Position numbers and translations under genes: made by a program
Assembly (NCBI GenBank): GCA_965242515.1
Contig: OZ251448.1
Span: forward strand, 326,512 to 390,511
Direction of reading: 5' to 3'
Origin: Bdellovibrionales bacterium
GTDB lineage: Bacteria; Bdellovibrionota; Bdellovibrionia; Bdellovibrionales; UBA1609
Length of the DNA stretch: 64,000 nucleotides
Shown: positions 1 to 64,000 of the stretch, piece by piece
Position numbering within the stretch: position 1 is the first letter of the stretch
Layout: every line of letters begins with the position of its first letter
The notes under the pieces: generated by a model
The model's input: only the letters and a program-made list of their open reading frames with translations
Told to the model about the DNA's origin: nothing
The model's database searches: none

Positions 1-749
1 TTGTGATTTTCATCTTGAGAAGAAGATAAAAATTCTATACTCTGTAAAAGTTTTTTCATACTTGGTAAAATATCTTTATATACAGAAAATTCAGCATGAA
101 CTTCTATATCTTTAATTTGGTTTTTTATAAGCAAAATAAGGTTTTTTGCTTTTATATTATCTTTTGTGCCTACATAGTTTAAATCGTTAGATAAATGCTT
201 TAATACTTGTTTAAAAAATTTCTGAAACTCATCATAATGATTTGAAAAAACCGCAAATAACTCATTTAACTGTTGAAGGTTATTAAGCACGGATTGTTCA
301 TGCTTTATGTTATAGAGGTTATTATTGTAAGTACGTGTAGTGTCCTGCGACCATCCCACTATTTGTTGTATTTGAGGTTTTAAGCGACGATGCTCGTGTA
401 AGACCCGTTGCAACTCCTGCATAGCAAGCCTTATGTGCTTAACATGCTTTTGACATTGATGTAAAACATTTTGTTTTTCCTCTTGAGAGTGCCAATACCA
501 ATCCACACTTCTTATTTTTTGCTTGCAATCCCATACAAACACATCCACATGAGGCGAAATACTATCATAACCACATATTGCATACTTTTTTTTAACAAAC
601 CACACAATGTTTGCTGTTGATAAATGGGTTTGTGCATTGTAATATATGATATGCTTGTTGTTGTGACATGTATCACCAAATATTTTAGCTTCCACCCCGA
701 AACAACAAAACACAGCTAATAAAAAATAAATAAAAAAATTATGTCGCAT
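1..749 (-). CDS. hypothetical secreted protein (partial; 3' end lies beyond window start)
   Basis: Absent from the ORF track because it has no stop in the window. Minus-strand ATG at 749..747 opens MRHNFFIYFLLAVFCCFGVEA (signal-peptide-like), and the frame stays open for 249 codons down to position 3. No family recognised. Confidence 0.5.
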   Translation of the reverse strand, partial: MRHNFFIYFLLAVFCCFGVEAKIFGDTCHNNKHIIYYNAQTHLSTANIVWFVKKKYAICGYDSISPHVDVFVWDCKQKIRSVDWYWHSQEEKQNVLHQCQKHVKHIRLAMQELQRVLHEHRRLKPQIQQIVGWSQDTTRTYNNNLYNIKHEQSVLNNLQQLNELFAVFSNHYDEFQKFFKQVLKHLSNDLNYVGTKDNIKAKNLILLIKNQIKDIEVHAEFSVYKDILPSMKKLLQSIEFLSSSQDENH

Positions 750-1668
750 TAATACTATCCCATAGTGCTTTATAGTCAGATTCACTTAAAATTAACCCTT
801 GATGAACAAAATAAGATAATGTAACCGACATTAAAACGGCAGTGTTTTTTATCTCTTGCCCTGTTAGTAGTGTTGTACCCGTACATAACTCATAAATAGC
901 CGAAGTTTCAACCCCTGATTTTTTAAAGTCTGAAGGTATTACACTGCCCGATACGATACTTATGATATGCTCTGCCATAATGAGTGCTATTTGAGCCTTA
1001 ACCTTACTTTTTTTATACTCCTTATCAGCAACCTTTAACATAGATAAACCACACACTCGAGCTTTCATCCCCTGCGGATGATAAGGATTAGCTTCATAGA
1101 GCTTGTGATAAAGCCCTTGCACTTTATCTAAAAACTCACCCTTTGGAGATTGAAATGAGTAAGGTTTTTCATCATCACCAGTATCAGCATCAGCATCAGC
1201 ATCACCACCATCACCACCTGCACCACCGCCAGTAGCACTACTTGAGGGGGTGGTTAAACTTTTATCTTCTAAAAATGCCAGCTCCCCTCTATTATACTTA
1301 GCTTTTAATTTGTTTTTTACAGCCTCCATAATGTTTTCTTCATAAAGCTTATGGGCTTGAGATTTCAACAAAGGCTCTACATTCATGTCTTCTGTTGATT
1401 GCACAGTGTGTTTAAGTGCTTTATTTAAAGCTTGTAAATCTTGGTTTAATTGCAGAGCTTTTAAATCAAGCTCTATTTTATCTTTATAAAACGCTTTAGC
1501 ATCAGAAGTAGGAGCAGGGGTGGATGGTTTTTCACCCAAAGCTTCAGTGGTAGGCAATTTACCTTGAGGTGGAGATGTTGTTCTTTTTTCAGAATCCCCG
1601 CCCTTATGAATCTTGCTACAGCCAATGAGTGTAACTAAAACAATAATAATAAAACTAATAGTATTCAT
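739..1668 (-). CDS. hypothetical lipoprotein
   Basis: ORF 739..1782. An internal ATG at 1668 gives MNTISFIIIVLVTLIGC (lipobox LIGC), the more plausible start. Contains a Gly/Asp-rich low-complexity linker. No family recognised. Confidence 0.6.
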   Translation of the reverse strand: MNTISFIIIVLVTLIGCSKIHKGGDSEKRTTSPPQGKLPTTEALGEKPSTPAPTSDAKAFYKDKIELDLKALQLNQDLQALNKALKHTVQSTEDMNVEPLLKSQAHKLYEENIMEAVKNKLKAKYNRGELAFLEDKSLTTPSSSATGGGAGGDGGDADADADTGDDEKPYSFQSPKGEFLDKVQGLYHKLYEANPYHPQGMKARVCGLSMLKVADKEYKKSKVKAQIALIMAEHIISIVSGSVIPSDFKKSGVETSAIYELCTGTTLLTGQEIKNTAVLMSVTLSYFVHQGLILSESDYKALWDSINAT

Positions 1669-1789
1669 TTTACGCTTTTTTACAATAAAAAACCCTTTAT
1701 AGATTACATAATATTTTTTGTCAAATATTTTATATATTTTTTTGTAAAATTTACATTCTATAATCTCACTTTTATATAACAATAGATTA

Positions 1790-2737
1790 TTAAGGAGTGA
1801 GCAAAGAGTTTAAATTTCTTTTTATATATTCTGCTTGAGCAAAAGCAGATAAATGAATGTCCGCATTATAATAATGCAAGCCCCAATCCTTAATACATTG
1901 CTCCGTTTGAGATTTTTGAAAATCTTTAACAGGATGGTACTTTTTTGAAGCCCATGCAAAAGACCAAAGCCCCCCAGGATACACCACATTAGAATAATGA
2001 TACAAACTAACTATAGGAAAAGCCGACTTAAGAGATTGTAAAATAAACTTTTGTGCTTTCTGCTCACGAGCAAAAAGAGGAGATTCCGCTTGCACCACCA
2101 ACACTCCATCTTTTGTCAATATACGAAACACATTTTTGTAAAACTCGGGAGTAAATAAAGAACACGCAGGTCCTAAAGGGTCAGTCGAATCCACTAACAC
2201 AACATCATACTTTTTTGTACTTCGTTTGACAAACTCTGCCCCATCCTCAAATAATAACTCTACCCGTGGATCTTTAAACGCCCCTGCCAACCTAGGAAAA
2301 TACTTTTTACTTACTTCCACCACCATTTTATCTATTTCCACATTAACAATGCCAGCAACATTGCTGTGCCGTAACACTTCTTTTGCACTACCCCCGTCAC
2401 CACCACCTATAATCAACACGGAGCAAGGTTTAGGGTGCGTAAATAACGGCACATGTGCTATCATCTCGTGATACACAGCCTCATCTTTCTCACTAATCAT
2501 CACAATGCCATCATTTAATAATAACCGCCCTTGACCTGCAGTTTCCACAACATCTATGTTTTGATAAGAGCTTTTAATAGAACATAAAACTTTTTTGCAC
2601 CTAAAGCGAGTGGCAAAATTTTTGCCATGTTGCTCTTCTACCCATAAGTTCATGTTGTTTTGCCCTTGACTTGCTAAAGTGTTGGCAAACTCTTTTAAAT
2701 TGTTGTTGTTGTTAGTGGTAATATTATTGTCAGACAT
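1790..2737 (-). CDS. speE: spermidine synthase (aminopropyltransferase)
   Basis: Motifs VLIIGGGDGG and VVLVDSTDPLGPA. Length and overall pattern are typical of SpeE. Sits directly downstream of the AdoMet decarboxylase gene. Confidence 0.9.
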   Translation of the reverse strand: MSDNNITTNNNNNLKEFANTLASQGQNNMNLWVEEQHGKNFATRFRCKKVLCSIKSSYQNIDVVETAGQGRLLLNDGIVMISEKDEAVYHEMIAHVPLFTHPKPCSVLIIGGGDGGSAKEVLRHSNVAGIVNVEIDKMVVEVSKKYFPRLAGAFKDPRVELLFEDGAEFVKRSTKKYDVVLVDSTDPLGPACSLFTPEFYKNVFRILTKDGVLVVQAESPLFAREQKAQKFILQSLKSAFPIVSLYHYSNVVYPGGLWSFAWASKKYHPVKDFQKSQTEQCIKDWGLHYYNADIHLSAFAQAEYIKRNLNSLLTP

Positions 2738-2752
2738 AAAAAATTCCTTTTT

Positions 2753-3730
2753 TTAAAGTATGGCTGAAGTGGTAGTGACTTGAAAAGGCGGGCGAGGGTA
2801 CTTGTAAGGTCTAAAAAAACTAGAAAATTGCACATGGTATCCACACTCTAAGTGCTGACCAAAAAATGAAGAGCGAATAAAAAAATCAGGTGCACTATAA
2901 GATACTAATTTTTGAGAAGAAAAAACCACCACATCCACACTCACTGGTTTAAAAAGAGATACCACTTTGTGGATAGTCTCTTCTAAAGAAAATTGCATAA
3001 TGTTCGTCTCAAAACTGACATAAAACCCTGGGTTTTGTGGCGTAACATGAATGGTGTAATAATCGTTATTTATCCCTATACCGTTTAAAGAATACCCTTG
3101 AGGATGAAATTTATAATCATCTATTTGAACATTGTTAAAAATCTTATCTATAGGTAATTGCGTTCTAATAGTATTTGCCGAAGCACTGTTAAAAAAAATA
3201 TCTTTTATAGAATCATCTAAATCATACATTAATATCTCGACCGTGCGATCGTTTTTTTGCGGTAAATAAGGAGCTAAAGAATGAAATAAATAAAAATGAT
3301 GCTCATCCGGGCTACCAAAACAAAAAGCCTTACCAGGGATTTTTGTTCTTATTTTATGAAAATCCTCTCCAAAAGAAGTTTTTTGGTGGCGGGGGAAAAG
3401 CTCGTTTTTTCTTTGATAAAAAAGTACTTGCACATCTTCCGGGCGAAGTTTTTTAAGCAAACTAAGCAATGCATTAATGAGAGAAGTGTGACCGCAAGTA
3501 AGCAATAACAAACGATGATCCCACACAAATAAACTGGATTCCGATAGCACATAAGAGTTGCAAAAAGAATGTGAGTAAGTAGATAAAATCCTAGCCCCGG
3601 CTTTGCGACACAACTTACGATAAAAGCCATCATCGTAATCACGCAAAGAAAGAGCCTGAGGAGCTAAAATAATCTCCAGCTTTTTTTCAGACGCTTCAAA
3701 GGGTTGCTTTTTAAAGCTCATTTTGCCCAC
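2753..3730 (-). CDS. speD: S-adenosylmethionine decarboxylase proenzyme, class 2 (eukaryote-type)
   Basis: 325 aa carrying the eukaryotic AdoMetDC signature blocks: FEASEKKLE, YVLSESSLFV (self-processing site E/S), LLTCGHT, FYQRKN, TVEILMYDLD, HPQGYSLNG, YYTIHVTPQNPGFYVSFETN and KVVSLFKP. Confidence 0.9.
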   Translation of the reverse strand: MGKMSFKKQPFEASEKKLEIILAPQALSLRDYDDGFYRKLCRKAGARILSTYSHSFCNSYVLSESSLFVWDHRLLLLTCGHTSLINALLSLLKKLRPEDVQVLFYQRKNELFPRHQKTSFGEDFHKIRTKIPGKAFCFGSPDEHHFYLFHSLAPYLPQKNDRTVEILMYDLDDSIKDIFFNSASANTIRTQLPIDKIFNNVQIDDYKFHPQGYSLNGIGINNDYYTIHVTPQNPGFYVSFETNIMQFSLEETIHKVVSLFKPVSVDVVVFSSQKLVSYSAPDFFIRSSFFGQHLECGYHVQFSSFFRPYKYPRPPFQVTTTSAIL

Positions 3731-4166
3731 TCTCCGTTTTAACTTATCCTGCTTAAAAATTTTAAAGTTTTACCTTCATACACTATTTTAATTTTTTTGC
3801 CAAGCCTAAATTGTAAAAATAGTGATGCATGAGTTAGGACATGCCCTAGGTTTCCCCGACCCTCCTCCCTCCCCTCCCCTGTCTACCTTCATCCAATCAA
3901 CCAAAAAAATTACCCCTTTGGCTTTATAAGTGTTAAATTGTAAAAAATGCTTTTGAGTGAGGTTTTTTCCCTTAAAAACAAGTGTCTATTTACTGCTACT
4001 TTAGGATAAATCGCGGAAGGAGAAGCTTTTAACACAGAGCATTAAGCTATTGATAGTAAAATATATTGTATTTGGGTATAATACATAAGGTATAGTACAA
4101 TTTATGAGTTGAGTGCAATTTTATGAAGCTCATTTATGAAACTGTAACTTTTGAGACTATAATTAT

Positions 4167-5120
4167 ATGAAACGATTAACATTTCTCTTGTTTTTAATAA
4201 GTGTTATGGCTTTTTCAGCCGAATCAGCGGTTATCATAAAAATCAAAGGTCGCAAAGCTCTTATAAAATTAGAAGGAGCTACCGCTGAAAAGGGCGACCG
4301 GTTTGATGCTCTTAACCTTTACGGAAAACCTTTAGGGCTATTGGAAATTAGAAAAGTAAAACGGGATAAAGCCATTGCTGTCTTAATTAAAGGCAAAATG
4401 GAAGTTAATTGGATACTAGACCCATCGGATGATAGCCAAAGCTCTTTTAAAGAGGAATCTCCCAGTGATTTTAAAGCTCCCAGCTCTCAAGCCAGTGCTA
4501 AAAGCCAATCAACGGCATCCTTACCATTATCACCCACTCTTACAGAAACAAAACACACTTTTTATGATCGCCAATCTCATAAAGCGTTAGGCTTATTTAT
4601 AGGGCCTTATTTAAACTGGGTGCGACTTTCTTCTAGCACTAGTGCGTCTGGCTTCAGCTGGAAAACAAGTGGCACTTTTGACCTTATTTTTAACCAATAC
4701 TTATCTGTGAGGTTAAATGCTGGTTATCAAACTCTGAAAGTAGAAGGTCAGGATTGCGACAATATCACTAATTGTAAATTAGTGTTGCATTATCCTGGTG
4801 CAGGTTTGCTTCTCCGGGTGAGTTTTTTAAAAAATACTTTGTTTCAGCCTTGGGTAGGTGTGGGAGGGCAATTATTTTGGCCCATCGTCAATAAACAATA
4901 CGATTTAGGCTTAGATGAAAAAAGCTTTAACGGCTTTCACGGCTCTTTACTTGGTGCTATAGGTGTGGATATTCAACTCAAAACAATTTACTTCCCCATT
5001 CAGCTAGAAATGGGCTGGATTAACCCTGTGCTTATATCCTTCAACCCTGTTAAAGAAGGTTCTAAAGAATTTAAACCACTCTATGTGGGGCTTTTGCTCG
5101 GCATAGGTTTCTACATGTAA
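4167..5120 (+). CDS. putative outer-membrane beta-barrel protein
   Basis: N-terminal signal peptide (MKRLTFLLFLISVMAFSAES). The C-terminal half has alternating hydrophobic beta-strand patterns and ends in GIGFYM. Ser/Pro-rich linker. Confidence 0.5.
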   Translation: MKRLTFLLFLISVMAFSAESAVIIKIKGRKALIKLEGATAEKGDRFDALNLYGKPLGLLEIRKVKRDKAIAVLIKGKMEVNWILDPSDDSQSSFKEESPSDFKAPSSQASAKSQSTASLPLSPTLTETKHTFYDRQSHKALGLFIGPYLNWVRLSSSTSASGFSWKTSGTFDLIFNQYLSVRLNAGYQTLKVEGQDCDNITNCKLVLHYPGAGLLLRVSFLKNTLFQPWVGVGGQLFWPIVNKQYDLGLDEKSFNGFHGSLLGAIGVDIQLKTIYFPIQLEMGWINPVLISFNPVKEGSKEFKPLYVGLLLGIGFYM

Positions 5121-5225
5121 GCTTTTTCTCCATATAAGGCTTTTTTATAAGACTTTTACATATACTTTTACATATACTTTTACATATACTTTTTTACATG
5201 TAAGATTGAGTTTTTTTTAAGAAAG

Positions 5226-5299
5226 TAGCGAGGGAGGGACTTGAACCCCCGACACGCGGATTATGATTCCGCTGCTCTAACCACCTGAGCTACCCCGCC
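5226..5299 (-). tRNA. tRNA with CAU anticodon (elongator Met, or Ile2 if lysidine-modified)
   Basis: The reverse complement GGCGGGGTAGCTCAGGTGGTTAGAGCAGCGGAATCATAATCCGCGTGTCGGGGGTTCAAGTCCCTCCCTCGCTA folds as a cloverleaf. It has U8, a GCTC/GAGC D-stem, anticodon loop AT-CAT-AA and a GGTTCAAGTCC T-arm. CCA is not encoded. Confidence 0.85.
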
Positions 5300-5433
5300 T
5301 TATAAAATGGCGTATTTACCATATTTATTACAACAGCCACTTCACAATATTTTATGAGTTTTACAAAACATACTCATTATTTTGTTTTATTGTATTTTTA
5401 ATCATTGGTTGTTATAGTTATTTATATAATAGC

Positions 5434-5907
5434 ATGAAAAGATGGTTATTGATATTTTTATTCTTCAGTTTATTCTTTAGTGGGTGTGTTTCTACACAAC
5501 CTCCTCGAGATATTATCGGACCTATATCCAAGGTATTTTACACCGATTACAAAAACACATGGCAAGCGTTAATGCTAGCTTTAGAAAACTACCCTCTTGC
5601 TGAAGAAGATAAAGAAACAGGTTATGTAAAAACAGAAACCATAAAAGGCGAAACTCTTTGGCAATTACCTTTCCAGACAAATACCGTACATGGTCTGCGG
5701 TATTCGCTTTATGTGCAGGTGGTAAAAGGTAGTGCGAGGGAAAAACCTGCAACGCAGGTGAGCATTACAAAAAAGCTACTTTCTAGAAAAGGTTTTATAG
5801 ATAGTTATCATCGTGTAGCATCTAACGGGTTAGAGGAAAAGTTTATTTTGTATCGCATTTTACGCGAAATAAACATTAACAAAATGATTGTAGCCAACCG
5901 CAAATAA
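5434..5907 (+). CDS. hypothetical lipoprotein
   Basis: Signal peptide with lipobox FFSGC. 157 aa. No family recognised. Confidence 0.55.
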   Translation: MKRWLLIFLFFSLFFSGCVSTQPPRDIIGPISKVFYTDYKNTWQALMLALENYPLAEEDKETGYVKTETIKGETLWQLPFQTNTVHGLRYSLYVQVVKGSAREKPATQVSITKKLLSRKGFIDSYHRVASNGLEEKFILYRILREININKMIVANRK

Positions 5908-6040
5908 CACTCTCTTTCCCCTTTATTTTTAGGTTCAAAAGACACCTTGAGTGGAAAACTCATGCCTTTTTAATTTAATAAGATTCACCGCACAAGCTTT
6001 TTTTTATTTTTTTTTAATTGCGTGTAAATATTACATAGTT

Positions 6041-6424
6041 TTAATTCGCCGGCGGTGTGGGGTTAGCTTTTAACCTGGCTTTTATGCGTTTTAAGTTTGC
6101 TGCCGTTTTAAGCCGAAAGTTTTCAGCACTACTTTTACTTTGATCAAACTGATATTGGCTTGAACCATCCGCTTCTTTTGGTACATTAGCAAGGTTGGGA
6201 GGGGGGTCTGATACTTCTGGACCTACTACTGGACTAGTATCTGCATCATCTTGTGGGGGTAATACACACATTGGATGTTTCCCTTGAGAAAGTGTACCTC
6301 CTTGTGCCTTACAACTATCTTTTAAAGTAACATACTCATCTGGTTTTCCTCCAATGCATTTGTCTTTATACCAAGTGCCTCCTTGTGCCTTACAACTATC
6401 TTTCATAGGTTTTACACATTCCAA
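6041..6424 (-). CDS. hypothetical protein with duplicated KDSCKAQGGT motif
   Basis: ORF with a TTG start. Internal duplication of KDSCKAQGGT(W/L). Pro-rich middle and basic tail. No signal peptide seen. Confidence 0.35.
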   Translation of the reverse strand: MECVKPMKDSCKAQGGTWYKDKCIGGKPDEYVTLKDSCKAQGGTLSQGKHPMCVLPPQDDADTSPVVGPEVSDPPPNLANVPKEADGSSQYQFDQSKSSAENFRLKTAANLKRIKARLKANPTPPAN

Positions 6425-6657
6425 CCGCCCTGTTTGTTTTTTTTCTAAAGTGTCTCAAAATGATACACTCCTTGCTTTATGTTCATATAGCTTTAAGCTT
6501 TAAAGCTTAGCAGAAGATACAGGCTTTGAGGCTATTTATCTTTTTGTAGCTTTGGTTTTTTTACAATATCTCTGGATATTCTTATGGGCTTTCTCTGTTA
6601 GATCATAGAAAGTATGTGGTGAGGTTTTTAAACTACCCTTAAAAGTTTAAAAAGCCT

Positions 6658-7104
6658 TTAATTTTTATTATTTTTTCTTAAAATATCTATTAGTAGCTTA
6701 TATATTTCTTTGTGACCGTTATGCACCTCTTTTTTTAGATCACTTATTTCTTTGGTAGTATCTGTAATATGGTTACTTAGTTTTTCATCTATCTTTTTTA
6801 TACTGCTTGCCATACCCTGAAACTTGTTTTCCATACCCTGAAACTTGTTTTCCATACCCTGAAACTTGTTTTCCATACCCTGAAACTTGTTTTCCATACC
6901 CTGAAACTTGTTTTCCATACCCTGAAACTTGTTTTCCATACCATGGGACTTGTTTTCCATACCATGGGACTTGTTTTCCACACCCTGAATTTTCTCGTTT
7001 ATAGCCTTAATATCCCATGATACCCTTAAAAGCAATACGATTACAACTACTATACCTATCGGCACGGATTGCTGAAATAAACTTAATAAACCTACTGTCG
7101 TCAT
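6658..7104 (-). CDS. membrane-anchored coiled-coil protein with heptapeptide tandem repeats
   Basis: N-terminal TM segment (PIGIVVVIVLLL), then 9 repeats of G(M/V)ENK(F/S)(Q/H), then a coiled-coil tail. Confidence 0.6.
   Translation of the reverse strand: MTTVGLLSLFQQSVPIGIVVVIVLLLRVSWDIKAINEKIQGVENKSHGMENKSHGMENKFQGMENKFQGMENKFQGMENKFQGMENKFQGMENKFQGMASSIKKIDEKLSNHITDTTKEISDLKKEVHNGHKEIYKLLIDILRKNNKN
6810..6998. repeat. 9 x 21-bp tandem repeat inside the CDS
   Basis: ccataccctgaaacttgtttt x6, ccataccatgggacttgtttt x2, and one degenerate unit. All three frames are open on both strands, which explains ORFs 6798..6983 and 6807..7004. Confidence 0.95.
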
Positions 7105-7230
7105 TAATTTGAACCTCCTCTTTATTTTTCGGATAAACTATAAAACCATAAAAAACAATAGGTTTTTTTAAAATTTCTTAAAAATTCTGTAAGATTTTCA
7201 CACAATACCTCGGTCTTGCTCATTATCGCC

Positions 7231-7288
7231 CACATGAAGGTAGAGCATCATGCTAGTGGTGCATCACAAACCCTCACCTTTTTGGGTG
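7231..7288 (-). repeat. family D repeat (reverse orientation) overlapping the 3' end of the HEAT-repeat CDS
   Basis: atgaaggtagagcatcatgctagtggtgcatcacaaaccctcacctttttgggtg resembles the D copy at 35735..35800 (ggatgaggttagggcatgcagtgcatcaaaagcaaccccctttgggggtg). Confidence 0.55.
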
Positions 7289-8013
7289 TTAATTTTCTTT
7301 AAAGCAGATAAGGCTATGGAGTGTAATCTAGGGTCAGGATCTTTAAGTAAAGAGACAAATAGTGCTTTGTCACCAGATATGGCAAAATCGGCTAGTGCGG
7401 ATGCGATATGGTGCCTAATCCAAAGGGAGGAGTTTTTATAAAAACTATCTTTAGCGTTAAGTTTTTCTATCAATCGCAGTTTATAGCGGGAGGCTTTTTG
7501 TCTGCGAATCAAGTCCACTGCAGCTGTGCGTACTACTAAGGATGGGTCATCTAGTAGTTTATCGGCGTACTGAAGAGCTAAACGAGTGTCTACTACTTCC
7601 ATAGCCAACAAAGTGGCATTGCGGACAAACCACACTGGATGACTAAATAACGAGCGTAACACAGCCCTTGCTCTATAAGGCTCCACACTATGAGCTAAAC
7701 TGATTAATGCATTCCAACGAGTGTGCATACTTTCTCTATCAGAAAGTGCAATCTTTTTAAGTAGATAGAATAATAAATTAGTATCATACTTTAAAAAAAC
7801 ATGTGTGCGATTTTCTAAAGGAAGGTTTAAAATCATTTTAATATCAGCCCTGTTTTGTTTGAATGCCCCGTAAGATGTTTTTAACGCCAATGAGTAAGAA
7901 TAATGACCACTTAGTAACATCATTATCAAAACCCCTACTAATAAAAATGCACGATATTTAACATTGTGTAGCATGGACTTTTGTATAGGATTTTTATAAA
8001 AAAATAGCAACAT
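7264..8013 (-). CDS. HEAT-repeat protein with N-terminal membrane anchor
   Basis: Repeated helical units of HEAT type (DPSLVVRTAAVDLI, DPDPRLHSIALSAL, HPVWFVRNATLLAM). Hydrophobic N-terminus. Confidence 0.6.
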   Translation of the reverse strand: MLLFFYKNPIQKSMLHNVKYRAFLLVGVLIMMLLSGHYSYSLALKTSYGAFKQNRADIKMILNLPLENRTHVFLKYDTNLLFYLLKKIALSDRESMHTRWNALISLAHSVEPYRARAVLRSLFSHPVWFVRNATLLAMEVVDTRLALQYADKLLDDPSLVVRTAAVDLIRRQKASRYKLRLIEKLNAKDSFYKNSSLWIRHHIASALADFAISGDKALFVSLLKDPDPRLHSIALSALKKINTQKGEGL

Positions 8014-8137
8014 ACAATGACTACATGCAACATGGTAATTATTCCTGCTTATGAGCAGGACTCTAGAAAGTCATTTTTAAAGTAAAAAAAGTAAGTCAAA
8101 ATCAGTGTACCGAATTTACTTGTAAAAAAATCTCATC

Positions 8138-8257
8138 GCAGAAGGAAAAACCATGCTCAAAACGAGTTCGGATTTGACGCAAAGTGATAAGCTAAAAGCT
8201 TAACGCTTTTGCGGTAAACCGCAGTCCAAAGATCTGGAGTGAGGTTTTTCTTTCTGC
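8138..8257 (+). repeat. family A palindromic MITE-like element (type copy)
   Basis: Terminal inverted repeats gcagaaggaaaaacc / ggtttttctttctgc. Conserved core aaaacgagttcggatttga. Central hairpin cgcaaagtg-ataagctaaaagctta-acgcttttgcg. Confidence 0.9.
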
Positions 8258-8416
8258 AAAAGAGCTTTTTGAATAATAAACTAGACTGGATTCTTGCTTT
8301 CTGCTTGCTTTTCTCACTCAAAAGTGTTCTAATCAAAAAAATGCTTGATGGTGCTGATTAATTAATTAATTAAAAGGCAATAAACAAAAAAGAGGTAAGA
8401 GAATGGTTGGTAGAAT

Positions 8417-9142
8417 ATGCAATTAAGTAACTTTAGGGCAATAAATAAAAAAATAAGAAACATTATTATTTTACTACTTGTAGTACTGATGTCGGCTTGT
8501 CATTTAGTGGGAAGGCGAAATAATAACAACAACTCTCAAAACAGACCTTCAGGGCAAACTCAAGCAGGGCAAGTGCCAGCTAACAACAGGCTTGCTCAGT
8601 CCAACCAAAATGCACAGGGTGGAGGGAATGTGCCATCTACTGTGGCAAATGGTTCGGGTGGTGGCAATCGTCGTCGGGTGATTAGCAGTCCTCATTGTTC
8701 TTGGGGTTTTGTAGGACCTAAAAAAATACATTGTTTAAACAACACTTATGTTTATGGTTCTGTTATATGTGGCATAGATTCTCACAAAGTATTTTGCCAA
8801 GAGCAATTTACCACTGATATCCGACTTTGCATTGCAGACAATGCACCCAACACTTTAACTTGCGAGCAACAAACAAGGGGGGTAAGAAGTGGTAGTTCCT
8901 CATCAGGTGGCAATCAACCAGAGGTATCAGAAATACCCGACCCTAGTTGTAATTGGGGTTTTGTAGGACCAAGGCGAGTGCAGTGTCGTGGTAAAACTTA
9001 TATATATTCTCCTTCTGTAATATGTAGTTCAAAAATTTACGATCAAATATTTTGCGAGGCACGGTTTATCTATAACATCAATCTTTGTAAGGGAGATAAC
9101 CAGCCGGACACCATAAATTGCTTTCATCAGAATTTTCCATAA
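8417..9142 (+). CDS. putative lipoprotein with two Cys-rich repeat domains
   Basis: Lipobox VLMSAC and a Gly/Asn/Gln-rich linker. Two ~60-aa repeats: (P)xCxWGFVGP(K/R)(K/R)(I/V)xC...TY(V/I)Y...VIC...FC...LC..DN.P(N/D)T(L/I).C. Confidence 0.6.
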   Translation: MQLSNFRAINKKIRNIIILLLVVLMSACHLVGRRNNNNNSQNRPSGQTQAGQVPANNRLAQSNQNAQGGGNVPSTVANGSGGGNRRRVISSPHCSWGFVGPKKIHCLNNTYVYGSVICGIDSHKVFCQEQFTTDIRLCIADNAPNTLTCEQQTRGVRSGSSSSGGNQPEVSEIPDPSCNWGFVGPRRVQCRGKTYIYSPSVICSSKIYDQIFCEARFIYNINLCKGDNQPDTINCFHQNFP

Positions 9143-9151
9143 ACACCGAAG

Positions 9152-9433
9152 CTAGGAGTGGTGGCTTTGAATATCCACAATAGTTTTGTGTTTTTTTTGT
9201 GCATTGCACGCCTTACAAGCTACAACGATATTGTTTTTCGTACTATGCCCTCCACGCACTAGTGGGATAACATGGTCCATACTAAGCATTTTTTTACAAA
9301 ATGTTTTTTGGCAATAGTAGCACACTTGGGCTTGCAGTTTAGTTTGCCACCATTTAGTTTTTTTTAGTTTTTGAGCTTTTGCCCTTTGTTTTTTGATATG
9401 TTGAGGGGGGGCTGGCACAAACAAATTTTGCAT
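9152..9433 (-). CDS. small HNH endonuclease
   Basis: CYYCQ...DHVIPLVRGGHSTKNNIVVACKACNAQK is a canonical HNH/Zn-finger pattern. 93 aa. Confidence 0.8.
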   Translation of the reverse strand: MQNLFVPAPPQHIKKQRAKAQKLKKTKWWQTKLQAQVCYYCQKTFCKKMLSMDHVIPLVRGGHSTKNNIVVACKACNAQKKHKTIVDIQSHHS

Positions 9434-9477
9434 AATGTTATTTTGTAATAAAAGTTATATATAGTAAAGTATTCTTT

Positions 9478-11160
9478 ATGTTTGTTTTTAAACCTAGTCA
9501 GTATCAGGTGCCATTTAAGGGTAAAGATTTTTTACAATCCTCCCCTCAAAAACCAGATTTAGAGCTAGATGTGTTATTTATTGGAGGGGGACCTGCGGGG
9601 TTAAGTGGTGCTATTCGGTTAAAGCAATTATGCCAAAAGCATAATTTATCTAATATTCAAGTGGGGGTAATGGAAAAGTCGGCTCAATTCGGGGGGCATA
9701 TTTTATCAGGGGCGGTTATCAACCCTGTGGCTTTTCACAGCTTGTTTCCAGATGTGAAGGATTTACCTTTTCGCCAAAAGGTGAAAAAAGAAAAGCTATT
9801 TTTTCTCACAAAGAATAAGAAAATACCTTTACCACTTCCTCCTACCATGAAAAACAAGAACTTTTACACAGCCTCTCTTTGTGAAGTTATCCGTTGGATG
9901 GCAAAAAAAGCCACTCAATTAGATATTACTCTTATGCCTGCTTTTACGGCACACAAGCTATTAGTACAAGACAACAAAGTCAAAGGCATTAGCACTTATC
10001 CGTCTGGTTTAAATAAAGATGCTACTCCTTCAAGCTCTTATCAAAAACCTGTGAGTGTGCAAACAAAATTATTGATTTTAGCAGACGGTTGCCGTGGGCA
10101 TTTATCTCAAGCTTGGAGGGAGTGGAAAAACATTCCTTCCCACTACCCTGCAACTTATGCATTAGGGGTAAAAGAAATATGGGAGTTAGCTCATCCCTTG
10201 CACAATAAACACACTATTTATCACACAATGGGTTGGCCCTTGCCATCAAATTGTTTTGGTGGTGCATGGCTTTATCCTTTAGATAGCAAAACACTTTCTT
10301 TAGGTATGGTGGCAGGGTTGGATTCCTCTCTTCAAAATTTAGATGTGCATTTAAAATTGCAACAATTAAAAACTCACCCTTTGTTTGCAGATATTTTAAA
10401 AAATGGCAAATGTATAGAGTGGGGGGCAAAAACCATACCTGAAGGAGGTTACCATAGTATACCTCAAAGGTTATGTGATGATGGTCTTTTAATAGCAGGC
10501 GACAGTGCCAATATGGTTAATGTACCTGCTTTAAAAGGTATTCATTATGCGATAACAGCTGGTATGCTGACAGCTCAAACTGCACTTTCTGCTTTAAAAG
10601 CTAATGACTTTTCTTATTCTGTACTGAAAGAATATGAACACAAAGTACGACACAAAAGTTGCATTGGAAAAGAGCTGTACCCCGTACGCAATGTGCGTCA
10701 GGCTTTTCGTAAAAATCTTTTTTTGGGGCTTGTGCAATCTGGAATGATGTTTTTAACCAAAGGCATGTTCCCTCCTGACAGAAAAGCACTCTTTAGTAAA
10801 AAAGAAGATAACAAAACAGAGGATGCATATAAAACCCGTCACACACAAACAATTAACACTTCTGACAGTCAAAGTAGTGTAAATAGTGCAAGCACTACGA
10901 TTAACAAAACAACAGCTGTATATTTATCGGGTAATAAAACTCGTGATGATATTCCGATGCATTTAAAAAGCAAGTCTATTGTGCCTAAAGAGGTGCAAAA
11001 GTTTTATACTTCTATGTGTCCGGCGGGGGTGTATGAGCAAAAAGACGAGCAATTTATTATCAATGCTCCAAATTGTGTTGACTGTAAAGCGACAGATATT
11101 TTAGGTCCTCGTTGGACACCCAAAGAAGGTGGCACAGGTCCTAACTACCAAAAAATGTAA
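9478..11160 (+). CDS. electron-transfer flavoprotein:ubiquinone oxidoreductase (ETF-QO)
   Basis: N-terminal FAD fold DVLFIGGGPAGLSGA. C-terminal 4Fe-4S region CPAGVYE...NCVDCKATDI...WTPKEGGTGPNYQKM. Length 560 aa. Confidence 0.85.
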   Translation: MFVFKPSQYQVPFKGKDFLQSSPQKPDLELDVLFIGGGPAGLSGAIRLKQLCQKHNLSNIQVGVMEKSAQFGGHILSGAVINPVAFHSLFPDVKDLPFRQKVKKEKLFFLTKNKKIPLPLPPTMKNKNFYTASLCEVIRWMAKKATQLDITLMPAFTAHKLLVQDNKVKGISTYPSGLNKDATPSSSYQKPVSVQTKLLILADGCRGHLSQAWREWKNIPSHYPATYALGVKEIWELAHPLHNKHTIYHTMGWPLPSNCFGGAWLYPLDSKTLSLGMVAGLDSSLQNLDVHLKLQQLKTHPLFADILKNGKCIEWGAKTIPEGGYHSIPQRLCDDGLLIAGDSANMVNVPALKGIHYAITAGMLTAQTALSALKANDFSYSVLKEYEHKVRHKSCIGKELYPVRNVRQAFRKNLFLGLVQSGMMFLTKGMFPPDRKALFSKKEDNKTEDAYKTRHTQTINTSDSQSSVNSASTTINKTTAVYLSGNKTRDDIPMHLKSKSIVPKEVQKFYTSMCPAGVYEQKDEQFIINAPNCVDCKATDILGPRWTPKEGGTGPNYQKM

Positions 11161-11235
11161 CACAAAAAAAGGTAAGAGAATATGATTGGAAGGCATTGCC
11201 ACGAAAGTATCTTCAGAGCAATAAATTAAAGAATG

Positions 11236-11460
11236 TTATGTGGTTATGTCTTTTTTTATTTTTTGTGCTATATGTTTTGCAAAATTAACAGGCACAGCAT
11301 TACCTATTATTTTATATCCGTGGGCTATATGTACATATTTAAAGATAAAATCATCTGGGAATGTTTGAATTCTTGCACATTCTCTAACAGACAGGCGTCT
11401 ATATTTGTTTTCTTTTCCTGGACAAAGATTCTTTTGTTTTGAGAAATAAATTGCATTTTT
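11236..11460 (-). pseudogene. C-terminal remnant of a DNA (cytosine-5) methyltransferase
   Basis: The minus-strand open frame has no start codon. It encodes ...[24 protein letters not shown]...[21 protein letters not shown], which is C5-MTase motifs IX-X only. Three stops lie immediately upstream, and motifs I-VIII are absent. Confidence 0.75.
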
Positions 11461-11480
11461 TTACTATAAGGCTTAAAAAT

Positions 11481-11680
11481 CTCAATTTCTGCTCAAAAAT
11501 ACTCATTTTTGAGCAGGTTCTGTAGTATCTTCTCAAAAAAGTTGATTTTTGAGCAGGTTCTGTAGTATCTTCTCAAAAAGAGTGATTTTTGAGCAGGTTC
11601 TGTAGTATCTTCTCAAAAAAGTTGATTTTTGAGCAGGTTCTGTAGTATATTCTCAAAAAGAGTGATTTTTGAGCAGGTTT
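11481..11680 (+). repeat. 5 x 40-bp direct repeat array, each unit with an internal inverted repeat
   Basis: Period 40 bp exactly (11521, 11561, 11601, 11641). Unit: tctcaaaaa(a/g)(g/a)(t/g)tgatttttgagcaggttctgtagtatct. IR: ctcaaaaa-N5/6-tttttgag. Ends 45 bp before the fic start. Confidence 0.95.
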
Positions 11681-11724
11681 GAAGTAGCCTTGTTTAAGAA
11701 TTAACTTTATGAGAGTTATTTTAT

Positions 11725-12777
11725 ATGAAAGTTTTAATACCTTTACCTACAAGAGTTCAATTAGAAGCTCATAGTATTGTAAAAGAGCTAATATTAGCTC
11801 ATCGCTACTTAGCAGAGCTTAAAGGGATTATTCCTATTTTACCCAATGAAGATATTTTACTTTCTAATTTAGTTTTAAAAGAAGCACAAGATAGCTCCGC
11901 TATTGAAAATATTGTAACCACTCAAGATAGTTTATATAAATATCAACTGAATATGGACTCTAAACCTACAGCTGATAAAGAAGTGTATTGTTATAAAAAA
12001 GCTTTAAAATTAGCTTATGGACAAATTAAAAAACAAGGGGGTTTATCTCGCAATACTATTTTACACATTCAAAGCATTATAGAACCAAAGCGTTCGGGTT
12101 TTCGTAAAGTCCCTGGGACGGTTATTAAAAACACTGCTACCAATCAAGTTATTTATACTCCTCCATCACCTGAAAAAATACCATCTCTTATGGATCAATT
12201 AGAAAAATTTATTCATAATACAAATTCTATAGACCCTATTATAAAAATGGCTATCATTCATCATTATTTTGAGAGCATTCATCCTTTTTATGATGGCAAT
12301 GGTAGAACAGGTCGTATTATCAATATTCTTTATTTAATCCAAAACAATCTTTTAGACAGCCCTGTATTATATCTTAGTAAATATATTTTAAAATATCGAT
12401 CTAATTATTATAAGCTTTTACAAGAAGTAAGAAAAAAAGAATATTGGACTAATTGGATTATATATATATTACGATCAGTTTCTCATACAGCAAAAGACAC
12501 TATACAATTAATTAAACAAATTAATTCTTTATTTAAAGATTATAAATATAGTATTCGTAAAAATCATAAATTTTATTCTCATGATTTAATTAATAATATA
12601 TTTACTTATCCTTATACAAAAGTTAAGCTTTTAGAGAAAGAAATAAAAGTATCACGAGCAACAGCTACTCGTTATTTAGATTTATTGGCACAAGATGGTG
12701 TTTTAAAAAAACAAAATATAGGACGAAAAAGCTATTATGTTAATACTAAGTTACTTAATTTATTACAAAAATGTTAA
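11725..12777 (+). CDS. fic: Fic family protein (AMPylase-type) with N-terminal inhibitory motif and C-terminal wHTH
   Basis: Fic motif HPFYDGNGRTGR. N-terminal SSAIEN matches the (S/T)xxxE(G/N) auto-inhibition motif. The C-terminal region SRATATRYLDLLAQDGVLKK is wHTH-like. Confidence 0.85.
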   Translation: MKVLIPLPTRVQLEAHSIVKELILAHRYLAELKGIIPILPNEDILLSNLVLKEAQDSSAIENIVTTQDSLYKYQLNMDSKPTADKEVYCYKKALKLAYGQIKKQGGLSRNTILHIQSIIEPKRSGFRKVPGTVIKNTATNQVIYTPPSPEKIPSLMDQLEKFIHNTNSIDPIIKMAIIHHYFESIHPFYDGNGRTGRIINILYLIQNNLLDSPVLYLSKYILKYRSNYYKLLQEVRKKEYWTNWIIYILRSVSHTAKDTIQLIKQINSLFKDYKYSIRKNHKFYSHDLINNIFTYPYTKVKLLEKEIKVSRATATRYLDLLAQDGVLKKQNIGRKSYYVNTKLLNLLQKC

Positions 12778-12884
12778 AAGAATGTATTTTATGGCGTAAT
12801 TTGTAAGGTTTGCCGAACAGCCTTGTATATTATAATTAATGGTTTTTTGTTAAATTAAATGATATATTTCTCTCCATAGTCATT

Positions 12885-12975
12885 CCTTTGGAAAAGGGAA
12901 TCCAAAATGTACCTTTTACGCGTACAATCCTGGATTCCTGCCTTCGCAGGAATGACCACTGACGAAAAAATATCA
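12885..12975 (+). repeat. family F repeat (cattcc..ggaatcc / ggattcctgccttcgcaggaatgac hairpin pair)
   Basis: Shares its flanks with 37451..37620. The internal 28-bp core (12904..12931) is inverted relative to that copy. Confidence 0.85.
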
Positions 12976-12987
12976 CTTTAAATTAAA

Positions 12988-13065
12988 GAGCGGGAGGGGA
13001 ATATTTTAAGGGTCCAAGCCCCCAAAGGGGGTTGCAGGCGTCCCTATAAAATCTTCCCCTCTCGC
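12988..13065 (+). repeat. family C hairpin repeat
   Basis: gagcgggaggggaatattttaagggtccaagcccccaaagggggttgcaggcgtccctataaaatcttcccctctcgc. The outer arms gggaggggaa / ttcccctc are complementary. Related copies at 25328, 30781, 35888, 37838, 29655(-) and 35637(-). Confidence 0.85.
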
Positions 13066-13128
13066 TTTGTGTTTGGTTTAATTTTATATGTTTTGAATTG
13101 TACGCTTTTACAAACTGTATATTATACT

Positions 13129-13260
13129 GACTTGATAAGACTTGATAAGACTTGATAAGACTTGATAAGACTTGATAAGACTTGATAAGACTTGATAAGA
13201 CTTAAACTACTCATATTAGCAATTATAAATATTTTTTCATAAATTGCAAGCTTTTGTTTA
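13129..13260 (+). repeat. family G: 7 x gacttgataa tandem repeat plus conserved ~55-bp tail
   Basis: gacttgataa x7 (13129..13198), then gacttaaactactcatattagcaattataaatattttttcataaattgcaag. A second copy with 9 units is at 19722. Confidence 0.95.
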
Positions 13261-13331
13261 AAAAACTACAATATAACTAGACTTTCTATCTGTTTTTTAC
13301 TTATACTACAATAAGAAAAATAACTTTAAGC

Positions 13332-14132
13332 TTACGGCAATAAACCACATGCCCTTAACTCTTCGTTAGATAATGTACTAGCATATTGCTTTGCTTGCTC
13401 TAAATCCTTCTTCGCATCACTTAACTCCAATAGGTCAGGACGCCTCTTTGCCGTTAATAAAATAGATACAAAATACTGAAACCGCTTAATGTCCCCATCA
13501 TGACCTGAACGCAAAAGCTCCGGCACAACATGCCCTTCAATGTGCCAAGGTCTTGTCCACTGCGGACACTCTAATAAATTCTGATTTTCAAAACTTTCAT
13601 AAGTGCTAGATAACTCATTACCCAAAACCCCCTTCACAAAACGACAAAGCGAATCTAATATCACTAAAACCGCCCCCTCACCACCTGTTAAAATGTAATT
13701 ACCAATGGATACCTCCTCATCCACTAACTCGTTTATAACCCTCTGATCAATGCCCCCATAACGACCACATATCAATGTATACTCCTTACCCTCCCTCGCC
13801 CACTGGCGAGCTAAACTGTGATCCCATAACCTCCCCTGCGGACTTAAATAACATACCAAACCTTTAGAAGGTAGTGCACTAATAGCCCTCTTCAAAGGCT
13901 CATACCTAAGTAACATCCCATCCCCACCACTAAAAGGTCTGTCATCTACCCTCCGATACTTGTCATCCGTAAAATCCCTAGGATTAGTAAAATCTACCTC
14001 CAATAACCCCGAACGAATAGCCCTCCCCACTACACCCACCCCCAACGGCGAGCGAAAATAATCCGGAAATAAACTCACAACATGTACTTTTAATTCGGTT
14101 TTTAAATTCGGTATAGTTACTTTTTTTATCAC
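13332..14132 (-). CDS. trmD: tRNA (guanine37-N1)-methyltransferase
   Basis: VVSLFPDYF, CGRYGGIDQRV and SIGNYILTGGE are TrmD blocks. The track start is a GTG lying inside the family E repeat, so the true start is uncertain. Confidence 0.9.
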   Translation of the reverse strand: MIKKVTIPNLKTELKVHVVSLFPDYFRSPLGVGVVGRAIRSGLLEVDFTNPRDFTDDKYRRVDDRPFSGGDGMLLRYEPLKRAISALPSKGLVCYLSPQGRLWDHSLARQWAREGKEYTLICGRYGGIDQRVINELVDEEVSIGNYILTGGEGAVLVILDSLCRFVKGVLGNELSSTYESFENQNLLECPQWTRPWHIEGHVVPELLRSGHDGDIKRFQYFVSILLTAKRRPDLLELSDAKKDLEQAKQYASTLSNEELRACGLLP

Positions 14133-14296
14133 TTAGTTACTTCCTCCCAATACAGTTACTCAGTATCAACCCTTATGCTCGATACTTTTTTGCTTTATTT
14201 TGTAAATTCAATATAGTTACTTTTTCTATCACTTAGTTGCTTCCCCCCAATACAGTTACTCAGTATCAACCCTTACGCTCGATACTTTTTTGCTTC
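14088..14296 (-). promoter_or_regulatory. family E leader-like repeat, two tandem ~100-bp units immediately 5' of trmD
   Basis: Units 14104..14196 and 14204..14296. Each reads aaattc(gg/aa)tatagttacttttt(t/c)tatcacttagtt(a/g)cttcc(t/c)cccaatacagttactcagtatcaaccctta(t/c)gctcgatacttttttgc. Confidence 0.8.
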
Positions 14297-14317
14297 AAAA
14301 ATAAATACTTCTTTTGA

Positions 14318-14433
14318 GTAGAAGGGGAAAAACCATGCTCAAAACGAGTTCGGATTTGATACAAAGTAGTAAGCTGAAAGCTTAACACTTTTGCGGTAAA
14401 CCGCAGTCCAAAGATTTTGAGCTCGGTTTTTTT
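14318..14433 (+). repeat. family A element
   Basis: gtagaaggggaaaaaccatgctcaaaacgagttcggatttgatacaaagtagtaagctgaaagcttaacacttttgcggtaaaccgc...ggttttttt. Confidence 0.9.
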
Positions 14434-14517
14434 ATTCATACAACCCACAAAAAAATCGCCCTTTCTCGCCGTGATTAATTACATACAAGACACTTTTTGT
14501 CGTCCCAAGCTTTTGAA

Positions 14518-15957
14518 CTATTTTTTTATCTTCTGTAAATAATACCTTAAAGCCTCCTTGACTTTTCCACTCAGCAGTAAAACCCCAATTAAATTAGGTA
14601 AAGCCATACTTAATATCATAAGATCACTAAATTGAATGGCATTTTTAGAAGTAGCAATAGAACTCATAAACACAATCACTAACAATATTATCTTGTAAAT
14701 AAAAGACTTAGAATCACTAAATAAAAACACAAAACACCTTTCCCCATAATATGCCCAAGATATAATAGTAGAAAAAGCAAACAAAAACACTGCCACACTT
14801 AATAATATAGGGAACCAACTAACCACCTCACCCATAGCTTGAGAAGTTAAAGCCGCACCCTTTTGATGACTCACTAAATCAGCATAATCCGGATTACCAA
14901 CCACACCCGTAATAATAATCACTAAAGCTGTCATTGTGCATATACATACGGTGTCAATAAAAGGCTCTAATAAGGCGACACTCCCCTCCTCCACCGGGTG
15001 CTTTACCTTAGCTACGGAATGAGCAATAGCAGCAGAACCTAAACCCGCCTCGTTAGAAAAAGCCGCCCTCTGCACTCCTGTAACCAACACACCAATAAAA
15101 CCACCATAAGCACTATTAACAGGAGAATAAAAAGCCCCTTCAATAATAGACCATAACGCTTGTGGAATATGATCGTAATGAGCAATTAAAATAAATAATG
15201 ACATTAAAATATACATGCCACACATAAAAGGCACAATTCGACTAGCCGTTACCGCTATACTCTTAATACCCTTCAATATCACACTGGATACTAATAAAGT
15301 CATAATAATACCATATATCCACCCATGCTTATCCATAGCTGGTATAATTTGTGCCACAGCATGCATCGACTGATTAACCTGAAAAGCCGTGCCACCTCCA
15401 AAAGACCCACCTATACACATTAAACAAAATGCAATAGCAAGTAACCTGCCTAAACCACTAAACCCTATCTCTGATAAACCTTTCTGCAAATAAACCATAG
15501 GACCACCCATAAGCTTTCCGTCTAACCTCTTTTCTCGATACATAACCCCTAAAGTGCATTCTGTAAATTTCACATTCATACCCAATAAACCCATAACAAT
15601 CATCCAAAAAGTAGCCCCCGGACCACCAACAATAATCGCTACCGCAACCCCCGCAATATTACCTAAACCAACGGTGGCCGATAAAGCCGTGCTTAAAGCT
15701 TTAAAATGACTGATCTCACCTAATTTCTCTGTTGAAGTAGCTTTTATAGATTGCACAACTAATTTAATAGCGTGAAAAAATAAACGAAAATTGACAAACC
15801 TCATTTTAATAGTGAAAATCACACTCGCTGTAAAAATAACAAACACTATGAGGGGACATTTAATACCATCTACAAAAAACAATACATCAAAGAAAAAAAC
15901 CTTGGTTATAACCGCATTCACTTGGCTGAAAATATTGTTGATAAATTGCTGAATCAT
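14518..15957 (-). CDS. alanine/glycine:cation symporter (AGCS family)
   Basis: 479 aa polytopic membrane protein with AGCS blocks LGNIAGVAVAIIVGGPGATFWM and FSNEAGLGSAAIAHS. Confidence 0.85.
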   Translation of the reverse strand: MIQQFINNIFSQVNAVITKVFFFDVLFFVDGIKCPLIVFVIFTASVIFTIKMRFVNFRLFFHAIKLVVQSIKATSTEKLGEISHFKALSTALSATVGLGNIAGVAVAIIVGGPGATFWMIVMGLLGMNVKFTECTLGVMYREKRLDGKLMGGPMVYLQKGLSEIGFSGLGRLLAIAFCLMCIGGSFGGGTAFQVNQSMHAVAQIIPAMDKHGWIYGIIMTLLVSSVILKGIKSIAVTASRIVPFMCGMYILMSLFILIAHYDHIPQALWSIIEGAFYSPVNSAYGGFIGVLVTGVQRAAFSNEAGLGSAAIAHSVAKVKHPVEEGSVALLEPFIDTVCICTMTALVIIITGVVGNPDYADLVSHQKGAALTSQAMGEVVSWFPILLSVAVFLFAFSTIISWAYYGERCFVFLFSDSKSFIYKIILLVIVFMSSIATSKNAIQFSDLMILSMALPNLIGVLLLSGKVKEALRYYLQKIKK

Positions 15958-16028
15958 AGTTACTTTATTCTGTTATAAGATGCTAATACGAACAAGAAGA
16001 TTTATTTTATTTAGCCCTAAGTCGTAAT

Positions 16029-19000
16029 TTATAAACTTAAACTTTTGCTGGATTCGTAAAGGGCTGACACAACAGCCACTGCTGCATCCCTTTGCGTAAT
16101 GCACGGCACACCCTGATCCAAACAACTCCGCCTAATGCTAAAACTAATCTCAATAGACCTTCTGCCCGATGTGGTGTTAATCACAAATGCCACCTTGCCA
16201 GAGCGAATGCGATCCACACAATGCGGACGCCCCTCATGCACCTTCTTAACCCTCAAACAAGCAATACCTGCATCCGTCAAACACCTAAAAGTACCACCCG
16301 TTGCCGATAAACTATAACCCATATCCACTAACTGACGAGCCACAGGTAATAATAATTTTTTGTCCTTATCCCGCAAAGATAAAAACACCTCGCCACTTTT
16401 AGGCACACTCAAACCCATGCCCGCTAACGCCTTTAATAATGCCACAGGATAGCTCTTGCTTCTACCCATAACCTCACCAATAGACTTCATCTCCGGACCT
16501 AAAATAGAATCCACATCCTCAAACTTCTTAAACGGAAATACCACCCCCTTAACACATACCTGCTCGCAAGCTTGCCAATTATACTGACTAGGAGTTATAT
16601 CTTTTGCCTTAAACTTTAACATAGCTTTGACCGCTAAATCTGCTAAGGGAATGCCTGTCGCCTTAGAAACATAAGGCATACTACGAGAACTCCGCGGATT
16701 AGCCTCCAATACATAAATGCAGTCATCCTTAATAGCTAACTGTAAATTTAAAAACCCTAAAATGTTTAAATTACGAGCAAGTAAAGCCGAACACTTTTCA
16801 ATCTTTTCCCATATCACTTGCTTTAACCTCTGCGGAGGTAACACCCCCATACTATCCCCACTATGTACACCTGTACCCTCAATATGCTCCACAATACCCC
16901 CTATTACTACCCAGTCAACACCACACACTAAATCCACATCCACCTCTAACCCTTCTAAAAATTGATCCATTAAACACGGATTTTCTTGAGATATAAAATG
17001 CTGATAGCGAGAAAAATAACTCCTTAACTCCGATTCATTTTCTATCAACTCCATGCGTCTCCCACCTAAAACATAACTCGGGCGACAAAGTAAAGGGTAG
17101 CCTACATACTTGCTGACTGTAATGGCAGACGATATATCAGTCGCCACCCCCGCCTTAGGTACCCTTAAACCTAAATCAGTACATAAAGATACAAACTGCC
17201 CTCTATCCTCTGCCCTGTCAATATCACGAACCTTCGTGCCGATTAACTTAAAACCCTCCTTCACCAAAGGTTTTGCTAAACCAATAGGGGTTTGCCCCCC
17301 TACTTGAGCCACAAAACCAATGGGTGATATAAACCTTAATACCTCTATCACATGCTCTTTGGTTAAAGGCTCAAAAAATAACACATCCGCTGTGTCATAA
17401 TCGGTAGAAACTGTCTCCGGATTGGAATTCACCATAACCGCCCTGTAACCTGCACGCTTTATAGAACGCACACTGCGAACACAAGAATAATCAAACTCAA
17501 TGCCCTGCCCTATCCTGTTCGGACCACTACCTAAAATCAATATAAAATTACCACTCTTAACCTGACCCTCCTGACTACCACTCGTAGTGTTTATATCTGT
17601 TGTAGTATTCCCTAGAGCTTCATCTGTAGATTTATCTGCAGATTTACCGATAGCTCCATCGATAATTCCACTATGCCAATAAGTGGAATAATAATAAGGC
17701 GTTGAAGAGGCAAACTCGCCGGCACAAGTGTCCACCTGATAAAAAGCAGGTACAATACTATAGCTATGCCTGAAACTTCGTATTTGCTCTTCAGACTTAT
17801 TACACCAGTGAGCTAACATAAAATCCGAAACCCCAAAACGCTTAGCCTGCCTTATAGATTCTTTAACACCCTCTTTTGTTTCACCTGTTATATCATCTTG
17901 TATAGATTCTTTTATATCTTTTTTTTGTATGTTTTGTGTTATATCACAAACTTTTTTGCTTTTTTGTGTATCTTTAAAGGGTAATTTTCCAGCCTGTGCT
18001 TTAATCTGTTTTTCTAACACAATAAGTTTATAAAATTGCTCTAAAAACCAAGGGTGGATTTGTGTCCACTCCTGCACTTGCTGAACCGAATGCCCCCTTC
18101 TAAAAGCCTCTAAAATACTATACAACCTGCGACTATTAGGGTAAGTTAAATTCTTTAAAGCAAAATCATCAACCCCTACCAATAAGTCATCGTGCTTTTC
18201 TAACGATACAACAGCCTTCATACAAGCCTCTAAAAACACTCTCCCTATACCCATAACCTCACCCACACTTTTCATCTGTGTGTTTAATACATCCTTAGAA
18301 CCTTCAAATTTCTCAAAGTCAAAACGAGGGATTTTAAACACCACATAATCCAAAGCAGGCTCGTAACAAGAAGGAGTAGCCCCACCTGTTATATCATTTC
18401 GAATCTCGTCCATAGTCAAACCCACAGCTACCAATGCTGCCACCTTCGCAATCGGAAACCCTGTTGCCTTACTGGCTAAAGCTGAAGAACGACTGACACG
18501 CGGATTCATCTCTATCACTAACCGCTTTCGTGTTTTGGGATGTACGGCAAACTGAATGTTGGCACCCCCTGTTTCTACCCCCACAGCTGAAATAATACGC
18601 CCTGCCTCATCACGCATAGCCTGATACTCCACATCCGATAATGTCTGCTGTGGAGAAACAGAACAACTATCCCCCGTATGCACACCACAAGGGTCCATAT
18701 TCTCCACCGAACATACCACTACAAAAGTCCCTTTACTATCACGCATAACCTCTAACTCAAACTCACACCAACCTAATAAACTCCTCTCCACTAATACCTC
18801 ACTTGTAGGCGACTCCCTTAACGCCTGTACTAACTTCCTCTCATACTCCTCAATAGAATGTGCTACCCCACTGCCCCCACCACCTAAAGTGTAATTAGGA
18901 CGAAGTACTAAGGGAAATGTCATACCACTTGCCACCTCCATACCCTGCTTAAAGCTCCTCACTAACTCACTTTCCGGATAGCCCGCCCCTATACTCTCTA

Positions 19001-19406
19001 ATAACTGCCTAAACTCCTCCCTGTTTTCAGCCTTCCTAATAACCTCAGGCTTTGCCCCCAATAACCCTATGCCTAACTCCCTTAACACACCTTTTTTGTC
19101 TAACTCTAAAGCTAAATTTAAAGCTGTCTGACCACCTAATGTAGGTATTAAATGCGACGGGCGTTCTTTTCTTAAAATGCCCTCTACAAAAACACTTGTT
19201 AGTGGCTCAATATAAACGCGAGTGGCTGTCTCCGGATCCGTCATAATAGTCGCCGGATTAGAGTTGATCAATATCACCTCTAAACCCCTTTGCATTAAAG
19301 CCTTGCAAGCCTGTGTGCCAGAATAATCAAATTCACAAGCCTGACCTATCACTATAGGACCACTGCCTAATACAACAACCCTCTTTATATCCTTACTAAT
19401 CCCCAT
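16029..19406 (-). CDS. carB: carbamoyl-phosphate synthase large subunit
   Basis: 1125 aa with two ATP-grasp halves (GSGPIVIGQACEFDYSG; GSGPNRIGQGIEFDYS) and a C-terminal MGS-like domain. Two low-complexity inserts in the linker. No carA adjacent. Confidence 0.95.
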   Translation of the reverse strand: MGISKDIKRVVVLGSGPIVIGQACEFDYSGTQACKALMQRGLEVILINSNPATIMTDPETATRVYIEPLTSVFVEGILRKERPSHLIPTLGGQTALNLALELDKKGVLRELGIGLLGAKPEVIRKAENREEFRQLLESIGAGYPESELVRSFKQGMEVASGMTFPLVLRPNYTLGGGGSGVAHSIEEYERKLVQALRESPTSEVLVERSLLGWCEFELEVMRDSKGTFVVVCSVENMDPCGVHTGDSCSVSPQQTLSDVEYQAMRDEAGRIISAVGVETGGANIQFAVHPKTRKRLVIEMNPRVSRSSALASKATGFPIAKVAALVAVGLTMDEIRNDITGGATPSCYEPALDYVVFKIPRFDFEKFEGSKDVLNTQMKSVGEVMGIGRVFLEACMKAVVSLEKHDDLLVGVDDFALKNLTYPNSRRLYSILEAFRRGHSVQQVQEWTQIHPWFLEQFYKLIVLEKQIKAQAGKLPFKDTQKSKKVCDITQNIQKKDIKESIQDDITGETKEGVKESIRQAKRFGVSDFMLAHWCNKSEEQIRSFRHSYSIVPAFYQVDTCAGEFASSTPYYYSTYWHSGIIDGAIGKSADKSTDEALGNTTTDINTTSGSQEGQVKSGNFILILGSGPNRIGQGIEFDYSCVRSVRSIKRAGYRAVMVNSNPETVSTDYDTADVLFFEPLTKEHVIEVLRFISPIGFVAQVGGQTPIGLAKPLVKEGFKLIGTKVRDIDRAEDRGQFVSLCTDLGLRVPKAGVATDISSAITVSKYVGYPLLCRPSYVLGGRRMELIENESELRSYFSRYQHFISQENPCLMDQFLEGLEVDVDLVCGVDWVVIGGIVEHIEGTGVHSGDSMGVLPPQRLKQVIWEKIEKCSALLARNLNILGFLNLQLAIKDDCIYVLEANPRSSRSMPYVSKATGIPLADLAVKAMLKFKAKDITPSQYNWQACEQVCVKGVVFPFKKFEDVDSILGPEMKSIGEVMGRSKSYPVALLKALAGMGLSVPKSGEVFLSLRDKDKKLLLPVARQLVDMGYSLSATGGTFRCLTDAGIACLRVKKVHEGRPHCVDRIRSGKVAFVINTTSGRRSIEISFSIRRSCLDQGVPCITQRDAAVAVVSALYESSKSLSL

Positions 19407-19408
19407 AT

Positions 19409-19500
19409 TCTTAATTCGGTATAGTAGCTTGTGTGCATCACTTAGCTACTTTTACCCAGTATAGTTACCTCTTATCAACCTTTCAATAATAAACATCACT
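19409..19500 (-). promoter_or_regulatory. family E leader-like repeat immediately 5' of carB
   Basis: ttaattcggtatagtagcttgtgtgcatcacttagctacttttacccagtatagttacctcttatcaacc begins 3 nt beyond the carB ATG. Confidence 0.75.
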
Positions 19501-19543
19501 TTTAAATAGAATACCACTCAATAAATACTTTCTTTGCGGTTAT

Positions 19544-19657
19544 GAATGAAAAAACCATGCTCAAAACGAGTTCGGATTTGACCACAATGCAGTAGCCAAC
19601 GGCTAATGCGTTGTGGCAAACCGCGGAGTCCTAAGCTTTTGAACTCGGTTTTTTCAC
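19544..19657 (+). repeat. family A element
   Basis: Core cgagttcggatttga, hairpin ccacaatgc-agtagccaacggcta-atgcgttgtgg, then caaaccgc. Confidence 0.9.
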
Positions 19658-19721
19658 TTGCCACACATGATGTGGATATTTTTTGAAAGTCTGATTTTGT
19701 GAAAAACTATGTACTATACCT

Positions 19722-19862
19722 GACTTGATAAGACTTGATAAGACTTGATAAGACTTGATAAGACTTGATAAGACTTGATAAGACTTGATAAGACTTGATA
19801 AGACTTGATAAGACTTAAACTACTCATATTAGCAATTATAAATATTTTTTCATAAATTACAA
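19722..19862 (+). repeat. family G: 9 x gacttgataa tandem repeat plus conserved tail
   Basis: gacttgataa x9 (19722..19811), then gacttaaactactcatattagcaattataaatattttttcataaattacaac. Same orientation as 13129. Confidence 0.95.
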
Positions 19863-19915
19863 CTATTTTTTTAAAAAAAACCTAGACTTTTATATGCAAT
19901 TTAAGATATTTTTTT

Positions 19916-20983
19916 TTATCTTGAGTGATGCTTTTTTTGTAGCTTTTTAATGTCTTCTTCTGAAAGCCCCATCACCTTCGCAATAAACGGAATATCTGCA
20001 TTTTCTTGAAACATATTCGCAATCACTTGTCGTCTTTCTTCTTCCCTGCCTTTTAGCTCGCCTTGTAAAATACCCTGTTGCATACCCTGTTGCATACCCT
20101 GTTGCAGGTACTTTTGTTTGCTTTGCAACATACCCTTCTTTATACCTTTTGCCATAGCCTCATCTAATGAGTATTGTAATGGTGCCATAACTCTTTCCTC
20201 CTTATCTGTTATTGTTTTAGCCTCTATTTCTCGAACGACCGTCCAACTAAAGTGTGGATCATATCTGCTTATATAATCTGCAACCTTACCTATTAACTTC
20301 CTTCTCTTACCTATACTTATAACCTGGCTTAATATAAATAAATCTCTTATCGTGTTATACTCTAAATTCCATATATTTTGTAGTATAAACAGTACCGGGC
20401 GAGAAAGCAAGCTTTCTGTCTTGGCATCCCTTACATTAAGCTTACTTATGTTGAGTAACCTGTAGCTAAAATTAAGTACATTATTACCAAAGTGCTGTTT
20501 TAAACTACTTTGAAAGCCTTGTAAGCTATCTTGAAAGGCTAAAGGCTCTTTCCAGTGCTTTTGCCTGCCATGGTAGATAACAATAGGGATAATAGGTAGT
20601 TTCGTTTGCTTGTAAATAGATACTTGATACTCCAGTAACTGTTGATGAATATTCGGTGCAGGTGAGCTTTTATGCTCAACCAGAAAAAGCATGCCTACTG
20701 TTTGGTTTTGAGCTTCTTTTAACCTTGCAGAAAGAAGTAAGTCTGTGCGTTTTTCTTTAGAATCTTGGTCTATAAAAGTAGTAACTTCTGATTTAAGAGT
20801 GTTCCAATCAAAAAGAGCCATTTCTTGTGGAGTAAATAATAAATGGAAAAGATCTAAGCAGTGCTTAGTTTGAGTGTAGATTTCTTTAAAGAAAATATCA
20901 TGCAAAAAAGCTTTGCTTTTCTTGCCCTGCTTTGGAGATGGTTTTTTAGCTGTGTCTTTACTTACAGCTTGTTTATTCCTCAT
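19916..20983 (-). CDS. Rpn/YhgA-like PD-(D/E)XK recombination-promoting nuclease (putative transposase)
   Basis: N-terminal HDIFFKEIY...CLDLF, and the nuclease core DLLLSA...MLFLVEHKS. The C-terminal tail has QQGMQQGMQQGILQG repeats and a terminal ...IPFIAKVMGLSEEDIKKL helix, typical of this family. Confidence 0.75.
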   Translation of the reverse strand: MRNKQAVSKDTAKKPSPKQGKKSKAFLHDIFFKEIYTQTKHCLDLFHLLFTPQEMALFDWNTLKSEVTTFIDQDSKEKRTDLLLSARLKEAQNQTVGMLFLVEHKSSPAPNIHQQLLEYQVSIYKQTKLPIIPIVIYHGRQKHWKEPLAFQDSLQGFQSSLKQHFGNNVLNFSYRLLNISKLNVRDAKTESLLSRPVLFILQNIWNLEYNTIRDLFILSQVISIGKRRKLIGKVADYISRYDPHFSWTVVREIEAKTITDKEERVMAPLQYSLDEAMAKGIKKGMLQSKQKYLQQGMQQGMQQGILQGELKGREEERRQVIANMFQENADIPFIAKVMGLSEEDIKKLQKKHHSR

Positions 20984-21202
20984 AACTTATTCCTCCCCTT
21001 TGTGTTTCATAATGTTACCCATAGTACATCTTAAAAAGATGCACCTGCATAAACTACATGCAAAATCGATTCCCACTTTAAATTAAAGAGTAGCAAAGAG
21101 GATATTTTGCAGGTCCAAGCACGCATAATGTGTTTTATTTGATGCAATCCTTACAATACCCCCCTACCTTCACCTAATCCATAGACTAATAAATGTACGC
21201 TT

Positions 21203-21315
21203 TAGAAGGGAAAAACCATGCTCAAAACGAGTTCGGATTTGACCACAATGCAGTAGCCAACGGCTAATGCGTTGTGGCAAACCGCATGTTTGAGCTTTTG
21301 AGTGAGGTTTTTCCC
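21203..21315 (+). repeat. family A element
   Basis: Central part identical to 19544. Termini gaagggaaaaacc / ggtttttccc. Confidence 0.9.
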
Positions 21316-21680
21316 TTAAACAAGCATGCTGTTACTAAACCTCCGGGGCATGGCAAACCGTGCAAACATAAGCTTTTGATGCTACGGTTTGAAGCAAAAA
21401 TAGCTATAACAACAATGCTGATAATAAAAGTGTCCACTTTTTGGACAAAATTATGTGCATATAATGCACACTTTATACACTTTTTTATAAAATATGAGTT
21501 GGTATGGGGTAAATAGTCCTCAAAGCACAAGGCTTTTTACTAAAGTTGATGTGAAGCGGTGTGTCGCACAGAAAAGTATGGAGTCCTAAGCTTTTGACTT
21601 GCTTTTCTCACTATAAAAGTTAGATTCCCAAGCTTTTGAGCTCTTTCTTAATATCTCGAAAAAAGTTACTTACTCTTTTT

Positions 21681-21755
21681 TTAAAGGTCGGTTTTTGGGT
21701 TGTCACTAAGTAAATAAGTTGTACCAGTGTCGCACAAAACTGCACCTGATATTCC
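21681..21755 (-). pseudogene. duplicated 3'-end fragment of the 22927..23649 gene
   Basis: ttaaaggtcggtttttgggttgtcactaagtaaataagttgtacc...tcgcacaaaactgcacctgatattcc matches 22927..23001 with a few mismatches. No upstream gene body. Confidence 0.7.
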
Positions 21756-21917
21756 TGCTTAAAGCAAAAACAGCTATAGCAATAAATAAAGTATAAAAAA
21801 TAACTTAAGCTTTGCGTGTAAAATTTACCCACAGCTAAAAATATTTTGCAAAAAAGGGCTGGCTCATGTATGACTTTTACTGAAAATCAATTTTTTTAAT
21901 AAAAGGAGGCAAAAAAA

Positions 21918-22202
21918 ATGAAACCAATTATCCGATATTTAATTTTAACAGCTATGTTTTTACCCTTATTAGCTTTGGCAAGGGATGTGGATGACAATAT
22001 GGTTATGGTATACGAAGATGTTAAAGTACATTATCAAGTAGATGGCGAGTGGTTTGAAAAACAAGGGACAAAAATTTGTGCTTATGAGAAAAATACAGAA
22101 AAGCCTTATGATTATTTTTTCAAAACTTGTACTGTATATTTTAATGATGAAGATCAGGAACGAGAAAAACAGAGTAAACGGCTTGAAAGAAATACTGACT
22201 AA
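21918..22202 (+). CDS. small secreted hypothetical protein
   Basis: aaaggagg SD 8 nt upstream of the ATG. Signal peptide MKPIIRYLILTAMFLPLLALA. 94 aa. Confidence 0.55.
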   Translation: MKPIIRYLILTAMFLPLLALARDVDDNMVMVYEDVKVHYQVDGEWFEKQGTKICAYEKNTEKPYDYFFKTCTVYFNDEDQEREKQSKRLERNTD

Positions 22203-22276
22203 AAAAATACAAAATATTTCCAAACCAAACCGCATGCAGGGCGTGTTTTATGTTGATGTCCCTCCCAAAGAGACAG

Positions 22277-22552
22277 CTAGTTTTTAGCAGAAGAAGTTGT
22301 ACGAGAGGTAGAAGACTTAGTTTTTCGTGCTTTTTTTGGCACAAAATGTGGCTTATAGGACTGATGCTGAACCGTAAGGAAGATTAACTTATCTAATTTG
22401 CTATCTAAATGATCCATGCGAGTTTCTACCCGATGAATATCTTCTTTAATGGGTGTAATACGTGCATCTAACATGGCATTAAACGACACCAACAATAAGC
22501 TTAAAAAACCTATTAAAAAAATACCTGCTGTAAATAAATCTCTTCTATCCAT
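22277..22552 (-). CDS. small membrane-anchored coiled-coil protein
   Basis: N-terminal TM (FTAGIFLIGFLSLLLVSF) followed by a coiled coil. Same architecture as 6658..7104 but without the tandem repeats. Confidence 0.5.
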   Translation of the reverse strand: MDRRDLFTAGIFLIGFLSLLLVSFNAMLDARITPIKEDIHRVETRMDHLDSKLDKLIFLTVQHQSYKPHFVPKKARKTKSSTSRTTSSAKN

Positions 22553-22614
22553 ACCTTACTAAGTATAACATAAACTAATCCATATATAAAACAGTTTTTT
22601 TAAAAAAGTAAAAA

Positions 22615-22690
22615 ATTCAACCCCCAAAAGGGGACGCTTTTGATGCTACTGCTTGCACGCCCTACCCTTCATCCAATCCACACACACCAT
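22615..22690 (+). repeat. family D repeat
   Basis: caacccccaaaaggggacgcttttgatgctactgcttgcacgccctacccttcatccaatccacac, followed by a truncated family A end (22696..22713). Confidence 0.7.
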
Positions 22691-22926
22691 TTCTAGGTGA
22701 GAAAACCATGCTCCCCACAAAGGAGGTTGAGATGTACCAAAAAGCCTTGTATATTAAAAGGTAGCAAGTCTTTTTCACCTCGAAAAGCTACCAGCTCTTT
22801 TTATTTTTTTACTACATAAACTAATGTAGCACACAATAACTATATAATACAACAATATTTTAAGGCTTAAGGGGGTTTTCACGATACTGCATAATCCCAT
22901 GCCTTAATACCAAAAGTTCTTTTTTA

Positions 22927-23649
22927 TTAAAGGTTGGTTTTTGGGTTGTCGGTAAGTAAATAAGTTGTACCTTTTTCGCACAAAATAGCTCCTGATATTC
23001 CACCAGTTAGTCCATAAAAAGATAAAAGGGGTATACTTCTGGGTGGTTTTGCATAAAGCTCTGGGTGTTTCCTTGCTACTATACTCATACTTAGTTCTTT
23101 GGCAAGAACTGGTGAAAAAACCAGACCACTTGGGAATCCAGCAAATACAGATAGATAGTTCTTTACTCCGTCTTCATCGGATTGTATGTCGGCTCTATGT
23201 TTTCTACAGTCATTAGTATTACAGCGTGATATAGGGAAAAAAAGTGTACTGAGATAACCATATACACTAGAAATAAATACACCGAAGAAACAGCCATAAG
23301 CAAACCCTCCTGCTATAAGTGCTACAGCACCTGCTGTTTTTTGTGCATGCCCATTGATAAGATAAGAGTTTTCAGCTTGTTTCTGAAAGTCTTTTTGCTC
23401 TCTTAAGTTACAAACGGGTATATCACTTGAGGTAAGCGGGTCGCTACCACCTGAAGGTTTTATAAAATCAGGTGTGAGCTTATTATTCCCTCTAACATCA
23501 ATTTGACAATAAGTCCCGTCTGATAATTGCTTAAAAGCTACAACCGCACCCATACTGGGTAATAGGCTATGTACATCCCAATTATCTTCATTTTGAGCTG
23601 TACTAAATAAACTAAATAACAAACAAATACTAATAAGTGATTTTTTCAT
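22927..23649 (-). CDS. hypothetical membrane protein with signal peptide
   Basis: ORF 22927..23772. The internal ATG at 23649 gives MKKSLISICLLFSLFSTAQ. Gly-rich TM segments in the C-terminal half. Confidence 0.55.
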   Translation of the reverse strand: MKKSLISICLLFSLFSTAQNEDNWDVHSLLPSMGAVVAFKQLSDGTYCQIDVRGNNKLTPDFIKPSGGSDPLTSSDIPVCNLREQKDFQKQAENSYLINGHAQKTAGAVALIAGGFAYGCFFGVFISSVYGYLSTLFFPISRCNTNDCRKHRADIQSDEDGVKNYLSVFAGFPSGLVFSPVLAKELSMSIVARKHPELYAKPPRSIPLLSFYGLTGGISGAILCEKGTTYLLTDNPKTNL

Positions 23650-23970
23650 AATTTGCCCCCTTTTATTTAAAACATTCAGTTTAATACAATTTCCTGAATT
23701 TTCGTATATCATATTTTGGTATGGATGCAAGGTTTTTTTTAATTTAAATCTGTATGCATGTAAAAAATACACAACTTAAAAAATATTGTATATTTTAAGC
23801 CTTTTGTGTCTTAGAAAAAGCACAAAACAAAGGTTTTTTTAAGAGCTTGTAAAATTTACAAGGTGGATAAAAAAAGCTTAAAAAGCTTGTGTCTTTTTTG
23901 TTTTTATGAGACAAAAACATAATAACAAATCGTCTAAAAATAAACTATAAACAAAAAGGAGGAATTTATT

Positions 23971-24693
23971 ATGAAAATGTTATTTACTGCAATCTCACTT
24001 TGTTTGTTATTTAACTTTACAAGTCTTGCTCAAGCCGATACTTGCTCTAGTAGCTTTTCAAATAAATATAGAACATCCTTACTTATAGCGATTAAAAACG
24101 GACAACTAGAGAAAGTAAAATCATTATTAGAAAAAGGAGCGGATCCCAATGCTAAAGACGATGATGGAGTAACAGCTTTAATGTACATATCTACAAAAAA
24201 TGATACAGAGACAGTAAAATTATTGTTAGAAAAGGGGGCGGATCCCAATGCTAAAAACAATGATGGAAAAACAGCTTTAATGTACGCATCTGGCAATGGT
24301 CATACAAAGACAGTAAAATCATTATTAGAAAAGGGAGCTGATGTCAATGCTAAAAACAATGATGGAAAAACAGCTTTAATGTACGCATCTAATAATGGTC
24401 AGTCGGATATAGTAAAATTATTATTAGAAACTGAAGCAGATCCCAATGCTAAAGACAATGATGGACAAACAGCTTTAATGTACGCATCTTATGATGGTAG
24501 TTCAAGGATAGTAAAATTATTATTAGAAACTGAAGCAGATCCCAATGCTAAAGATAATAATGGAAAAACAGCTTTAATGATAGCATCTTATAAGAATGAT
24601 ACTGCATGGATAATAAAATTATCAAGCCGATTTAGAAAAGGGGGCGGATCCGATGATGGAATGCTAAAAACAATGATGGAAAAACAGCTTTAA
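23971..24693 (+). CDS. secreted ankyrin-repeat protein, N-terminal ORF of a frame-disrupted gene
   Basis: Signal peptide MKMLFTAISLCLLFNFTSLAQA, then 33-aa ANK units (G.TALM.AS..G....VK.LLE.GADPNAKD.). The frame is lost at about 24618..24660. Confidence 0.8.
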   Translation: MKMLFTAISLCLLFNFTSLAQADTCSSSFSNKYRTSLLIAIKNGQLEKVKSLLEKGADPNAKDDDGVTALMYISTKNDTETVKLLLEKGADPNAKNNDGKTALMYASGNGHTKTVKSLLEKGADVNAKNNDGKTALMYASNNGQSDIVKLLLETEADPNAKDNDGQTALMYASYDGSSRIVKLLLETEADPNAKDNNGKTALMIASYKNDTAWIIKLSSRFRKGGGSDDGMLKTMMEKQL

Positions 24694-25262
24694 TGTACGC
24701 ATCTAATAATGGTCAGTCGGATATAGTAAAATTATTATTAGAAACTGAAGCAGATCCCAATGCTAAAGACAATGATGGACAAACAGCTTTAATGTACGCA
24801 TCTAATAATGGTCAGTCGGATATAGTAAAATTATTATTAGAAACTGAAGCAGATCCCAATGCTAAAGACGATAATGGAAAAACAGCTTTAATGCACGCAT
24901 CTTATAATGGTCATACAAAAACAGTAAAATCATTACTAGAAAATGGAGTAAATCCCAATGCTAAAGATGATAAAGGAAGAACAGCTTTAATGATAGCATC
25001 TTATAAGAATGATACTGCATGGATAGTAAAATTATTATTAGAAAAAGGAGCGGATGTCAATGCTAAAGATAATGATGGAAAAACAGCTTTAATGTACGCA
25101 TCTCATAATGGTCATACAGAGACAGTAAAATCATTATTAGAAAATGGAGCAAATCCCAATGCTAAAGATAATGGTGAAGACACAGTTTTAGTGTACGCAT
25201 CTTTAAAAAATGATATAGGGACAATAACATTATTAAAAAAATATGGAGCTAAAGATAATTAA
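24693..25262 (+). CDS. ankyrin-repeat protein, C-terminal ORF of the same disrupted gene
   Basis: Continues the same 99-bp ANK units in another frame. About 5.5 further repeats. Confidence 0.8.
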   Translation: MYASNNGQSDIVKLLLETEADPNAKDNDGQTALMYASNNGQSDIVKLLLETEADPNAKDDNGKTALMHASYNGHTKTVKSLLENGVNPNAKDDKGRTALMIASYKNDTAWIVKLLLEKGADVNAKDNDGKTALMYASHNGHTETVKSLLENGANPNAKDNGEDTVLVYASLKNDIGTITLLKKYGAKDN

Positions 25263-25327
25263 TGCCAGATGCAACTTTTTGGGGGAAAACCAAGCGGGAA
25301 GCATGTAGTGTTTTTATACTCAAAAAA

Positions 25328-25407
25328 GCAGGGAAGGGAATATTTTAAGGGTCCAAGCCCCCACAAAGGGGGTTATAGGTGTTCTACAAAAATCTTCCCC
25401 TTCCCGC
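25328..25407 (+). repeat. family C hairpin repeat
   Basis: gcagggaagggaatattttaagggtccaagcccccacaaagggggttataggtgttctacaaaaatcttccccttcccgc. Confidence 0.85.
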
Positions 25408-25546
25408 TTGCTTCGTGCCTTTGTGAAAAAGTTTCCTACTCAGTTTTTGCCATAAAAATAGCTGAATGACACTAGTTAAAAAAATAAAAAAGGTGATGCT
25501 TTTTAACACCACCTATTAATTTAATAATATAATTACTAAACAGCTT

Positions 25547-26167
25547 TTAATCTTCTACTTTATAGCCACTTTCTATACCCTGTGTTTTTAAGTAATTTGC
25601 TAATGACTCACTAACTATCGTATCTTTAAAGATTGCATCTTTAAAGTTCGTACCTGTAAATTTCACTTCTATTAAATCAGCTTTTGTTAGATTTGCTTCT
25701 GTGAGATTTGCTTCTGTGAGATCTGCTCTAAATAAAACTGCTTCTGTGAGATTTGCCCTTGTGAGATTTGCTTTATATAATTTTGCAGAGACTAAACCCG
25801 CTTTTGTTAAATCTGCCTCTGTTAGATTTGCCTCAATGAGGCTTGCTCCAATAAACAATGAACCTGTTAGATTCAACTCGCTTAAATTTCTCTTACTTAA
25901 AGGACAGCCAGATAAATCGTATCTCCCCAACAAAACCTCTTTGTTATCAATAGCTTTAAAAAACTTTCTCAAAGTTCTTATATTACATTCAACTTTATTC
26001 TTATTCTTAGTCTTATTCTTCTTATTCTTATAAGCTACTTTTCTGGTAATTTTAACTTCTGAAGGTTTATCCTCCATTTTATCCCCCATTGAGGATTGCT
26101 TGCTTAGTTTAGTAGTAGTACAAGCTACAAGGCTTAAAAATAATAACAAGTAAATAATATGTTTCAT
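25547..26167 (-). CDS. pentapeptide-repeat lipoprotein
   Basis: The ATG at 26167 gives MKHIIYLLLFLSLVACTT (lipobox). The C-terminal half is A(D/N)L(T/S)xA pentapeptide repeats (ANLTEADLTKAGLVSAKLYKANLTRANLTEA...). Confidence 0.8.
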   Translation of the reverse strand: MKHIIYLLLFLSLVACTTTKLSKQSSMGDKMEDKPSEVKITRKVAYKNKKNKTKNKNKVECNIRTLRKFFKAIDNKEVLLGRYDLSGCPLSKRNLSELNLTGSLFIGASLIEANLTEADLTKAGLVSAKLYKANLTRANLTEAVLFRADLTEANLTEANLTKADLIEVKFTGTNFKDAIFKDTIVSESLANYLKTQGIESGYKVED

Positions 26168-26232
26168 AATATCCTCCTTTTTGATAAACAATTTTAAAGT
26201 ATTCTTTTATTATTTGATTCTATTTTTTTTTA

Positions 26233-27507
26233 TCATTTTTTTATTAAATTTGCTATTTTTATAGATAAATTAGTCTTTAGTCTTAATACGAATGGAGTGT
26301 TTTTTTGACAAACAATAATATATTCATAAAGCATTGTAGGTACTTTTTTACCTGTAACATTAGTAGGAGAATTTTTTAATGGCATCGTTTTTGAAGAAAT
26401 AGTACGTCTATATGTTAAAACATGCTGAAACCCAAATTTTTCAAATTGTTCTGCAATAAATTGATCTGTCGGTAAAGTGATATTTTTAACAGTTCTATTG
26501 CCTACAACATATATAGCAAAACCTCCAGGTACAATAGCTTTAGCTACTTCCTTAATAGAATGTGCTAAATCTATGTAAAAAGCAGATACTTCTAAAGCTC
26601 TTTTTAAGCTTACTGTACTAATGTTTATAATGAATGGAGCTACAATCCCTTTATCATATAAAATACTAGATTTTTTACCACCCATAAGCAGAGAATCTAT
26701 TTTTCTAGCACGAGAAAACCCCATCCACTCATTAGAAAGAGTAGAAAATTGCCCATAAGCCACTGTCGTTCGACTATCGCCATAAGGTGGGCTAGTTAAC
26801 ACCGCATCGTATTGACTCTTATGATATGTAAATGCATGATTATAAAAGTAAAATTTTTGATGTTTCAACAAAGGTAAATAAAAACTTATGTATGTTTGCA
26901 ATACTTTATTTAAAGTTTTAAAGTAAATACTTTTTACATTAGGTTTAAATGATGCATTTTTTTCTTGTGGCATTTTATAAAGCTTAAATTCATTGTTTCT
27001 AGTATAAGACACAAACCTTACTGTTTCAGAAAAAGCTACCCAAAACAAAGCTTGATATTTTTTAATACTAACTTCTTCTATAATGGTTTTCCTAATAACA
27101 GCTAACTCTTTAATAACTTTCTTAGAAAACCAAAACCCAATATTAGTAATAACAGGAGGTGCTACTTCTTTATTGTGATGATAAACTACATATTCTATGT
27201 TTTTTTTGTATTCTAACAGTTTAATTGTATTTAATTTTTTGTATCTAGCTTTAGCTATTAAAATGGCTAAAGGGTTAATGTCAAATCCAGTAAATTCTGA
27301 AAAACCAGATGCTATACCTGCTAAAGCAGAAGAACCTGTTCCACAATAAGGGTCTAATAGACGGTGACGAGTTAGTTTTAATTCTTTAAAAAGCTCAATA
27401 CCAATTTTTGGAAGCATGGTTGCTGGATATTTATGTAGATTAGGAACATGACTTGCATAAGTCTCATCTTTAAAATCGTAAGTTTTGTTAGGGCATACCT
27501 CATACAT
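26233..27507 (-). CDS. DNA methyltransferase (SPPY catalytic motif; N4-cytosine or N6-adenine type)
   Basis: HKYPATMLP...LLDPYCGTGSSALAG...GFDINPLA (AdoMet-binding motif I region), followed ~175 aa later by LTSPPYGD (motif IV). No nuclease gene adjacent. Confidence 0.65.
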   Translation of the reverse strand: MYEVCPNKTYDFKDETYASHVPNLHKYPATMLPKIGIELFKELKLTRHRLLDPYCGTGSSALAGIASGFSEFTGFDINPLAILIAKARYKKLNTIKLLEYKKNIEYVVYHHNKEVAPPVITNIGFWFSKKVIKELAVIRKTIIEEVSIKKYQALFWVAFSETVRFVSYTRNNEFKLYKMPQEKNASFKPNVKSIYFKTLNKVLQTYISFYLPLLKHQKFYFYNHAFTYHKSQYDAVLTSPPYGDSRTTVAYGQFSTLSNEWMGFSRARKIDSLLMGGKKSSILYDKGIVAPFIINISTVSLKRALEVSAFYIDLAHSIKEVAKAIVPGGFAIYVVGNRTVKNITLPTDQFIAEQFEKFGFQHVLTYRRTISSKTMPLKNSPTNVTGKKVPTMLYEYIIVCQKNTPFVLRLKTNLSIKIANLIKK

Positions 27508-27704
27508 AATATATCACCTTATTATAGCTTTATTTCTGATATATTAGAAAATAAGTTTATTAATTTATTTTGTTGCACTCTAAATTGTAGTTATATTTTC
27601 ACAAAATACCGATACAAAACCACAATAAACTAAATCTAAGATTTAACGCAAACATAGTTATTATGCCATGCGTTATGTTGTGTTTTAAGCTTTAAAAAAG
27701 TAGA

Positions 27705-29489
27705 TTAAAGAGTGTTGTTTAAAACGATAGGGAGTAAGTCTTTTAAGTCTTGAGCCATGAGGGTATCTGCCACACCTTTTGTTCTTAAATGCTCGTCAGC
27801 TAATGCCCCATGGATAAAAGCCCCCATAGCCAAAGCCTCTACGGGGGATACTTTTCGTGCCATTAAAGAGGCTATGAAACCTGTAAGTACATCCCCAGTG
27901 CCAGCTTTGGCTAATGCACTGTTACCTGTGGGAATAACCCCTAACGAGTAAGGAAAATGCTCGCTCGTTTGCGTACTCGGTATGGCTATTACAGAATGAA
28001 AGCCTTTTAATAAAAGAGTGCAATTTAATTTTTGCATAGCTTGAGTGGCATAATAAGCTTTATTTTTATCTATTTCACTTCCCTTTAGTTTAAATAAGTA
28101 AGCCAGCTCCCCACTATGCGGGGTTACTACCCAGTGGGAAGGTAAAGGATAAAGTTTTTCTTTTACACAAACCCTAAAGGCTGAAGCATCTACTACCACC
28201 GGTAAATCTAATTTTTTTAATTTAAGTAACAGCTGTTTTGTGGACTCCCCTACTTCTAAACCCGGACCAATAGCCACAGCAGTTTTGTTTTTAAATAAGT
28301 CAGAGTCGTCTATATCTTGTGTCAATATATCCGGTGCTATCCTCTCACCCCTAAAATCCTGCTTTTTTACCCATGAAAAGAGATTCTGTTGCGTTATCTT
28401 TTTTGTTAATAGCATCTTAAATAGTGAGAAAACCAATTCAAAACGAGTTCGGATTTGACCACAATGCGGAAAGCCCAAAGGCTTAACGCTTTGTGGCAAA
28501 CCGCATGTCCGAGCTTTTGACTTGGTTTTCTCACTATTAAGCATTTTTTGTTTTTGCAAAGATGATGATGTGGCTAAAGTCACATAACCACAGCCCATAC
28601 GCAAAGCTGCCTCACTACATAACTGCCCTGCCCCCTCATAACCACAAGAGCCCGCAATTACCAACACATGCCCCTGCTGTGCTTTGTGACTGGCAATCTT
28701 TCGCTTTGGCATTCGCGAAGATACCCATTTTTTTGTTACCACACATGAGTTAACAACATTTTTTTGAGTTACTAAGTTAAAAGGGTAGCCAATAGATAAC
28801 ACTTTTACAAAACCCGTGTGCTTCGGACCCTCTTGCAAATAAAACCCAAGCTTTGTCAAACCATAAGTTAAAGTCATATTGGCACAAATACCAACCCCCA
28901 CACATAAGCCTGTGTCCACATTTAAACCCGATGGCACATCTAAAGAAACAACATAACTTGATAAACTATTAACATAGTTTATTAAATCAACATAGCCTCC
29001 CCTTACCTCACCCTTTAAGCCCACTCCAAATAAGGCGTCTATTATTAAAGAAGTTTCTTTAATTTCTTTTTTTATCTTATTAAAATCACTTAAATTATAA
29101 GTAGGTATATTTTGCAACAACAGCCTGTTTTTTTGCTTTTTTACTAAGTTAGATTTGATATCATCAGCTACAAATACTTGAACCTTAATACCTTGAGAAT
29201 GCAGGTGCCTTGCTACCACCAACCCATCCCCCCCGTTATGCCCCGGACCACAAAGAAGTACCACACTTTTTTTGCCTGCAATAAGGGTGCTAAAATACTG
29301 CAAAATACTATCTGCCGATTTTGCCCCTGCAAGCTCCATTAAAACTTCAGCCGATAAATTGTATTTTTCTTGTGCAATACAATCTATCGTAGCACTGGTT
29401 TGAGCATGAGCTACACCCTGTAACAACAAACCCGATTCAGAAATTAATTTATTATTTTCCACTCCCATTTTTTTATCTATTACCATCAA
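27705..29489 (-). CDS. nnr: bifunctional NAD(P)H-hydrate repair enzyme (epimerase/dehydratase) carrying an in-frame repeat insertion
   Basis: YjeF_N motif CGPGHNGGDG. C-terminal kinase-like domain GHVLVIAGSCGYEGAG...AVAIGPGL...GTGDVLTG. 594 aa, roughly 80 aa longer than usual. Confidence 0.85.
   Translation of the reverse strand: MMVIDKKMGVENNKLISESGLLLQGVAHAQTSATIDCIAQEKYNLSAEVLMELAGAKSADSILQYFSTLIAGKKSVVLLCGPGHNGGDGLVVARHLHSQGIKVQVFVADDIKSNLVKKQKNRLLLQNIPTYNLSDFNKIKKEIKETSLIIDALFGVGLKGEVRGGYVDLINYVNSLSSYVVSLDVPSGLNVDTGLCVGVGICANMTLTYGLTKLGFYLQEGPKHTGFVKVLSIGYPFNLVTQKNVVNSCVVTKKWVSSRMPKRKIASHKAQQGHVLVIAGSCGYEGAGQLCSEAALRMGCGYVTLATSSSLQKQKMLNSEKTKSKARTCGLPQSVKPLGFPHCGQIRTRFELVFSLFKMLLTKKITQQNLFSWVKKQDFRGERIAPDILTQDIDDSDLFKNKTAVAIGPGLEVGESTKQLLLKLKKLDLPVVVDASAFRVCVKEKLYPLPSHWVVTPHSGELAYLFKLKGSEIDKNKAYYATQAMQKLNCTLLLKGFHSVIAIPSTQTSEHFPYSLGVIPTGNSALAKAGTGDVLTGFIASLMARKVSPVEALAMGAFIHGALADEHLRTKGVADTLMAQDLKDLLPIVLNNTL
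28420..28538 (+). repeat. family A element inside the nnr coding sequence
   Basis: aatagtgagaaaaccaattcaaaacgagttcggatttgaccacaatgcggaaagcccaaaggcttaacgctttgtggcaaaccgcatgtccgagcttttgacttggttttctcactatt. Translated in the nnr frame it gives ...KTKSKARTCGLPQSVKPLGFPHCGQIRTRFELVFSLF... Confidence 0.9.
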
Positions 29490-29584
29490 TATAATGTCAC
29501 TATATAATAAAAATCTTCTTTATGTAAGGGAAAAAACTTAAGTTCAAAACCTGTATCAGATTTACTTGTAAAAAGAGCTTCATC

Positions 29585-29717
29585 GTAGAGGGAAAAACCT
29601 CACTCCAGAGCTTAAAACTCAACATTTTGCCACAATATATTAGTATTTAATAAACCGGGAGGGGCAATTTTTTTGTGAGACGCTACGCTTGGACTCAAAA
29701 AAAATTCCCCTCCCGGC
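29585..29717 (-). repeat. chimeric repeat: family A half-element joined to a family C hairpin
   Basis: gtagagggaaaaacctcactccagagcttaaaactcaacattttgccacaat, then linker attagtatttaataaa, then ccgggaggggcaattttttt...aaaaaaaattcccctcccgg. Confidence 0.75.
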
Positions 29718-29916
29718 TTTTATTTAATAGTGCTTATGTTTGTAAAAGACTTGAACTAGCATTTTTTAGCTTCCGATCTATAGTAATATTTGTAATATTT
29801 ACACATGTTTAAAATTAATATCAAATATTCTTTCTTTTTAAGTGATTTGATGCTAAAAATAATGCTCATTAACAATATTTTTAATTTTAACCAAATAAAA
29901 TTAGAAGGAGTAAAAA

Positions 29917-30525
29917 ATGACAGAAAAAAAACTAAGAATAAGCTTATTAATATCAATGTTAATCTTACCTGTTATTGTACAAGCCGGTCCCGGTACTAGG
30001 ATACTTGGAGGTGAAGTTTCTGGAACGGAGGATTATGCAAGCCTGATGGAGCATTATGAAAGCCTGCTTGAGAAGGAAGTGTTTGATTTAGTAAAAAAAG
30101 AGCCTTCCTTTGCTGAAAAGTCAGCTATAGCCTTAAACAACGAGGGCAAATTACAAAACTATGTAGAATTATCAAACTTATCTTTAGAGATTCGCAGAAT
30201 CTATACAACAACAGGTAACTTAGAAAAAATAGAAAAACATATCAAAGAAACTTTACCACCTATTATACAAACGGCTAGTTATTCTTCTATACAAACAGCT
30301 AGTGATTCTTCTTCGCGGGATGTATTAAAGAATATAGCTTATCATGCACTAATGGCAAAACTCTTAATTAGTACAAAACTTCGATATTTTTTAGACACTG
30401 AGCGTATTACAGAAAAACAATACAAAAAGATAGTGAATTTAGTATCTGAAACAGCTAAAACTGCTATAAGTAAAAAACGAAATAGTTGTCAAATAAGCTT
30501 TAAAGAGCCTGGTAATGCTGTGTGA
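29917..30525 (+). CDS. hypothetical secreted protein
   Basis: ggag SD upstream. N-terminal hydrophobic signal (LLISMLILPVIVQAG). No family recognised. Confidence 0.5.
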   Translation: MTEKKLRISLLISMLILPVIVQAGPGTRILGGEVSGTEDYASLMEHYESLLEKEVFDLVKKEPSFAEKSAIALNNEGKLQNYVELSNLSLEIRRIYTTTGNLEKIEKHIKETLPPIIQTASYSSIQTASDSSSRDVLKNIAYHALMAKLLISTKLRYFLDTERITEKQYKKIVNLVSETAKTAISKKRNSCQISFKEPGNAV

Positions 30526-30649
30526 TGATTAAAGGAGCATAGCTGTAATATTTAATAGCTGGTTGTCTGATTAATACCCCAAGACTTTGACCAGTCCTTT
30601 TTTAATGTGACTTCAAGTAGTCTCCAGCTAATATCTGTCAATGGTACAA

Positions 30650-30850
30650 AATACATGCTGGATTCTAAGCTTCCGCAGGAATAACCATACTCTGTCATTA
30701 CCGTGAAAACTTAGAATCTAGTGTGGGGCGAGATTCCTGCCTACGCAGGAATGACGATAAATGCAGAAATAACTTGAAGAAGGAGGAAAAAGGTGATTTT
30801 TTAAGGGTCCAAGCGAAGCGTCCCTCTAAAAAATTACCCTTGCCCTCCTT
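30650..30850. repeat. family F-like plus family C repeats between the 29917 gene and glmM
   Basis: ggattctaagcttccgcaggaataac ... gattcctgcctacgcaggaatgacgataaatgcagaaataac, then aggaggaaaaaggtgattttttaagggtccaagcgaagcgtccctctaaaaaattacccttgccctcc. Confidence 0.7.
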
Positions 30851-30899
30851 AAGGTGAGATTTTACTTCCTCTTTCTGCTGGGTTTTCTCACTTGTGTCT

Positions 30900-32435
30900 C
30901 TAAAGTTTTTTTTGCAAAAAACGCACAATATCATCTGCTACTTTCTTAATTAAACTATTGTCACTGCCTTCCACCATAACCCTAATCACAGGCTCCGTCC
31001 CCGAAAGCCTGACATACAACCGAGCTTTATCTTTTAACCGCTTTGTCATGCCTTCCATAAAGTTTTCATACCCAGATATTTCAGATAACTTACTCAATTT
31101 TGTTTTTTGAATCTTGACCGTACAATGCACTTGTGGCACCTCCACTAAAGTTTTTCTTAAACTAGATAAAGTTTTATTTGTATCACGCATAACAGCTAAC
31201 ACATTCAAAGCTGCTACACACCCATCCCCCGTCGTACTATGCTTTAAAAAAATAATGTGACCTGAAGATTCCCCCCCTAAACAAATATCACGCTCTTTCA
31301 TATACTCTACCACATTCCTATCCCCTACCTCCGTACGCAATAACTCAATGCCCTTTTTTCTTAACATATCCTCTAAACCCTTGTTAGACATATATGTCGC
31401 TACCACCTTGCCCTCATCTAATTCCCCCCTTTTTTGTAAATTAAAAGCACATATACCTAAAATGTGATCGCCTGTTACTAACTCGCCCCTCTCATCTACC
31501 ATCAATACACGATCCCCATCCCCATCTAAACTAATGCCCACATCCGCCTTGTGCTTTATCACCGCCTGCTTTGTCTTCTCCACACACAATGCCCCCGACT
31601 GACGATTAATATTGTAACCATCAGGCTCTTTTCCCAATACAATAAGCTCTGCCCCTAACTCTTCAAAAATCTTAGGAGCTACCTTGTAACAAGCCCCATT
31701 GGCACAATCTAAAACAATACGCATCCCCTCTAAATCTTGCTTCAGCTCAAAAGTGTTCTTCACATGCACAATATACCTGCCAGCAGAATCGTCAATCCTA
31801 CGGCTACGCCCTACCCGATGCGAAGACGCAATCAAACTATCTAACTCCTTAGAAAATACTAAACGCTCTATCTCCTCCTCCATCCGATGCGATATCTTAA
31901 AACCATCTTTGTCAAAAATCTTTATGCCATTGTCAGGATATAAATTGTGAGAAGCAGAAATTACAATACCAGCTAATGCCCTCATATTACGAGCTAAAAA
32001 ACCAATACCAGGAGTTGGCAACGGTCCCGTCAACTGCACCCATACCCCCATAGAATTTAAACCGCTCGCTAATGCTTGCTCTAACATATAACCAGAAAGC
32101 CTAGTGTCCTTCCCAATCAACACCACCCCCATAGGGGGCTTTTTTTGACCCACTCCTTGCTCACCCCACCTATCACTTGTCAATGATGCTGAAGTTGTAC
32201 TTATCTGAGGTAACTTACTATCCCCCAAAGGGGGCTTTTTTTGACCCACTCCTTGCACGCTCCACCCACCATCTGTCAATGCCCCTTTAGCTTGAACACT
32301 CTGCTTTAATAAATACCCAAGAGCCTGCCCTACCCTTAATATAATATCCACCCGCACAGGAAATTCATTAGAAATACCCCTGATCCCATCCGTCCCAAAT
32401 AGATTTGATTCGGTATAGTTACCCTTGTGTTTCAT
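30900..32435 (-). CDS. glmM: phosphoglucosamine mutase carrying an in-frame repeat insertion
   Basis: FGTDGIRG, GKDTRLSGYMLE, GIVISASHN (active-site Ser), SLDGDGDR and GGESSGH. 511 aa against the usual ~445. Confidence 0.9.
   Translation of the reverse strand: MKHKGNYTESNLFGTDGIRGISNEFPVRVDIILRVGQALGYLLKQSVQAKGALTDGGWSVQGVGQKKPPLGDSKLPQISTTSASLTSDRWGEQGVGQKKPPMGVVLIGKDTRLSGYMLEQALASGLNSMGVWVQLTGPLPTPGIGFLARNMRALAGIVISASHNLYPDNGIKIFDKDGFKISHRMEEEIERLVFSKELDSLIASSHRVGRSRRIDDSAGRYIVHVKNTFELKQDLEGMRIVLDCANGACYKVAPKIFEELGAELIVLGKEPDGYNINRQSGALCVEKTKQAVIKHKADVGISLDGDGDRVLMVDERGELVTGDHILGICAFNLQKRGELDEGKVVATYMSNKGLEDMLRKKGIELLRTEVGDRNVVEYMKERDICLGGESSGHIIFLKHSTTGDGCVAALNVLAVMRDTNKTLSSLRKTLVEVPQVHCTVKIQKTKLSKLSEISGYENFMEGMTKRLKDKARLYVRLSGTEPVIRVMVEGSDNSLIKKVADDIVRFLQKKL
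32126..32281 (+). repeat. two family D repeat copies plus spacer inside the glmM coding sequence (156 bp, 52 codons)
   Basis: Copy a is 32126..32185 and copy b is 32221..32281: cccc(c)a(t/a)agggggctttttttgacccactccttgc(t/a)c(a/g)c(c/t)ccac...tgtcaatg. Compare the intergenic D copy at 62056..62110. Confidence 0.8.
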
Positions 32436-32640
32436 TTAGTTACATCCCCCCGGTACAGTTGCATCGTATCAACCCTAACGCTCGTTACTTTTTAATTCAA
32501 TAAAGTAATTTGTGTTCATCACTTAGTTACATCCTCCGGTATAGTTACCACTTATCAACCTTAACACTTGTTACTTTTTAATTCAATAAAGTAATTTGTA
32601 TCTTCAAATTAGTCACTCTTTTAATTCAAATTATACCAAT
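32405..32640 (-). promoter_or_regulatory. family E leader-like repeat (two units) overlapping the glmM start
   Basis: ttcggtatagttacccttgtgtttcatttagttacatccccccggtacagttgcatcgtatcaaccctaacgctcgttac..., followed by a second unit. The glmM ATG (32435) and its first 9 codons lie inside the repeat. Confidence 0.8.
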
Positions 32641-32667
32641 CAATGCCATTCAATAAAATGTAACTAT

Positions 32668-32787
32668 TTAAATAGTGAGAAAACCAATTCAAAACGAGTT
32701 CGGATTTAACGCAAAGTAGTAGCCGTAGGCTAACACTTTGCGGTAAACCGCATGTCCGAGCTTTTGACTTGGTTTTCTCACTTTAAA
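32668..32787 (+). repeat. family A element
   Basis: Termini aatagtgagaaaacc / ggttttctcac. Hairpin acgcaaagt-agtagccgtaggcta-acactttgcg. Confidence 0.9.
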
Positions 32788-32815
32788 AGCTATAGTCCCA
32801 AACAGTTTTTTTACT

Positions 32816-32900
32816 TCGGTATAGTTACCCTTGTGTTTCATTTAGTTACTTTCCCCCGGTACAGTTACCACTTATCAACCTTACCACTCGTAGCTTTTTT
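32816..32900 (-). promoter_or_regulatory. family E repeat with a decoy copy of the glmM start
   Basis: 32816..32850 is identical over 35 nt to 32409..32443, including the ATG (32841..32839). On the minus strand it opens a ~50-codon ORF that runs into the family A copy. Confidence 0.8.
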
Positions 32901-33030
32901 AATTCAACAATAAACTCTTTCTATGTACACAAGTGAAAAAACATGCTCAAAACGAGTATCGCACCCAAAGGGTGTTCATTATTATCATAATACTACTATA
33001 TAATTTCTCAAAGTGATAATTACATGCTTT

Positions 33031-33142
33031 AAAGGGGAAAAACCATGCTCAAAACGAGTTCGGATTTAACGCAAAGTAGTAGCCGTAGGCTAACACTTTG
33101 CGGTAAACCGCATGTTTGAGCTTTTGAGCTCGGTTTTTCCCC
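33031..33142 (+). repeat. family A element
   Basis: Central part identical to 32668. Termini aaaggggaaaaacc / cggtttttcccc. Confidence 0.9.
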
Positions 33143-33295
33143 GAAAGAAGTTTAACTATCTCACAAAAATCTTCCCCCTCTCACTTCGTGCCTCAAAAAG
33201 CAAAAAGCTTCCCCCTTGGTTTTCTCACTTTAAAAGCTATAGTCCCAAGCTTTTGAATTTTAAGTTTTCTCACTTATACCTATTAAAATAGCTAC

Positions 33296-33360
33296 TTTTG
33301 TCTATCACTTAGTTACTTCTTTCCGGTACAGTTGCCACTTATCAACCTTAGCAATTTTCA
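33296..33360 (-). repeat. family E repeat unit abutting the ftsH stop codon
   Basis: ctatcacttagttacttctttccggtacagttgccacttatcaaccttagc. Confidence 0.7.
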
Positions 33361-35358
33361 TCAATTAAGAGCAGGAGTGGGATCTCCTACAGGTTTCACA
33401 TCACCACTAGAAGAAGTGTCCTCTTTTTTATCACTTACTTTTTTTTGTTTTTCTTCAGCTACTTGCTTTCTTTCTTCTTCTATCTTAAGGGCATCCTTCT
33501 TCCTGTTACTTTCTAAATCATCTAATTGACTACCATCCATCATCATATCTACCTCATTACCTGTAATGGTTTCATACTTTAATAAAGCTTGTGCCATTAT
33601 CTCTAATGTCTTCTTATTCTTCTTTAAAAGATTAAGAGCTATCTTGTGAGCCGTGGAAATTAAACGATACACTTCTTTATCCACCTCTTCCGCCTTAGCT
33701 TCGGAATAATCCCTCCCCTTTGTATACTGAATACCTAAATAAACAGGAGTATCTTTTTTGCCCAAAGTAAGAGGGCCTAACTTCTCACTCATACCCCACT
33801 CACAGACCATACGGCGAGCTAAAGCTGTTGCCCGCTCAATGTCATTGCCTGCCCCCGTGGTGTAGTCCTTAAATATAAGCTCCTCTGCAGCCCTGCCCCC
33901 AAATAAAAAAGCCAAAGTGTTTTCTGCCTTGCTTTTGGTTAAATTCAACCGCTCCTCCTTAGGTAAGGTTTGTGTTAAACCTAACGCCATACCCCTTGGT
34001 ATAATAGTAACCTTATGCACAGGGTCTAAATTAGGAAGCAATTTACCTACAATAGTATGCCCCGCCTCATGATAAGCCGTAATACGACGGTCTTGTTCAC
34101 TAATAACCATAGATTTTCTTTCTCTACCCATAAGCACCTTATCTTTTGCTTTTTCAATGTCAGACATCTCAATCTGTTGTTTGTCAGATCTGGCAGCCAT
34201 TAAAGCTGATTCGTTAACCAAATTTTCTAAATCCGCTCCCGAAAATCCAGGTGTACCTCTGGCAATGGTCTCTAACTCCACCCCTTTAGATAAAGGCACT
34301 TTCTTCGTGTGTACTTTTAAAATCTCATGCCGACCATTTAAATCCGGAATGTTCACCACAACCCTTCTATCAAATCGCCCAGGTCTTAATAACGCAGGGT
34401 CTAATACATCAGGTCTGTTAGTAGCTGCAATTAAAATAATATTGGTTGTGCTTTCAAAGCCGTCCATTTCTACTAATAGCTGATTAAGAGTTTGTTCCCT
34501 TTCATCATGCCCCCCGCCCATGCCAGAGCCACGGTGTCTTCCCACTGCATCAATCTCATCTACAAAAATCACACAAGGTGCATTCCTCTTACCTTGCAAA
34601 AATAAATCCCTAATCCTAGAAGCCCCCACCCCTACAAACATCTCTACAAAATCAGAACCAGAAACAGTAAAAAAAGGTACTTTTGCCTCACCCGCTACAG
34701 CCTTCGCCAGTAATGTCTTACCCGTGCCAGGCTCGCCTATCAATAACACCCCTTTAGGGATACGCCCCCCTAACCGTGTGAACTTTTTTGGGTCTTTTAA
34801 AAAATCTACAATCTCTCGTAATTCGTCTTTAGCTTCTTCCACACCCGCTACATCTTTAAAAGAAACCTTTTTCCTGTCTGCTATTAAACGAGCACGACTT
34901 TTACCAAAAGATAAAGCCTTGCCACCCCCAATTTGTAACTGGCGAATAAAGAAAAAAAACACCCCCACTAATAATAAAATAGGCACCCAACTTAAAAACA
35001 AAGAAGCCCAAAAAGTATTGTCCGTGTTGATGTAAGAAGGAGTTATGCCATGCTTATCTAAAATCTCAAAACCCTTATCAGTTACATTGCCCTGAATGCG
35101 AAATTTTTTACCATTATACTTTAAAGCTCCTTTTTCAGTGAGCTTACCCGAAATTCTCTCCTTATTAGTATCAAATACCACACTATCTTTTTGAATGTCC
35201 CCATCAGCTAAAGCTTGCACAAATTTAGGGTAGTTAAAATCTGTGGCGTAATGCCTTTTTTGATACTCGTAAGATTGAAAAAACACCAAACCAATGACAA
35301 GAAAACACAACCATAACAAAAACACTTTTTTACTATTTCGCCGTTTTATAAGTCTCAT
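33361..35358 (-). CDS. ftsH: ATP-dependent zinc metalloprotease FtsH
   Basis: Walker [19 protein letters not shown], the SRH region and Zn motif HEAGH. Two N-terminal TM segments. Lys/Glu-rich C-terminal tail. Confidence 0.95.
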
Positions 35359-35569
35359 TTTTTTACTCCTTACTTAAAAGTTTGCCTCATTATCCCCTTA
35401 TCCCCACACACCTTATACTCCTATCTTACACTTTCTTTCTCATCTTCACCTTCTTTTTTAGCTTTTTTTTGAACAGGTTGATACACTTATCGGGTTATAA
35501 AACCCATTAGTTAAATTATAATATAATACCCCCTATTTTGCAACCATACTTTTCATCCAAACTTATGAA

Positions 35570-35821
35570 GTGAGAAAACCAAGTGGGGAGCTTAAAACTC
35601 TGCAGTTTGCCACCACAATACATTAGTTCTTATTTATTTACAGGTCGGGAGGGGCAGGTCCTTAAAGACACACTTCGCTTGGACTCTTACGGACCTCCCC
35701 TCCCGCCCTTTACTTTTAATTTGCATTTATTAGTATATGGATTGGATGAGGTTAGGGCATGCAGTGCATCAAAAGCAACCCCCTTTGGGGGTGAACTCGT
35801 TTTGAGCATGGTTTTCTCACC
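35570..35821 (-). repeat. family A element whose centre is replaced by family C and family D modules (nested/chimeric)
   Basis: A left end gtgagaaaaccaagtggggagcttaaaactctgcagtttgccac...; C hairpin gtcgggaggggcagg...cctcccctcccgcc; D ggattggatgaggttagggcatgcagtgcatcaaaagcaaccccctttgggggtg; A right end aactcgttttgagcatggttttctcacc. Confidence 0.8.
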
Positions 35822-35887
35822 TAAAATACATATTTTGTGAATAAAACTAATACTTATCATTAATAGTAATTTTTAAAATATAAAAAG

Positions 35888-35962
35888 ACAAAGGGGAATT
35901 TTTTAAGGGTCCAAGCCCCCAAAGGGAGTTGCAGGCGTCCCGCAAAAATCTTCCCCTTCCGC
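35888..35962 (+). repeat. family C hairpin repeat
   Basis: acaaaggggaattttttaagggtccaagcccccaaagggagttgcaggcgtcccgcaaaaatcttccccttccgc. Confidence 0.85.
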
Positions 35963-36077
35963 TCTAACATAAGAAGTGTTATCGCAGGCATAAGTTTTTG
36001 AACTTGATTTTCTCACTTCATAAAAGGTGCTTTCTGGATTTTTAGATATGGATTGAATTCATAAGCTGAAAGAGTAT

Positions 36078-36734
36078 TTAAGCAAAATCTTTGGGTTTAA
36101 AGTTTTTATTATTTGTAATGCAAGCACTATCTCCCGTAGCCTTTATCACAAAAAGCCCTTTTCTTTCTGCATATATGTCAGCCCCATGTTGTACCTTCAA
36201 ATAGGCTGTTGCCCCATATACCTTCCTACCCTTATACTCTGGGAAAAACGAAAAAAAATCTTTTAATACCTCTAAATAATGATCCACATCTTTTTTCCCT
36301 AAAGTGGACTTAACCTCGGTTGCTACTAACTCATTGCCATTACGAGCTAAAATATCAATCTCACATCGCTTATCTGGTTGTGTAGAATGTGTGGCATTGC
36401 TCACATTAGAAAATAAAGCTGTAACCTCTATACCCCTTTTTCTAAGAAGCCTTATCAAACAACCAGAAACTAAACTTTCTACTAAAGCACCCCAACCATT
36501 AGTGAAAAGATGTTTTAATTTCTTGTCCTCCTTAGCTAAGGATTTTATTAGACGATCATTTTCCTGCATGCGACGATCATTTTCCTGTATCCGGCGATCG
36601 GTGTCTTGCCTCCGGCGATCGGTTTCTTGCATAAATGCCTTTAATTTACGATCAGTATCCTTTTGGCTAATAGCAGTTTCTTTTAAAATAGCCCAAATCT
36701 CTGCAAAATTAGGTGCTGATTCTGATTTGTTCAT
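36078..36734 (-). CDS. PD-(D/E)XK nuclease-fold protein with N-terminal coiled coil
   Basis: N-terminal repeats DTDRKL/ETDRRR/DTDRRI/ENDRRM/ENDRLI. The C-terminal core CEIDILARNG...VATEVKS fits the D...(D/E)xK arrangement. Confidence 0.5.
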   Translation of the reverse strand: MNKSESAPNFAEIWAILKETAISQKDTDRKLKAFMQETDRRRQDTDRRIQENDRRMQENDRLIKSLAKEDKKLKHLFTNGWGALVESLVSGCLIRLLRKRGIEVTALFSNVSNATHSTQPDKRCEIDILARNGNELVATEVKSTLGKKDVDHYLEVLKDFFSFFPEYKGRKVYGATAYLKVQHGADIYAERKGLFVIKATGDSACITNNKNFKPKDFA

Positions 36735-36878
36735 AATTTAATTCTCTCCTTTTTTTAACTTTAAACCTATATACTACATATAATGTAACACAAAATAACT
36801 GCATAATACAATAATATTTTAAAAAAGTTTTAAGTGAGATTTTTTATTTCAATCTGTGAAACTGTTTATTAAAGTTTT

Positions 36879-37304
36879 TTAATGGGATGGATGTGGATAG
36901 AAATGTTTTTTAGGTTGTGGCGGTGGTGCTGTCGGTGGTTGGGTAGTAGGTGCGGGTGGCTGTGTGGTTGACGGAGTAGGAGTGCTTACGGGTTGTTTTA
37001 CAGGGCTTGTAGGTGGTGGTACGGGGGCTTGAGGGGTTTTAGAATCACATCTTTTTTGCATTCTTTTTAAAACTTCGGGGAATCTTTCAGCTTGGATTTT
37101 AGCACATTCTTTATTCAGTTCTTTTGGGTTTATTTCACCTACAGTCGCTTTTTGTAGCTTACCTAATTGCAAAAAAAATGCTTTATTACATGTAAGTTTT
37201 ATTTTTTCTACTAACTGGGTATCAATATCTATGCTCTGACAAGAGTGCTTTTGAGTTTCTTCTTCAATACAGGTAAGATAAGTCTCTACACCACTATTAC
37301 ACAT
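36879..37304 (-). CDS. Pro-rich hypothetical protein (probable lipoprotein whose signal peptide is out of frame)
   Basis: ORF as given in the track. Upstream in frame lies ...LSLILGLTACDSKK (lipobox), but the only ATG (37395) is offset by one frame. Confidence 0.5.
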   Translation of the reverse strand: MCNSGVETYLTCIEEETQKHSCQSIDIDTQLVEKIKLTCNKAFFLQLGKLQKATVGEINPKELNKECAKIQAERFPEVLKRMQKRCDSKTPQAPVPPPTSPVKQPVSTPTPSTTQPPAPTTQPPTAPPPQPKKHFYPHPSH

Positions 37305-37450
37305 AGTAGTTAGTTTTGTTGGCTTAGTTTCTGTTTTCTTACTATCACAAGCTGTTAAACCTAAGATAAGTGATAAATATAATTTTCCTATTCATTTCTT
37401 ATTACCCTATTTTTATTTTTTAATTAATTGCATTTTTATTTTAATATATA

Positions 37451-37620
37451 GGTTTTTGTTAAATTAAATGACATATTTTCCTCCATAGTCATTCCCGCGA
37501 AAGCGGGAATCCAGGCTTGTACGCGTAAAAGGTACATTTTGGATTCCTGCCTTCGCAGGAATGACGGCTGACGAAGAAATGACAATAGAGATAGAAATAA
37601 CAGCTGACGAAGAGAGTAAC
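37451..37620 (+). repeat. family F repeat followed by a degenerate 18-nt periodic tail
   Basis: ggtttttgttaaattaaatgacatattttcctccatagtcattcccgcgaaagcgggaatcc, then the core, then ggattcctgccttcgcaggaatgacggctgacgaagaaatgac... Confidence 0.85.
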
Positions 37621-37646
37621 AGGCTAATGAAAATATATACTTTACA

Positions 37647-37761
37647 GGTGAGCAAACCTCACTCCAGAGCTTAAAACTCTGCAGTTTGCCACAATGCGGT
37701 AAGCTGAAAGCTTAACGCATTGTATCAAATCCGAACTCGTTTTGAGCATGGTTTTCTCCCC
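37647..37761 (-). repeat. family A element (reverse orientation)
   Basis: ggtgagcaaacctcactccagagc...ccacaatgcggtaagctgaaagcttaacgcattgtatcaaatccgaactcgttttgagcatggttttctcccc. Confidence 0.9.
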
Positions 37762-37837
37762 TAGAATATGTATATCTTGTTAAGATAACCAATGATTCTT
37801 AAATTAACATAAATATATTTATTATATTATACAAAAA

Positions 37838-37899
37838 GACAAAGGGGATTTTTTTTGAGTCCAAGCGAAGTGTGGCACAAAAAAATTGCCCCTTTGGCT
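37838..37899 (+). repeat. family C hairpin repeat (short variant)
   Basis: gacaaaggggattttttttgagtccaagcgaagtgtggcacaaaaaaattgcccctttggc. Confidence 0.8.
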
Positions 37900-38004
37900 T
37901 TGTAAGTAATTAATTTGGTAATTGGGTGATGCATGCAAGTAATAGCATTAGGGTAGAGAATGGTTGGGAGGCATTGCCCATAAAACAACTGATAGGCACG
38001 AGTT

Positions 38005-39015
38005 TTACATCTCTTTTTTTGGGGGGGAGGGGAAAGATACGATATTGTTACTTACAGTCCAGGTTTTACCTAATAAAGAGAATGTGAATTTTTTTCTTTT
38101 ATTTTTAAGTCTTTTTATAAGTTCTAGCACATGTGTTTGTTGATAATGCAAAAACCCTGATTGACGAAAAATCCCAGCTAATACACTTTGTTGATAAATG
38201 AGAGGCAATGTCAATAAAGCCTTCCTCTGAAAAGTATTGGATTGATAAGCAATATATTGATAAAACCAATCTTCTAACTGTTTATTTTCTACTTTTTGAA
38301 CAATAAGGTGTAAAGAGCGAGCAAGCGACTGAGTAGCCCCAGAGTGCCTTTTTTCTAAATCAGGTAACCATTTTAATCGTATCCAATTTCTTAAACTCAC
38401 TTTAGGGTTGCTGTTGCTAGGATCTTCACACCAAGTTATATTTTGTTTTTTAGCGTAAGCTTCAATTTGAGTGCGACTAATTTGCAATAAAGGTCTTAAA
38501 ATATTTTTGCCTTTAACAAACATAGCACTTAAGCCTTGCTTGCCCGTACCTCGGATAAGTCGTAAAATCCGTGTTTCTAATAAATCACTTTCTGTATGAG
38601 CTAAAACTAAATAATTCGCCTTTAATTTTTTTAAATAACTATTAAAAACACGGTAACGATACTTTCTCATACCTTCTTCTGTCATAAGATGTTTTTTCAC
38701 AAACTCTTGAGATAACACTTTTGAACTATAAAACTCAACACCTTTTTTATCGCACACACTACCCACTAACTTTTGAGCCTTTTCTTGAAACATCCTTTGT
38801 TTTTTACTAAGTGTCCCATGGTTCACATGCACCACATATAACTGCCAATTAAACACACTCTTGAGCTCCAATAACAAACTGAGTAAAACCATAGAGTCCA
38901 CCCCACCCGATACCCCTACCACTAAACACTTTTTCTTTAAAGCTTTTTGCCTCAATAGATTTAATAAAAAATGAAACAAAAAATGCCCCGACTTTTGTTT
39001 GACCTTTTTCCTCAT
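38005..39015 (-). CDS. tilS: tRNA(Ile)-lysidine synthase
   Basis: PP-loop VGVSGGVDSMVL, plus the HTESDLLETRILRLIRGTG and RPLL blocks. 336 aa. Confidence 0.85.
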   Translation of the reverse strand: MRKKVKQKSGHFLFHFLLNLLRQKALKKKCLVVGVSGGVDSMVLLSLLLELKSVFNWQLYVVHVNHGTLSKKQRMFQEKAQKLVGSVCDKKGVEFYSSKVLSQEFVKKHLMTEEGMRKYRYRVFNSYLKKLKANYLVLAHTESDLLETRILRLIRGTGKQGLSAMFVKGKNILRPLLQISRTQIEAYAKKQNITWCEDPSNSNPKVSLRNWIRLKWLPDLEKRHSGATQSLARSLHLIVQKVENKQLEDWFYQYIAYQSNTFQRKALLTLPLIYQQSVLAGIFRQSGFLHYQQTHVLELIKRLKNKRKKFTFSLLGKTWTVSNNIVSFPSPPKKEM

Positions 39016-39147
39016 AATATTTTTCTGCCCGCCATAAGTACTTTTGCCCTATAGTATTATTTTGCCCTATATCTTTTATTGCCTCATAACTGCCTTTATA
39101 GAATTTGTATTTTATAAAACTCTAAAAGCAATAATTAAAAAATTACT

Positions 39148-40536
39148 TTAAAAAACACATCTTATCTGTTGAATATCCTTTAATTTATTAAATATCATAA
39201 ATAAACGCTCCAAACCTAAAGCCACACCAACACTTGGGGGCATAGATAGTTGTTTCATATTTTGTAACAGTTGTTTATCCATAGGGATAGGGGTTTTTTG
39301 CTTTTGTTTGCGTTTAAGTAGTTGTATTTGAAATTGCTTTTTTTGTATATGATGGCAGGTAATTTCATCAAAGCCGTTAGCGAGTTCTATTGTTTTCCAA
39401 TACAGCTCAAAGCGTCTTGCCCAGCCGGTGCGGGGGTCTAAGCGTGCATAAGCTCTTTGAAAGGGAGGATAGTTATAAACAATGGTTGGGGTTTTTAAGT
39501 GTTTTTCTATTCCATTTAAAAACAATAAATAAAATAAATCATCAATAGAGGCTTTAGAGGGTAAAGGAATAGACATTTTTTTTAACTGCCGAGCAAAATC
39601 TTGTTTAGAAGATGCAGGTGTTAAATTAAAGTTTAAGTATTTTTTAAACAGCTGCTCCATAGTTATTTTTTGCAACCGAGGGAGTGTAAATTGGTACCAT
39701 TTTGCTAAAGAATGCAACAAGTGTTCTATATCTTCCATAACACTTAACCAGTTGGTATGTGAGCGATACCATTCTAACAAATAAAATTCGTTAGTATTTA
39801 AAGGTCCTAATTCGTTATTTCTAAAGCATTTTTTAATTTCGTAAAAATCTGTAAATCCTTGGCATAAAAGTTTTTTTAAACTGATTTCAGGACTAGTAGG
39901 CAGAAATAAAGATTGTTTTTTACCTGCATGGTATTGAGTGGTTTTAAAAACTTCTAAATCAGCCTCTACACCAGGGCATGTTACTAAAGAGGGTGTTTCT
40001 ACTGGTTGCAAAGCTTTTTTTAAAAGTATTTGATGCACTTTTTGAATAAACAAAAACCACTTTTTTTGCCACTTTATATTAAGAGGTAAAGGAGATATAT
40101 TGTCACTTTCCACTAAGGCACTTAAGATGACGATAGCACTTTTTAGTTTGTAACGAGAATGATTTTTTTTTAAAGTATGTTGGTAGATAAACACACTATC
40201 ATTTGGTTTTAGTAGAGAAAAGATTTTTTGCCATTTAAAACTTTTTTGTTTTTGAAAATCTAAAAAAACCTGACAATCTGGGTTTAATTTAACTTGTACT
40301 TGGTAATTACTGGTGCTTAAAGTAAATTGACTAGCAGAAATAGGGGCTTTAAGGCGACCCCCTAAATAAAAGTTTTTTTTATGTGCGAGAGTGTTGTTTT
40401 TTAACAAATTAATAGAGTAAGCGTTAGGCGGTATAATGGAGAAGCTAAATTGACGCATAAGTGTTTTTCGTGTCATAAGCTTTTTTGTAGCCTGTTTAGT
40501 AGTAGAAGAAGTGTCGCGAGGGCAATTATTTAACAC
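39148..40536 (-). CDS. epmA: EpmA (GenX/PoxA)-like class II lysyl-tRNA-synthetase paralog with N-terminal extension
   Basis: The C-terminal ~310 aa matches the EpmA pattern (VETPSL, FLPTSPE, CFRNNELGPLNTNEFYLLEWY, RRFELYWKTIELANGFDEI, MPPSVGVALGLERL). About 150 extra N-terminal residues. The start codon is uncertain. Confidence 0.7.
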   Translation of the reverse strand: MLNNCPRDTSSTTKQATKKLMTRKTLMRQFSFSIIPPNAYSINLLKNNTLAHKKNFYLGGRLKAPISASQFTLSTSNYQVQVKLNPDCQVFLDFQKQKSFKWQKIFSLLKPNDSVFIYQHTLKKNHSRYKLKSAIVILSALVESDNISPLPLNIKWQKKWFLFIQKVHQILLKKALQPVETPSLVTCPGVEADLEVFKTTQYHAGKKQSLFLPTSPEISLKKLLCQGFTDFYEIKKCFRNNELGPLNTNEFYLLEWYRSHTNWLSVMEDIEHLLHSLAKWYQFTLPRLQKITMEQLFKKYLNFNLTPASSKQDFARQLKKMSIPLPSKASIDDLFYLLFLNGIEKHLKTPTIVYNYPPFQRAYARLDPRTGWARRFELYWKTIELANGFDEITCHHIQKKQFQIQLLKRKQKQKTPIPMDKQLLQNMKQLSMPPSVGVALGLERLFMIFNKLKDIQQIRCVF

Positions 40537-42034
40537 TGCTACTTCCGTGAGCTGGAATGCGATCTGGAGTAGAAGCCCCTCCTATTGATGTTGGGTTAGT
40601 GGTTGCCTTTGGTATTTTTTTAGCTGGTATTTCATGTACACTTATTTCGCATATATGATTCACACAGCGAGATTCATACCTTTTTTTCGGAGGGTTTTCT
40701 CCCTCTTCTACAGGTACAGTTTCCGTATTACCACACCGACACGCCTCATTACAAGCAGGAGGAGAATTTCCGTCCCACGACCATTTTAAATAACACAATT
40801 CAGCTGCATGTTTATTATATGGTTTAAATTTTTCACTACTAAAAGTATTACCAATCAACTCAAAAAAACCATCATTACCACAGCTTTTATTAGGAACTAA
40901 AGTACAATCCGCATCAGACTTACAGTACAAATGGTTGCCATCTCTATTATATTTATAGTTTATAGCTTTATAAGTGGCTAATGCTCCTTTTGCATCCTCG
41001 TAAAAACCAGCTGACCTATAAATACAAGCTATGTTTCGCCATAAATCTGCATTGTGCGGGTTGAGAAAAGCTTGTTTTCTTAACTCTTCAAAAACCTTAG
41101 CTTTTCTATCACACCCGGGTTGCCATTTATTAGAAGACTTTTTTATTTTATTACACTGACTATCACATTCGGGAAAACTCCTCCTTATTTCTAATAATAA
41201 AAACTTATCGGGAGGGGGAAATTTATAAGTGTTAGGGTTATTTATCCCTTGGCTAAAACAAGAGGCACTTTGACCACATTGTTTTTTTAATTTTTTGCCC
41301 ACCATAGCTAATTTATAAGCGTTCACCATGCCATGCCCGTTTTGCCCATATCCAGGTCCTCTTTCCACAGAAGATGGCACAGGGATTGCTGTATTTTTTA
41401 AAAGTGTTTTAGCTTCTTTTGCTGTGGGGTGGTAACCTGCTAAGGTTTCAAAAGTGCCTAAACTGCCTGTTACTAAAGGGGCTGCTCCACTTGTTCCGCT
41501 AAAATCTGTTTTGTCACCATCATAGTCTAAAGCAGTAATATAACTGTCAGAAGGTGCTGTTATAAAAACTTCAGACCCTTGACTAGAAAAATCACTTTTA
41601 TCCCCATTAGGGGCTAAACTGCCAACTAAAATTACATCAAGCTCTTTGGAGCTTTTTACATTTATAGGTTCTAGAGGGTGAGGATGTTCATTCCCAGAGG
41701 ACATCACTACTACAGAAGGAGGGGATAATTTTCTGAACACATAATGCTTTGTTGCACTGTTACTGCCTCCCATTGAGAAATTAATGTAAGAAGGGTATTT
41801 TTGAGCTTTACATTTCTGAATACGATTACCATTTGCCACAATAGGGGTTTTAATACTATTTGGTATAGTTGGTTTAGGTAATTTTTTTGTTGGTCTACTT
41901 TTAAAAGGTAAAAAGTCAAGCAGTGTCCAAGGATAAACTGTAAAACAAGTTAATATTACCAATAATAAACCAATAGTTTTTATTTTGTTTAACCCCTTAA
42001 AACTATTTTTAGCTATGGGTTTAATTATATACAT
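40526..42034 (-). CDS. S8 subtilase C-terminal half (Asn/Ser motifs) plus Cys-rich/TPR-like domain
   Basis: N-terminal TM segment, then YINFSMGGSN (compare INMSLGG), VVVMSSGNE (oxyanion Asn) and FSGTSGAAPLVTG (catalytic Ser). Long Cys-rich C-terminal region. Confidence 0.6.
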   Translation of the reverse strand: MYIIKPIAKNSFKGLNKIKTIGLLLVILTCFTVYPWTLLDFLPFKSRPTKKLPKPTIPNSIKTPIVANGNRIQKCKAQKYPSYINFSMGGSNSATKHYVFRKLSPPSVVVMSSGNEHPHPLEPINVKSSKELDVILVGSLAPNGDKSDFSSQGSEVFITAPSDSYITALDYDGDKTDFSGTSGAAPLVTGSLGTFETLAGYHPTAKEAKTLLKNTAIPVPSSVERGPGYGQNGHGMVNAYKLAMVGKKLKKQCGQSASCFSQGINNPNTYKFPPPDKFLLLEIRRSFPECDSQCNKIKKSSNKWQPGCDRKAKVFEELRKQAFLNPHNADLWRNIACIYRSAGFYEDAKGALATYKAINYKYNRDGNHLYCKSDADCTLVPNKSCGNDGFFELIGNTFSSEKFKPYNKHAAELCYLKWSWDGNSPPACNEACRCGNTETVPVEEGENPPKKRYESRCVNHICEISVHEIPAKKIPKATTNPTSIGGASTPDRIPAHGSSSVK

Positions 42035-43170
42035 TGACCTATCCCTACTTTATGATAAGACTTCCCAGTAGGACATTGTAAGTCCATACACATTGGGTTA
42101 GGGTAATCTCTACAACATTGCCTAACATCACTTTCAGATTCAGAATCAACCGAAATATCAAGACCTAATTCCATCTTTCTCATAAAAGAATTGGAACTGT
42201 AATCTATATAAAAACCCGGTGGACAAAGCCCTTTATAATCTTCACCTTTTTCCCAGTAGCAGTGGTTGTTACCGTTTGTCTCAATACTTTTATAACTGTC
42301 TACCAAGTGTTTTATTGTGGGTGTGCCGTAAAAAGTTATATGCTCCCCTAAATTTGGCATGACAGCTTGTTTGCCTTTATCTGATATTAGACTCCTTACT
42401 GCTGCCCCGTGGGACATAGACCCAAAGCTATAATTTATTGGTGGAGCGTCAAAAACTGCTATGAGATGGTCTTTAACAGGCAGGGTAAATAACAATAACT
42501 CTTTGGATAAATCTGCACCTATCATTCTTTGAGCCCAATAGTCTGATAATCCCCCACCTTTAAGATCTAATTCTTCAGAAATGACTCCACAGTTACGAAA
42601 GTTTGTAGTATTTGACCCCCCACCCTCTCTCCTAATTGAAGCAGAATTATCAGCTACTAAAATACTTTTTTGTGTATTGGAATGTAGTTTTAATATTTCG
42701 TTAATATCACAATCTGTTACAAAGGGGATTTTTTTAAAATTATCACATGCTGTTTTTGCTTTTACAGCTGGATACCACTTATCCCAAAAAAACATCCATG
42801 CTTTTATCTCTTTAACCCTCTCTTTAGTTTTAAAACCTTCTTCTTCAGCCTTTTGTAAAAGTATATCTCTTTGTTTTTTCATTAAAGGGAACTGCTTAAA
42901 AAACACAAATATCCCGTTTGATTGAGGGTTTTTAAGGTCATATTTTGGCAAGTTTTTTATATCTTTTGGTATTAAAACCCCTTTTTTTTGTGGTTTTTCA
43001 GCTTCTGATGATACATCCCTTTTTGCAGAGGGTTGAAACCAGCTTTTTATCCCTGTGGACGGATTCCGTATAGCTATAAAAGTTATTACTCCAATAACCC
43101 CTATTACTATTAAACCCTCAGGTACAGAAAAGCCTTTACTACTTTTTTTAAATCTGAACATATATAGCAA
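42025..43170 (-). CDS. S8 subtilase N-terminal half (Asp/His motifs) with prepilin-like leader
   Basis: N-terminus KKSSKG/FSVPEGLIVIGVIGVITFIAI (G, then E at +5, then a hydrophobic helix). IAVFDAP (catalytic Asp) and SHGAAVRSLI (catalytic His). Cys-rich tail. Overlaps the next ORF by 10 nt. Confidence 0.55.
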   Translation of the reverse strand: MLYMFRFKKSSKGFSVPEGLIVIGVIGVITFIAIRNPSTGIKSWFQPSAKRDVSSEAEKPQKKGVLIPKDIKNLPKYDLKNPQSNGIFVFFKQFPLMKKQRDILLQKAEEEGFKTKERVKEIKAWMFFWDKWYPAVKAKTACDNFKKIPFVTDCDINEILKLHSNTQKSILVADNSASIRREGGGSNTTNFRNCGVISEELDLKGGGLSDYWAQRMIGADLSKELLLFTLPVKDHLIAVFDAPPINYSFGSMSHGAAVRSLISDKGKQAVMPNLGEHITFYGTPTIKHLVDSYKSIETNGNNHCYWEKGEDYKGLCPPGFYIDYSSNSFMRKMELGLDISVDSESESDVRQCCRDYPNPMCMDLQCPTGKSYHKVGIGQCI

Positions 43171-43326
43171 GTATCGGCAGATTAAATTAAAACTTTAGCT
43201 TTTTTAGGATACTTTAAATATTTTTTAAAAACAGACCTTTGTCTTAGTAAAATTATCATATTATTTATAATATACACTAAATAAATCAAATACCCTAAAT
43301 TTATTTCAGTGTATGGAAAGCCAAAA

Positions 43327-44643
43327 TCACAATATCAACTGCCTCCAAGCTGATGCTAATACAGATTGTATAGCTGGTATTGTTTTTTGCACTGTTTGAG
43401 GGATAATGGGAGTGTTTTTAAAATAAAAACTTTGATGCTCTATGTTATTTAAATGAGTGACGATGATGTGGACGATTTTGTCTTTAGAATGTCTTATAGC
43501 ATACTTTAACTGCAACTGGACTTTTAATAGATAAGTGTCTGGATAAATAGGTTCTTTATTATTTTCCATACTCCAAGCTAATAAAATTTCTTGTTTTATA
43601 CTAGGTAAAGCAAGCTGTAAAACTTGTCTAAATTGCGACTTATTGATTCCTGTGTAATCTGTTTGATGAGTGTGAAAAGTAATATAATCATAAGATTGTA
43701 TGAAAGCAGCTTTTATACGAGATGTTTGTTGATCAATGATCTCAGTGATTTTTTTTCCTGTTTCAGATTTTAATTTATGAGATTGAATGAGTAATTTTCT
43801 ATGTGACTCCTCTTCTGACCAAGTGCGGTGTTCATCAAGTAACTTATTAAACATTGTTGTAAAATTTATTAAATCTGTTTTGGTTTGAGTGTTATTTTCT
43901 ATATGTGTTTTGTCAACAAATTGCTCAATAATAGATTGGTCGTATTTTATGATATCGCGAGATGAGGTTTTAAGTCTTTTTTGCACAAAACTTGCGAGCT
44001 TACTTTGTAAGTCTTTTGGATTTTGATAGGGCATCGCCTCTATTATTGACAGTAACATTTTAGTGTATATTGGCTCGTTAATAAGTGTTTCTACCCATAT
44101 TTGAGAATCCCTTTCACTGATATAAGGTTGTAACTTATCTCTGATATTTAAAATATCTATGTCGTTTTTAATAATACTTACCACCTTAAATATCCTTCTG
44201 ATTTGATTTTGAGCAAAAGGTGTCATTTTTAACACCACTTGGACAAGCTTGACACTTTCTTGTTTAAAATAATGGTCTTTTTTTTGTGTAAATTGTTTTA
44301 AATCTTGCAATAGCTTGTTGTGTGTCTCTAACCATAGTGTATCCACATAACCTGTTGCATGACCTATGCGATCTTTTGAATAAGTGGTTTTGTGTGTGGG
44401 TTTTAACCCTTCTTCCCCTTCTTCCCCTTCCCTCCCGATGGGCTTTGCTTTTGGTTTTTGTGCAACCATAGATGTGTTATCTGCTTTTAAACTACTATGA
44501 CCATTATCTATGTTTAAAACACCCTGGTCTGAAAAAGCTTTATCTTTTGAGGATAGCATAAATTTTTGATGACACTCATCCCCTGAAGCATAAAAGCTCA
44601 TAACCATAAAAAATGTAAAAGCCACACTTACTACAAACGGCAT
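43327..44643 (-). CDS. hypothetical secreted protein
   Basis: Hydrophobic N-terminus MPFVVSVAFTFFMVMSFYASG. 438 aa, mostly helical-looking. No family recognised. Confidence 0.5.
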   Translation of the reverse strand: MPFVVSVAFTFFMVMSFYASGDECHQKFMLSSKDKAFSDQGVLNIDNGHSSLKADNTSMVAQKPKAKPIGREGEEGEEGLKPTHKTTYSKDRIGHATGYVDTLWLETHNKLLQDLKQFTQKKDHYFKQESVKLVQVVLKMTPFAQNQIRRIFKVVSIIKNDIDILNIRDKLQPYISERDSQIWVETLINEPIYTKMLLSIIEAMPYQNPKDLQSKLASFVQKRLKTSSRDIIKYDQSIIEQFVDKTHIENNTQTKTDLINFTTMFNKLLDEHRTWSEEESHRKLLIQSHKLKSETGKKITEIIDQQTSRIKAAFIQSYDYITFHTHQTDYTGINKSQFRQVLQLALPSIKQEILLAWSMENNKEPIYPDTYLLKVQLQLKYAIRHSKDKIVHIIVTHLNNIEHQSFYFKNTPIIPQTVQKTIPAIQSVLASAWRQLIL

Positions 44644-44836
44644 GAAAAAACTCCTTATATATGTTTTAGATGAAAGCTGTAAGTTTATCAGCCCTCCATC
44701 CTGAACTTATTTACCAGTAATTTCTTACTCAAACAAGAATAAACATTAAAAAAACTGTAGACAATATAACTGTAAATACTCTTTTTATAAACTTAAGTCG
44801 CAAGAGCTATGTAATATTTACACTACTATATGATTT

Positions 44837-46219
44837 TTAAGAGAATTTGTTGACTAATTTCTCAAACGCTTGACCACGCTCTTCATAAGAATTAAATATG
44901 TCAAAACTAGGACACCCGGGGGATAAGAGTACTGTATCACCAATACGAGATTTTTGATAAGCCACTAGTATCGCTTCTTCAAAAGTGCCTAAAAGAAAAG
45001 TTTCTGAATAATCCCCAATCTGACGATTGATTTTTTCTTTCGCCTCCCCAATGATAATGAGGTTTTTTACCTTCCGTTTAATGTTGTCTTGTAGCATTGT
45101 GTAGTTAATGTCTGTATCCTTGCCACCCATGATTAAAATAACATTTTCCTCAAAAACATCTAAAGCCCTTTGCACAGCATGGGCATTGGTCGCCTTAGAG
45201 TCGTTGTAAAACTTAACCCCACCTACTTTTCGCACATAACTTAACCTGTGGGCTCGCCCCTTGTAATTATTAATCACTTTCTGGATATGAGTTACTTGAG
45301 CACCGTTTTCTCTAGCTGCTAAAATAGCTGCCATCACATTCTCATAAGAATGCCCGCCTAATAAACTATCGTTATCCATAGAATAGTACTCTATATCCGG
45401 ACCCGTGCGCACATGTATTTTATTGTCAATTAAAACAGCACCACCAATTTTCATAACCTGAGATTCCAAAGCTTTTTTTCTAGAAAAATAACATAGCCTG
45501 CCTCTTTGTACCACAGGGTCTTTTGCTAATTCTAAAATACCTTTATCATCAGCATTTAAAATACTAGTTGTGCTGACTGATGTGTTTTTAAATACCTGCC
45601 GTTTGGCACTCACATAATCTTCCATGCTACGATAGCGGTCTAAATGGTCTTCTGCTAAATTAGTAAATACAATGTTTTTAGGGGTCATTTTTTGTACATG
45701 CTCTAGCATAAAACTAGATGCTTCTATCACCAATAAGCCTGCCCTTTTACCACGGTATAAATAATCACTTAACGGGTCTCCAAAATTACCCCCAGCCCAA
45801 GGATTGCAACCCGCTTCTTTTAACGATTGATAAATTAAATCCGCTGTGGTGGTTTTACCATTTGTGCCGGTGACAACCAACAAAGGCTCTTTCACAAAGC
45901 GAGAACAAAATTCAAACTCCCCTGTCACCTCCACCCCTTGAGACCTGGCATAATCAAATAACTTTAAATAAGAAGAAACCCCCGGACTTAAAATAATATA
46001 ATCCTTATTTACAAAAGTTTTAGGAGTGTGCCCTTCTAACTCTAAATGCACAGATAAATCCGACACCTCACTTAAATAATCTTCTAACTCTGCTTGTGAT
46101 TTATGGTCGCTAATTGTAACCTCTGCACCATAAGTCACTAAAAACTTAGCTAAAGAAATACCTGTTTTAGCTAACCCCACTATAACTATCTTTTTGCCTT
46201 TTATTTCATGTAGCTCCAA
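44837..46219 (-). CDS. murD: UDP-N-acetylmuramoylalanine--D-glutamate ligase
   Basis: VGLAKTGIS, VTGTNGKTTT, and a Mur ligase C-terminal domain. Positioned after mraY. Confidence 0.9.
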   Translation of the reverse strand: MELHEIKGKKIVIVGLAKTGISLAKFLVTYGAEVTISDHKSQAELEDYLSEVSDLSVHLELEGHTPKTFVNKDYIILSPGVSSYLKLFDYARSQGVEVTGEFEFCSRFVKEPLLVVTGTNGKTTTADLIYQSLKEAGCNPWAGGNFGDPLSDYLYRGKRAGLLVIEASSFMLEHVQKMTPKNIVFTNLAEDHLDRYRSMEDYVSAKRQVFKNTSVSTTSILNADDKGILELAKDPVVQRGRLCYFSRKKALESQVMKIGGAVLIDNKIHVRTGPDIEYYSMDNDSLLGGHSYENVMAAILAARENGAQVTHIQKVINNYKGRAHRLSYVRKVGGVKFYNDSKATNAHAVQRALDVFEENVILIMGGKDTDINYTMLQDNIKRKVKNLIIIGEAKEKINRQIGDYSETFLLGTFEEAILVAYQKSRIGDTVLLSPGCPSFDIFNSYEERGQAFEKLVNKFS

Positions 46220-46295
46220 AACAAACTCCTCCCCTTACTCTATAAGTAATTGTGAATGTTATTATGCAATTTTATCACCTCAATGTACATCTTTA

Positions 46296-47372
46296 TCATC
46301 TTAACTTTAAAGTAGCTAAACTAATAACCGCTAGTAGACAAGACATAATCCAAAAACGAATAATAATTTTAGACTCATCCATACCTTTCAATTCAAAATG
46401 ATGGTGCAGTGGTGCCATGGCAAAAATCCTCCTCCTTGTGAGTTTAAAGCTCAACACTTGTAAAATAACAGACAACGCTTCTGCCACAAATACCCCTCCT
46501 AATATAATCAATAATAGTTCATTTTTTGTAAAAACCGCTACTGCCCCTAAAAAAGCCCCTAAACTTAAACTGCCCACATCTCCCATAAAAATTTGTGCTG
46601 GATGTGAGTTATACCACAAAAAACCCAAACCTCCAGCTGATACTGCCATAGCTAACGGAGTGATCTCCCCTGCCCCCTCTATATAAGGTATACCTAAATA
46701 ACCCGCCACACTAAAATGCCCTGCAATGTAACTAAATAAACCCAAAGCCCCTGCACATACCATAACTGGCACAATGGCTAAACCATCCAACCCGTCTGTT
46801 AAATTAACCGCATTGGCACAACCTGTGATCACAAAAGCTCCAAATAAAACATAAAACCAAGATAAGTTAAAAGAAAGATTCTTAAAAAAAGGCACATACA
46901 ACACCGGCTCTATATAACCAAATACAATAAACATAGATAATAAAGCACCTGAAATTAAAAACTCATAAAACAACCGCCACCTAGGTGGAATCCCACGAAA
47001 ATCCCTCCACCGGCTTTTTAACAAATCGTCCCAAAAACCTATCGCTCCAAAACTTAATAACAGTAACAACACCCCCCATACCAATGGCTCTGACATGTCC
47101 ACCCATAACACGCAACTAAGTAACAAAGAGAGTAAAATAAGCCCGCCCCCCATTGTGGGAGTGCCTTTTTTTTTCTGATGCGAACCGGGACCATCTGTAT
47201 TCACCTCCTCCTTAATGTTTTTCTTATTTAATTTATCAATAAAAAAAGGAGCAAAAATCCAACAAACCAAAAAAGCTGTTAAAAAAGATAAAAAAGCACG
47301 AAAAGTAATGTAACGAAAAACATTAAAGCCCGATACACTATCTGCTAACTGAAAAAGCCACTTATAAAGCAT
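46296..47372 (-). CDS. mraY: phospho-N-acetylmuramoyl-pentapeptide transferase
   Basis: Polytopic membrane protein with NAVNLTDGLDGLA, MGDVGSLSLG and APLHHHFE. Confidence 0.95.
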   Translation of the reverse strand: MLYKWLFQLADSVSGFNVFRYITFRAFLSFLTAFLVCWIFAPFFIDKLNKKNIKEEVNTDGPGSHQKKKGTPTMGGGLILLSLLLSCVLWVDMSEPLVWGVLLLLLSFGAIGFWDDLLKSRWRDFRGIPPRWRLFYEFLISGALLSMFIVFGYIEPVLYVPFFKNLSFNLSWFYVLFGAFVITGCANAVNLTDGLDGLAIVPVMVCAGALGLFSYIAGHFSVAGYLGIPYIEGAGEITPLAMAVSAGGLGFLWYNSHPAQIFMGDVGSLSLGAFLGAVAVFTKNELLLIILGGVFVAEALSVILQVLSFKLTRRRIFAMAPLHHHFELKGMDESKIIIRFWIMSCLLAVISLATLKLR

Positions 47373-49023
47373 GAAAATTCACCGGTTGAAATAATTGCAA
47401 TACATTTTCCATTTGCACCTTTCGCGAAGCCTTAAAAGCCAACACAAAAGACTTATCTAACATAGAATGAATTTTATCGGCAAGCTCTATATCTGCTTTT
47501 TTAGATAAATACACCCTAGGTAACGCCAACACATAAGCCTCTGCTTTGCCCCTACCTGACATATCTGCATCGGGCATACTTGCATCTGGCACAAAACCCG
47601 TTTTACTTTTTAGCAAAGCCTTTGATAAGTCTTTTGGTAGGAAAGAAGATTCACACACCTTTTGCCAGCCTGCTTTAGCTAAAGCTTTGGCAAATAACTC
47701 TGCTTGAGAGCCTATAAACCATACAAGATGTAAGCCACAAGCTTCATCTGCTTGGCTTTGAAATTGACAAAGCACTTTGGCTAAATCCTGATGCCATTTT
47801 TGTAAAAAAGAACCAAGCTCTAAAAAATCTCCTAAAATAAGCACCTTTTTACCCCGGACCACAGGGGATAAAAAATGCTCTAACATACCCATTACACTCT
47901 CTGGCGAGGCATTGTAACCATCAAACAAAGCCCTCGCCCCACAATGTAAATTCACCCACTGATTTCTACCCATAGGCATTGTGCAGTGGGCTAACCCCTC
48001 CCATAACTGAGAAGGCGAAACCCCTGCTGCTACTGCCACAGCCACAGCCGATAACAGGTTGTTTAAATGAGCCTTACCTGTAACAGGCACTCGCACCTGT
48101 TTTGACACACCTTGGATATGCCCTGTCAGTACTAAATAATCTAACCCTACTGTTTTTACTTGCAAAAAAACATCTGCTGTTTTGTCTTGACAAGAAAACC
48201 CTACTGCTCGCTTGGCTTGTTTTTTAAACTTTTCGTACATTTTGCGGGTATAAACATTGTCTTTATTAAACACTAAAGTAGCATCATCGTGAGCGTGCCG
48301 ATAGATTTGTGCTTTTTCGTAAGCGATATCTTTTTTTTGCCCCAACATACCAATATGCGAAGTGCCTACTTGTGTGACAAGGGCTATGTCTGGCTTGGCT
48401 ATTTTAGTTAAAAAAGCTATTTCACCTTGACGATTCATACCTATTTCTTGAATAAAAAAATCTAAATCCTTAGGTGCTGATAATAAACTAAGTGGCACAC
48501 CATAGTAATTGTTGAAACTTTTCACACTGGCAAGGGTCTTAAAATGCCTTTGCAAAAGTTGCAAACAAAAGTGCTTTGTGGTGGTTTTTCCTACAGAGCC
48601 CGTAATGCCAATAAGCTTCCAGTGGTTTTGCTCTCTCCAATAACTGGCTAAAGCCTGCAAAGCCTTTAAAGTATCTTTAACTAAAATAACCGGAGGGGTA
48701 GGGTTTGCTCCGCTTTGTGCTATACTTTGTGTTTTGCTGTTATGTGAAAATGCCAAAGTGTGTTTTATTTTTTGCCAAGTAGTGGCACAAAGCACTAATG
48801 CAGAGGCTTTTTTTACAATCACTTCTTTTAAAAAATTATGCCCGTCAAAACGAGAACCTTTAATGGCAAAAAATATTTTACCTTTAAGATCCTCCTCCCT
48901 AGAATCAATACTGCTCTTAAGGGAAGAAAGATAGCACCTACTTTGCTCTTTGTCATTAAGGGGTGGGTTTGCCCACTGACCTTGCACAACCTGACACAAA
49001 CTTTTTACATCAAAACGAGCCAT
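47362..49023 (-). CDS. murF: UDP-N-acetylmuramoyl-tripeptide--D-alanyl-D-alanine ligase
   Basis: GITGSVGKTTTK, and a Mur ligase middle domain. Overlaps the mraY start. 553 aa with a C-terminal-domain insert. Confidence 0.85.
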   Translation of the reverse strand: MARFDVKSLCQVVQGQWANPPLNDKEQSRCYLSSLKSSIDSREEDLKGKIFFAIKGSRFDGHNFLKEVIVKKASALVLCATTWQKIKHTLAFSHNSKTQSIAQSGANPTPPVILVKDTLKALQALASYWREQNHWKLIGITGSVGKTTTKHFCLQLLQRHFKTLASVKSFNNYYGVPLSLLSAPKDLDFFIQEIGMNRQGEIAFLTKIAKPDIALVTQVGTSHIGMLGQKKDIAYEKAQIYRHAHDDATLVFNKDNVYTRKMYEKFKKQAKRAVGFSCQDKTADVFLQVKTVGLDYLVLTGHIQGVSKQVRVPVTGKAHLNNLLSAVAVAVAAGVSPSQLWEGLAHCTMPMGRNQWVNLHCGARALFDGYNASPESVMGMLEHFLSPVVRGKKVLILGDFLELGSFLQKWHQDLAKVLCQFQSQADEACGLHLVWFIGSQAELFAKALAKAGWQKVCESSFLPKDLSKALLKSKTGFVPDASMPDADMSGRGKAEAYVLALPRVYLSKKADIELADKIHSMLDKSFVLAFKASRKVQMENVLQLFQPVNFHAL

Positions 49024-49200
49024 TATGTTTTTCTTAATGTCTGATTTAATCTGTTAATTGTGGTGTAAATTAATCTGTTAATTATGGTGCAATTTACAGA
49101 TTTAATAGCGGTTTTAATAATTATTTTCATCGTGGTTTTAATGGTTGCATCTATGACCTGAAGAAGATATATTACCTGAAGAGAACATATTATAACAGAA

Positions 49201-49288
49201 GCCTTGGTGGCGGAATTGGTAGACGCGCATGACTCAAAATCATGTGTTCTTACAGAGCATGGGAGTTCGAGTCTCCCCCGAGGCACCA
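49201..49288 (+). tRNA. tRNA-Leu (CAA)
   Basis: GCCTTGGTGGCGGAATTGGTAGACGCGCATGACTCAAAATCATGT, then a long variable arm, then GGGAGTTCGAGTCTCCCCCGAGGCACCA. Type II tRNA with encoded CCA. Confidence 0.9.
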
Positions 49289-49410
49289 GTTTTATAGCCA
49301 ATAACACCGGCTCACTTCTTTCATATACATTGTGCAGTTATGATTTTTACCTATTTATCTGCTGTTTTTTATTGTAATTTTTTATTGTAATTTTTAGTTC
49401 AGTTTTTAGT

Positions 49411-49620
49411 TTAGTTTTTTGCTGGAGAGTTTTCTGGTGGTTTTTTGTTTTTATGAAAGACCATGCCATCATGTTGCCTCCAGTCGTATTCTGCACCGTG
49501 CTGGTACCTGTTATTCCACTCAGACCAACGCTTTGTGGCTAATTGATGCTCTACCTCACCCTTTTTATTAAAAATAGGGGGGAATTTTCCAAAAAGAAAG
49601 TTTTTAAGCTTTTCTAACAT
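49411..49620 (-). CDS. small hypothetical protein
   Basis: 69-aa Trp/His-rich ORF. No family recognised. Confidence 0.35.
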   Translation of the reverse strand: MLEKLKNFLFGKFPPIFNKKGEVEHQLATKRWSEWNNRYQHGAEYDWRQHDGMVFHKNKKPPENSPAKN

Positions 49621-49681
49621 CGCAAGCTTTATGTTATCACTATTATAATTTTTTGTCTATAGCTTAAACCTAAAGTCACTT

Positions 49682-50599
49682 TTATTGCAAAAAGGTACTG
49701 GTTGTGTGAAATACAATATCTTTCTTAAAATTAGCTACATAAGCCCTTTTTTTATTGATAAAGTAGCCGTGAAAAATCAATTGCACACGATAAGAAGGCA
49801 AGCGATCTAAAATATACTCATCTTGTTGTACGGCTTCTTGAGCCCGGATAGCAGCTGCTCTTGCAGTTGCAGCCCTTGCTCCTGCTCCTGTTCCTGTATT
49901 CGTGTTATCGTCTGCCGTAGCAGTGCTACCTGCTTCTTCTGTTACAGGAGGACCTGTGGGTATGGGCACACCATCTACATATAAAATTAAATTACCTAAG
50001 TGGCTTCTTACATAAGGTTCAAAATGTATTCGCTTTTCCGGCACAATAATATACAAAGGGTCGGTACCTTCGCAATAACCAGAACCAATCTCTTTGCGAC
50101 CTGTTAACACTTGATTGCCCCATTGAGCTTTCATAATAAAAACTAATTGTTTTATAACTAAATGATACTTAGATAAATTAGCAAAATTAAGCCCTATGGA
50201 AAACCAATTATCACCTACATTTTCATAATGAATTTTGTTTTGAGAAGATATCCCATCTTGTGCTGTATTATTATCAGAGTTTTCCGATTCTTCTGTGCTG
50301 TCTTCATCTGATGAGGTGTCCTCGTCCCCTTCAGTAGCGTCAGTATCTGCATCTAAGCCATAATCTAAAGCAGAAGGCTGACCTCTTCTACAAACAGCAT
50401 TTTCTTTAGCATGTAAAAATACTTCAGGAGATTCCCCTGTAGGAGCTATCTCTATTAACACCAAATCAGAAGTAGGCACACGACCACTCCTAGCACCCTC
50501 AGTGCTGGCACTAATTTGCACACCGGTTAAACCACAACCACTGGTTAAAAACACCACACAAAAAATAAAAACTAACTGCGAATACCTCATTGCCCACAT
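49682..50599 (-). CDS. hypothetical lipoprotein
   Basis: Lipobox LTSGC after a hydrophobic leader. Acidic low-complexity stretch (DADTDATEGDEDTSSDEDSTEESENSD). Confidence 0.55.
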   Translation of the reverse strand: MWAMRYSQLVFIFCVVFLTSGCGLTGVQISASTEGARSGRVPTSDLVLIEIAPTGESPEVFLHAKENAVCRRGQPSALDYGLDADTDATEGDEDTSSDEDSTEESENSDNNTAQDGISSQNKIHYENVGDNWFSIGLNFANLSKYHLVIKQLVFIMKAQWGNQVLTGRKEIGSGYCEGTDPLYIIVPEKRIHFEPYVRSHLGNLILYVDGVPIPTGPPVTEEAGSTATADDNTNTGTGAGARAATARAAAIRAQEAVQQDEYILDRLPSYRVQLIFHGYFINKKRAYVANFKKDIVFHTTSTFLQ

Positions 50600-50748
50600 A
50601 TCCTAAATAGTAAAAACCACCACCATAAGCTTTGTCAATAGTAACAAGCCCTAAGGCTTGAAATTTTGCACAAATACACTCATTGTGCGAAAGCTTAGAA
50701 TGACGGCTGACGACAAAAATAACGGCTGACGAAGAAATATATGCTTTA

Positions 50749-50866
50749 GAGGGGAGCAAACTCAATTCAAAACGAGTTCGGATTTGATACAATGCAGTAG
50801 CCTTTGGCTAATGCGTTGTGGCAAACCGCAGAGTTTTAAGCTTTTGAGCTTTAAGTTTGCTCACCC
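50749..50866 (+). repeat. family A element
   Basis: gaggggagcaaactcaattcaaaacgagttcggatttgatacaatgcagtagcctttggctaatgcgttgtggcaaaccgc...gtttgctcaccc. Preceded by a family F tail (50700..50745). Confidence 0.9.
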
Positions 50867-50990
50867 GTAAAAGATGCAAAATTCGTTTTGCAAAAATCTT
50901 CCCATGCTACTCTAAAATAAGCAGTGTTATTGCAAAGTATTGAACTCTGGAGTGAGGTTTGCTCACCTGCGAAAACAAGTGGAAAGTAAG

Positions 50991-53708
50991 TTAAAAAGTG
51001 ATGGATGTGAGTTTCACATCAGTTTGACTTAAATCATCACTCACTGATATACGCACAGCTAATGGATCTTTAACGCCTGTAGCTCGCAATATATCGTCAC
51101 TCGCCATATCCCACAAGCTCTTACCCTGCTCGCTTAACTGCATACTTAAAAGCTTTACCGGTGTGGATAAACTTTTTTTGTAAGATGTTTTTTGAGATCG
51201 CACTTGTTCTAACACATTAAAAGCAAATTGTAATACATCACCCTTTTTTTTATCTAAAGCTAATTTGCTTTTATCAAAATCGCAGGTTTTAAAAATATCC
51301 CAATCAGACGAATGTACAGAGGCACTTTCTTCACCGTACCTTTTAAGCCATAACTCTTCTGTCACATAAGGCATAAAAGGGGCTAATAACTTTATAAACA
51401 TATACATACTAAAATCTAAACAAAAAATGGCTGACTGCCCCTCTTGTTTATCTTTTAACTGGTAAGCCCTGGCTTTTACTAATTCCAAATAATTATCGCA
51501 AAAAAGCCAAAAAGTTTTTTCTATCTCTTCTAAAGCTTGTGCGTAACAAAATTGCTCCATATACTGACTTACTATTTGCCACTTATGGTAGATATGCCCT
51601 ACCCATGCTTTATCTACATCATCAGTAACTTTACTAAAAGATACCCCCTGCCACGGCTTGCCCTCTACTTGAATTGTCATAAACCGAAAGGCATTACATA
51701 ATTTTACCACTAACCTTTGACCTGTTTTTACCATGTTTTCGTCAAATACGGTGTCTTGCCCAAGCCTTGCTTTACCTGCCCAATACCGCACAGAGTCCAC
51801 TCCGTATTGGTTCATTAACTCTTCGGGTTTATAAGTATTACCTTTAGATTTACTCATTTTAGCACGGTGGGGGTCCATAACCCAACCACTGACAGCAATG
51901 TTTTTCCACGGCACACACTTGTGATGGAAATATGACTTTACAATAGTGTAAAAAGCCCAAGTGCGAATAATCTCGTGAGCTTGGGGGCGTAAATCCGCCG
52001 GAAATAACTTCTGATGCCGAAATTCGTCACTTCCCCAATGACTGTTAATTTGTGGCGATAAAGAAGAAGTAGCCCAAGTGTCCATAACCGCCTCATCTGC
52101 TATAAAGCCATAAGCCCTTCCTCTTTTGGATTCTGTTAAATTTTTAATAATATCCATGGAATGTGTACTGTTATTACTATCGGTAAAATTTTTATAATAA
52201 TCTGCCGGGGCTGACATTACAGGATCTACAGGACAACAACTTATAGGTGCCAGTAGGGGTTTATCATAGTTTGGTTTTTTATCACTATCTAATACATACC
52301 ACACGGGAAAAGGCACTCCAAAATACCGCTGACGCGAAATACACCAATCCTGATTTAAACCCTCTACCCACCCCCTATATCTTTTTTGCATGCTCTCAGG
52401 GTGCCATTTAATTTTTTCACCTTGTTTTAATAAAGTTTTTTTATGTTCTAATATCTTTACATACCACTGGCGAGTAGGTATAAGCTCCAAAGGATGCTCT
52501 CCTTTTTCATAAAACTTTACAAAATGCTCTGTTGCTTTCCTCTCCCCTACCAATGCTCCTGATTGAGCTAATAAATTTATTATCTTTTTACGAGCAGGCT
52601 TAACATACAAACCACATAAATCAGCATAATATTTATTAGCTAATTCCGGGTTTAAACTAACAAACAAAGAAGATAAAACACTATCAAACACAACATTCAT
52701 TAACTGTCCGTTTTTGGCAATAATTTGCCTTAAAGGGAGTATGTGGTTTTTTTTATGTTGCTCCCAAAAACGCACATCTTCTTTATCGCCAAAAGTACAT
52801 ACCATTAAAATACCTGTCCCTTTTTTAGGGTCTGCATGAGCAGACGGCACAATAGGCACAGGGGCAGAAAACAACGCCGTTACAGCAAACTTGCCAAATA
52901 AATGTTTGTAACGATGATCTTCAGGGTGAGCTGCTACTGCCACACAAGCCGGTAATAACTCGGGTCTAGTAGTGGCAATCACAAACTCTTTATCAGATAA
53001 TGTTTTTTTATCGTGACTGACTTTAAACTTAATTTGATAGTAAAAAGTTTGTTTTTGTCTATCTTCTATATCAGCTTGAGCCACTGCTGTTTGAAATTGT
53101 GTATCCCAAAACACAGGGGAAAAACGACTTTCAATAAAACCTTTTTTATATAAATCTAAAAAAGATTTTTGCGAAATACCACGGCAAAAAGCCGAAATTG
53201 TTTCGTATTCTAAAGTCCAATCTACTGACAGTGCGAGCTTTCGCCAGAGTTTTTCGTAAAGTAATTGGTCTTCTTTAGTTTGCTTTTCACAAAGGCGAAT
53301 AAACTCTGACCTAGAAACACTAAGGTACTGTGCAGAATCTTGATTTTGTTTATCATTTGAATCTGGTTGTTGACTACTGGATGTTAATAACGGATCGCAC
53401 ACCACTTTATGTACACTTTGCACACGCTTTTCCGTAGGTAAGCCATTGTTGTCCCACCCCATAGGGTAAAACACATTTTTCCCCCTCATCCTTTGATAAC
53501 GAGCAATAATATCCGTTTGCGTATAACTAAATAAATGCCCGATATGTAAAAAACCAGATACTGTAGGGGGTGGTGTGTCAATTACAAACACGGGGGCTTT
53601 AGAAGTAGCAGAGTATTTATAGACAGATAATTTCTCCCATAAGTCTTGATATTTTTGTTCATCAATGCTGTTTTTAAAAGTGTTTTTTGGCTTTAAAGGG
53701 GGCTTCAT
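50991..53708 (-). CDS. valS: valyl-tRNA synthetase (class I; variant with GWDNNGLPTE block)
   Basis: PPPTVSGFLHIGH (HIGH motif), YPMGWDNNGLPTE and KMSKSKGN. 905 aa. Assigned to Val rather than Ile/Leu on overall pattern only. Confidence 0.8.
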   Translation of the reverse strand: MKPPLKPKNTFKNSIDEQKYQDLWEKLSVYKYSATSKAPVFVIDTPPPTVSGFLHIGHLFSYTQTDIIARYQRMRGKNVFYPMGWDNNGLPTEKRVQSVHKVVCDPLLTSSSQQPDSNDKQNQDSAQYLSVSRSEFIRLCEKQTKEDQLLYEKLWRKLALSVDWTLEYETISAFCRGISQKSFLDLYKKGFIESRFSPVFWDTQFQTAVAQADIEDRQKQTFYYQIKFKVSHDKKTLSDKEFVIATTRPELLPACVAVAAHPEDHRYKHLFGKFAVTALFSAPVPIVPSAHADPKKGTGILMVCTFGDKEDVRFWEQHKKNHILPLRQIIAKNGQLMNVVFDSVLSSLFVSLNPELANKYYADLCGLYVKPARKKIINLLAQSGALVGERKATEHFVKFYEKGEHPLELIPTRQWYVKILEHKKTLLKQGEKIKWHPESMQKRYRGWVEGLNQDWCISRQRYFGVPFPVWYVLDSDKKPNYDKPLLAPISCCPVDPVMSAPADYYKNFTDSNNSTHSMDIIKNLTESKRGRAYGFIADEAVMDTWATSSLSPQINSHWGSDEFRHQKLFPADLRPQAHEIIRTWAFYTIVKSYFHHKCVPWKNIAVSGWVMDPHRAKMSKSKGNTYKPEELMNQYGVDSVRYWAGKARLGQDTVFDENMVKTGQRLVVKLCNAFRFMTIQVEGKPWQGVSFSKVTDDVDKAWVGHIYHKWQIVSQYMEQFCYAQALEEIEKTFWLFCDNYLELVKARAYQLKDKQEGQSAIFCLDFSMYMFIKLLAPFMPYVTEELWLKRYGEESASVHSSDWDIFKTCDFDKSKLALDKKKGDVLQFAFNVLEQVRSQKTSYKKSLSTPVKLLSMQLSEQGKSLWDMASDDILRATGVKDPLAVRISVSDDLSQTDVKLTSITF

Positions 53709-53804
53709 AGTTTTTTTTACCTTTTTATGTTATCTATCTTTTTTAAGATTGTAAGAACAGGTAATAATAAAATAACTCTTAACAGTATATGTTTATGTAA
53801 TGAT

Positions 53805-55100
53805 TTATAACGCAGAAGGAGCTTTAGCTACTCTACTAAGAGAAATAATAATAGGAGTGTATTTTATATTTTGCGCTTGCACACTAGTACTGCTACTTTC
53901 CGGTTGCACAACAATGACTTCGTCTTCTCTAATAACATACACAATACTTCTTCGTTTACCAATGCGGTCGTTTTTTTGAAGATAAAACATCTTTCCGTCA
54001 GGAGCTTTAAAAAGTGCCGTTGGTGTAATAATACCCGAACCCCAAGTGATACCTATGAGCTTCATGTTTTTTAAAGAATATTGTTCTGCCGGAGTTAAAG
54101 AAATTTTTTTCCTAACTGACTTTTTATTGTAAAAAGATTTAAAAGGGTTTCTCCCATGTTGGTCAATGTTATAGACAGAATTAAGCTCATTGTGAATATT
54201 CACCACCCTTTTGCGAAGTTTTTGAGCTGTATCTTCCGTATCACTGTCTTCATCACTTTCTTCTAATGCATTCTCATCACTAGTGATATGCCTTGCACTA
54301 CCCGTAGTATTACTGTCACTATCAACACTTCTGCTGGAAGGCAGTTCCACAACAGGTGGTGGTGAAGGCACTGATGTAGCTTCATTTTCTGGTACAGAGG
54401 TGCCATTTTTTACGGCTTGTGCACTGGTGGCTGAGGCAGGTATCCTTTTAGGAGGTGGCTCTTTTGTAGAGTTATTGTGAAAATTGTCATCATCTTTTTT
54501 TGTAAGCTCTAAGGTCTGCTTATTTTGACTATTTTGATTATCAGGCTTACTTACTTTAACCGCATTATCTGGTGTGTCCTTCTGGCTTAATGTTTGAGCT
54601 TTTTTTGTTGATGGTTGGTCTATAGCAGGTTGCGGTTGTTGCGACAATGCCCCTGCTACCTTCTCCTCCTTACCAAGAACTGGAGGTGGAACTGACACTC
54701 CCTTCTCTTTTACGGGTGATACACCCTCTTTTACAGGTGACTTCCCACTTTCTTTTACAACTGATACATCCACTTTTTTTGCAAGCGATATACCACCTTC
54801 TTTTGGATTTGTTGTAATAATAGTATTATCACTTTTTTTTGCAGATGATATACTTGTATGTTGCTTGCTCCTAGGAGTTGCAACAGGTGTTGTAACAGGT
54901 GCTGCTTTAGGTGGTAACACAGCATGAGATACAACAGGAGTAGGTACGGTAGACTTTTTTTCCACTTTTTCTAAAGAAGCCTCTTCTTTTGCCACAGCGG
55001 GAGTTACCATAAAGGATAAATGCGATAACAACCACACCGTAAAAAATAAAGAACAACCACCACAAACTACATACAATAGACTAAAAATAAGTTTTTTCAT
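53805..55100 (-). CDS. pilP: PilP-like pilus assembly protein with long Pro/Ser/Thr-rich linker
   Basis: Sits after pilM/N/O. N-terminal TM. C-terminal ~90 aa (LKNMKLIGITWG...ALFKAPDGKMFYLQKNDRIG...VIREDEVIVVQPE) fits the PilP beta-domain pattern. Confidence 0.5.
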   Translation of the reverse strand: MKKLIFSLLYVVCGGCSLFFTVWLLSHLSFMVTPAVAKEEASLEKVEKKSTVPTPVVSHAVLPPKAAPVTTPVATPRSKQHTSISSAKKSDNTIITTNPKEGGISLAKKVDVSVVKESGKSPVKEGVSPVKEKGVSVPPPVLGKEEKVAGALSQQPQPAIDQPSTKKAQTLSQKDTPDNAVKVSKPDNQNSQNKQTLELTKKDDDNFHNNSTKEPPPKRIPASATSAQAVKNGTSVPENEATSVPSPPPVVELPSSRSVDSDSNTTGSARHITSDENALEESDEDSDTEDTAQKLRKRVVNIHNELNSVYNIDQHGRNPFKSFYNKKSVRKKISLTPAEQYSLKNMKLIGITWGSGIITPTALFKAPDGKMFYLQKNDRIGKRRSIVYVIREDEVIVVQPESSSTSVQAQNIKYTPIIISLSRVAKAPSAL

Positions 55101-55126
55101 TTTTTCACTTCCCCCTCTTTAAAGAT

Positions 55127-55717
55127 TTATAAAATATCTTGTTTTTGTGTTACATATCTATAACTGTAAATATCCATAGTCATTTTTAATTCGTTCAAAA
55201 AACTACCGTGTAGGTTTTGCGAATGGGTGTTTTCAATCGTGAATTTTTCCACCGTAATAATAATTTTTAATTCAGTAAGTTTAGATAAGAACATTAAAAT
55301 TTCTGTAAAAAACCCCCTAATAACCATGTGGATTTTTAATTTCTCATAAAATTTCTTTTTTGTCATCACCCCATGGTTTTTAACATCTTCTAAGTTCACA
55401 CCTGATTGTTTGGTGAGGCTATTTAAATACTTTAACACTTTTGATGAAGTAAGCTCGTTAGGTATGTAGTTGTAAAGTTGCTCAACCTCGTTGGCGGTAT
55501 CGTTCATCACTTTGTCTAAGTCTTGTAAATTAGCCTTAGTGGTTTTTAACCTGGCTATGTCATTTTGGGTTTGATTAACATCATCTTCTAACTGCTTAAT
55601 GTTAGACTTAATACTTTGGCCACTATCAAATTTCCAAAAATAATACCCGCCCGCTAAAAATAAACTAAATAAAATAATAGAGCCTACTGGCATGTCTGAC
55701 ATTATTTTAAGCCACAT
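55127..55717 (-). CDS. pilO: type IV pilus assembly protein PilO-like
   Basis: One N-terminal TM plus coiled coil plus a ferredoxin-like C-terminus. Gene order pilM-N-O. Confidence 0.55.
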   Translation of the reverse strand: MWLKIMSDMPVGSIILFSLFLAGGYYFWKFDSGQSIKSNIKQLEDDVNQTQNDIARLKTTKANLQDLDKVMNDTANEVEQLYNYIPNELTSSKVLKYLNSLTKQSGVNLEDVKNHGVMTKKKFYEKLKIHMVIRGFFTEILMFLSKLTELKIIITVEKFTIENTHSQNLHGSFLNELKMTMDIYSYRYVTQKQDIL

Positions 55718-56382
55718 TAGTTGATCGCTCCTTTTTTATCTTTAACACTAAATGTTGTTTCTACAGAAAAAGTTTTCTTTTTAAAAGTGTTTTTTGCACT
55801 AGCTTGCTGCTCTTTAACCTCGTTTAAAGTGACTGTAGAAAATATCTGTCTTTTTTCCATTTGCTCTACAAAAATTTCAATTTCCTTAGCACTCACACTA
55901 GTGCCTTCAATCTTAAATTTCTTATTATCATATTGGATACGATTAAGCCATACTTTTTCTGGAATGGCGTTTTGTATTTGATCCAAACCTTTAATCGCTA
56001 AAGAACGATCAGTAACAATACGCTCAATAATATCCATCCTCCCACCTAATTGATCCGATTGCTCTGATGAGCTTTTAAAACCTTTTATATCTTTTTCTAA
56101 CGCTTGTTTTTGCGTTTTTAAATTAGCTAATATCCCCTCTGCAGTAGTTTGTTGTTTGTTGAGGGTTTTTAAATTATGCTTTTCGTAAATCTTAAGCCCA
56201 ATAACGCCACATGTAATTAACACTGCCCGCACTCCTAACCGCACCCACTGTGCTGCTGTAAGGTCTAAACCTAACTTATCTACCCAGGGCTTGCCAACTT
56301 CATCAAACTCTAACTCACCAGGGTCTACTGTGTCGGCTACCACAGTTTGAGCTTTGGTTTTTCGTAAATCTAACCCCTTCAT
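55717..56382 (-). CDS. pilN: type IV pilus assembly protein PilN-like
   Basis: Single TM (AVLITCGVIGLKI) plus coiled coil. The start chosen at MKGLD overlaps the pilM stop. Called from position in the operon. Confidence 0.55.
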   Translation of the reverse strand: MKGLDLRKTKAQTVVADTVDPGELEFDEVGKPWVDKLGLDLTAAQWVRLGVRAVLITCGVIGLKIYEKHNLKTLNKQQTTAEGILANLKTQKQALEKDIKGFKSSSEQSDQLGGRMDIIERIVTDRSLAIKGLDQIQNAIPEKVWLNRIQYDNKKFKIEGTSVSAKEIEIFVEQMEKRQIFSTVTLNEVKEQQASAKNTFKKKTFSVETTFSVKDKKGAIN

Positions 56383-57440
56383 TGTATCCCCCTTAAACAT
56401 AAACCTACCGATATGGCAGAAAAATTCTTAATATGAACTTTTACATCCTCCATAACAGTATTGCACTTTATAAATTGCAAAGGGTCTAAAATATTAACCG
56501 GCACTTTAAACCTTTCTTCTAAATCTTTGGTAAGGTCCGGAGCTTGGCACCCTCCTCCTGTAATATAACACTCTGATAGCTTCATACCTGGGAACTGGTT
56601 TTTAAAATACTCATTGCCTACAATCATCTCGTCACACAAAACAGTGTTGTTAGACCGCATAATGGAAAGCACCTCCTCCGGTACCTCCTCACCAGAACAC
56701 ACACCTTGCTTTAAAGACTCTGCAGACTGATAATCTAAATTCATATCCTTCATTAAATAATCATTATAACTAGAACTCCCCATAACAACAAAATGACAAA
56801 AAATTAAATGCCCCCCATGTAATACAATAAAATGAGTGCCGATTTTACCAATATCTAAAACGAGTACATTTTTCCCCTTTTCTTTAATGTGAGGGTGAGC
56901 CATAGATATACAATCCGCTATCGCAAAGCCTCCCATATCTACCCTATCACACTCGTAACCTGCAGAACTCACTAAACGATTGTAATTGTTCACAACTTTC
57001 TTTTTAGCAGCTATGAGTAAAATGTTTTGCCTTTCTTTTTGCTCCGTAGGTAAAAAATCCATCGGCTCATAAGTGTAATTAATGTCCTCCATGTTAAAAG
57101 GTAAAATGTGACGAGCTTCCGACTCTACAAGCTCATCTTGCATTTGCTTGTCTACTGTGGCGATTTCTATTTTTTTCACAATCACCGCCCGCCCTGTAAT
57201 GGCTAAACATAAACGAAAAGCATCACTGGTGTTTTTTTTGATAAATTGAGAAAAAGACTCTTGCAAAGCATCTGATTCCACAATGCCCTCAATGGTCATG
57301 TGATCCTCTGGTATGGCAAAATGAGCAAAATTCTCTAAAACAGGCTTTTTCTTTTGAATAGAAAAATCCGCAAGCTTAATCGTATTGCTACCTATGTCTA
57401 ATGTAACAATGTTCTTTTTTTTAAAGCTAAAAAATGGCAT
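56379..57440 (-). CDS. pilM: type IV pilus assembly ATPase-fold protein PilM
   Basis: Actin-like fold pattern: VTLDIGSNTIKLA, VLDIGKIGT and ITGGG. 353 aa. Confidence 0.8.
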   Translation of the reverse strand: MPFFSFKKKNIVTLDIGSNTIKLADFSIQKKKPVLENFAHFAIPEDHMTIEGIVESDALQESFSQFIKKNTSDAFRLCLAITGRAVIVKKIEIATVDKQMQDELVESEARHILPFNMEDINYTYEPMDFLPTEQKERQNILLIAAKKKVVNNYNRLVSSAGYECDRVDMGGFAIADCISMAHPHIKEKGKNVLVLDIGKIGTHFIVLHGGHLIFCHFVVMGSSSYNDYLMKDMNLDYQSAESLKQGVCSGEEVPEEVLSIMRSNNTVLCDEMIVGNEYFKNQFPGMKLSECYITGGGCQAPDLTKDLEERFKVPVNILDPLQFIKCNTVMEDVKVHIKNFSAISVGLCLRGIQ

Positions 57441-57663
57441 GCCTTAAATAATTCTCCCTTTCTGTGTTATCCCCTTCTGTTTTGTTTTCTTCTGTTTTCT
57501 TTTATTTTCTTCTGTCTCTTTTTAGCCCCTTCTGTTCTCTTTTATTTACTTCTGTCTCTTTAGCCCCTTCTGTTTTCTTCTTCCCCCTTTACGCACTGCT
57601 TTAAGTTCTTTATATAGCTATTAAGTGTTATTAAAGGGGATGTTGGGTGAAAAGTCAAAATAA

Positions 57664-58551
57664 TTATAAAAATACTGGGTGGATAAAAGCTGATAAGTAC
57701 CATGTAGATAGTTGAGAGCCGAAAAATATATATATTAATGCCGATAAAGATAAGTAAGGGCCAAAGGGGATGCTCACATTAAACCAACTGTTATCTTCTG
57801 TGTTATCTTCTGGAAGGGGTTGCCCCTTCAGATGCTCTGTGTCTTCTTCCATTTGATTATTGGTAGCTTTTTCTATATGTTTTCGCACTTTCAAAAGTAA
57901 AGTTAAAGATACACACATCCCAAAAAAACAAGATAGTAAAATCACAATAGGAATAGCTTGCCATGTAAGCATAGCCCCAATCCAAGCTAATAGTTTAATA
58001 TCCCCACCACCTATACCATCTTTGCCACGCACACTATAATAACATACGGCAATGAGCCACAAAAAACCCCCGCCCATAAGCATCCCAAAAAAAGAAGACC
58101 AAAAAACTCTAGTGCTTTCTGGATTGATAACTGCCCCCGCTAAAGCTAAAACAATACCCGATAATGTTAAAAAATCTGGCAAAATCATACGCTCTAAATC
58201 AATCGTACTTGCCACCACTAAACCGAAAATAAAAACACTATATTCCAATAACACATAGTGCCAACCTATCTTGTAAAACAAAGCCACAAATAAAAAAGCC
58301 ATAATCAACTCTATAAGCAAAGGACGTACGGGTAGATGAGCATGTTTTAACTTTTTTAAAAAATAAAATACCGGTAAGTAACCCCAAGCTTTTTGACACT
58401 TTATAAAAAAAGACACAAAATTTACTTTAATCTGCCCACTATCGTCTTGCACAGCATACACCAACACAGACCCTACACGACCTGCCACTAACCCCAACAC
58501 TAAAAATAACAAAGCACCATATATAGAATGTTGCGTAAAAAAATCAAGCAA
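57664..58551 (-). CDS. pilD: prepilin peptidase (A24 family)
   Basis: Catalytic Asp contexts STIDLERMILPD and GIGGGDIKLLAWIG, ending IPFGPYL. The N-terminal four-Cys region is absent, and there is an acidic insert before IPFGPY. Confidence 0.8.
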   Translation of the reverse strand: MLDFFTQHSIYGALLFLVLGLVAGRVGSVLVYAVQDDSGQIKVNFVSFFIKCQKAWGYLPVFYFLKKLKHAHLPVRPLLIELIMAFLFVALFYKIGWHYVLLEYSVFIFGLVVASTIDLERMILPDFLTLSGIVLALAGAVINPESTRVFWSSFFGMLMGGGFLWLIAVCYYSVRGKDGIGGGDIKLLAWIGAMLTWQAIPIVILLSCFFGMCVSLTLLLKVRKHIEKATNNQMEEDTEHLKGQPLPEDNTEDNSWFNVSIPFGPYLSLSALIYIFFGSQLSTWYLSAFIHPVFL

Positions 58552-59305
58552 TATCTGTTCTCCTAAACACTATATACACACAACATAACACAAACACCAT
58601 ATAGGCAAAAGAATAAACACTTGCCGTTAACACATCTGTAACCGATACAAAATCTTGATACAAAGCCTGACTTCTCCAGTTAAGTTTTTCAAAATTAGGT
58701 AATAAATAAGTTATCATCAAAGTCACCGTTTTTAAAAAACCTTTTTCCATATACTCTATAAAAAATACCATACTACTTACACTATGACCTATCATAAAAA
58801 TCAAAAACGAATACACCATTGTTAAAAAGGGCGAGGTTACTCCACTTAAATAAAAAGCTATGGCTACTAATACCAAACATTCTAACCATATACCATAAAA
58901 AGCTATAAATAATGTAAAACCCACTATTTGGTAACTATAAAACCAATGCACAGCCATTGCCACTGCCACTAAACAAACTAAAATATAACCTAATACCATG
59001 CTAAGGCTTAAAAATTTGCCCGCAATATAAGTGCTATATGAAAGTGGTTTGGTAAATAAAACAAGGGCTGTTTTTTGCCTGATTTCTGAAGATAATAATA
59101 AACTGCCAAAATATATACTCGTAAGCACCATAGCTAAATGACAAGCACTTAAAGAAAAATTAATGCTAAGCCTTACCTGCTCGTTCACACTTAAAGGACC
59201 TAACACAAACCCTGCAAAAAGTATCATAACCACACTGGCTATTAAAATGTAAAAAACCCTCTGATGAAATAACTCCTTGTGCGTATGACAAATAATCCAC
59301 CACAT
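58544..59305 (-). CDS. ABC-2 type transporter permease
   Basis: Six predicted TM segments. Overlaps and follows the ATPase gene. Confidence 0.65.
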   Translation of the reverse strand: MWWIICHTHKELFHQRVFYILIASVVMILFAGFVLGPLSVNEQVRLSINFSLSACHLAMVLTSIYFGSLLLSSEIRQKTALVLFTKPLSYSTYIAGKFLSLSMVLGYILVCLVAVAMAVHWFYSYQIVGFTLFIAFYGIWLECLVLVAIAFYLSGVTSPFLTMVYSFLIFMIGHSVSSMVFFIEYMEKGFLKTVTLMITYLLPNFEKLNWRSQALYQDFVSVTDVLTASVYSFAYMVFVLCCVYIVFRRTDIA

Positions 59306-59310
59306 CTGTG

Positions 59311-60060
59311 CTACCCTACATCTTTCTTCTGCTTCAAAGCTAAAGAGCCATCAGCTGATAGTTTTTTTAGCACAATACGATGATGATATTTTAACTCACA
59401 CTCTTCTAAATTATGACAGCTAAAAAGTACACTCGCATGATGCTCTGTTACCCTCTCTTCTAAAAGCTCGGCTACACGCAAATGACTTTTCTTATCTAAA
59501 CCAGAAAAAGGCTCATCTAATAATAACAATAAAGGCTCGTGAAGAAGTGCTTGAGCAATACCTAACCTTTGCACCATACCCCTAGAATAGCTTCCGATTA
59601 ATTGATCCCGCATTTTATATAAATCTAACTTCTTTAATAAACTACGAGCCTTAGACTGAAGCTCCGCTAAAGGAGACATGCCATGCAAACGACCATAAAA
59701 TAACAATAACTCCTCCCCCGTTAAATACTCGTAAAAATAAGGATTTTCCGGTAAAAAACCAACCATTTTTAAAACAACAGGCGATAAATTTTGATTAAAA
59801 AATAATACCCTCCCACTATCAAAACGCATGAAATTTAATAAACACTTGAAAGTCGTACTTTTGCCCACACCATTCTCACCACATAAGGCTACAACCCTGC
59901 CTGCCCCTATTGAAAAACTTAAACCATCTAACACCACCCTCCTACTACCACCTGAAAGCTTGCCACCCCTACAATAAGACCATAACGAACGAGCCAGAAC
60001 AAAACTCTTCGTCAACCCCTCCACACACAAAGTGTGTTTATTTTGATGCACTACTTGCAT
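59311..60060 (-). CDS. ABC transporter ATP-binding protein
   Basis: Walker A GENGVGKST, signature YSRGMVQRL and Walker B LLLLDEPFSGLD. The first ~9 codons lie in a family D repeat. Confidence 0.9.
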   Translation of the reverse strand: MQVVHQNKHTLCVEGLTKSFVLARSLWSYCRGGKLSGGSRRVVLDGLSFSIGAGRVVALCGENGVGKSTTFKCLLNFMRFDSGRVLFFNQNLSPVVLKMVGFLPENPYFYEYLTGEELLLFYGRLHGMSPLAELQSKARSLLKKLDLYKMRDQLIGSYSRGMVQRLGIAQALLHEPLLLLLDEPFSGLDKKSHLRVAELLEERVTEHHASVLFSCHNLEECELKYHHRIVLKKLSADGSLALKQKKDVG

Positions 60061-60086
60061 ACTCTACCTCCATCCAATCCATATAC
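60032..60086 (+). repeat. family D repeat overlapping the ABC ATPase start
   Basis: gtgtgtttattttgatgcactacttgcatactctacctccatccaatccatatac. Compare 62165..62225. Confidence 0.75.
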
Positions 60087-60094
60087 TACTTCTA

Positions 60095-60207
60095 GGTGAG
60101 AAAACCATACTCAAAAGCTTAGGACTCCGCGTTTTTCTACAAAGCGTTAAGCTTTCAGCTTACCGCATTGTATCAAATCCGAACTCGTTTTGAGCATGGT
60201 TTTCTCA
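60095..60207 (-). repeat. family A element (reverse orientation)
   Basis: ggtgagaaaaccatactcaaaagcttaggactccgcg...gcgttaagctttcagcttaccgcattgtatcaaatccgaactcgttttgagcatggttttctcac. Confidence 0.9.
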
Positions 60208-60244
60208 CTTACAAAAGGTGGTGTTTTAATGCCACTTTTTTTGT

Positions 60245-60392
60245 CAAAAGGTACTTTCTGGATTCCTGCCTCCGCAGGAATGACGGCAGAGGCAGAAATA
60301 GCTACAGAGGTAGAAATAGCGGCAGAGGCAGAAATAGCTACAGAGGTAGAAATAGCGACAGAGGCAGAAATAGCGACAGAGGCAGAAATGAC
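60245..60392 (+). repeat. family F hairpin followed by a 6 x 18-bp tandem array
   Basis: ctggattcctgcctccgcaggaatgac, then (g/t)(g/a)cagagg(c/t)agaaat(a/g)(g/a)c x6 (60285..60392). Confidence 0.9.
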
Positions 60393-60430
60393 AGCTGATA
60401 CAATAAATGATAATTTAAAAATGGAAACGA

Positions 60431-60691
60431 CTACCGTCTTCTTCCTCTACCTGACTTCTTTCTCCTAACCGAACGCACTTTCCTCTTCTTACCACTACTA
60501 GCTGTGTGCCTGTTCGATGGGCTTATGGGAATACCCTCACGAGAAGCCTTCTTATAAACAGATAATAAAGTTCTACCTAACTTAACGCTAATAGAAGAAG
60601 TAGGATAACCCTGCTTAGCTAACTGCTTAAGTTGTTTAATATCCTTCGATGTCCAACTTTTGCCATCGTTTTTTCTAGATTTTTTTGACAT
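60431..60691 (-). CDS. small basic HTH protein (C-terminal Lys/Arg tail)
   Basis: Core SWTSKDIKQLKQLAKQGYPTSSISVKLGRTLLSVYKKASREGI, then tail GKKRKVRSVRRKKSGRGRRR. Paralog of 60821..61174. Confidence 0.65.
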   Translation of the reverse strand: MSKKSRKNDGKSWTSKDIKQLKQLAKQGYPTSSISVKLGRTLLSVYKKASREGIPISPSNRHTASSGKKRKVRSVRRKKSGRGRRR

Positions 60692-60820
60692 AATATGTTA
60701 CCTCCTTCAAAAAATGTTAAAGTACTGTTGTTTTTATTCTTATCTATAACATAATCACTTACTTATTGATTAGTCAAGTAAGAAACAAAGTTTTAAAATA
60801 CTCACCTTTTCAAAAAAAAA

Positions 60821-61174
60821 TCAACCCCTATAAGGTCTGCCACTCTTTAGCCGTAAAGAAATATTCTCTCTAGAAGCTTTAATGTAAATAGATGGCAACG
60901 ACCGACCTAATTTGACACTAATCTCCCGAACAGAAATCCTTTGTTTTGCGAGCTTTTTTAACTGCCTAAGATCAGCATTGGTCCAGTGTTTTTCACTCTT
61001 TCTGCCACTTTTTTTGGTTTTTTTGACCTTTTTTGATCTACGACGCCCCACAACCCTTTTCTTAGACTTTCTGACCTTACTAGATCTTCTTTTTTTACCT
61101 GCTTTTTTTCTGACTTTACTTACCTTCTTAAGCTTTTTTCTGCCTTGTTTTTTAGATTTTTTTCTTTTTGCCAT
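60821..61174 (-). CDS. small basic HTH protein (N-terminal Lys/Arg tail)
   Basis: About 60 aa of K/R-rich sequence (MAKRKKSKKQGRKKLKK...), then core HWTNADLRQLKKLAKQRISVREISVKLGRSLPSIYIKASRENI. Confidence 0.65.
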   Translation of the reverse strand: MAKRKKSKKQGRKKLKKVSKVRKKAGKKRRSSKVRKSKKRVVGRRRSKKVKKTKKSGRKSEKHWTNADLRQLKKLAKQRISVREISVKLGRSLPSIYIKASRENISLRLKSGRPYRG

Positions 61175-61364
61175 AATAAACTACCTCCTCTTATGAAGAT
61201 ATAACTGAATAAAAACCCAGTTATAGTAAATTTTTACAATACTACAAGCTCAAGTTTTATACCAATTTTTAAAATATATCAAATATTTTTTATAAAAATT
61301 ATGACTATATGTGTCAATCTAGACTTTAGCTCTTTGCAACAATGTGTCATAATTGCATATAACA

Positions 61365-61883
61365 ATGCGTGCCATAACAATAAAATACTTTTTATTAGCC
61401 TTTTTATTCGTTTCAACTAGTCGTTGTAATTCTGTCACACAACAAACAACAAAGTGGAGTAACTTTCCCTTAGCCTCCGCCTCCGACCCACCACCAGGGC
61501 GTGCAGCCGAACCGGGTAAAGATTCTGGTATTTACCTCGGACGCTATAAAACTTGTAAAGAATATGGCAAGTTTTTTGAAGCTCAATTTGGCTTTTTTAC
61601 AAGATACTTGGTTTTTCCCGTTGTAAAAAGCTTTGTAGGATTTTCCTCTTTTGCTTTGGTCAAATGTCATATAGCCCATACCTGCCATTGTAAAAATAAT
61701 GTGTACTTTATAGAAGACGACCTCAAACAACCCCTCTTTAGATGCGTAGAAACACCCCAAGCTAATGTAGAATCAAAAGAAATTTACGAAGCTAACGACA
61801 CCTTCCCCGAAAACGGAGTGATTAAATTTGCCCTACCACAATCATTCTGCCAAAACCAAGAAAAAACAGACCAAAATCCTTAA
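61365..61883 (+). CDS. hypothetical secreted Cys-containing protein
   Basis: The track ORF starts at a TTG (61353). The ATG at 61365 gives MRAITIKYFLLAFLFVSTSRC (signal). No family recognised. Confidence 0.5.
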   Translation: MRAITIKYFLLAFLFVSTSRCNSVTQQTTKWSNFPLASASDPPPGRAAEPGKDSGIYLGRYKTCKEYGKFFEAQFGFFTRYLVFPVVKSFVGFSSFALVKCHIAHTCHCKNNVYFIEDDLKQPLFRCVETPQANVESKEIYEANDTFPENGVIKFALPQSFCQNQEKTDQNP

Positions 61884-61894
61884 ATAACACAAAA

Positions 61895-61971
61895 TGGTCG
61901 GACCGACTGGATTTGAACCAGCGACCTCCACCACCCCAAGGTGGTACGCTACCAAACTGCGCCACGGTCCG
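61895..61971 (-). tRNA. tRNA-Pro (GGG)
   Basis: The reverse complement CGGACCGTGGCGCAGTTTGGTAGCGTACCACCTTGGGGTGGTGGAGGTCGCTGGTTCAAATCCAGTCGGTCCGACCA gives a cloverleaf with anticodon loop TT-GGG-GT. CCA is encoded. Confidence 0.9.
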
Positions 61972-61974
61972 CAC

Positions 61975-62230
61975 GATTTGCGGGTTGCTTTTGATGCGAC
62001 TGCTTGCCCCCAACACCTAATACCAATCCATATACTATGTAATTATTGTCCGTCAACTACAGCCCCACCCAAAGGGTGTTGCTTTTGATGCACCCCTTGC
62101 ATACTCTACCTTATATCAGTCAATGTTACTACATATTATAACTGCACCACACAGCCCGCCTGCATAGAGCGTGTTTATTTTTGATGCACCCCTTGCATAC
62201 TCTACCTTATATTAGTCAATGTTGTATGTG
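61975..62230 (+). repeat. three tandemly arranged family D repeat copies downstream of tRNA-Pro
   Basis: ttgcttttgatgcgactgcttgccccc...aatccatatac; cccaaagggtgttgcttttgatgcaccccttgcatactctaccttatatcagtcaatg; gtgtttatttttgatgcaccccttgcatactctaccttatattagtcaatg. Confidence 0.8.
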
Positions 62231-62309
62231 GTGCAAAAATCCAAAAAAGCACCTTTGAACGGCAATACTCCGTTTTGAAAGATAAATCCCACACAGAAAT
62301 TTATCTAGT

Positions 62310-63050
62310 TTATTTTACAGAGCCTGTAGGTTTATCTAATTCTCTTTCATAGTGGCTTTGTTCCTTATTTAAACCAACTTTAAGATCATAAAGTTCAAAA
62401 TCAGCTTGTCTATATTCATGCAAACTTTTTAAGAATTTTTTTTCAATTTTTTGACATTTTGTTTCCGTATCTTTTAGTTCTTTAAAAGCCTTATAAACAT
62501 TAGGGTCTGGTGTTTTTGCACCACAAACTCCATTATGAGAATCATATAGTTTTTTCCATAAATCACCCTTCCTTTCTCTTTGTGCTTGTGTTAAATTCTC
62601 CCATTGTTCCCTAAAATATTCTAATTTATTATCTTCCTTTTTAACCTGCAAATGATCAGAGTAAAATTCCCCTCTAGCTTTCCTGTATTTCCTGCCAATA
62701 GTAGTGCTCCTTTCTAATCTTCTAATTTCATTATCAATTTCCCTATAAGCTTTATAAACTGATGCTATAGAAGGATTTTTTGATTGACGACATGCTGAAA
62801 ACCATACATTAAATAGCCTTTCCTGCTTTGTTGGGTTTATATGTAGTTTAAATAATGATTTGTTATTATCTGACATAACATTAACATGAGAAACAACTTT
62901 ACAAATAACTCGATATTTGCTTTTTATTTTTTTCATTTTAGAAAAAGCATTTTCTTGCCTCTTTTTTAATGACCTAAAACTATGACCTTCATGCCCAAAA
63001 CTTAGGCTTGGTAAAGCTAAAATTGCTAAAAATAAAATAATGTGTTTCAT
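62310..63050 (-). CDS. hypothetical secreted protein
   Basis: The ATG at 63050 gives MKHIILFLAILALPSLSFG. Lys/Glu-rich helical body. No family recognised. Confidence 0.5.
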   Translation of the reverse strand: MKHIILFLAILALPSLSFGHEGHSFRSLKKRQENAFSKMKKIKSKYRVICKVVSHVNVMSDNNKSLFKLHINPTKQERLFNVWFSACRQSKNPSIASVYKAYREIDNEIRRLERSTTIGRKYRKARGEFYSDHLQVKKEDNKLEYFREQWENLTQAQRERKGDLWKKLYDSHNGVCGAKTPDPNVYKAFKELKDTETKCQKIEKKFLKSLHEYRQADFELYDLKVGLNKEQSHYERELDKPTGSVK

Positions 63051-63240
63051 AATACACTCCTCCATTTAATTTTAATATTAAAATTATTTATTTTAAATTC
63101 TATAATTGCAAGCTTTATTTTTTAAAAATAAGCAAAAACTAGACTTTCATATAGAGTTTTAAGTTTATTACCCATTTAAAATGCTTTAAAAATAACCCGC
63201 TTAAGTTGCCTTGAACCAAGATTAGTATATAAATTTTGTT

Positions 63241-64000
63241 TCATGAAGATTTATTTTCTCTCAAAATACTATTTAAAGTGTTTTGCCACTTATCTTCAAG
63301 AATTAAATCAAAGGTCATTTTTTGATCTTGAATTTCAACAGTACCAGCATTTATGGATTTTTTAGAATATTTAGTAAATAAATCAAATAATTTCTTTTTA
63401 TAACTTGTATCGGGGTTTCCTAATAAGTGCTGTCCTTTTGTTTCTAAAATAGAAAAACAAGCATGCCCCTTTTTAGAAGATTTTACACAAACTAAAAAGT
63501 CAGGATAAATTTTTTGCTTTTGCCAACCTTGTAAATGCCAATCATGCCTCTCTATAATCCTATGCCACCATTTTATAACAGAATTTTTATCGTCTAAATA
63601 CCATGCTATGTTTTTTTCTAAATTGTTAAACTTAAGCTCTTCCTCATAAACATCTTCAAATAAAGAAAGCTGTAAATTTTTGTTATTTCTTTTTCTTAAA
63701 ATTTTGCTATCTTCAGATACAGATAGGTTTAAAGTTTCAGCCATTTCCCAGTTGAGGTCCGGATCACCAGCACTTATTAATTTAAATAATATTTCATTGT
63801 TTTTTAACTTTTTTCTAAAAATATCTTCTGTTTTTTGACTGATTTGTTCTTGAAAATCACGCCTTATGTGATCTAAAATAAAAAACTTATTTGCATAAAC
63901 TTTTTCTTTTCCATATTTTTTTCTCAAAGAAGATAAAATTTTATCTAAAATAACATAAGCCTGCCAAGAATTAGGAATAATGTCAGAAATTCTTTGACAC
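63241..64000 (-). CDS. C-terminal part of a restriction-type helicase/nuclease (partial; 5' end beyond window)
   Basis: The frame stays open upstream of the track start, up to the window edge (...CQRISDIIPNSWQAYVILDKILSSLRKKYG...). The C-terminal block WWHRI..R...L.G....IYPDFLV......F.ILETKG is a PD-(D/E)xK-like module of the kind found at the end of type III Res-like/DEAD-box enzymes. Confidence 0.5.
   Translation of the reverse strand, partial: CQRISDIIPNSWQAYVILDKILSSLRKKYGKEKVYANKFFILDHIRRDFQEQISQKTEDIFRKKLKNNEILFKLISAGDPDLNWEMAETLNLSVSEDSKILRKRNNKNLQLSLFEDVYEEELKFNNLEKNIAWYLDDKNSVIKWWHRIIERHDWHLQGWQKQKIYPDFLVCVKSSKKGHACFSILETKGQHLLGNPDTSYKKKLFDLFTKYSKKSINAGTVEIQDQKMTFDLILEDKWQNTLNSILRENKSS

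Follow-up and report, generated by a model that had tools for sequence, protein, structure and literature searches.

ERIC (IRU) sequences of Enterobacteriaceae and Vibrio are imperfect palindromes of about 127 bp that occur across genera and in either orientation, lie in transcribed regions, are conserved over their whole length and have size variants produced by insertions at fixed internal sites. Compensatory substitutions in them have been taken as a sign that secondary structure is under selection. In classical MITEs the terminal inverted repeats are conserved, the target duplication is fixed (TA for Correia and RUP), and a related autonomous insertion sequence exists. Rickettsia palindromic elements (RPEs; Ogata et al. 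2000, 2002) are reportedly palindromic repeats of 100-150 bp in small, AT-rich, host-associated genomes, and are said to be intergenic and occasionally in frame within genes at permissive sites. To our knowledge, neither a transposase nor a clear target duplication has been assigned to RPEs, the combination of a conserved core and free arms has not been described for them, and neither RPEs nor ERICs have a known mechanism of spreading. Hairpin repeats with compensatory changes have been described before, as in REPINs (PMC3116915), and TnpA(REP) acts on folded single-stranded DNA with a bulge and a conserved motif, recognition of such a folded strand being the working model for REPs (PMC3116915, PMC8266576).

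Here we describe a previously undescribed hairpin repeat that has multiplied in a small-genome group of Bdellovibrionales. The window, that is, the whole 64-kb stretch of DNA analysed, contains ten full-length copies, eight on the plus strand and two on the minus strand (Table 1). The covariance-model (CM) coordinates of these copies agree with the places given in the initial annotation, and the truncated or chimeric pieces listed there (about nine) proved to be real by nhmmer and sequence inspection. The stem variants also read as quoted (AAGCT/AGCTT, AAGCC/GGCTT, TAGCC/GGCTA, CGCAAAGT/ACTTTGCG and CCACAATGC/GCGTTGTGG). Other parts of that description need minor correction. The 18-nt core CAAAACGAGTTCGGATTT occurs exactly ten times in the window, against 0.06 occurrences expected from shuffles, but the right core, which had been regarded as common to all copies, is not uniform (AAAAACGC in the copy at 60095 and AAACTGC in that at 37647), and the supposedly uniform termini vary (GGAAAAACC, GAGAAAACC and GAGCAAACT). 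The palindrome, given as about 115 bp, is real but reaches further out, to about 135-145 bp, with an element size of 115-140 bp; in the outer stem, for which covariation had been proposed, pairing is kept, although the quoted pairs each contain one or two mismatches.

Nine of the ten copies are intergenic (P = 1.4e-5), and their neighbours are housekeeping genes (carB, ftsH, mur genes and tRNA synthetases). The copies 32664..32799 and 33024..33159 form a pair 360 nt apart downstream of ftsH, and the former has its arm class in common with copy 28413..28552. Copy 28413..28552 is in frame within the NnrE/NnrD gene, which is read on the minus strand as a continuous open reading frame. It occupies the position of a variable loop of the carbohydrate-kinase domain, with Pfam domains on either side of the insert; among 13 aligned homologues, most have no insert at this site and three have shorter, unrelated ones. 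Such in-frame copies are the exception (one of ten in the window, and none convincing elsewhere). A 10-nt tandem array (19712-19898) adjoins copy 19536..19674, and a GGATTCCTGCC..GCAGGAATGAC mini-hairpin and an 18-nt tandem array adjoin copy 37631..37770.

Table 1. Full-length copies and fragments of the hairpin repeat in the window
Feature	Position (strand)	Sequence feature	Score or evidence	Context
Full copy	8132..8270 (+)	right core variant CCGCAGTCCAAAG	CM 73.9 bits; fold z -6.1	intergenic, divergent genes 7264-8013(-) and 8417-9142(+) on either side
Full copy	14314..14452 (+)	right core variant	CM 66.8 bits; fold z -4.0	66 nt downstream of Na/Ala symporter gene 14518-15957(-)
Full copy	19536..19674 (+)		CM 78.5 bits	carB (16029-19406, -) on one side, Rpn/Transposase_31 gene (19916-20983, -) on the other
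Full copy	21197..21333 (+)	canonical core CGCATGTTTGAGC	CM 104.7 bits; fold z -8.8	214 nt upstream of Rpn/Transposase_31 gene
Full copy	28413..28552 (+)	canonical core	CM 110.5 bits	within NnrE/NnrD gene 27705-29489(-)
Full copy	32664..32799 (+)	canonical core	CM 100.1 bits	downstream of ftsH
Full copy	33024..33159 (+)	canonical core	CM 99.7 bits	202 nt downstream of ftsH (33361-35358, -)
Full copy	37631..37770 (-)	right core variant AAACTGCAGAG	CM 81.8 bits	
Full copy	50742..50881 (+)	own arm class GGGGAGCAAACT / AGTTTGCTCACC	CM 81.0 bits	110 nt downstream of class I tRNA synthetase gene (50991-53708, -)
Full copy	60079..60218 (-)		CM 85.6 bits; fold z -10.1	19 nt from ABC-transporter gene 59311-60060(-)
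Split copy	35560..35829 (-)	left half 35764-35829, right half 35560-35615, ~150-nt insertion between	nhmmer half matches, sequence	
Right-half fragment	29579..29643 (-)	model positions 73-135	nhmmer, E 1.4e-6	
Left-end fragment	32931..32957 (+)	stops after AAAACGAG, then CACCCAAAGGGTG hairpin	nhmmer, sequence	
Left-terminal fragment	22690..22713 (+)	TTTCTAGGTGAGAAAACCATGCTC	sequence	
Right-terminal fragment	3949..3981 (+)		nhmmer, sequence	
Right-end fragments, two in succession	21582..21648 (+)		repeat family D18, nhmmer, sequence	
Right-end fragments, two in succession	33205..33278 (+)		repeat family D18, nhmmer, sequence	
Right-terminal fragment	35983..36024 (+)		nhmmer, sequence	55 nt downstream of 218-aa PD-(D/E)XK gene
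Right-terminal fragment	50939..50974 (+)		nhmmer, sequence	

The element has an unusual architecture, consisting of a fixed asymmetric core of about 45 bases and of stems that vary freely yet stay paired. From the outside inward, the hairpin has an outer arm of 20-55 bp ending in AAAA/UUUU, a 3-nt 5' bulge (YGA), a 6-7-bp helix (GUUCGGA/UYYGAR), a 7-nt 3' bulge ((A/C)CGCAUG), a short helix (UUUG/CAAA) closed by a conserved A.G mismatch, and a variable apical hairpin. In 92 of 103 hairpins, the apical loop measures 3 nt, is arbitrary in sequence and forms the centre of a near-perfect palindrome. The left core GAGTTCGGATTTGA is not the reverse complement of the right core GGCAAAMCGCATGTYYGAG, variants of the core are AAAACGAG, AAAAGCGAG, AAAAGTGAG and CAAACGAG, and each copy has two CAAAACG boxes about 54 nt apart. 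The core is kept across species with about 50% protein identity (NnrD compared); the outer arms and the apical hairpin differ even among copies of one genome. Conservation is highest in the interior of the element and lowest at the termini. The arms fall into twenty-five classes, of which about 20 are truly different, and each class is paired at 19-20 of 20 positions, compared with 9.1 of 20 across classes, so that the earlier caveat that the copies fall into about two subfamilies is removed by the relatives. No conserved boxes were found in the arms when the classes were compared. Most copies within a genome have one arm sequence, and entirely different arms occur side by side in single genomes (IP30b, RHO2_34, APA_46, CBDETO and CAR1_21).

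Each copy in the window folds as RNA far better than its shuffles (z from -4 to -10), and folding of five copies with DNA parameters gave z from -4.4 to -10.9, with both strands able to fold. In the window copies alone, 85.2% of the cells are paired (77.8% in shuffles), both sides have changed in 20 of 50 pairs, which is reached by 1 of 500 shuffles, and the covariation score is 0.316, compared with 0.174 for shuffled and 0.06-0.15 for slid partners. With 117 copies from 12 genomes, both sides have changed in 44 of 50 pairs, 91.7% of the cells are paired versus 70.4% when shuffled, and none of 500 shuffles reaches the observed score, confirming that pairing is preserved despite sequence change, as had been proposed from the window. 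Because the arms are out of register, a plain MAFFT alignment with RNAalifold gave a partial structure only, and the covariance model was used instead.

Folding favours the sense over the antisense strand in 139 of 160 copies and in all 11 genomes compared, with CM scores of 67-110 bits versus 13-31 bits. In addition, the 3' strand of the GUUCGGA helix varies by C/T and G/A only, so that G.U(T) pairs are kept. A folded single strand is supported by these results, and the asymmetry speaks against a symmetric double-stranded cruciform. Among the rare (private) variants, 64 break pairs, versus 21 that give G.U pairs and 22 that are compensated, and the substitution frequency is 8.7% at paired and 11.7% at unpaired sites. 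Private substitutions mostly break pairs at near-neutral rates, which points against selection on individual copies. The 22 compensated variants, which are in one subfamily, hint at a pressure or mechanism keeping pairs in place. Thus, of the initial proposal of selection on a folded RNA or a DNA cruciform, the folded single strand stands; the cruciform is opposed by the unequal strands, and selection on a functional RNA by the mixed orientations of the copies and by the pair-breaking private substitutions.

Scans of 185,579 species genomes confined the element to MAGs of Bdellovibrionales/Oligoflexia (15 confirmed), and no viral contig, plasmid or phage in the collections scanned carries it. 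Two matches from elsewhere were judged to be due to chance, the one in Eubacteriales consisting of the 22-nt left core only and the one in Cyclobacterium having no CM match. The core-pattern scans and the named homologues of window proteins assign the window to Bdellovibrionales, and a cyanobacterial origin, at first suggested by its richness in repeats, was rejected. Copies number from a few to well over 100 per genome, even between related genomes, and hundreds overall. The hosts have small, AT-rich genomes of 1.4-2.1 Mb, and sponge metagenomes are the source suggested by many of the MAG names. At the gathering threshold of Rfam, the window gives three tRNAs only and no match to the element, and in E-value mode the only matches, from two copies, are to generic miRNA-precursor hairpins and score far below the thresholds; the covariation survives, and no described family in Rfam is matched.

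Forty-four pairs of copies are at least 95% identical and have unrelated flanks, demonstrating recent spread. Direct repeats at the ends, which were inferred without empty sites, have chance lengths (0 nt in 93 copies, 1 in 39, 2 in 14 and 3 in 3), and cleanly bounded near-identical copies have no target-site duplication. 'Empty' palindromes, in which an arm pair lacks the core, were found in no genome examined, and insertion of the core into pre-existing palindromes was rejected. The copies decay and are freely interrupted: they host nested insertions of tiny hairpin repeats, the split copy runs into a CACCCCCAAAGGGGGTG hairpin repeat at the junction after AAAACGAGTT, and in CBDETO a site-specific IS110-family element is inserted in the repeat core. 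Tandem arrays of the element also occur. The host genomes have several interacting repeat layers, namely tiny hairpin inserts, mosaics and the core-targeting IS110-family element.

With respect to neighbouring genes, 38 copies have the opposite and 29 the same orientation, and every intergenic context is represented (22 convergent, 22 divergent). Copy orientation shows no clear bias with respect to GC skew, and a replication-strand bias like that of IS200/IS605 was rejected, since the trend seen in the 2.08-Mb CBDETO contig is weak and not significant. Three genomes have a copy immediately upstream of one and the same operon, which could mean a retained, useful copy; as a general feature, conserved position across genomes was rejected, since the few coincidences are expected at such copy density.

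The open reading frames of the window that were scanned with Pfam include no Y1/HUH transposase, reverse transcriptase, integrase or RAYT. Comparison of loci across genomes revealed no gene family consistently flanked by copies, and about 1.3 Mb of loci contained neither an autonomous element nor half-elements bracketing a gene. The gene for a 218-aa PD-(D/E)XK (Hjc-like) protein often has a copy 55-160 nt downstream; it was rejected as a partner because only 3 of 79 such loci hold the element, and the family is found in more than 450 places in Spirochaetia, Thermoanaerobaculia, Gammaproteobacteria and other groups. Neither of the two multi-copy PD-(D/E)XK genes found close to some copies is a specific partner. 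In the window, a copy lies on each side of the Rpn/Transposase_31 gene, an arrangement that is not consistent in CBDETO, and a role of this gene as a partner is unsupported.

Like REPINs and REPs, the element is abundant, intergenic, hairpin-forming, non-autonomous, clade-restricted and long-persisting, shows compensatory hairpin changes, and forms clusters and mosaics with other short repeats. However, REPINs are built symmetrically from two REPs of 20-40 nt, each with a leading GTAG, whereas the element has a single asymmetric core of about 45 nt, which is no symmetric inverted REP pair, and long arms free in sequence; a GTAG-like motif is absent from the invariant columns of a 46-sequence alignment. 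With RPEs it shares the size, the palindrome, the small AT-rich genomes, the lack of a known transposase and of a clear target duplication and, in the NnrE/NnrD copy, the in-frame placement at a permissive site, but the taxon is unrelated, in-frame copies are exceptional, and the likeness is one of description. ERICs are similar in being cross-genus imperfect palindromes of about 127 bp in either orientation with insertion size variants; the element differs in that only its internal loops and short helices are conserved, the arms turning over completely. Integron attC sites also have little-conserved stems, conserved unpaired or extrahelical bases, a variable apex and strand-specific folding, and recognition of the element would likewise be by shape. 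The window has no integrase, and the element has no cassette array or R/L box consensus and is scattered among housekeeping genes in both orientations, so the likeness may concern the manner of recognition and gives no ground for membership.

The combination of a fixed core with freely changing yet paired stems suggests that the family behaves like a structure-dependent selfish DNA element. We consider it somewhat probable that it is a non-autonomous, structure-dependent mobile repeat, comparable to REPINs, RPEs and ERICs in behaviour, which is mobilised via its folded single strand by a trans-acting enzyme. One particular strand would fold into a single long imperfect hairpin, of which the 45 or so conserved asymmetric bases would be the recognition module of an enzyme inherited vertically in the Bdellovibrionales clade, and the arms and apical stem would need pairing only. 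Lineages keeping the hairpin would go on multiplying, which would lead to the covariation, and inserted copies would decay afterwards. The enzyme would be HUH/RAYT-like, recombinase-like or of a nuclease type. We lean towards single-stranded DNA rather than RNA as the folded strand, because the apical loops are of 3 nt and there is no orientation rule with respect to transcription. A replication-coupled mechanism of the IS200/IS605 type would predict an orientation bias, and its absence counts against such a mechanism. More tentatively, the asymmetric core may be the handle of a new, vertically inherited protein partnership that reads the bulges (YGA, A.G and (A/C)CGCAUG) in single-stranded DNA or RNA and copies or uses it, being REPIN-RAYT-like but with another recognition module and perhaps another class of enzyme; or else the family may be a new class of structured noncoding RNA with tens to hundreds of copies per genome. 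Likeness to K-turns, T-loops, group II domain V, retrons and hammerheads was rejected, as the registers do not fit by eye.

We regard as unlikely, although the better folding of the sense strand would suit it, that the element is a functional structured RNA motif kept by host selection, acting in cis (as a processing or stability site, an insulator or a terminator bound by a clade-specific protein) or as a family of small RNA genes. Conserved internal loops between freely covarying helices are found in many RNA families, the variation of the GUUCGGA helix is only wobble-preserving and on one strand, and the persistence of the core across deep divergence, the copy upstream of the same operon and the compensated rare variants are also consistent with such a motif. 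However, gene orientation is near-random, one copy is antisense inside a coding sequence, and no promoter or terminator is conserved because flanks and arms differ. Furthermore, private substitutions mostly break pairs, with similar rates at paired and unpaired sites, the arbitrary 3-nt apical loops are not stable RNA tetraloops, Rfam gives no match, and one genome may have a few copies where a related one has over 100.

If one arm were copied onto the other by intrastrand templated repair, or by gene conversion inside a palindrome or from one palindrome to another, 'compensatory' changes would arise automatically. The near-perfect apical palindrome, the double changes even among rare variants, and the homogeneity of arms within a genome, which could reflect conversion, fit this idea, but we find it quite improbable as the main cause of pairing: correction would erase the asymmetric core with its fixed bulges between palindromic modules, most rare variants are uncorrected (64 broken versus 22 compensated), and G.T-type pairs are tolerated preferentially on one strand. 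Such repair could contribute, but leaves the spread and the conservation of the core unexplained.

Classical MITEs (Correia/NEMIS, RUP and Nezha) resemble the element in size, inverted-repeat ends, abundance, intergenic position and possible effects on neighbouring genes. If the element were an ordinary MITE, an internally deleted DDE-type insertion sequence, its arms would be terminal inverted repeats that stay alike because both must fit the same transposase. The truncated copies and the single arm sequence of most copies within a genome agree with this origin, which is nevertheless very improbable, since the termini are least and the interior most conserved, wholly different arms coexist in one genome with no family-wide inverted repeats, neither conserved half of the core is an inverted copy of the other, no fixed target duplication is seen beyond chance, and the 1.3 Mb of loci yielded no autonomous insertion sequence or gene-bracketing half-elements. 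Finally, a double-stranded chromosomal feature, such as a protein-binding site or an extruded cruciform for nucleoid organisation, replication or recombination, would explain the mixed orientations by orientation-independent function and suit the paired CAAAACG boxes and the ability of both strands to fold with DNA parameters, but is extremely improbable, as neither better sense-strand folding nor one-sided wobble variation is expected of a duplex or symmetric cruciform, variable segments need not pair if only the boxes are bound, copy number differs by orders of magnitude between related genomes, and copies decay and are freely interrupted.

It has long been asked how short palindromic repeats can spread and persist in the absence of a transposase, and this family gives an unusually clean handle on the question. 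The approximately 20 independent arm sequences indicate that only pairing matters outside the core, which separates the recognised part from the folding part, and the 45-nt asymmetric core, kept across at least 15 species-level genomes, is a precise bait for the partner protein. If the element were a functional RNA, it would represent a new multi-copy RNA class. The covariance model allows a census of the element in symbiont metagenomes, and the host genomes lend themselves naturally to studies of repeat ecology in the course of genome reduction.

The ten full-length copies of the hairpin element listed in the initial annotation were all recovered, as an identical set, by profile and covariance-model searches of the window (see the table), and the 18-nt core CAAAACGAGTTCGGATTT occurred there ten times without mismatch, compared with 0.06 expected from dinucleotide-preserving shuffles (window G+C, 35.9%). 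The chimeric or truncated pieces were also real, being right ends, left ends or halves, and the stem variants read in the sequence as quoted. Each window copy folded as RNA into a single long hairpin (z from -4.0 to -10.4 versus shuffled sequence); with DNA parameters, both strands of five copies had z values between -4.4 and -10.9. Nine copies are intergenic, at a coding fraction of about 78% (P = 1.4e-5 under random placement); the other lies in frame (opposite-strand reading) within a bifunctional NnrE/NnrD gene, at a loop whose length varies among homologues.

Comparison of the window with its relatives (Bdellovibrionales/Oligoflexia MAGs) showed two segments conserved in all genomes, a left core (an A-rich stretch, then YGAGTTCGGATTTGA) and a right core (GGCAAA(A/C)CGCATGTYYGAR, then YTTTT). 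The outer arms (20-55 bp) and the apical hairpin turn over completely in sequence with their self-complementarity kept. The arms are GGGGAGAAAACCATGCTC / GAGCATGGTTTTCTCCCC in the window, AAAAGCTTGTAAGATACAAAGCTC and its complement in CAR1_bin_21, and TTCAGGAGAGAATAGGGGGC and its complement in CBDETO; they vary by genome, and unlike arms also occur together in single genomes (IP30b, RHO2_34, APA_46, CBDETO and CAR1_21). Read from the outside inwards, the fold begins with the outer arm P1, whose end is AAAA/UUUU, followed by a 5' bulge of 3 nt (YGA), a helix GUUCGGA/UYYGAR(N), a 3' bulge of 7 nt ((A/C)CGCAUG), a short UUUG/CAAA helix, a conserved A.G mismatch and the variable apical hairpin. 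In 92 of 103 distinct apical hairpins, the loop is 3 nt long and arbitrary in sequence. Six of the ten window copies have a degenerate right core that breaks the C-G pair of the short helix, and four have the canonical one. A variant of about 200 nt, common to two species (RHO3_bin_33 and CBDETO), carries a conserved domain of about 75 nt (GAAAGCYTCACCTTATRATAAA...CCTCTTAGTYTGAAAYAGGG...) in place of the apical hairpin.

Forty-six copies with the proposed structure served to build a covariance model, by which 117 copies in 12 genomes were aligned; the alignment is fitted to the structure and thus biased in its favour. Standard pairs filled 91.7% of cells (70.4% with 3' partners shuffled), 44 of 50 pairs showed changes on both sides, and the covariation score was 0.536, compared with 0.179 after shuffling (none of 500 shuffles reached it) and 0.08-0.15 with partners slid by 1-3 columns. 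An alignment-light check agreed: the outermost 20 pairs formed 25 arm classes, about 20 of them truly different, and 19-20 of the 20 positions were paired within nearly every class, versus 9.1 when left and right arms were combined across classes. Among the ten window copies only, 85.2% of cells were paired (77.8% shuffled), changes on both sides affected 20 of 50 pairs, a number reached by one of 500 shuffles, and the score was 0.316 (0.174 shuffled, 0.06-0.15 slid). The preservation of pairing despite sequence change, proposed from the window, thus holds both there and in the relatives, whose arm classes settle the earlier caveat that some two subfamilies would provide too few independent compensatory events.

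Under the covariance model, copies scored 67-110 bits when read on the sense strand and 13-31 bits when read on the antisense strand. The GUUCGGA helix has an invariant 5' strand, and its 3' strand varies solely by C/T and G/A (TCTGAG 51, TCCGAG 28, TTTGAG 25, among others), changes that keep G.U or G.T pairs on the sense strand and make A.C mismatches on the antisense strand. Folding energy was lower for the sense strand in 139 of 160 distinct copies, with a mean difference of -5.6 kcal/mol, and this held in each of the 11 genomes compared. The bias is weaker in the outer arms, with 111 G.T-type versus 67 A.C-type mismatches and none in the window. These scores, energies and one-sided wobble variation make a folded single strand, whether of RNA or ssDNA, more likely than a duplex site or symmetric cruciform.

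Recent spread is indicated by 44 copy pairs with at least 95% identity and unrelated flanks. Near-identical pairs revealed clean unit ends, TCAG...CTGAAGAA (114 nt) in CBDETO and GGAATTATATACATAAC...GTTATGTATATAATTCC (202 nt) in one CAR1_bin_21 subfamily; no target-site duplication was seen at element ends, these pairs included. Searches found no 'empty' arm pairs lacking the core and, in the relatives' loci, neither half-elements around a gene nor an autonomous version. Tandem arrays occur in CAR1_bin_21 (period about 128 nt), OZ220490 (about 142 nt), CBDATD (about 154 nt) and CBDETO (238-258 nt), as do mosaics with other short repeats. Orientation was near random, 38 copies being opposite and 29 the same between co-directional genes, with 22 in convergent and 22 in divergent contexts. 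Across 54 distinct copies of the main subfamily in CAR1_bin_21, substitution was 8.7% at paired and 11.7% at unpaired sites, and the rare variants comprised 64 pair-breaking, 21 G.U and 22 compensated changes; these substitutions are mostly neutral post-insertion decay with a compensated minority.

Such near-neutral decay speaks against a functional structured RNA, as do the mixed orientations, the antisense position of the in-gene copy, the lack of any conserved promoter or terminator and the very large differences in copy number, although such an RNA is possible, since conserved loops separate the covarying helices, wobble variation is one-sided, conservation is deep and a copy lies 78-238 nt upstream of one two-gene operon (344-aa and 357-aa proteins) in three genomes. 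The copies at this gene pair have unlike arms and are reversed in one genome; their shared position may reflect an ancient copy that was retained, a hotspot of insertion or chance, given how densely copies occur. The perfect palindromy may owe something to templated repair or gene conversion, which leaves the fixed asymmetric core unexplained. The strand asymmetry argues against a role as duplex DNA or a cruciform. We consider an ordinary DDE-type MITE improbable, since classical MITEs have conserved terminal repeats and target duplication, whereas here conservation is lowest at the termini, several arm classes share one genome, and neither target duplication nor, in the loci analysed, an autonomous partner was found.

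The element behaves as a non-autonomous mobile repeat and, judging from its architecture, the folded single strand is most likely what matters. The conserved unpaired and weakly paired bases would be recognised, and the stems would need only to pair. The same logic has been proposed for REP/REPIN elements and RAYT transposases: the substrate of the RAYT enzyme is folded ssDNA that has a bulge and a conserved motif (PMC8266576), and compensatory changes are documented in the REPIN hairpin (PMC3116915). This likeness, together with the mobile-repeat behaviour, leads us to favour mobilisation in trans by a putative clade-specific, vertically inherited enzyme. Lineages keeping the hairpin would go on multiplying and others would stop, which we propose as the source of the covariation. 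We lean towards ssDNA rather than RNA because the apical loops are 3 nt long and arbitrary in sequence and orientation follows no rule with respect to transcription. An IS200/IS605-type model is weakened by the lack of a clear replication-strand bias; on a 2.08-Mb CBDETO contig, orientation shows only a weak, non-significant trend with GC skew. This weakening is qualified in that recombination between arms could flip copies in place.

Pfam scans of window ORFs found no Y1/HUH transposase, reverse transcriptase or integrase. A multi-copy gene near element copies encodes a 218-aa Hjc-like protein with an N-terminal coiled-coil of short repeats, a C-terminal PD-(D/E)XK motif (D...EVK) and weak matches to AHJR-like/YraN families and Hjc resolvase. 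Its family occupies more than 450 places in species genomes (paralogues in loci L055, L048, L089 and L112; also L115-L193), with hosts including Spirochaetia, Thermoanaerobaculia, Gammaproteobacteria, Bacteroidia, Ca. Thiosymbion and Ca. Multivorans MAGs, and appears to be mobile or expanding among these MAGs, most of them uncultured; we rejected it as a partner, as it occurs in many other phyla, usually without an adjoining element. A multi-copy Rpn/YhgA-like Transposase_31 gene (PD-(D/E)XK) lies between two directly oriented copies, at 214 and 242 nt, with a 10-nt tandem array separating its 3' end from one of them. A CBDETO paralogue (L079) has the identical layout with an 18-nt array, but other paralogues differ, and this candidate is unsupported as a partner, its geometry being inconsistent outside the window.

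In at least five CBDETO copies, an IS110/IS1111-type element of about 1.5 kb is inserted always at the identical point of the right core (...CGCATGTYTGA / TAAATGGAAAAAG...CTTTTTCCATAGGTGA / GNCTTTTGA), so that the hairpin is a specific target of this element, much as REPs are targets of IS621 and IS1397. It encodes a 335-aa protein (Pfam DEDD_Tnp_IS110 and Transposase_20) and has subterminal inverted repeats of 10 bp and a 3' non-coding end of about 400 nt; Rfam gave no match to a bridge RNA, and two of the interrupting elements are 100% identical. A mini-hairpin repeat of 22-24 nt, common to several genomes (GGATTCCTGCCTTCGCAGGAATGAC in the window, GATTCCCGCTTTCGCGGGAATGAC and CCCCGCTTTCGCGGGGACAAGC in relatives) and recalling the very small dispersed repeats of Nostoc, enters the relatives' elements at fixed points, after GAGTTCGGAT or in the apical stem, and adjoins 18-nt tandem arrays in the window. 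The window also holds an unrelated second long-palindrome family (GGGGAATATTTTAAGGGTCCAAGCCCCCAAAGGGGGTTGCAGGCGTCCC...; repeat families D17, I5, I12, I13 and I18), with weak generic-hairpin matches to the model. Units of about 100 nt with three GTAACT boxes some 20 nt apart (GTAACTGTATTGG, GTAACTAAGTGAT and GTAACTATACCGA on the - strand) often adjoin the element and lie immediately upstream of genes, and could be operator or iteron-like binding sites. G+C-rich terminator-like hairpins (CCCCCAWAGGGGG and a T run) precede a conserved box GACCCACTCCTTGC, and similar CACCC(CC)AAAGGG(GG)TG hairpins abut three truncated elements at the same or a nearby internal point.

Coordinates of features in the window and in loci (L) of relative genomes
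Feature	Sequence	Position	Strand	Remark
Full hairpin element	window	8132-8270	+	
Full hairpin element	window	14314-14452	+	
Full hairpin element	window	19536-19674	+	flanks Transposase_31 gene
Full hairpin element	window	21197-21333	+	canonical right core; flanks Transposase_31 gene
Full hairpin element	window	28413-28552	+	canonical right core; in NnrE/NnrD gene
Full hairpin element	window	32664-32799	+	canonical right core
Full hairpin element	window	33024-33159	+	canonical right core
Full hairpin element	window	37631-37770	-	
Full hairpin element	window	50742-50881	+	
Full hairpin element	window	60079-60218	-	
Element halves	window	35560-35615, 35764-35829		single copy, ~150-nt insertion
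~200-nt variant	L060; L076; L067	1663-1861; 2111-2307; 2615-2815		
Copy upstream of gene pair	L003	67-193		CAR1_bin_21
Copy upstream of gene pair	L006	3840-3966		RHO2_bin_34
Copy upstream of gene pair	L087	4147-4278		OZ220490
IS110-family insertion	L038	1535-3040		CBDETO010000005.1
Same IS110 junction	L106; L067; L079	~3300; ~7383; ~2257		
Same IS110 junction	L089			
Mini-hairpin repeat	window	12933-12957, 30732-30756, 37542-37566, 60261-60285		
Mini-hairpin repeat	L016; L018; L106	2145-2295; 6799-6947; 4917-5072		
Mini-hairpin repeat	L061; L112; L047	6202-6355; 6823-6976; 7110-7262		
18-nt tandem arrays	window	37555-37608, 60256-60399		
Second palindrome family	window	12980-13082, 25323-25405, 29641-29741, 30769-30862, 35628-35722, 35881-35963, 37844-37914		
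GTAACT-box units	window	14088-14290, 19410-19499, 32391-32936, 33277-33366		
Terminator-like hairpins	window	32126-32185, 32222-32281, 60024-60083, 62066-62125, 62162-62221		
Hairpins abutting truncated elements	window	22714, 32958, 35764		
40-nt tandem repeat	window	11488-11687		palindromic units, TCTCAAAAA..TTTTTGAGCAGG
10-nt tandem repeat	window	13109-13285, 19712-19898		one unit at two distant loci; arrays match 96%
Transposase_31 gene	window	19916-20983	-	
218-aa protein gene	window	36078-36734	-	
99-nt periodicity	window	23971-25262		family D1, 24049-25358
HEAT gene	window	7264-8013		
Fic gene	window	11725-12777		
Pentapeptide gene	window	25547-26191		

The contig carrying the window is 1.76 Mb long. 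Window proteins have best database identities of about 50%, their named homologues being from Bdellovibrionales, and include housekeeping functions (carB, ftsH, mur ligases, tRNA synthetases and pilMNO) and repeat or effector-type proteins (ankyrin, Fic, HEAT and pentapeptide), the latter suggesting host association. The 99-nt periodicity corresponds to two neighbouring ankyrin-repeat genes with 33-aa repeats, which, like the Fic, HEAT and pentapeptide genes, are consistent with a host-associated lifestyle. When core patterns were scanned against one genome per species (185,579 species), matches were confined to Bdellovibrionales/Oligoflexia MAGs, apart from two isolated ones (L007 and L230) to which the models gave no support. 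The element was confirmed in 15 genomes, including that of the window; a sixteenth, REEB465, has a pattern match alone. Some genomes have a few copies and others well over 100, the counts for CAR1_bin_21, CBDETO and APA_bin_46 being lower bounds. Searches of viral contigs, plasmids and phages found no copy, and the Rfam search proposed in the initial annotation returned no family match.

A literature search of limited extent found no description of the element. It is like REPINs, ERICs and Rickettsia palindromic elements in behaviour, in the last case including the in-frame copy, and like attC-type folded sites in recognition logic. It lacks the symmetric REP doublet and GTAG of REPINs and the integron context of attC. 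We class it as an interspersed hairpin repeat in which conservation resides in an asymmetric internal module and not in the ends. Compensatory change in hairpin repeats is already known; here a recognised core is cleanly separate from free stems and conserved across at least 15 genomes, and this separation makes the spread of transposase-less palindromic repeats directly testable.

Follow-up and report, generated by a model that had tools for sequence, protein, structure and literature searches.

A tandem repeat that may have taken over translation initiation of glmM and trmD in a small Bdellovibrionota-like genome

Insertion sequence ends such as those of ISAba1 and IS1, and IS10 pOUT, belong to autonomous transposons and carry outward or hybrid promoters, acting on transcription. 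Repeats of another kind, the Wolbachia VNTR-105 and VNTR-141, are intergenic, with units of ~100 nt that are themselves made of shorter direct repeats and with a copy number that varies between strains. VNTRs of this type are not known to provide a start codon or a ribosome-binding site for a flanking gene. The Correia elements of Neisseria (CREE, or NEMIS), found mainly immediately upstream of genes, contain an IHF site in addition to promoters of the sigma-70-like kind (PMC10969869). In Rickettsia, the small repeats known as Rickettsia palindromic elements (RPE) have been absorbed into the reading frames of housekeeping genes, which remain intact (PMC10969869).

The window analysed here is a 64,000-nt stretch of contig OZ251448.1 (assembly GCA_965242515.1, Bdellovibrionales bacterium; forward-strand positions 326,512-390,511), with a G+C content of ~35%. 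The parent contig, 1.76 Mb in length, is that of a small Bdellovibrionota-like genome, and the proteins nearest to those of the window are encoded by MAGs labelled Bdellovibrionales or Oligoflexia, with chromosomes of 1.3-1.6 Mb. For example, CarB is 71% identical to its counterpart in OZ241911.1. For GlmM, the identity to the best relatives is 63-66%, and for TrmD it is 66%. Several repeat families crowd the intergenic DNA of the window. One of these, designated E, reaches the 5' ends of three genes, trmD, carB and glmM, within the ~70 kb that was read for it (the window and ~6 kb beyond it on a sister-strain contig, out of a 1.76-Mb genome). We lean towards the explanation that E is a minisatellite, spread by recombination, and that glmM and trmD probably use it as their translation-initiation region.

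Copies, structure and variability of the E repeat

A profile search of the window identified seven complete E units and a partial one, grouped in five arrays and all on the minus strand (Table 1). The unit length is 86-100 nt. The nhmmer profile made from these copies recovered the seven full ones at E-values of 6e-18 to 2e-24, and no further copy was found in the window, where the next score was no better than E ~5. The arrays, which all lie between 14 and 33.4 kb of the window, comprise two units at trmD, one at carB and 2.5 at glmM, together with an orphan unit and a unit after ftsH. Two of them were also detected as tandem repeats by TRF, at 14099-14295 (period 100, 2.0 copies, 92% matches) and at 32425-32599 (period 86, 2.0 copies, 85%). 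The box motif GTAACTGTACCGG, allowing up to two mismatches, occurs 11 times compared to 0.66 expected, a count that none of 100 shuffles reached. The dispersed copies are thus located by nhmmer and TRF where the initial annotation had placed them, with two adjustments: the array before glmM, described there as two units, has about 2.5, and the copy assigned to the ftsH stop codon exists but has a core that begins 14 nt past that stop (33361-33363). The 35-nt identical decoy start could be reproduced exactly, 32816-32850 being equal to 32410-32444.

Table 1. Coordinates of the E units, the genes and signals associated with them, and the neighbouring P elements (window positions)
Feature	Position	Strand	Remarks
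trmD ORF from the E-borne GTG	13332..14132	-	Residue 15 is the first matched by the TrmD family profile
trmD signals in E	GGAGG 14143-14147; GTG 14130-14132	-	GTG after TAA; GGAGG 10 nt upstream
E unit 1, trmD-proximal	14094..14192 (profile hit 14102-14192)	-	SD-like GGAGG, TAA, GTG, trmD codons 1-13
E unit 2, trmD-distal, tandem	14202..14292	-	Missing at sister-strain locus L128
P element (palindromic, MITE-like, ~125 nt)	14326..14431	-	Upstream of the trmD E array
carB	16029..19406	-	Native ATG 19404-19406; residue 4 matches profile position 4
E-borne uORF, 18 codons	19385-19441	-	GTG 19439-19441; overlaps the carB ATG out of frame
E single unit	19410..19506	-	Directly 5' of carB; profile search
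Further P copies beside E	19548-19653; 32668-32787; 33028-33147
glmM, 511 aa	30900..32435	-	Start codon inside E
glmM signals in E	G6 tract 32446-32451; ATG 32433-32435	-	TAA before ATG; codons 1-9 MKHKGNYTE
E unit 1, glmM-proximal	32404..32495	-	G6 tract, TAA, ATG, glmM codons 1-9
E unit 2 of the glmM array	32491..32581	-	Profile search, TRF
E partial unit 3 of the glmM array	~32582..32640	-	Degenerate box 2 and box 3
E orphan unit	32810..32901	-	Decoy ATG 32839-32841; no downstream gene
E unit after the ftsH stop	33265..33368	-	Conserved core 33277-33353; left arm absent; no gene directly downstream

Each unit is built of GTAAC(T) boxes, spaced ~20 nt apart, and a GGTTGATA box. Read in the sense of the genes, the alignment gives aaaaaGTAaCGAGcgtt-aaGGTTGATA-nnnn-GyAACTrTAyyGG-purine tract-GTArCTAArTGA-~9 nt-GTAACTATACCGAAtt, in which the motifs of the initial annotation can be seen (GTAACT and GGTTGATA boxes, a purine tract and TAA(G/A)TGA). 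The TTGATA box is invariant in all copies. So is TAA-(A/G)TG-A, where the start codon directly after the TAA is GTG in five copies and ATG in two, and box 2 (GTAACTAAGTGA) presents stops in all three frames in most copies. The purine tract (GGAGG or GGGGG, in contexts such as GGGAGGAA and GGGGGGAT) ends 10 nt before the start codon. Other genes in the window have AAGGAG or GGAGG as the Shine-Dalgarno sequence (SD), with a spacing of 7-10 nt; since the spacing in E is typical of these genes, its SD-start geometry is that of a normal ribosome-binding site in this genome. E was rejected as a coding module, because the trmD and glmM copies read through box 3 in different frames and encode unrelated peptides.

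The units stand head to tail, as is the case in a VNTR or minisatellite, both in the TRF arrays and at the carB locus of a sister strain. This strain is represented by a contig from another assembly, whose loci L128 and L129 are 98-99% identical to window positions 6433-21079. In L128 the trmD array has one unit, compared to two in the window, and the carB array has ~2.5 units, compared to one. A two-unit carB allele is also present in contigs of X2 and X4, two of the public runs that hold DNA of the window (low-depth contig sets, DNA-like in appearance), and in these contig sets the k-mers of E have single-copy depth. Such copy-number polymorphism between close strains is the other mark of a VNTR, and because units are won and lost between near-identical strains, the E arrays behave like one. 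Throughout these changes of array length between the window and L128, the gene-proximal unit is kept.

E is without transposon hallmarks. No inverted repeats (seed of at least 7, length of at least 10) were found within or flanking any copy, and a MITE identity was rejected for lack of terminal inverted repeats, all the inverted repeats nearby belonging to the P element. P is a separate family: its copy number, judged by contig depth, is ~100 or more, and it is present in related MAGs, in whose fetched loci E was not found. Four of the five E arrays sit 30-130 nt downstream of a P element. A candidate target duplication of 12-13 nt (CCGAATTTAAAAA / CCGAATTAAAAG) was seen at the trmD junction only, the remaining copies being flanked by E or having unmatched flanks. 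Nor is E of the RPE type, since it is not palindromic and sits at the 5' end of genes, not inside them.

Searches for E in other genomes and samples returned almost nothing. A degenerate 25-nt E pattern gave two chance partial hits in the GTDB representative genomes, JGI metagenomes and IMG/VR, blastn against plasmid and phage records returned nothing similar, and the profile found nothing in 127 fetched loci, P-carrying relatives included. The ~6 kb of the sister-strain contig beyond the window is devoid of E, and at 80% identity the Logan contigs contained the window copies and the two-unit carB allele, nothing more. Among the collections searched, E was not found outside this lineage.

An alternative is that E encodes a structured RNA (cis-acting leader, riboswitch or small RNA gene). 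Base pairing around the start codon is possible between boxes 2 and 3 (AGUAACU), and the carB copy has one double change that preserves a pair. However, the RNA-fold z-scores of E, from -1.5 to +1.0 over both strands, are within the noise of shuffled sequences, the alifold consensus energy is only -3 kcal/mol, the covariation is not significant (136 of 500 shuffles matched it) and Rfam returned no match with the gathering threshold, nor with the cut-off relaxed to E <= 1. We find a structured RNA scarcely credible here.

Gene starts at trmD, glmM and carB

The case for a start codon inside the repeat can be followed base by base at trmD. TrmD proteins of the clade begin with MLK[IVF][HN]I[IV]TLFP, and more distant homologues with M-x5-[TS]LFP. 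In the window, this N-terminus is matched by residues 14-23, LKVHVVSLFP. At the junction, E ends in ...ACC GAA and is followed directly by TTA AAA GTA CAT GTT GTG AGT TTA TTT CCG, which reads LKVHVVSLFP; the position of the ancestral ATG is now occupied by GAA, the final bases of E (3' end ACCGAA). Conservation of residues 14-19 at the protein level requires that translation begin upstream of these residues. The frame is closed by a TAA 13 codons upstream, and the sole canonical start codon in between is the GTG carried by E. Almost certainly, then, the start codon and the putative SD of trmD are both supplied by E. The gene caller applied to the sister strain took instead the GTG at codon 19, which yields a 248-aa TrmD (P0121) that is 18 codons shorter. 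That GTG has no SD, and its use would remove the conserved first strand of the protein.

Strain variation offers two further observations on trmD. In L128, where the spacer differs by 12 nt as the net result of a 1-nt and a 13-nt indel, the E-borne GTG is again in frame with the gene (MIKKSYCTE followed by LKVHVV...), which is suggestive of an E-borne start, with a chance expectation of 1 in 3. In strain X4, the 13-codon extension has two changes, both at first codon positions, and the remainder of the gene has four at third positions. Because of these first-position changes the N-terminal tail can be regarded as unconstrained in sequence; the pattern fits an unconstrained translated tail, and also an untranslated region.

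At glmM the argument is shorter. The conserved LFGTDGIRG of GlmM begins at codon 12 (the universally conserved FGTDGIRG at codon 13), a TAA stands directly before the ATG, and there is no further start codon ahead of LFGTDGIRG. E ends at about codon 9-10. The predicted protein has a normal length, since its relatives have 5-20 residues ahead of FGTDGIRG. By the logic of the sequence, glmM has to be translated from the SD and the start codon of the repeat. In both genes, the in-frame stop directly before the repeat-borne start implies that translation begins inside the repeat, and both have a predicted initiation site complete with SD, ATG or GTG and an ORF that runs into the conserved protein. 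The initial annotation had put the trmD GTG (14132) and the glmM ATG (32435) within the repeat, and this is where they lie. As judged by comparison with relatives, the native start regions of the two genes are overwritten by E.

It had been proposed that all three genes were separated from their usual operon partners, but for glmM this is not so. In two relatives, ftsH and glmM are separated by spacers of 37 and 77 nt and followed by nnr and tsaE. In the window, the order ftsH-glmM-nnr is retained and the spacer is enlarged to 925 nt, forming a repeat island in which E, P and further families lie. Within this island, the decoy ATG of the orphan unit opens an ORF of 50 codons that ends in a P element. 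The separation does hold for trmD, whose two neighbours are agcS and a Fic gene, with neither rimM nor rplS adjacent. It also holds for carB, because carA and carB are adjacent in the nearest relative, where carA ends 4 nt before carB; the E sequence before carB stands where relatives have the end of carA.

carB itself represents a different situation. Its N-terminus matches that of the relative and its native ATG is retained; E reaches the base before this ATG, and no SD lies between the two. What the E copy contributes here is the short uORF listed in Table 1. The 4-nt gap of the relative suggests that carA and carB are translationally coupled there, and one might speculate that the E-initiated uORF acts as a stand-in for this coupling.

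The region upstream of carB also bears on the origin of E. An Rpn-family nuclease gene (Rpn / Transposase_31) is located there between repeats, and E might be what remains of the 5' part of some mobile or multicopy gene such as this one, left behind at recombination breakpoints in the manner of solo remnants; its SD and start would then date from the time when E headed that gene. An exact 14-mer of box 2/3 of E, ATGAAACACAARGG, recurs at 20997-21010 in the Rpn 5' UTR. This 14-mer is part of a 24-nt stretch with ~20 matching positions and is kept in L128, and the E arrays are found at points of rearrangement. The similarity is nevertheless short, the full E profile misses the upstream region of the Rpn gene, and the frame after the start differs between copies, with no conservation of peptide. 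We give this origin little credence.

Returning to the minisatellite that we prefer, a sequence of events can be outlined. A lineage-specific E minisatellite would reside in the repeat islands of a small genome, where homologous or unequal recombination, as opposed to transposition, would spread it and alter its copy number. Where the 3' end of an array came to abut a gene, its built-in stop, SD and start would replace the initiation region of that gene, and glmM and trmD would thereby gain 9-13 unconstrained N-terminal residues. Transcription would most likely come from upstream, by read-through from ftsH or carB or from promoters in the islands.

Placement, promoters and protein binding

Three of the five E arrays end no more than 15 nt from a co-oriented start. 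In simulations with random placement in the 14.4 kb of intergenic DNA, at least three of five arrays were so placed with P ~7e-5, or with P ~3e-4 if the orientation was fixed to minus. The coordinates and strand bear out the placement of E immediately 5' of trmD, carB and glmM, in the sense direction. A bias in orientation as such is not something that can be judged in this window, as 38 of the 47 genes counted share the strand of E and only three intergenic regions are involved.

This non-random association with gene starts is also what would be expected if E were a full portable expression cassette, consisting of promoter, 5' UTR, SD and start, selected to re-arm genes left without their operon context. 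The partners of the three genes have indeed been lost or distanced (carB without carA, trmD without rpsP-rimM, glmM 925 nt from ftsH), the TTGATA box is invariant, and Correia elements provide a precedent for promoters carried by repeats (PMC10969869). The carB copy even contains one sigma-70-like site, TTGAAA-17-TATACT. However, this site is missing from the gene-proximal carB unit of L128, and no copy of E has a -10-like hexamer 16-18 nt after the TTGATA. In scans for consensus sigma-70 promoters, which covered all three upstream regions, no site was returned for the trmD copies or the region upstream of trmD, and in the glmM island none fell within the core of E; a weak 9/12 sigma-70-like site there touches the post-ftsH copy at its 3' edge alone. 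A conserved sigma-70 promoter cassette was rejected on these grounds. Moreover, two of the five arrays, the orphan and the one after ftsH, have no downstream gene to drive. The portable promoter, 5' UTR and start cassette proposed initially is therefore supported, at glmM and trmD, in its start-supplying part, and the consensus scans lend no support to its promoter part. Its portability is not supported either, given the two arrays that no gene follows, the lack of transposon hallmarks and the VNTR-like changes in copy number. There may be a non-consensus promoter inside E, but we consider the complete cassette unlikely.

A narrower version would drop the promoter and make E a selected, portable translation-start module, pasted by recombination, in a symbiont-style genome that repeats are scrambling, onto the 5' ends of essential genes stripped of their operon partners. 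In that event, unrelated housekeeping genes would have one leader and start in common, in a DNA-level analogue of a spliced leader, and the length of the array may tune expression. We regard such a module as doubtful, and the spliced-leader analogy, taken jointly with it, as no less so.

The best conserved columns of E are the GTAAC(T) boxes and GGTTGATA, not the SD. The purine tract ranks with the most poorly conserved stretches of the unit (GGGTAAAA at carB, GGAAAGAA after ftsH), a point against the co-option that we prefer. The box spacings read from the sequence are 21, 26, 19 and 21 nt (range ~19-26 nt), or about two helical turns. Together with the tandem arrangement of the units, this phasing is what an array of cis-regulatory sites might look like, in which the boxes and GGTTGATA would bind a single protein in the manner of iterons or operators, and the SD and start would be incidental. 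Against this, no candidate binder and no replication-origin context were found, trmD, carB and glmM have no common pathway, and box 3 lies inside the coding sequence of two genes. A copy number that varies between near-identical strains would also be unusual for a tuned operator. A binding array is, in our view, very unlikely.

Relation to known repeats

If the co-option of the E minisatellite outlined above is correct, two essential and unrelated genes, glmM and trmD, would appear to have had their ribosome-binding site and start replaced by a repeat, and a third, carB, is directly abutted by it. Repeat expansion in a shrinking genome could then rewrite the 5' ends of genes that nonetheless survive. 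It would also follow that gene callers place such starts inconsistently, as with the shortened trmD of the sister strain, and that the E arrays are ready strain-typing markers for an uncultured lineage.

The likeness of E to the Correia elements is that both are short non-coding repeats located just 5' of genes, giving their neighbours expression signals. As MITEs, the Correia elements have terminal inverted repeats and duplicate a TA target, and the signals they bring are promoters, whereas E has no inverted repeats and no conserved promoter, is tandem, and gives an SD and a start codon. E resembles the ends of insertion sequences in that the expression signals of a gene are captured by repeated DNA at its 5' end; unlike them, E has no transposase gene beside it and no inverted repeats, and it was not found outside its lineage in the collections searched.

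RPE offer a parallel of another sort, in that a repeat in a reduced genome joins the reading frame of a housekeeping gene without destroying it. RPE are palindromic and internal to the gene, in frame, while E is a direct-repeat element that takes the place of the gene's 5' end, start codon included. In-frame insertions that do resemble RPE are also present in the window: glmM carries a 2 x 96 nt repeat insertion (32126-32281) and nnr carries a P element.

In its architecture, E is like the VNTRs of intracellular bacteria, with a unit of ~100 nt, internal direct repeats, an intergenic location and a strain-variable number of units. That repeats can capture the expression signals of their neighbours is known. 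What appears to be new at this locus is that a non-palindromic, VNTR-like repeat would give genes their ribosome-binding site and start codon.

Gene order around the carB-agcS-trmD block

A pair of 137-nt direct repeats flanks the carB-agcS-trmD block, which has the look of a segment that was translocated or duplicated. These repeats include a perfect (GACTTGATAA)n array with a 10-nt unit, present in 7.5 and 9.5 copies, and both are also found in L128, the sister-strain locus. Between trmD and the Fic gene, L128 carries ~1.9 kb of extra DNA (L128 11085-13009) relative to the window at about 12956-12984; this extra DNA holds three ORFs without a Pfam match. Collinearity between L128 and the window is absent upstream of the Rpn nuclease gene as well. 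Even at 98-99% identity, the two strains thus do not share one gene order.

The Rpn gene itself has a sister-strain identity of only 92.6%, whereas its flanks are at 98-99%. Its 5' UTR shares the exact 14-mer ATGAAACACAAAGG, with ~20/24 nt matching, with box 2/3 (the GTAAC(T) boxes) of E, the 86-100 nt direct-repeat unit found 5' of trmD, carB and glmM and once after ftsH. At the post-ftsH copy of E, a low-depth contig from sequencing run X1 (3x vs ~10x) joins the ftsH 3' end to 33299, omitting 61 nt of that copy (window 33299-33361). This skip may be a deletion variant within the sample or an assembly artefact.

Repeats and associated genes, in window positions
Feature	Positions	Context
137-nt direct repeat pair, 96% identical	13129-13265, 19742-19878	Flanks carB-agcS-trmD block
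Rpn-family (Transposase_31, PD-(D/E)XK) recombination-promoting nuclease gene	19916-20983; 5' UTR 20984-21060	Directly upstream of carB repeat region
P element, seven copies	8135-8249, 14326-14431, 19548-19653, 21200-21320, 28416-28540, 32668-32787, 33028-33147	Same orientation
P element, frame intact	28416-28540	Within nnr/yjeF ORF 27705-29489
D13 repeats, 2 x 96 nt tandem, in frame	32126-32281	Inside glmM
99-nt tandem repeat, ~11 copies, 80% matches	24108-25202	Across ORFs 23971-24693 and 24693-25262
Dispersed family: hairpin GGATTCCTGCCTnCGCAGGAATGAC, then variable 18-nt tandem repeats (GCAGAAATAGCnACAGAG)	12933-12975, 30732-30774, 37542-37613, 60246-60399	

Dispersed and tandem repeats

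The P element, a family distinct from E, is a palindromic, MITE-like sequence of ~125 nt that is bounded by 21-nt terminal inverted repeats and has a hairpin at its centre. All seven copies in the window share a single orientation, and contig depth suggests a copy number on the order of at least 100 per genome. The 19-nt core of P is present in related MAGs too (CAR1_bin_21, RHO2_bin_34 and OZ242172.1). In its 33-residue period and consensus, the 99-nt tandem repeat resembles ankyrin repeats, which are frequent in host-associated bacteria.

Repeats within coding sequences

Repeat copies inside nnr/yjeF and glmM leave the reading frame intact. In nnr/yjeF, an NAD(P)H-hydrate repair gene that holds a P element, the family match falls in two pieces, residues 25-309 and 396-590, with a gap of ~86 residues between them. 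In glmM, each 96-nt D13 repeat bears a CCCCCnnnGGGGG hairpin, and the insertion contributes ~64 extra residues to a variable loop of the protein, so that GlmM has 511 aa as compared with ~455-480 in relatives. Further, diverged copies of the D13 family are found at 60024, 62066 and 62162. The in-frame insertion of D13 in glmM is behaviour like that of the Rickettsia palindromic element (RPE), a repeat absorbed in frame into genes.

Follow-up and report, generated by a model that had tools for sequence, protein, structure and literature searches.

Background

The ERIC/IRU elements of enterobacteria are imperfect palindromes of ~127 bp, for which the mechanism of mobilisation is unknown. The palindromic elements of Rickettsia (RPEs; Ogata et al. 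2000 and 2002) are repeats that partly reside in frame inside genes (summarised in PMC10969869 and PMC1458961); in R. bellii, 53 of the 526 RPEs lie within genes (PMC1458961). Bacterial MITEs, e.g. Correia/NEMIS and MITECca01 of Cardinium, are short multicopy elements with terminal inverted repeats (TIRs), and they occasionally form in-frame fusions (PMC9769881, PMC10969869). REP/BIME sequences are 20–40 nt long with a GTAG or CGTC head, and are mobilised by RAYT (IS200/IS605-like) transposases (PMC3733652).

Here we describe a palindromic repeat, family A, in a 64,000-nt stretch of bacterial DNA (the window) from a small-genome, probably host-associated member of Bdellovibrionota. One copy lies inside nnr. 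In the reading that we consider likely, this copy was inserted in frame in a loop of the encoded enzyme, the gene remains open and is read through to give a normal Nnr fold with an extra segment, and the added peptide is a by-product.

Results and discussion

The host gene

The open frame on the minus strand, 27705–29489, comprises 594 codons when counted from the TTG at 29489, and its parts are as follows.

27705..29468, minus strand: nnr, bifunctional NAD(P)H-hydrate epimerase/dehydratase, 587 aa from the ATG at 29468
28845..29348, minus strand: YjeF_N (epimerase) domain, residues 48–215 of the 594-codon frame (Pfam)
28569..28760, minus strand: first beta-alpha unit of the dehydratase domain, GHVLVIAGS...GYVTLA, upstream of the insert (TM0922 alignment up to query residue 307)
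27735..28325, minus strand: remaining dehydratase (Carb_kinase) domain, including GPGL and GTGDVLTG, residues 389–585

Judged by sequence, the host gene is intact and a genuine bifunctional nnr, whose product is predicted to be active. Both domains are recognised by Pfam (YjeF_N, 1e-44; Carb_kinase, 1.9e-44), and the solved Nnr TM0922 is matched in the PDB at 2.3e-64. In comparison with 116 orthologs, all 55 invariant columns are retained, as are 126 of the 140 columns with at least 90% conservation, on a par with the nearest relatives. An initial inspection of the bare DNA (the sequence-only reading) had taken the sequence flanking the insert for ordinary dehydratase domain, and these matches support that view. 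The conserved-position score of 0.900 is the lowest among the 116 orthologs (median 0.978), with sister sequences at 0.907. There is no rate acceleration: among three syntenic genomes, i.e. that of the window and those designated L014 and L015, Nnr is 46–49% identical and FtsH about 80%. The best Nnr ortholog found is 49% identical; as the search turned up no close relative in which the site is empty, we infer the insertion event rather than observe it.

The element inside nnr

The following features, read from the sequence or from a covariance model of the family, define the element.

28420..28436, plus strand: left 17-nt perfect terminal inverted repeat, AATAGTGAGAAAACCAA
28522..28538, minus strand: right 17-nt perfect terminal inverted repeat, reverse complement of the left one
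28416..28541, plus strand (covariance-model orientation): full family-A element; covariance-model match at 28416–28543, 113–115 bits, E about 1e-26
28439..28459, plus strand: inner core CAAAACGAGTTCGGATTTGAC, sequence-conserved in all copies, including those of other genomes

The insert had been described as a 119-bp element with TIRs. The 119-nt palindrome at 28420–28538 and its perfect 17-nt TIRs are indeed visible upon inspection, but the real unit measures 124–126 nt, and the 17-nt TIR is merely the outer part of a full-length hairpin. Whereas 119 nt is not divisible by 3, outward extension of the palindrome to CTTAA...TTAAG gives 126 nt (28416–28541), corresponding to codons 317–358 in phase 0; alternatively, a 124-nt unit with a directly flanking AGCAT gives 129 nt, or 43 codons. 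The frame is kept under either boundary reading. The 594-codon frame is uninterrupted across 28420–28538, as the sequence-only reading had it, and reads ...KTKSKARTCGLPQSVKPLGFPHCGQIRTRFELVFSLF... across the element; codons 317–358, i.e. the minus-strand reading of 28416..28541, are LNSEKTKSKARTCGLPQSVKPLGFPHCGQIRTRFELVFSLFK. The predicted peptides across the insert junctions include QKQKMLNSEK and LVFSLFKMLLTK. Three of the six frames of the element hold a stop in every copy. The nnr copy is open in two frames, and is oriented the only way whose frames are stop-free.

Folded as RNA, the nnr element reaches -57.2 kcal/mol (z = -9.7 versus shuffles). No Rfam family matched it, as both gathering and permissive thresholds returned only noise, and BLAST against phage and plasmid records gave nothing, in agreement with the earlier remark that the element is unrelated to any repeat family that could be named. 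No terminator-like site occurs in the sense direction of the element. Readings of the insert as an intein, intron or terminator were dropped, in view of the absent RNA-family matches and the absent sense-direction site.

Copies in the window and conservation of the hairpin

The conserved core CAAAACGAGTTCGGATTT occurs ten times in the window, against zero occurrences expected. With filters off, the covariance model finds exactly ten full-length copies in the window (110–131 bits), spanning 124–128 nt, and no degenerate extra copies. Apart from the one in nnr, which alone sits in a long ORF, these are:

8135..8261, plus strand: intergenic copy
14317..14443, plus strand: intergenic copy
19539..19665, plus strand: intergenic copy, 3' of a Transposase_31 gene
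21200..21324, plus strand: intergenic copy, 5' of the same Transposase_31 gene
32667..32790, plus strand: intergenic copy, closest sibling of the nnr copy
33027..33150, plus strand: intergenic copy
37640..37767, minus strand: intergenic copy
50745..50872, plus strand: intergenic copy
60088..60215, minus strand: intergenic copy

A dispersed palindromic family with about nine intergenic copies had been proposed, and the count is now ten in all, nine of them intergenic. The peptide QIRTRFE, noted beforehand in the ORFs 14266–14448, 50511–50792 and 60168–60398, is present in each. The nnr copy is 85% identical to its sibling at 32667..32790 overall, and 87% on the arms. Family-A elements are shorter than 300 bp and multicopy, and contain no transposase gene; their termini read CTTTA.../...TAAAG and variants thereof. 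The genome itself is small and has ankyrin-repeat genes; in the window, repeats make up about 9% of the sequence and elements occur in roughly a fifth of the intergenic spacers.

Covariation was analysed in 23 family-A copies from about 6 genomes. In these copies, 93.8% of the cells are paired, versus 35–49% when the partners are slid, and 25 of the 43 hairpin pairs have changed on both sides; none of 500 shuffles equalled any of the covariation measures. The outer stem covaries in 13 of 13 pairs, while helices 2 and 3 of the inner core show no double-sided changes at all and most of their pairs are invariant. Of the two strands, the model strand gives the more stable hairpin for 19 of 22 copies with RNA parameters and for all 22 with DNA parameters. 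As judged from these alignments, compensatory changes maintain the hairpin and sequence conservation is restricted to the inner core.

Position of the insert in the protein

The insert was expected in the variable segment between the first beta-alpha unit and the GPGL loop of the dehydratase domain, and this is where a clean gap is found in the ortholog alignment, within a loop of variable length between GYVTLA and PDILT/GPGL. The loop has a median length of 14 aa (range 10–81 in 116 orthologs), and that of the window Nnr is the longest at 81. A homologous segment in orthologs had been named beforehand as evidence against an insertion; none of the 116 orthologs carries one at that position. 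Inserts of more than 30 aa are present in this loop in five of about 117 orthologs, including P0068; the loop inserts of P0002, P0021 and P0034 are of unrelated sequence. The Nnr of P0055 contains an in-frame insert from another repeat family, and in the window the neighbouring glmM carries a repeat other than family A, likewise in frame.

The AlphaFold model of Nnr has a pLDDT of 88.8 overall, above 90 flanking the loop and 35–61 over residues 311–350, where the insert is modelled with low confidence as helix-coil-helix. In Foldseek the model superposes on TM0922 with a TM-score of 0.85–0.87. The protein is most likely an otherwise normal Nnr fold that carries about 42 additional, poorly ordered residues, presumably at the surface. 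A structure model had been suggested to see whether the insert is a surface loop; in the model the fold is normal and the insert falls in a low-confidence, variable loop that may be exposed.

Family A in other genomes

Family A is also present in other genomes of Bdellovibrionota/Oligoflexia; the element-carrying genomes and the nearest Nnr relatives are labelled as Bdellovibrionales, Bdellovibrionaceae or Oligoflexia MAGs. A core scan of genome contigs yielded 13 loci, with the window's own genome not among them. Two of the loci, L007 (Eubacteriales) and L016 (from a metagenome scan), are chance 22-mers that have no covariance-model match, and a match in a '551-codon frame' of L011 was discarded as a copy within a gene, as it lies upstream of the probable start of a pilin-like gene and adjoins a GGTGTTGG tandem array.

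The L014 genome has two copies within genes. The copy in gcvP (75 bits) is in frame, in the same reading frame as the window nnr copy, and coincides with a clean gap relative to L015. The copy in nnr (67.9 bits) occupies the same loop of Nnr as the window copy but is in another reading frame, and the two inserts consequently encode unrelated peptides. Each of the two nnr copies is closer to the copies of its own genome (80–87% and 71–75%) than they are to each other (63%), and family A has apparently entered the same Nnr loop in two genomes by independent events, as far as these identities indicate. The L014 nnr, inserts included, is split by a frameshift, which may be a sequencing error since the coverage of the contig is only 2x.

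An exhaustive profile search with the 42-aa insert peptide, i.e. in the nnr frame and against one representative per 50%-identity protein cluster, found 15 further proteins, four of which are from the window's own contig. No credible Pfam domain was found in the ten longer matches that were scanned; scattered Pfam matches in P0133, a tandem-repeat protein, were discounted as it has no qualifying stretch. By their sequences, the profile matches are ORFs called across repeat arrays rather than insertions in genes. Because the profile found no other domain-bearing protein with this frame, in-gene copies appear to be rare in the window's genome. P0124 and P0131 are examples of spurious long ORFs from repeat arrays in this genome. 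In the limited literature searched, no earlier description of such repeats in Bdellovibrionota was found.

Possible target-site duplication and presumed mobility

The nnr copy is flanked by a possible 5-bp target-site duplication, read from the sequence:

28411..28415, no strand: AGCAT, left copy
28540..28544, no strand: AGCAT, right copy

This duplication is only suggestive, since direct repeats flanking 24 family-A copies are no longer than those of chimeric-flank controls, i.e. there is no family-wide excess. A 9-nt repeat TTTTTTGTT around the nnr copy was rejected as a duplication, being of low complexity and implying an insertion whose length would not divide by 3. The only transposase-like gene in the window, Transposase_31 (19916–20983), has a family-A copy on each side. 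It was rejected as a partner of family A, because tblastn found no homolog near the family-A copies of other loci and because the double flanking is not significant, given that elements occupy roughly a fifth of the intergenic spacers. A parental IS for family A is absent from the window (64 kb of 1.76 Mb), as is a RAYT gene among its annotated ORFs. We infer that family A is mobile through a trans-acting enzyme, which would read the inner core and the one-strand hairpin and not the variable termini.

Proposed mechanism and alternative explanations

We propose that a non-autonomous, hairpin-forming dispersed repeat of about 124–126 nt inserted into nnr, thereby adding 42 whole codons, or 43 should AGCAT prove a target duplication. 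It would have landed in the dehydratase domain, in the length-variable loop that separates the strand GYVTLA from PDILT. The reading frame stays open because whole codons were added, in a stop-free orientation and in a tolerant, variable loop; transcription and translation most likely run through the insert without interruption, and the insert-bearing Nnr presumably keeps its enzyme activity. The copy would persist because selection purges disruptive insertions and spares in-frame, stop-free insertions in loops. The peptide would be a by-product and no designed module, and the hairpin of about -57 kcal/mol within the mRNA could reduce expression.

It is also conceivable, if unlikely, that the insertion has inactivated the dehydratase and that nnr is dead or dying, with a frame that is still open by recency or through frames that are stop-free by chance. 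Model bacteria can do without Nnr, the genome seems reduced and repeat-laden, with its 9% of repeats in the window, and an open insertion is not very improbable for an element open in two of six frames. The low rank of the window Nnr on conserved positions points the same way; yet every invariant residue is retained, the misses are conservative and common to the sister sequences, and Nnr evolves no faster here than in L014 and L015. Decay of an insert-bearing nnr might also be seen in the frameshifted L014 gene, where the coverage makes a sequencing error possible. Moreover, 594 codons are open in DNA of about 36% GC, and the 13–15% divergence from the closest sibling, if it arose after the insertion, would have put stops in an unconstrained gene. 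Still less probable is a mis-assembly of a repeat copy into nnr, which we regard as scarcely credible: the genome is rich in the family-A repeat, but the flanks are contiguous and belong to the same gene and frame, only whole codons are added at the junctions, the contig consists of a single sequence of 1.76 Mb, and comparable in-frame inserts occur in independent assemblies.

The recurrence of family A in the same Nnr loop, by events that appear independent, together with the loop insertions exceeding 30 aa in five of about 117 orthologs, could also reflect selection or targeting, in which case the extra peptide or the mRNA hairpin would have gained a function, for instance as an interaction surface or in the control of translation or stability. 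We regard this as improbable, as the two genomes use different frames of their nnr copies and the resulting peptides are unrelated, the loop inserts of P0002, P0021 and P0034 are unrelated in sequence, and pLDDT is low over the insert. Between genomes whose divergence has brought FtsH identity down to about 80%, the inner core is preserved, but this conservation reflects the needs of the element rather than those of the protein, because it is equally strong in intergenic copies. In-frame insertion without a designed role for the peptide is the explanation that we retain.

On a larger scale, a more speculative scenario, which we consider possible but less likely than not, is that several unrelated palindromic families have invaded coding sequences in a family-level clade of small-genome, host-associated Bdellovibrionota, much as in Rickettsia, that the same permissive loops of the housekeeping enzymes Nnr, GlmM and GcvP were struck independently in different genomes, and that family A moves by its core and strand-specific hairpin via a single-stranded DNA intermediate, with no TIR-binding transposase. 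If true, the creation of new protein segments by selfish DNA could be studied in a second natural system, independent of the first. The nnr insert itself repeats the RPE outcome with an apparently unrelated element and in another, unrelated phylum, again in a small, probably host-associated genome with ankyrin-repeat genes. It supports the idea that selection is weak enough in such lineages for selfish hairpin repeats to settle in the loops of enzymes. The three related genomes (FtsH about 80% identical), with different inserts in the same syntenic genes, form a natural series that could be used to study insertion-tolerant loops, the translation of inserts, and the mobiliser of a repeat whose ends are defined by structure only. 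For annotation pipelines, it is relevant that inserts lengthen proteins and that repeat arrays yield long spurious ORFs.

Comparison with known systems

With ERIC/IRU, family A shares a length of about 125 nt, a full-length imperfect palindrome, intergenic dispersal and occasional intragenic copies; the taxa differ, and the likeness is one of description. We know of no recurrent in-frame residence of ERIC in housekeeping enzymes. As in REP/BIME, it is hairpin structure rather than terminal sequence that appears to be conserved in family A, and the strand-specificity of the more stable hairpin would suit a single-stranded intermediate; in contrast, family A is about 125 nt long and lacks a GTAG/CGTC head. 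Like MITEs, family A is short, non-coding, multicopy, TIR-bearing and mostly intergenic, with an occasional intragenic copy in frame. However, classical MITEs generate target-site duplications and have conserved TIRs that they share with a parental IS, whereas family-A termini differ between copies and duplications lack family-wide support (24 copies). A MITE, moreover, consists of two TIRs around unrelated DNA, and family A is wholly one long hairpin.

The closest likeness in behaviour is with the RPEs, for which, as for family A, no associated transposase is known to us. Family A is likewise a dispersed palindrome of the class of about 100–150 bp in a small, repeat-bearing genome, with in-frame copies in conserved enzymes that leave the ORF unbroken (the window nnr; gcvP and nnr of L014), at sites that appear compatible with the fold (for family A, by the predicted model). 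The proportion of copies in genes, one of ten, matches that of R. bellii (53/526; PMC1458961). Family A differs in being found in relatives of the Bdellovibrionota/Oligoflexia MAG type and not in Rickettsia, in its outer stem that varies with compensatory changes and its conserved inner core on one arm only, in the apparent rarity of in-gene copies in the window's genome by the peptide-profile search, and in having struck the same loop of the same enzyme in two genomes. The resemblance to RPEs that had been suggested from the outset thus holds for behaviour, and is strengthened by the in-frame copies of a related genome; it is a functional resemblance only. At the sequence level, the nnr insert is confirmed as a real protein-coding palindrome of RPE-like behaviour, with its translation predicted, and family A is a new family in a new lineage, of a kind of element already known from Rickettsia.

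An in-frame palindromic repeat in nnr

The minus-strand ORF at 27705–29489, encoding nnr (bifunctional NAD(P)H-hydrate epimerase/dehydratase), is open over 594 codons without a stop, as the sequence-only reading had proposed, and reads ...KTKSKARTCGLPQSVKPLGFPHCGQIRTRFELVFSLF... through a copy of the dispersed palindromic repeat family A. In our view this copy most likely arose when a selfish palindromic repeat inserted in frame into a permissive loop, where it is tolerated, the gene being still constrained. At 28420–28538 (119 nt) the left end carries AATAGTGAGAAAACCAA and the right end TTGGTTTTCTCACTATT, 17-mers that are exact reverse complements, which bears out the terminal inverted repeats described there. 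The 119-nt stretch folds into one long hairpin of -57.2 kcal/mol, compared with -25.3 ± 3.3 for shuffled sequences (z = -9.7).

The palindrome itself is thus present, and its proposed unit length of 119 bp has to be revised. Since 119 is not a multiple of 3, the element boundaries were re-examined. The palindrome extends outward (CTTAA...TTAAG) to 28416–28541, i.e. 126 nt, equal to codons 317–358 in phase 0; CTTTA.../...TAAAG ends are common to several other copies of the family. Alternatively, the pentamer AGCAT (28411–28415 and 28540–28544) directly borders a 124-nt unit, giving a total of 129 nt or 43 codons, and is visible in the protein as 'ML' twice (QKQKML-NSEK...SLFK-MLLTKK). The frame is kept under both readings. 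Flanking direct repeats of 24 copies were no longer than in chimeric-flank controls, in which the left flank of one copy was paired with the right flank of another.

Copies, hairpin and reading frames of family A

Ten occurrences of the inner motif CAAAACGAGTTCGGATTT were counted in the window, with none expected. The ten window copies were aligned, and the covariance model derived from them, scanned with filters off, recovered exactly these ten at full length and 110–131 bits, all else being at noise level. Nine lie between ORFs, where the sequence-only reading had given about nine, and the nnr copy alone is in a long ORF; in-gene copies are exceptional in this genome (1 of 10 in the window). 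Eight of the ten are on the plus strand and almost every gene is on the minus strand, a bias that is not significant at n = 10. The copies are 64–85% identical to each other, indicating that the family is old and diverged. Nothing resembling it was found among Rfam families, phage records or plasmid records, in line with the earlier reading, which could name no related repeat family.

Compensatory substitutions preserve the hairpin. Across 23 copies (the window plus five other assemblies), 93.8% of cells hold standard pairs, against 35–49% when partners are slid; both sides have changed in 25 of 43 pairs, and 0 of 500 shuffles match any of the measures observed. All 13 pairs of the outer stem covary, and inner-core helices 2 and 3 show zero double-sided changes. 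The window copies analysed alone give the same picture. The alignment was fitted to the model and is therefore biased toward structure; the slid controls, together with an independent result from RNAalifold, nevertheless speak for a real signal. Of the two strands, the one bearing TCAAAACGAGTTCGGATTTGA folds into the more stable hairpin in 19 of 22 copies under RNA parameters and in 22 of 22 under DNA parameters.

When reading frames were anchored on the conserved core of 25 copies, three of the six always contained a stop. Among the remaining frames, rc0 (the one used in nnr) is free of stops in 7 copies, rc1 in 10 and fw2 in 9, with all the open fw2 copies coming from the other genomes. The nnr copy is stop-free in both rc0 and rc1; its apex is 3 nt longer, which brings two stop-free arm frames into register, and its closest sibling, at 32667, differs in this respect. 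The peptide QIRTRFE was verified in all three other ORFs said to cross copies.

The host gene and its product

The nnr ORF matches the Pfam domains YjeF_N (1e-44) and Carb_kinase (1.9e-44) and the bifunctional Nnr TM0922 (2.3e-64), query residues 308–396 being skipped in both alignments. Identity to its nearest orthologs in the databases is only about 49%; those with names are called Bdellovibrionales MAGs. The clean gap that had been predicted at the element is seen in a 29-ortholog alignment. The loop that joins GYVT to P(D/E)xLT, in the segment of the dehydratase domain already suspected to be variable, has a median length of 14 residues in 116 orthologs (range 10–81), the window Nnr being the longest.

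The main rival explanation, that nnr is a silently inactivated gene, we consider improbable. It could draw on the columns conserved to at least 90%, of which the window Nnr keeps 126 of 140, the lowest of the set; its sisters P0002 and P0067 are level with it (0.907), and its misses are mostly conservative. All 55 invariant columns are kept. In the window and in L014 and L015, two syntenic loci of related genomes, Nnr is 46–49% identical in every pair and FtsH 80–81%, values that show no acceleration of the window lineage. No terminator-like site was found in the sense direction. With the 116-sequence alignment as input, AlphaFold gave a model of pLDDT 88.8 and pTM 0.86, which superposes on TM0922 structures at a target-normalised TM of 0.85–0.87. 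The blocks flanking the loop exceed 90, residues 301–380 (numbered from the ATG, 587 aa) score 35–73, and the element-encoded residues 310–351, modelled as helix, coil, helix, are lowest.

Distribution and other in-gene copies

Exact core matches were found in the Bdellovibrionaceae-labelled MAG CAR1_bin_21 (many copies), in RHO2_bin_34 (labelled Oligoflexia) and, under the label Bdellovibrionales, in IP30b_bin.7 and OZ242172.1 (a 1.56-Mb chromosome). The covariance model confirmed full-length copies in these MAGs, none of them in a long ORF. A copy at L011 (OZ242172.1) was rejected as an in-gene insertion, as it precedes a pilin-like gene whose product has an N-terminal GFALVEILVA motif and lies upstream of it; this long-apex copy stands beside roughly nine tandem units of GGTGTTGGGTGTTGG (copy and array, 6380–6640).

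L014, the contig of ortholog P0068, has the order ftsH-glmM-nnr as in the window, and its nnr carries a family-A copy in the same loop (67.9 bits, E = 3e-14). This copy is read in another frame (SSDMRFAAK...RFALKAKLVLSKLF), other sequence, about 95 nt long, breaks its apex, and another palindromic repeat follows; the gene is frameshift-split, but on a contig of 2x coverage. The arms of the L014 nnr copy share 71–75% identity with other copies in L014 and 63% with the window nnr copy, which is itself 80–87% identical to window copies. That each is nearer to copies of its own genome speaks for the loop having been entered twice, independently; alternatively, concerted evolution in each genome may have produced this pattern. 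The L014 gcvP product has 1057 aa versus 936 in L015 and contains a full-length copy (75 bits) reading ...QSRTRFEQ... in the same frame as the window nnr copy, inside an insert cluster of about 90 aa in an inter-domain linker; another insert is 30 aa long. A further L014 palindromic family lies in frame in nnr and gcvP (10865–11320 and 335–3508), encoding ...HNLQxSDNNVxxAAAxSLPxGG... and GKH(D/N)LQ(G/S)SD(M/I)xAAESRR..., with one family-A copy nested in it.

A search of 1.84 billion cluster representatives with a profile built on the element-encoded peptide matched P0001 (the window Nnr) and 15 other proteins. A Pfam scan of 10 longer matches gave no credible domain, which leaves nnr as the sole domain-bearing host found in the nnr frame at cluster level. 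The tandem-repeat protein P0133 showed scattered matches and no qualifying stretch. Four matches from the window's own 1,761,023-bp contig are ORFs across repeat arrays. These (P0124, P0126, P0131 and P0132, outside the window, 264–440 aa) contain SLHRYIVT tandem repeats, FPRRRES from a GGAATGAC palindrome and several family-A copies in different frames; P0124, P0131 and P0132 were scanned and lack a Pfam domain, and all four are probably spurious genes in public annotation.

Other repeats and neighbouring genes

In-frame repeats are not confined to family A. The window glmM (30900–32435, minus strand) contains two in-frame 96-nt units of another dispersed repeat (32126–32281), which encode ...GALTDGGWSVQGVGQKKPPLGD...SLTSDRWGEQGVGQKKPPMGV... 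and lengthen by about 45–50 residues a loop that has about 15 in the orthologs from L014 and L015; the protein retains its catalytic SASHN motif. In P0055, the Nnr of a third related genome (locus L017), yet another dispersed repeat forms a 150-nt in-frame insert at a different site, before the dehydratase domain (10775–10924). It has three more copies within 21 kb (11857–11987, 9869–9954, 12914–12989), two of which overlap called mlaD and msrAB genes on this 2.0-Mb contig.

At least three dispersed repeat or palindrome families besides family A occur in the window, where repeated DNA amounts to about 9% (5.9 kb), nearly all intergenic. The glmM-ftsH spacer (about 900 nt, 32440–33360) consists almost wholly of repeats, including two family-A copies.

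Other repeats and repeat-encoding ORFs in the window
~60024, ~62066, ~62162: other copies of the glmM repeat unit, which contains CCCCCATAGGGGG plus a T-run (plus strand)
12933, 30732, 37542, 60261: GATTCCTGCCTTCGCAGGAATGAC repeat family
12984, 25323, 35881: GGGTCCAAGCCCCCAAAGGGGG repeat family
14101–14290, 19410, 32404–32900, 33277: TATAGTTAC repeat family
6762–7031: tandem array, 21-nt units x13, inside ORF 6658–7104
11488–11687: tandem array, 40-nt units x5, intergenic
13109–13285, 19712–19898: tandem arrays, 10-nt units, 6.5 kb apart, 96% identical
23971–25262: abutting pair of ankyrin-repeat ORFs (240 aa, 189 aa), 99-nt units
25547–26191: pentapeptide-repeat ORF, after the ankyrin ORFs

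The abutting ankyrin-repeat ORFs may be one gene split in two, and the ankyrin genes suggest a host-associated lifestyle. N6_N4_Mtase DNA methyltransferase genes lie directly downstream of nnr in the window (26233–27507) and in L015 (11747–16576), the contig of the closest Nnr ortholog; in L014 and L017 tsaE takes this place after nnr. A variable restriction-modification island appears to occupy a conserved position downstream of nnr.

Mechanism and comparison with known systems

The hairpin repeat in nnr adds whole codons in the only stop-free orientation. The loop it occupies is variable in length and accepts other inserts in relatives, and the rest of the gene is normally conserved. The element would be translated through into a flexible surface segment of an enzyme that presumably still works, and its persistence could reflect selection filtering random insertions. 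In family A the termini keep only their structure, one arm carries an invariant inner core, and the better hairpin belongs to one strand. These features are more easily reconciled with a folded single strand being recognised than with a transposase binding terminal repeats, and the former is our candidate mechanism of mobilisation. A Transposase_31 (YhgA/Rpn-like) gene (19916–20983, minus strand) is flanked by family-A copies at 19539 and 21200, which have the same orientation and apex and are 83% identical. The arrangement may mark a composite or autonomous partner, or be due to chance; as repeats densely fill the spacers, the double flanking is within chance, and no homolog was found near copies in other loci.

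These observations place 'protein-coding palindromes' in another phylum, with in-frame repeats of several families in at least three genes of two or three related genomes; that one Nnr loop was hit twice is of additional interest. Family A is not a REP element. It partly resembles MITEs; its termini are not conserved in sequence, the target site duplication is putative, and no parental IS was found in the window. In behaviour it corresponds to Rickettsia palindromic elements (RPEs), in-frame protein-coding palindromes (PMC10969869), from which family A is set apart by host lineage; the likeness is one of behaviour. RPE-like behaviour, as suspected from the sequence, is supported by a palindrome that lies in frame and would add a peptide to a conserved enzyme. 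In R. bellii 53 of 526 RPEs are in genes (PMC1458961), and the in-gene share of family A in the window, 1 of 10, is of the same order.
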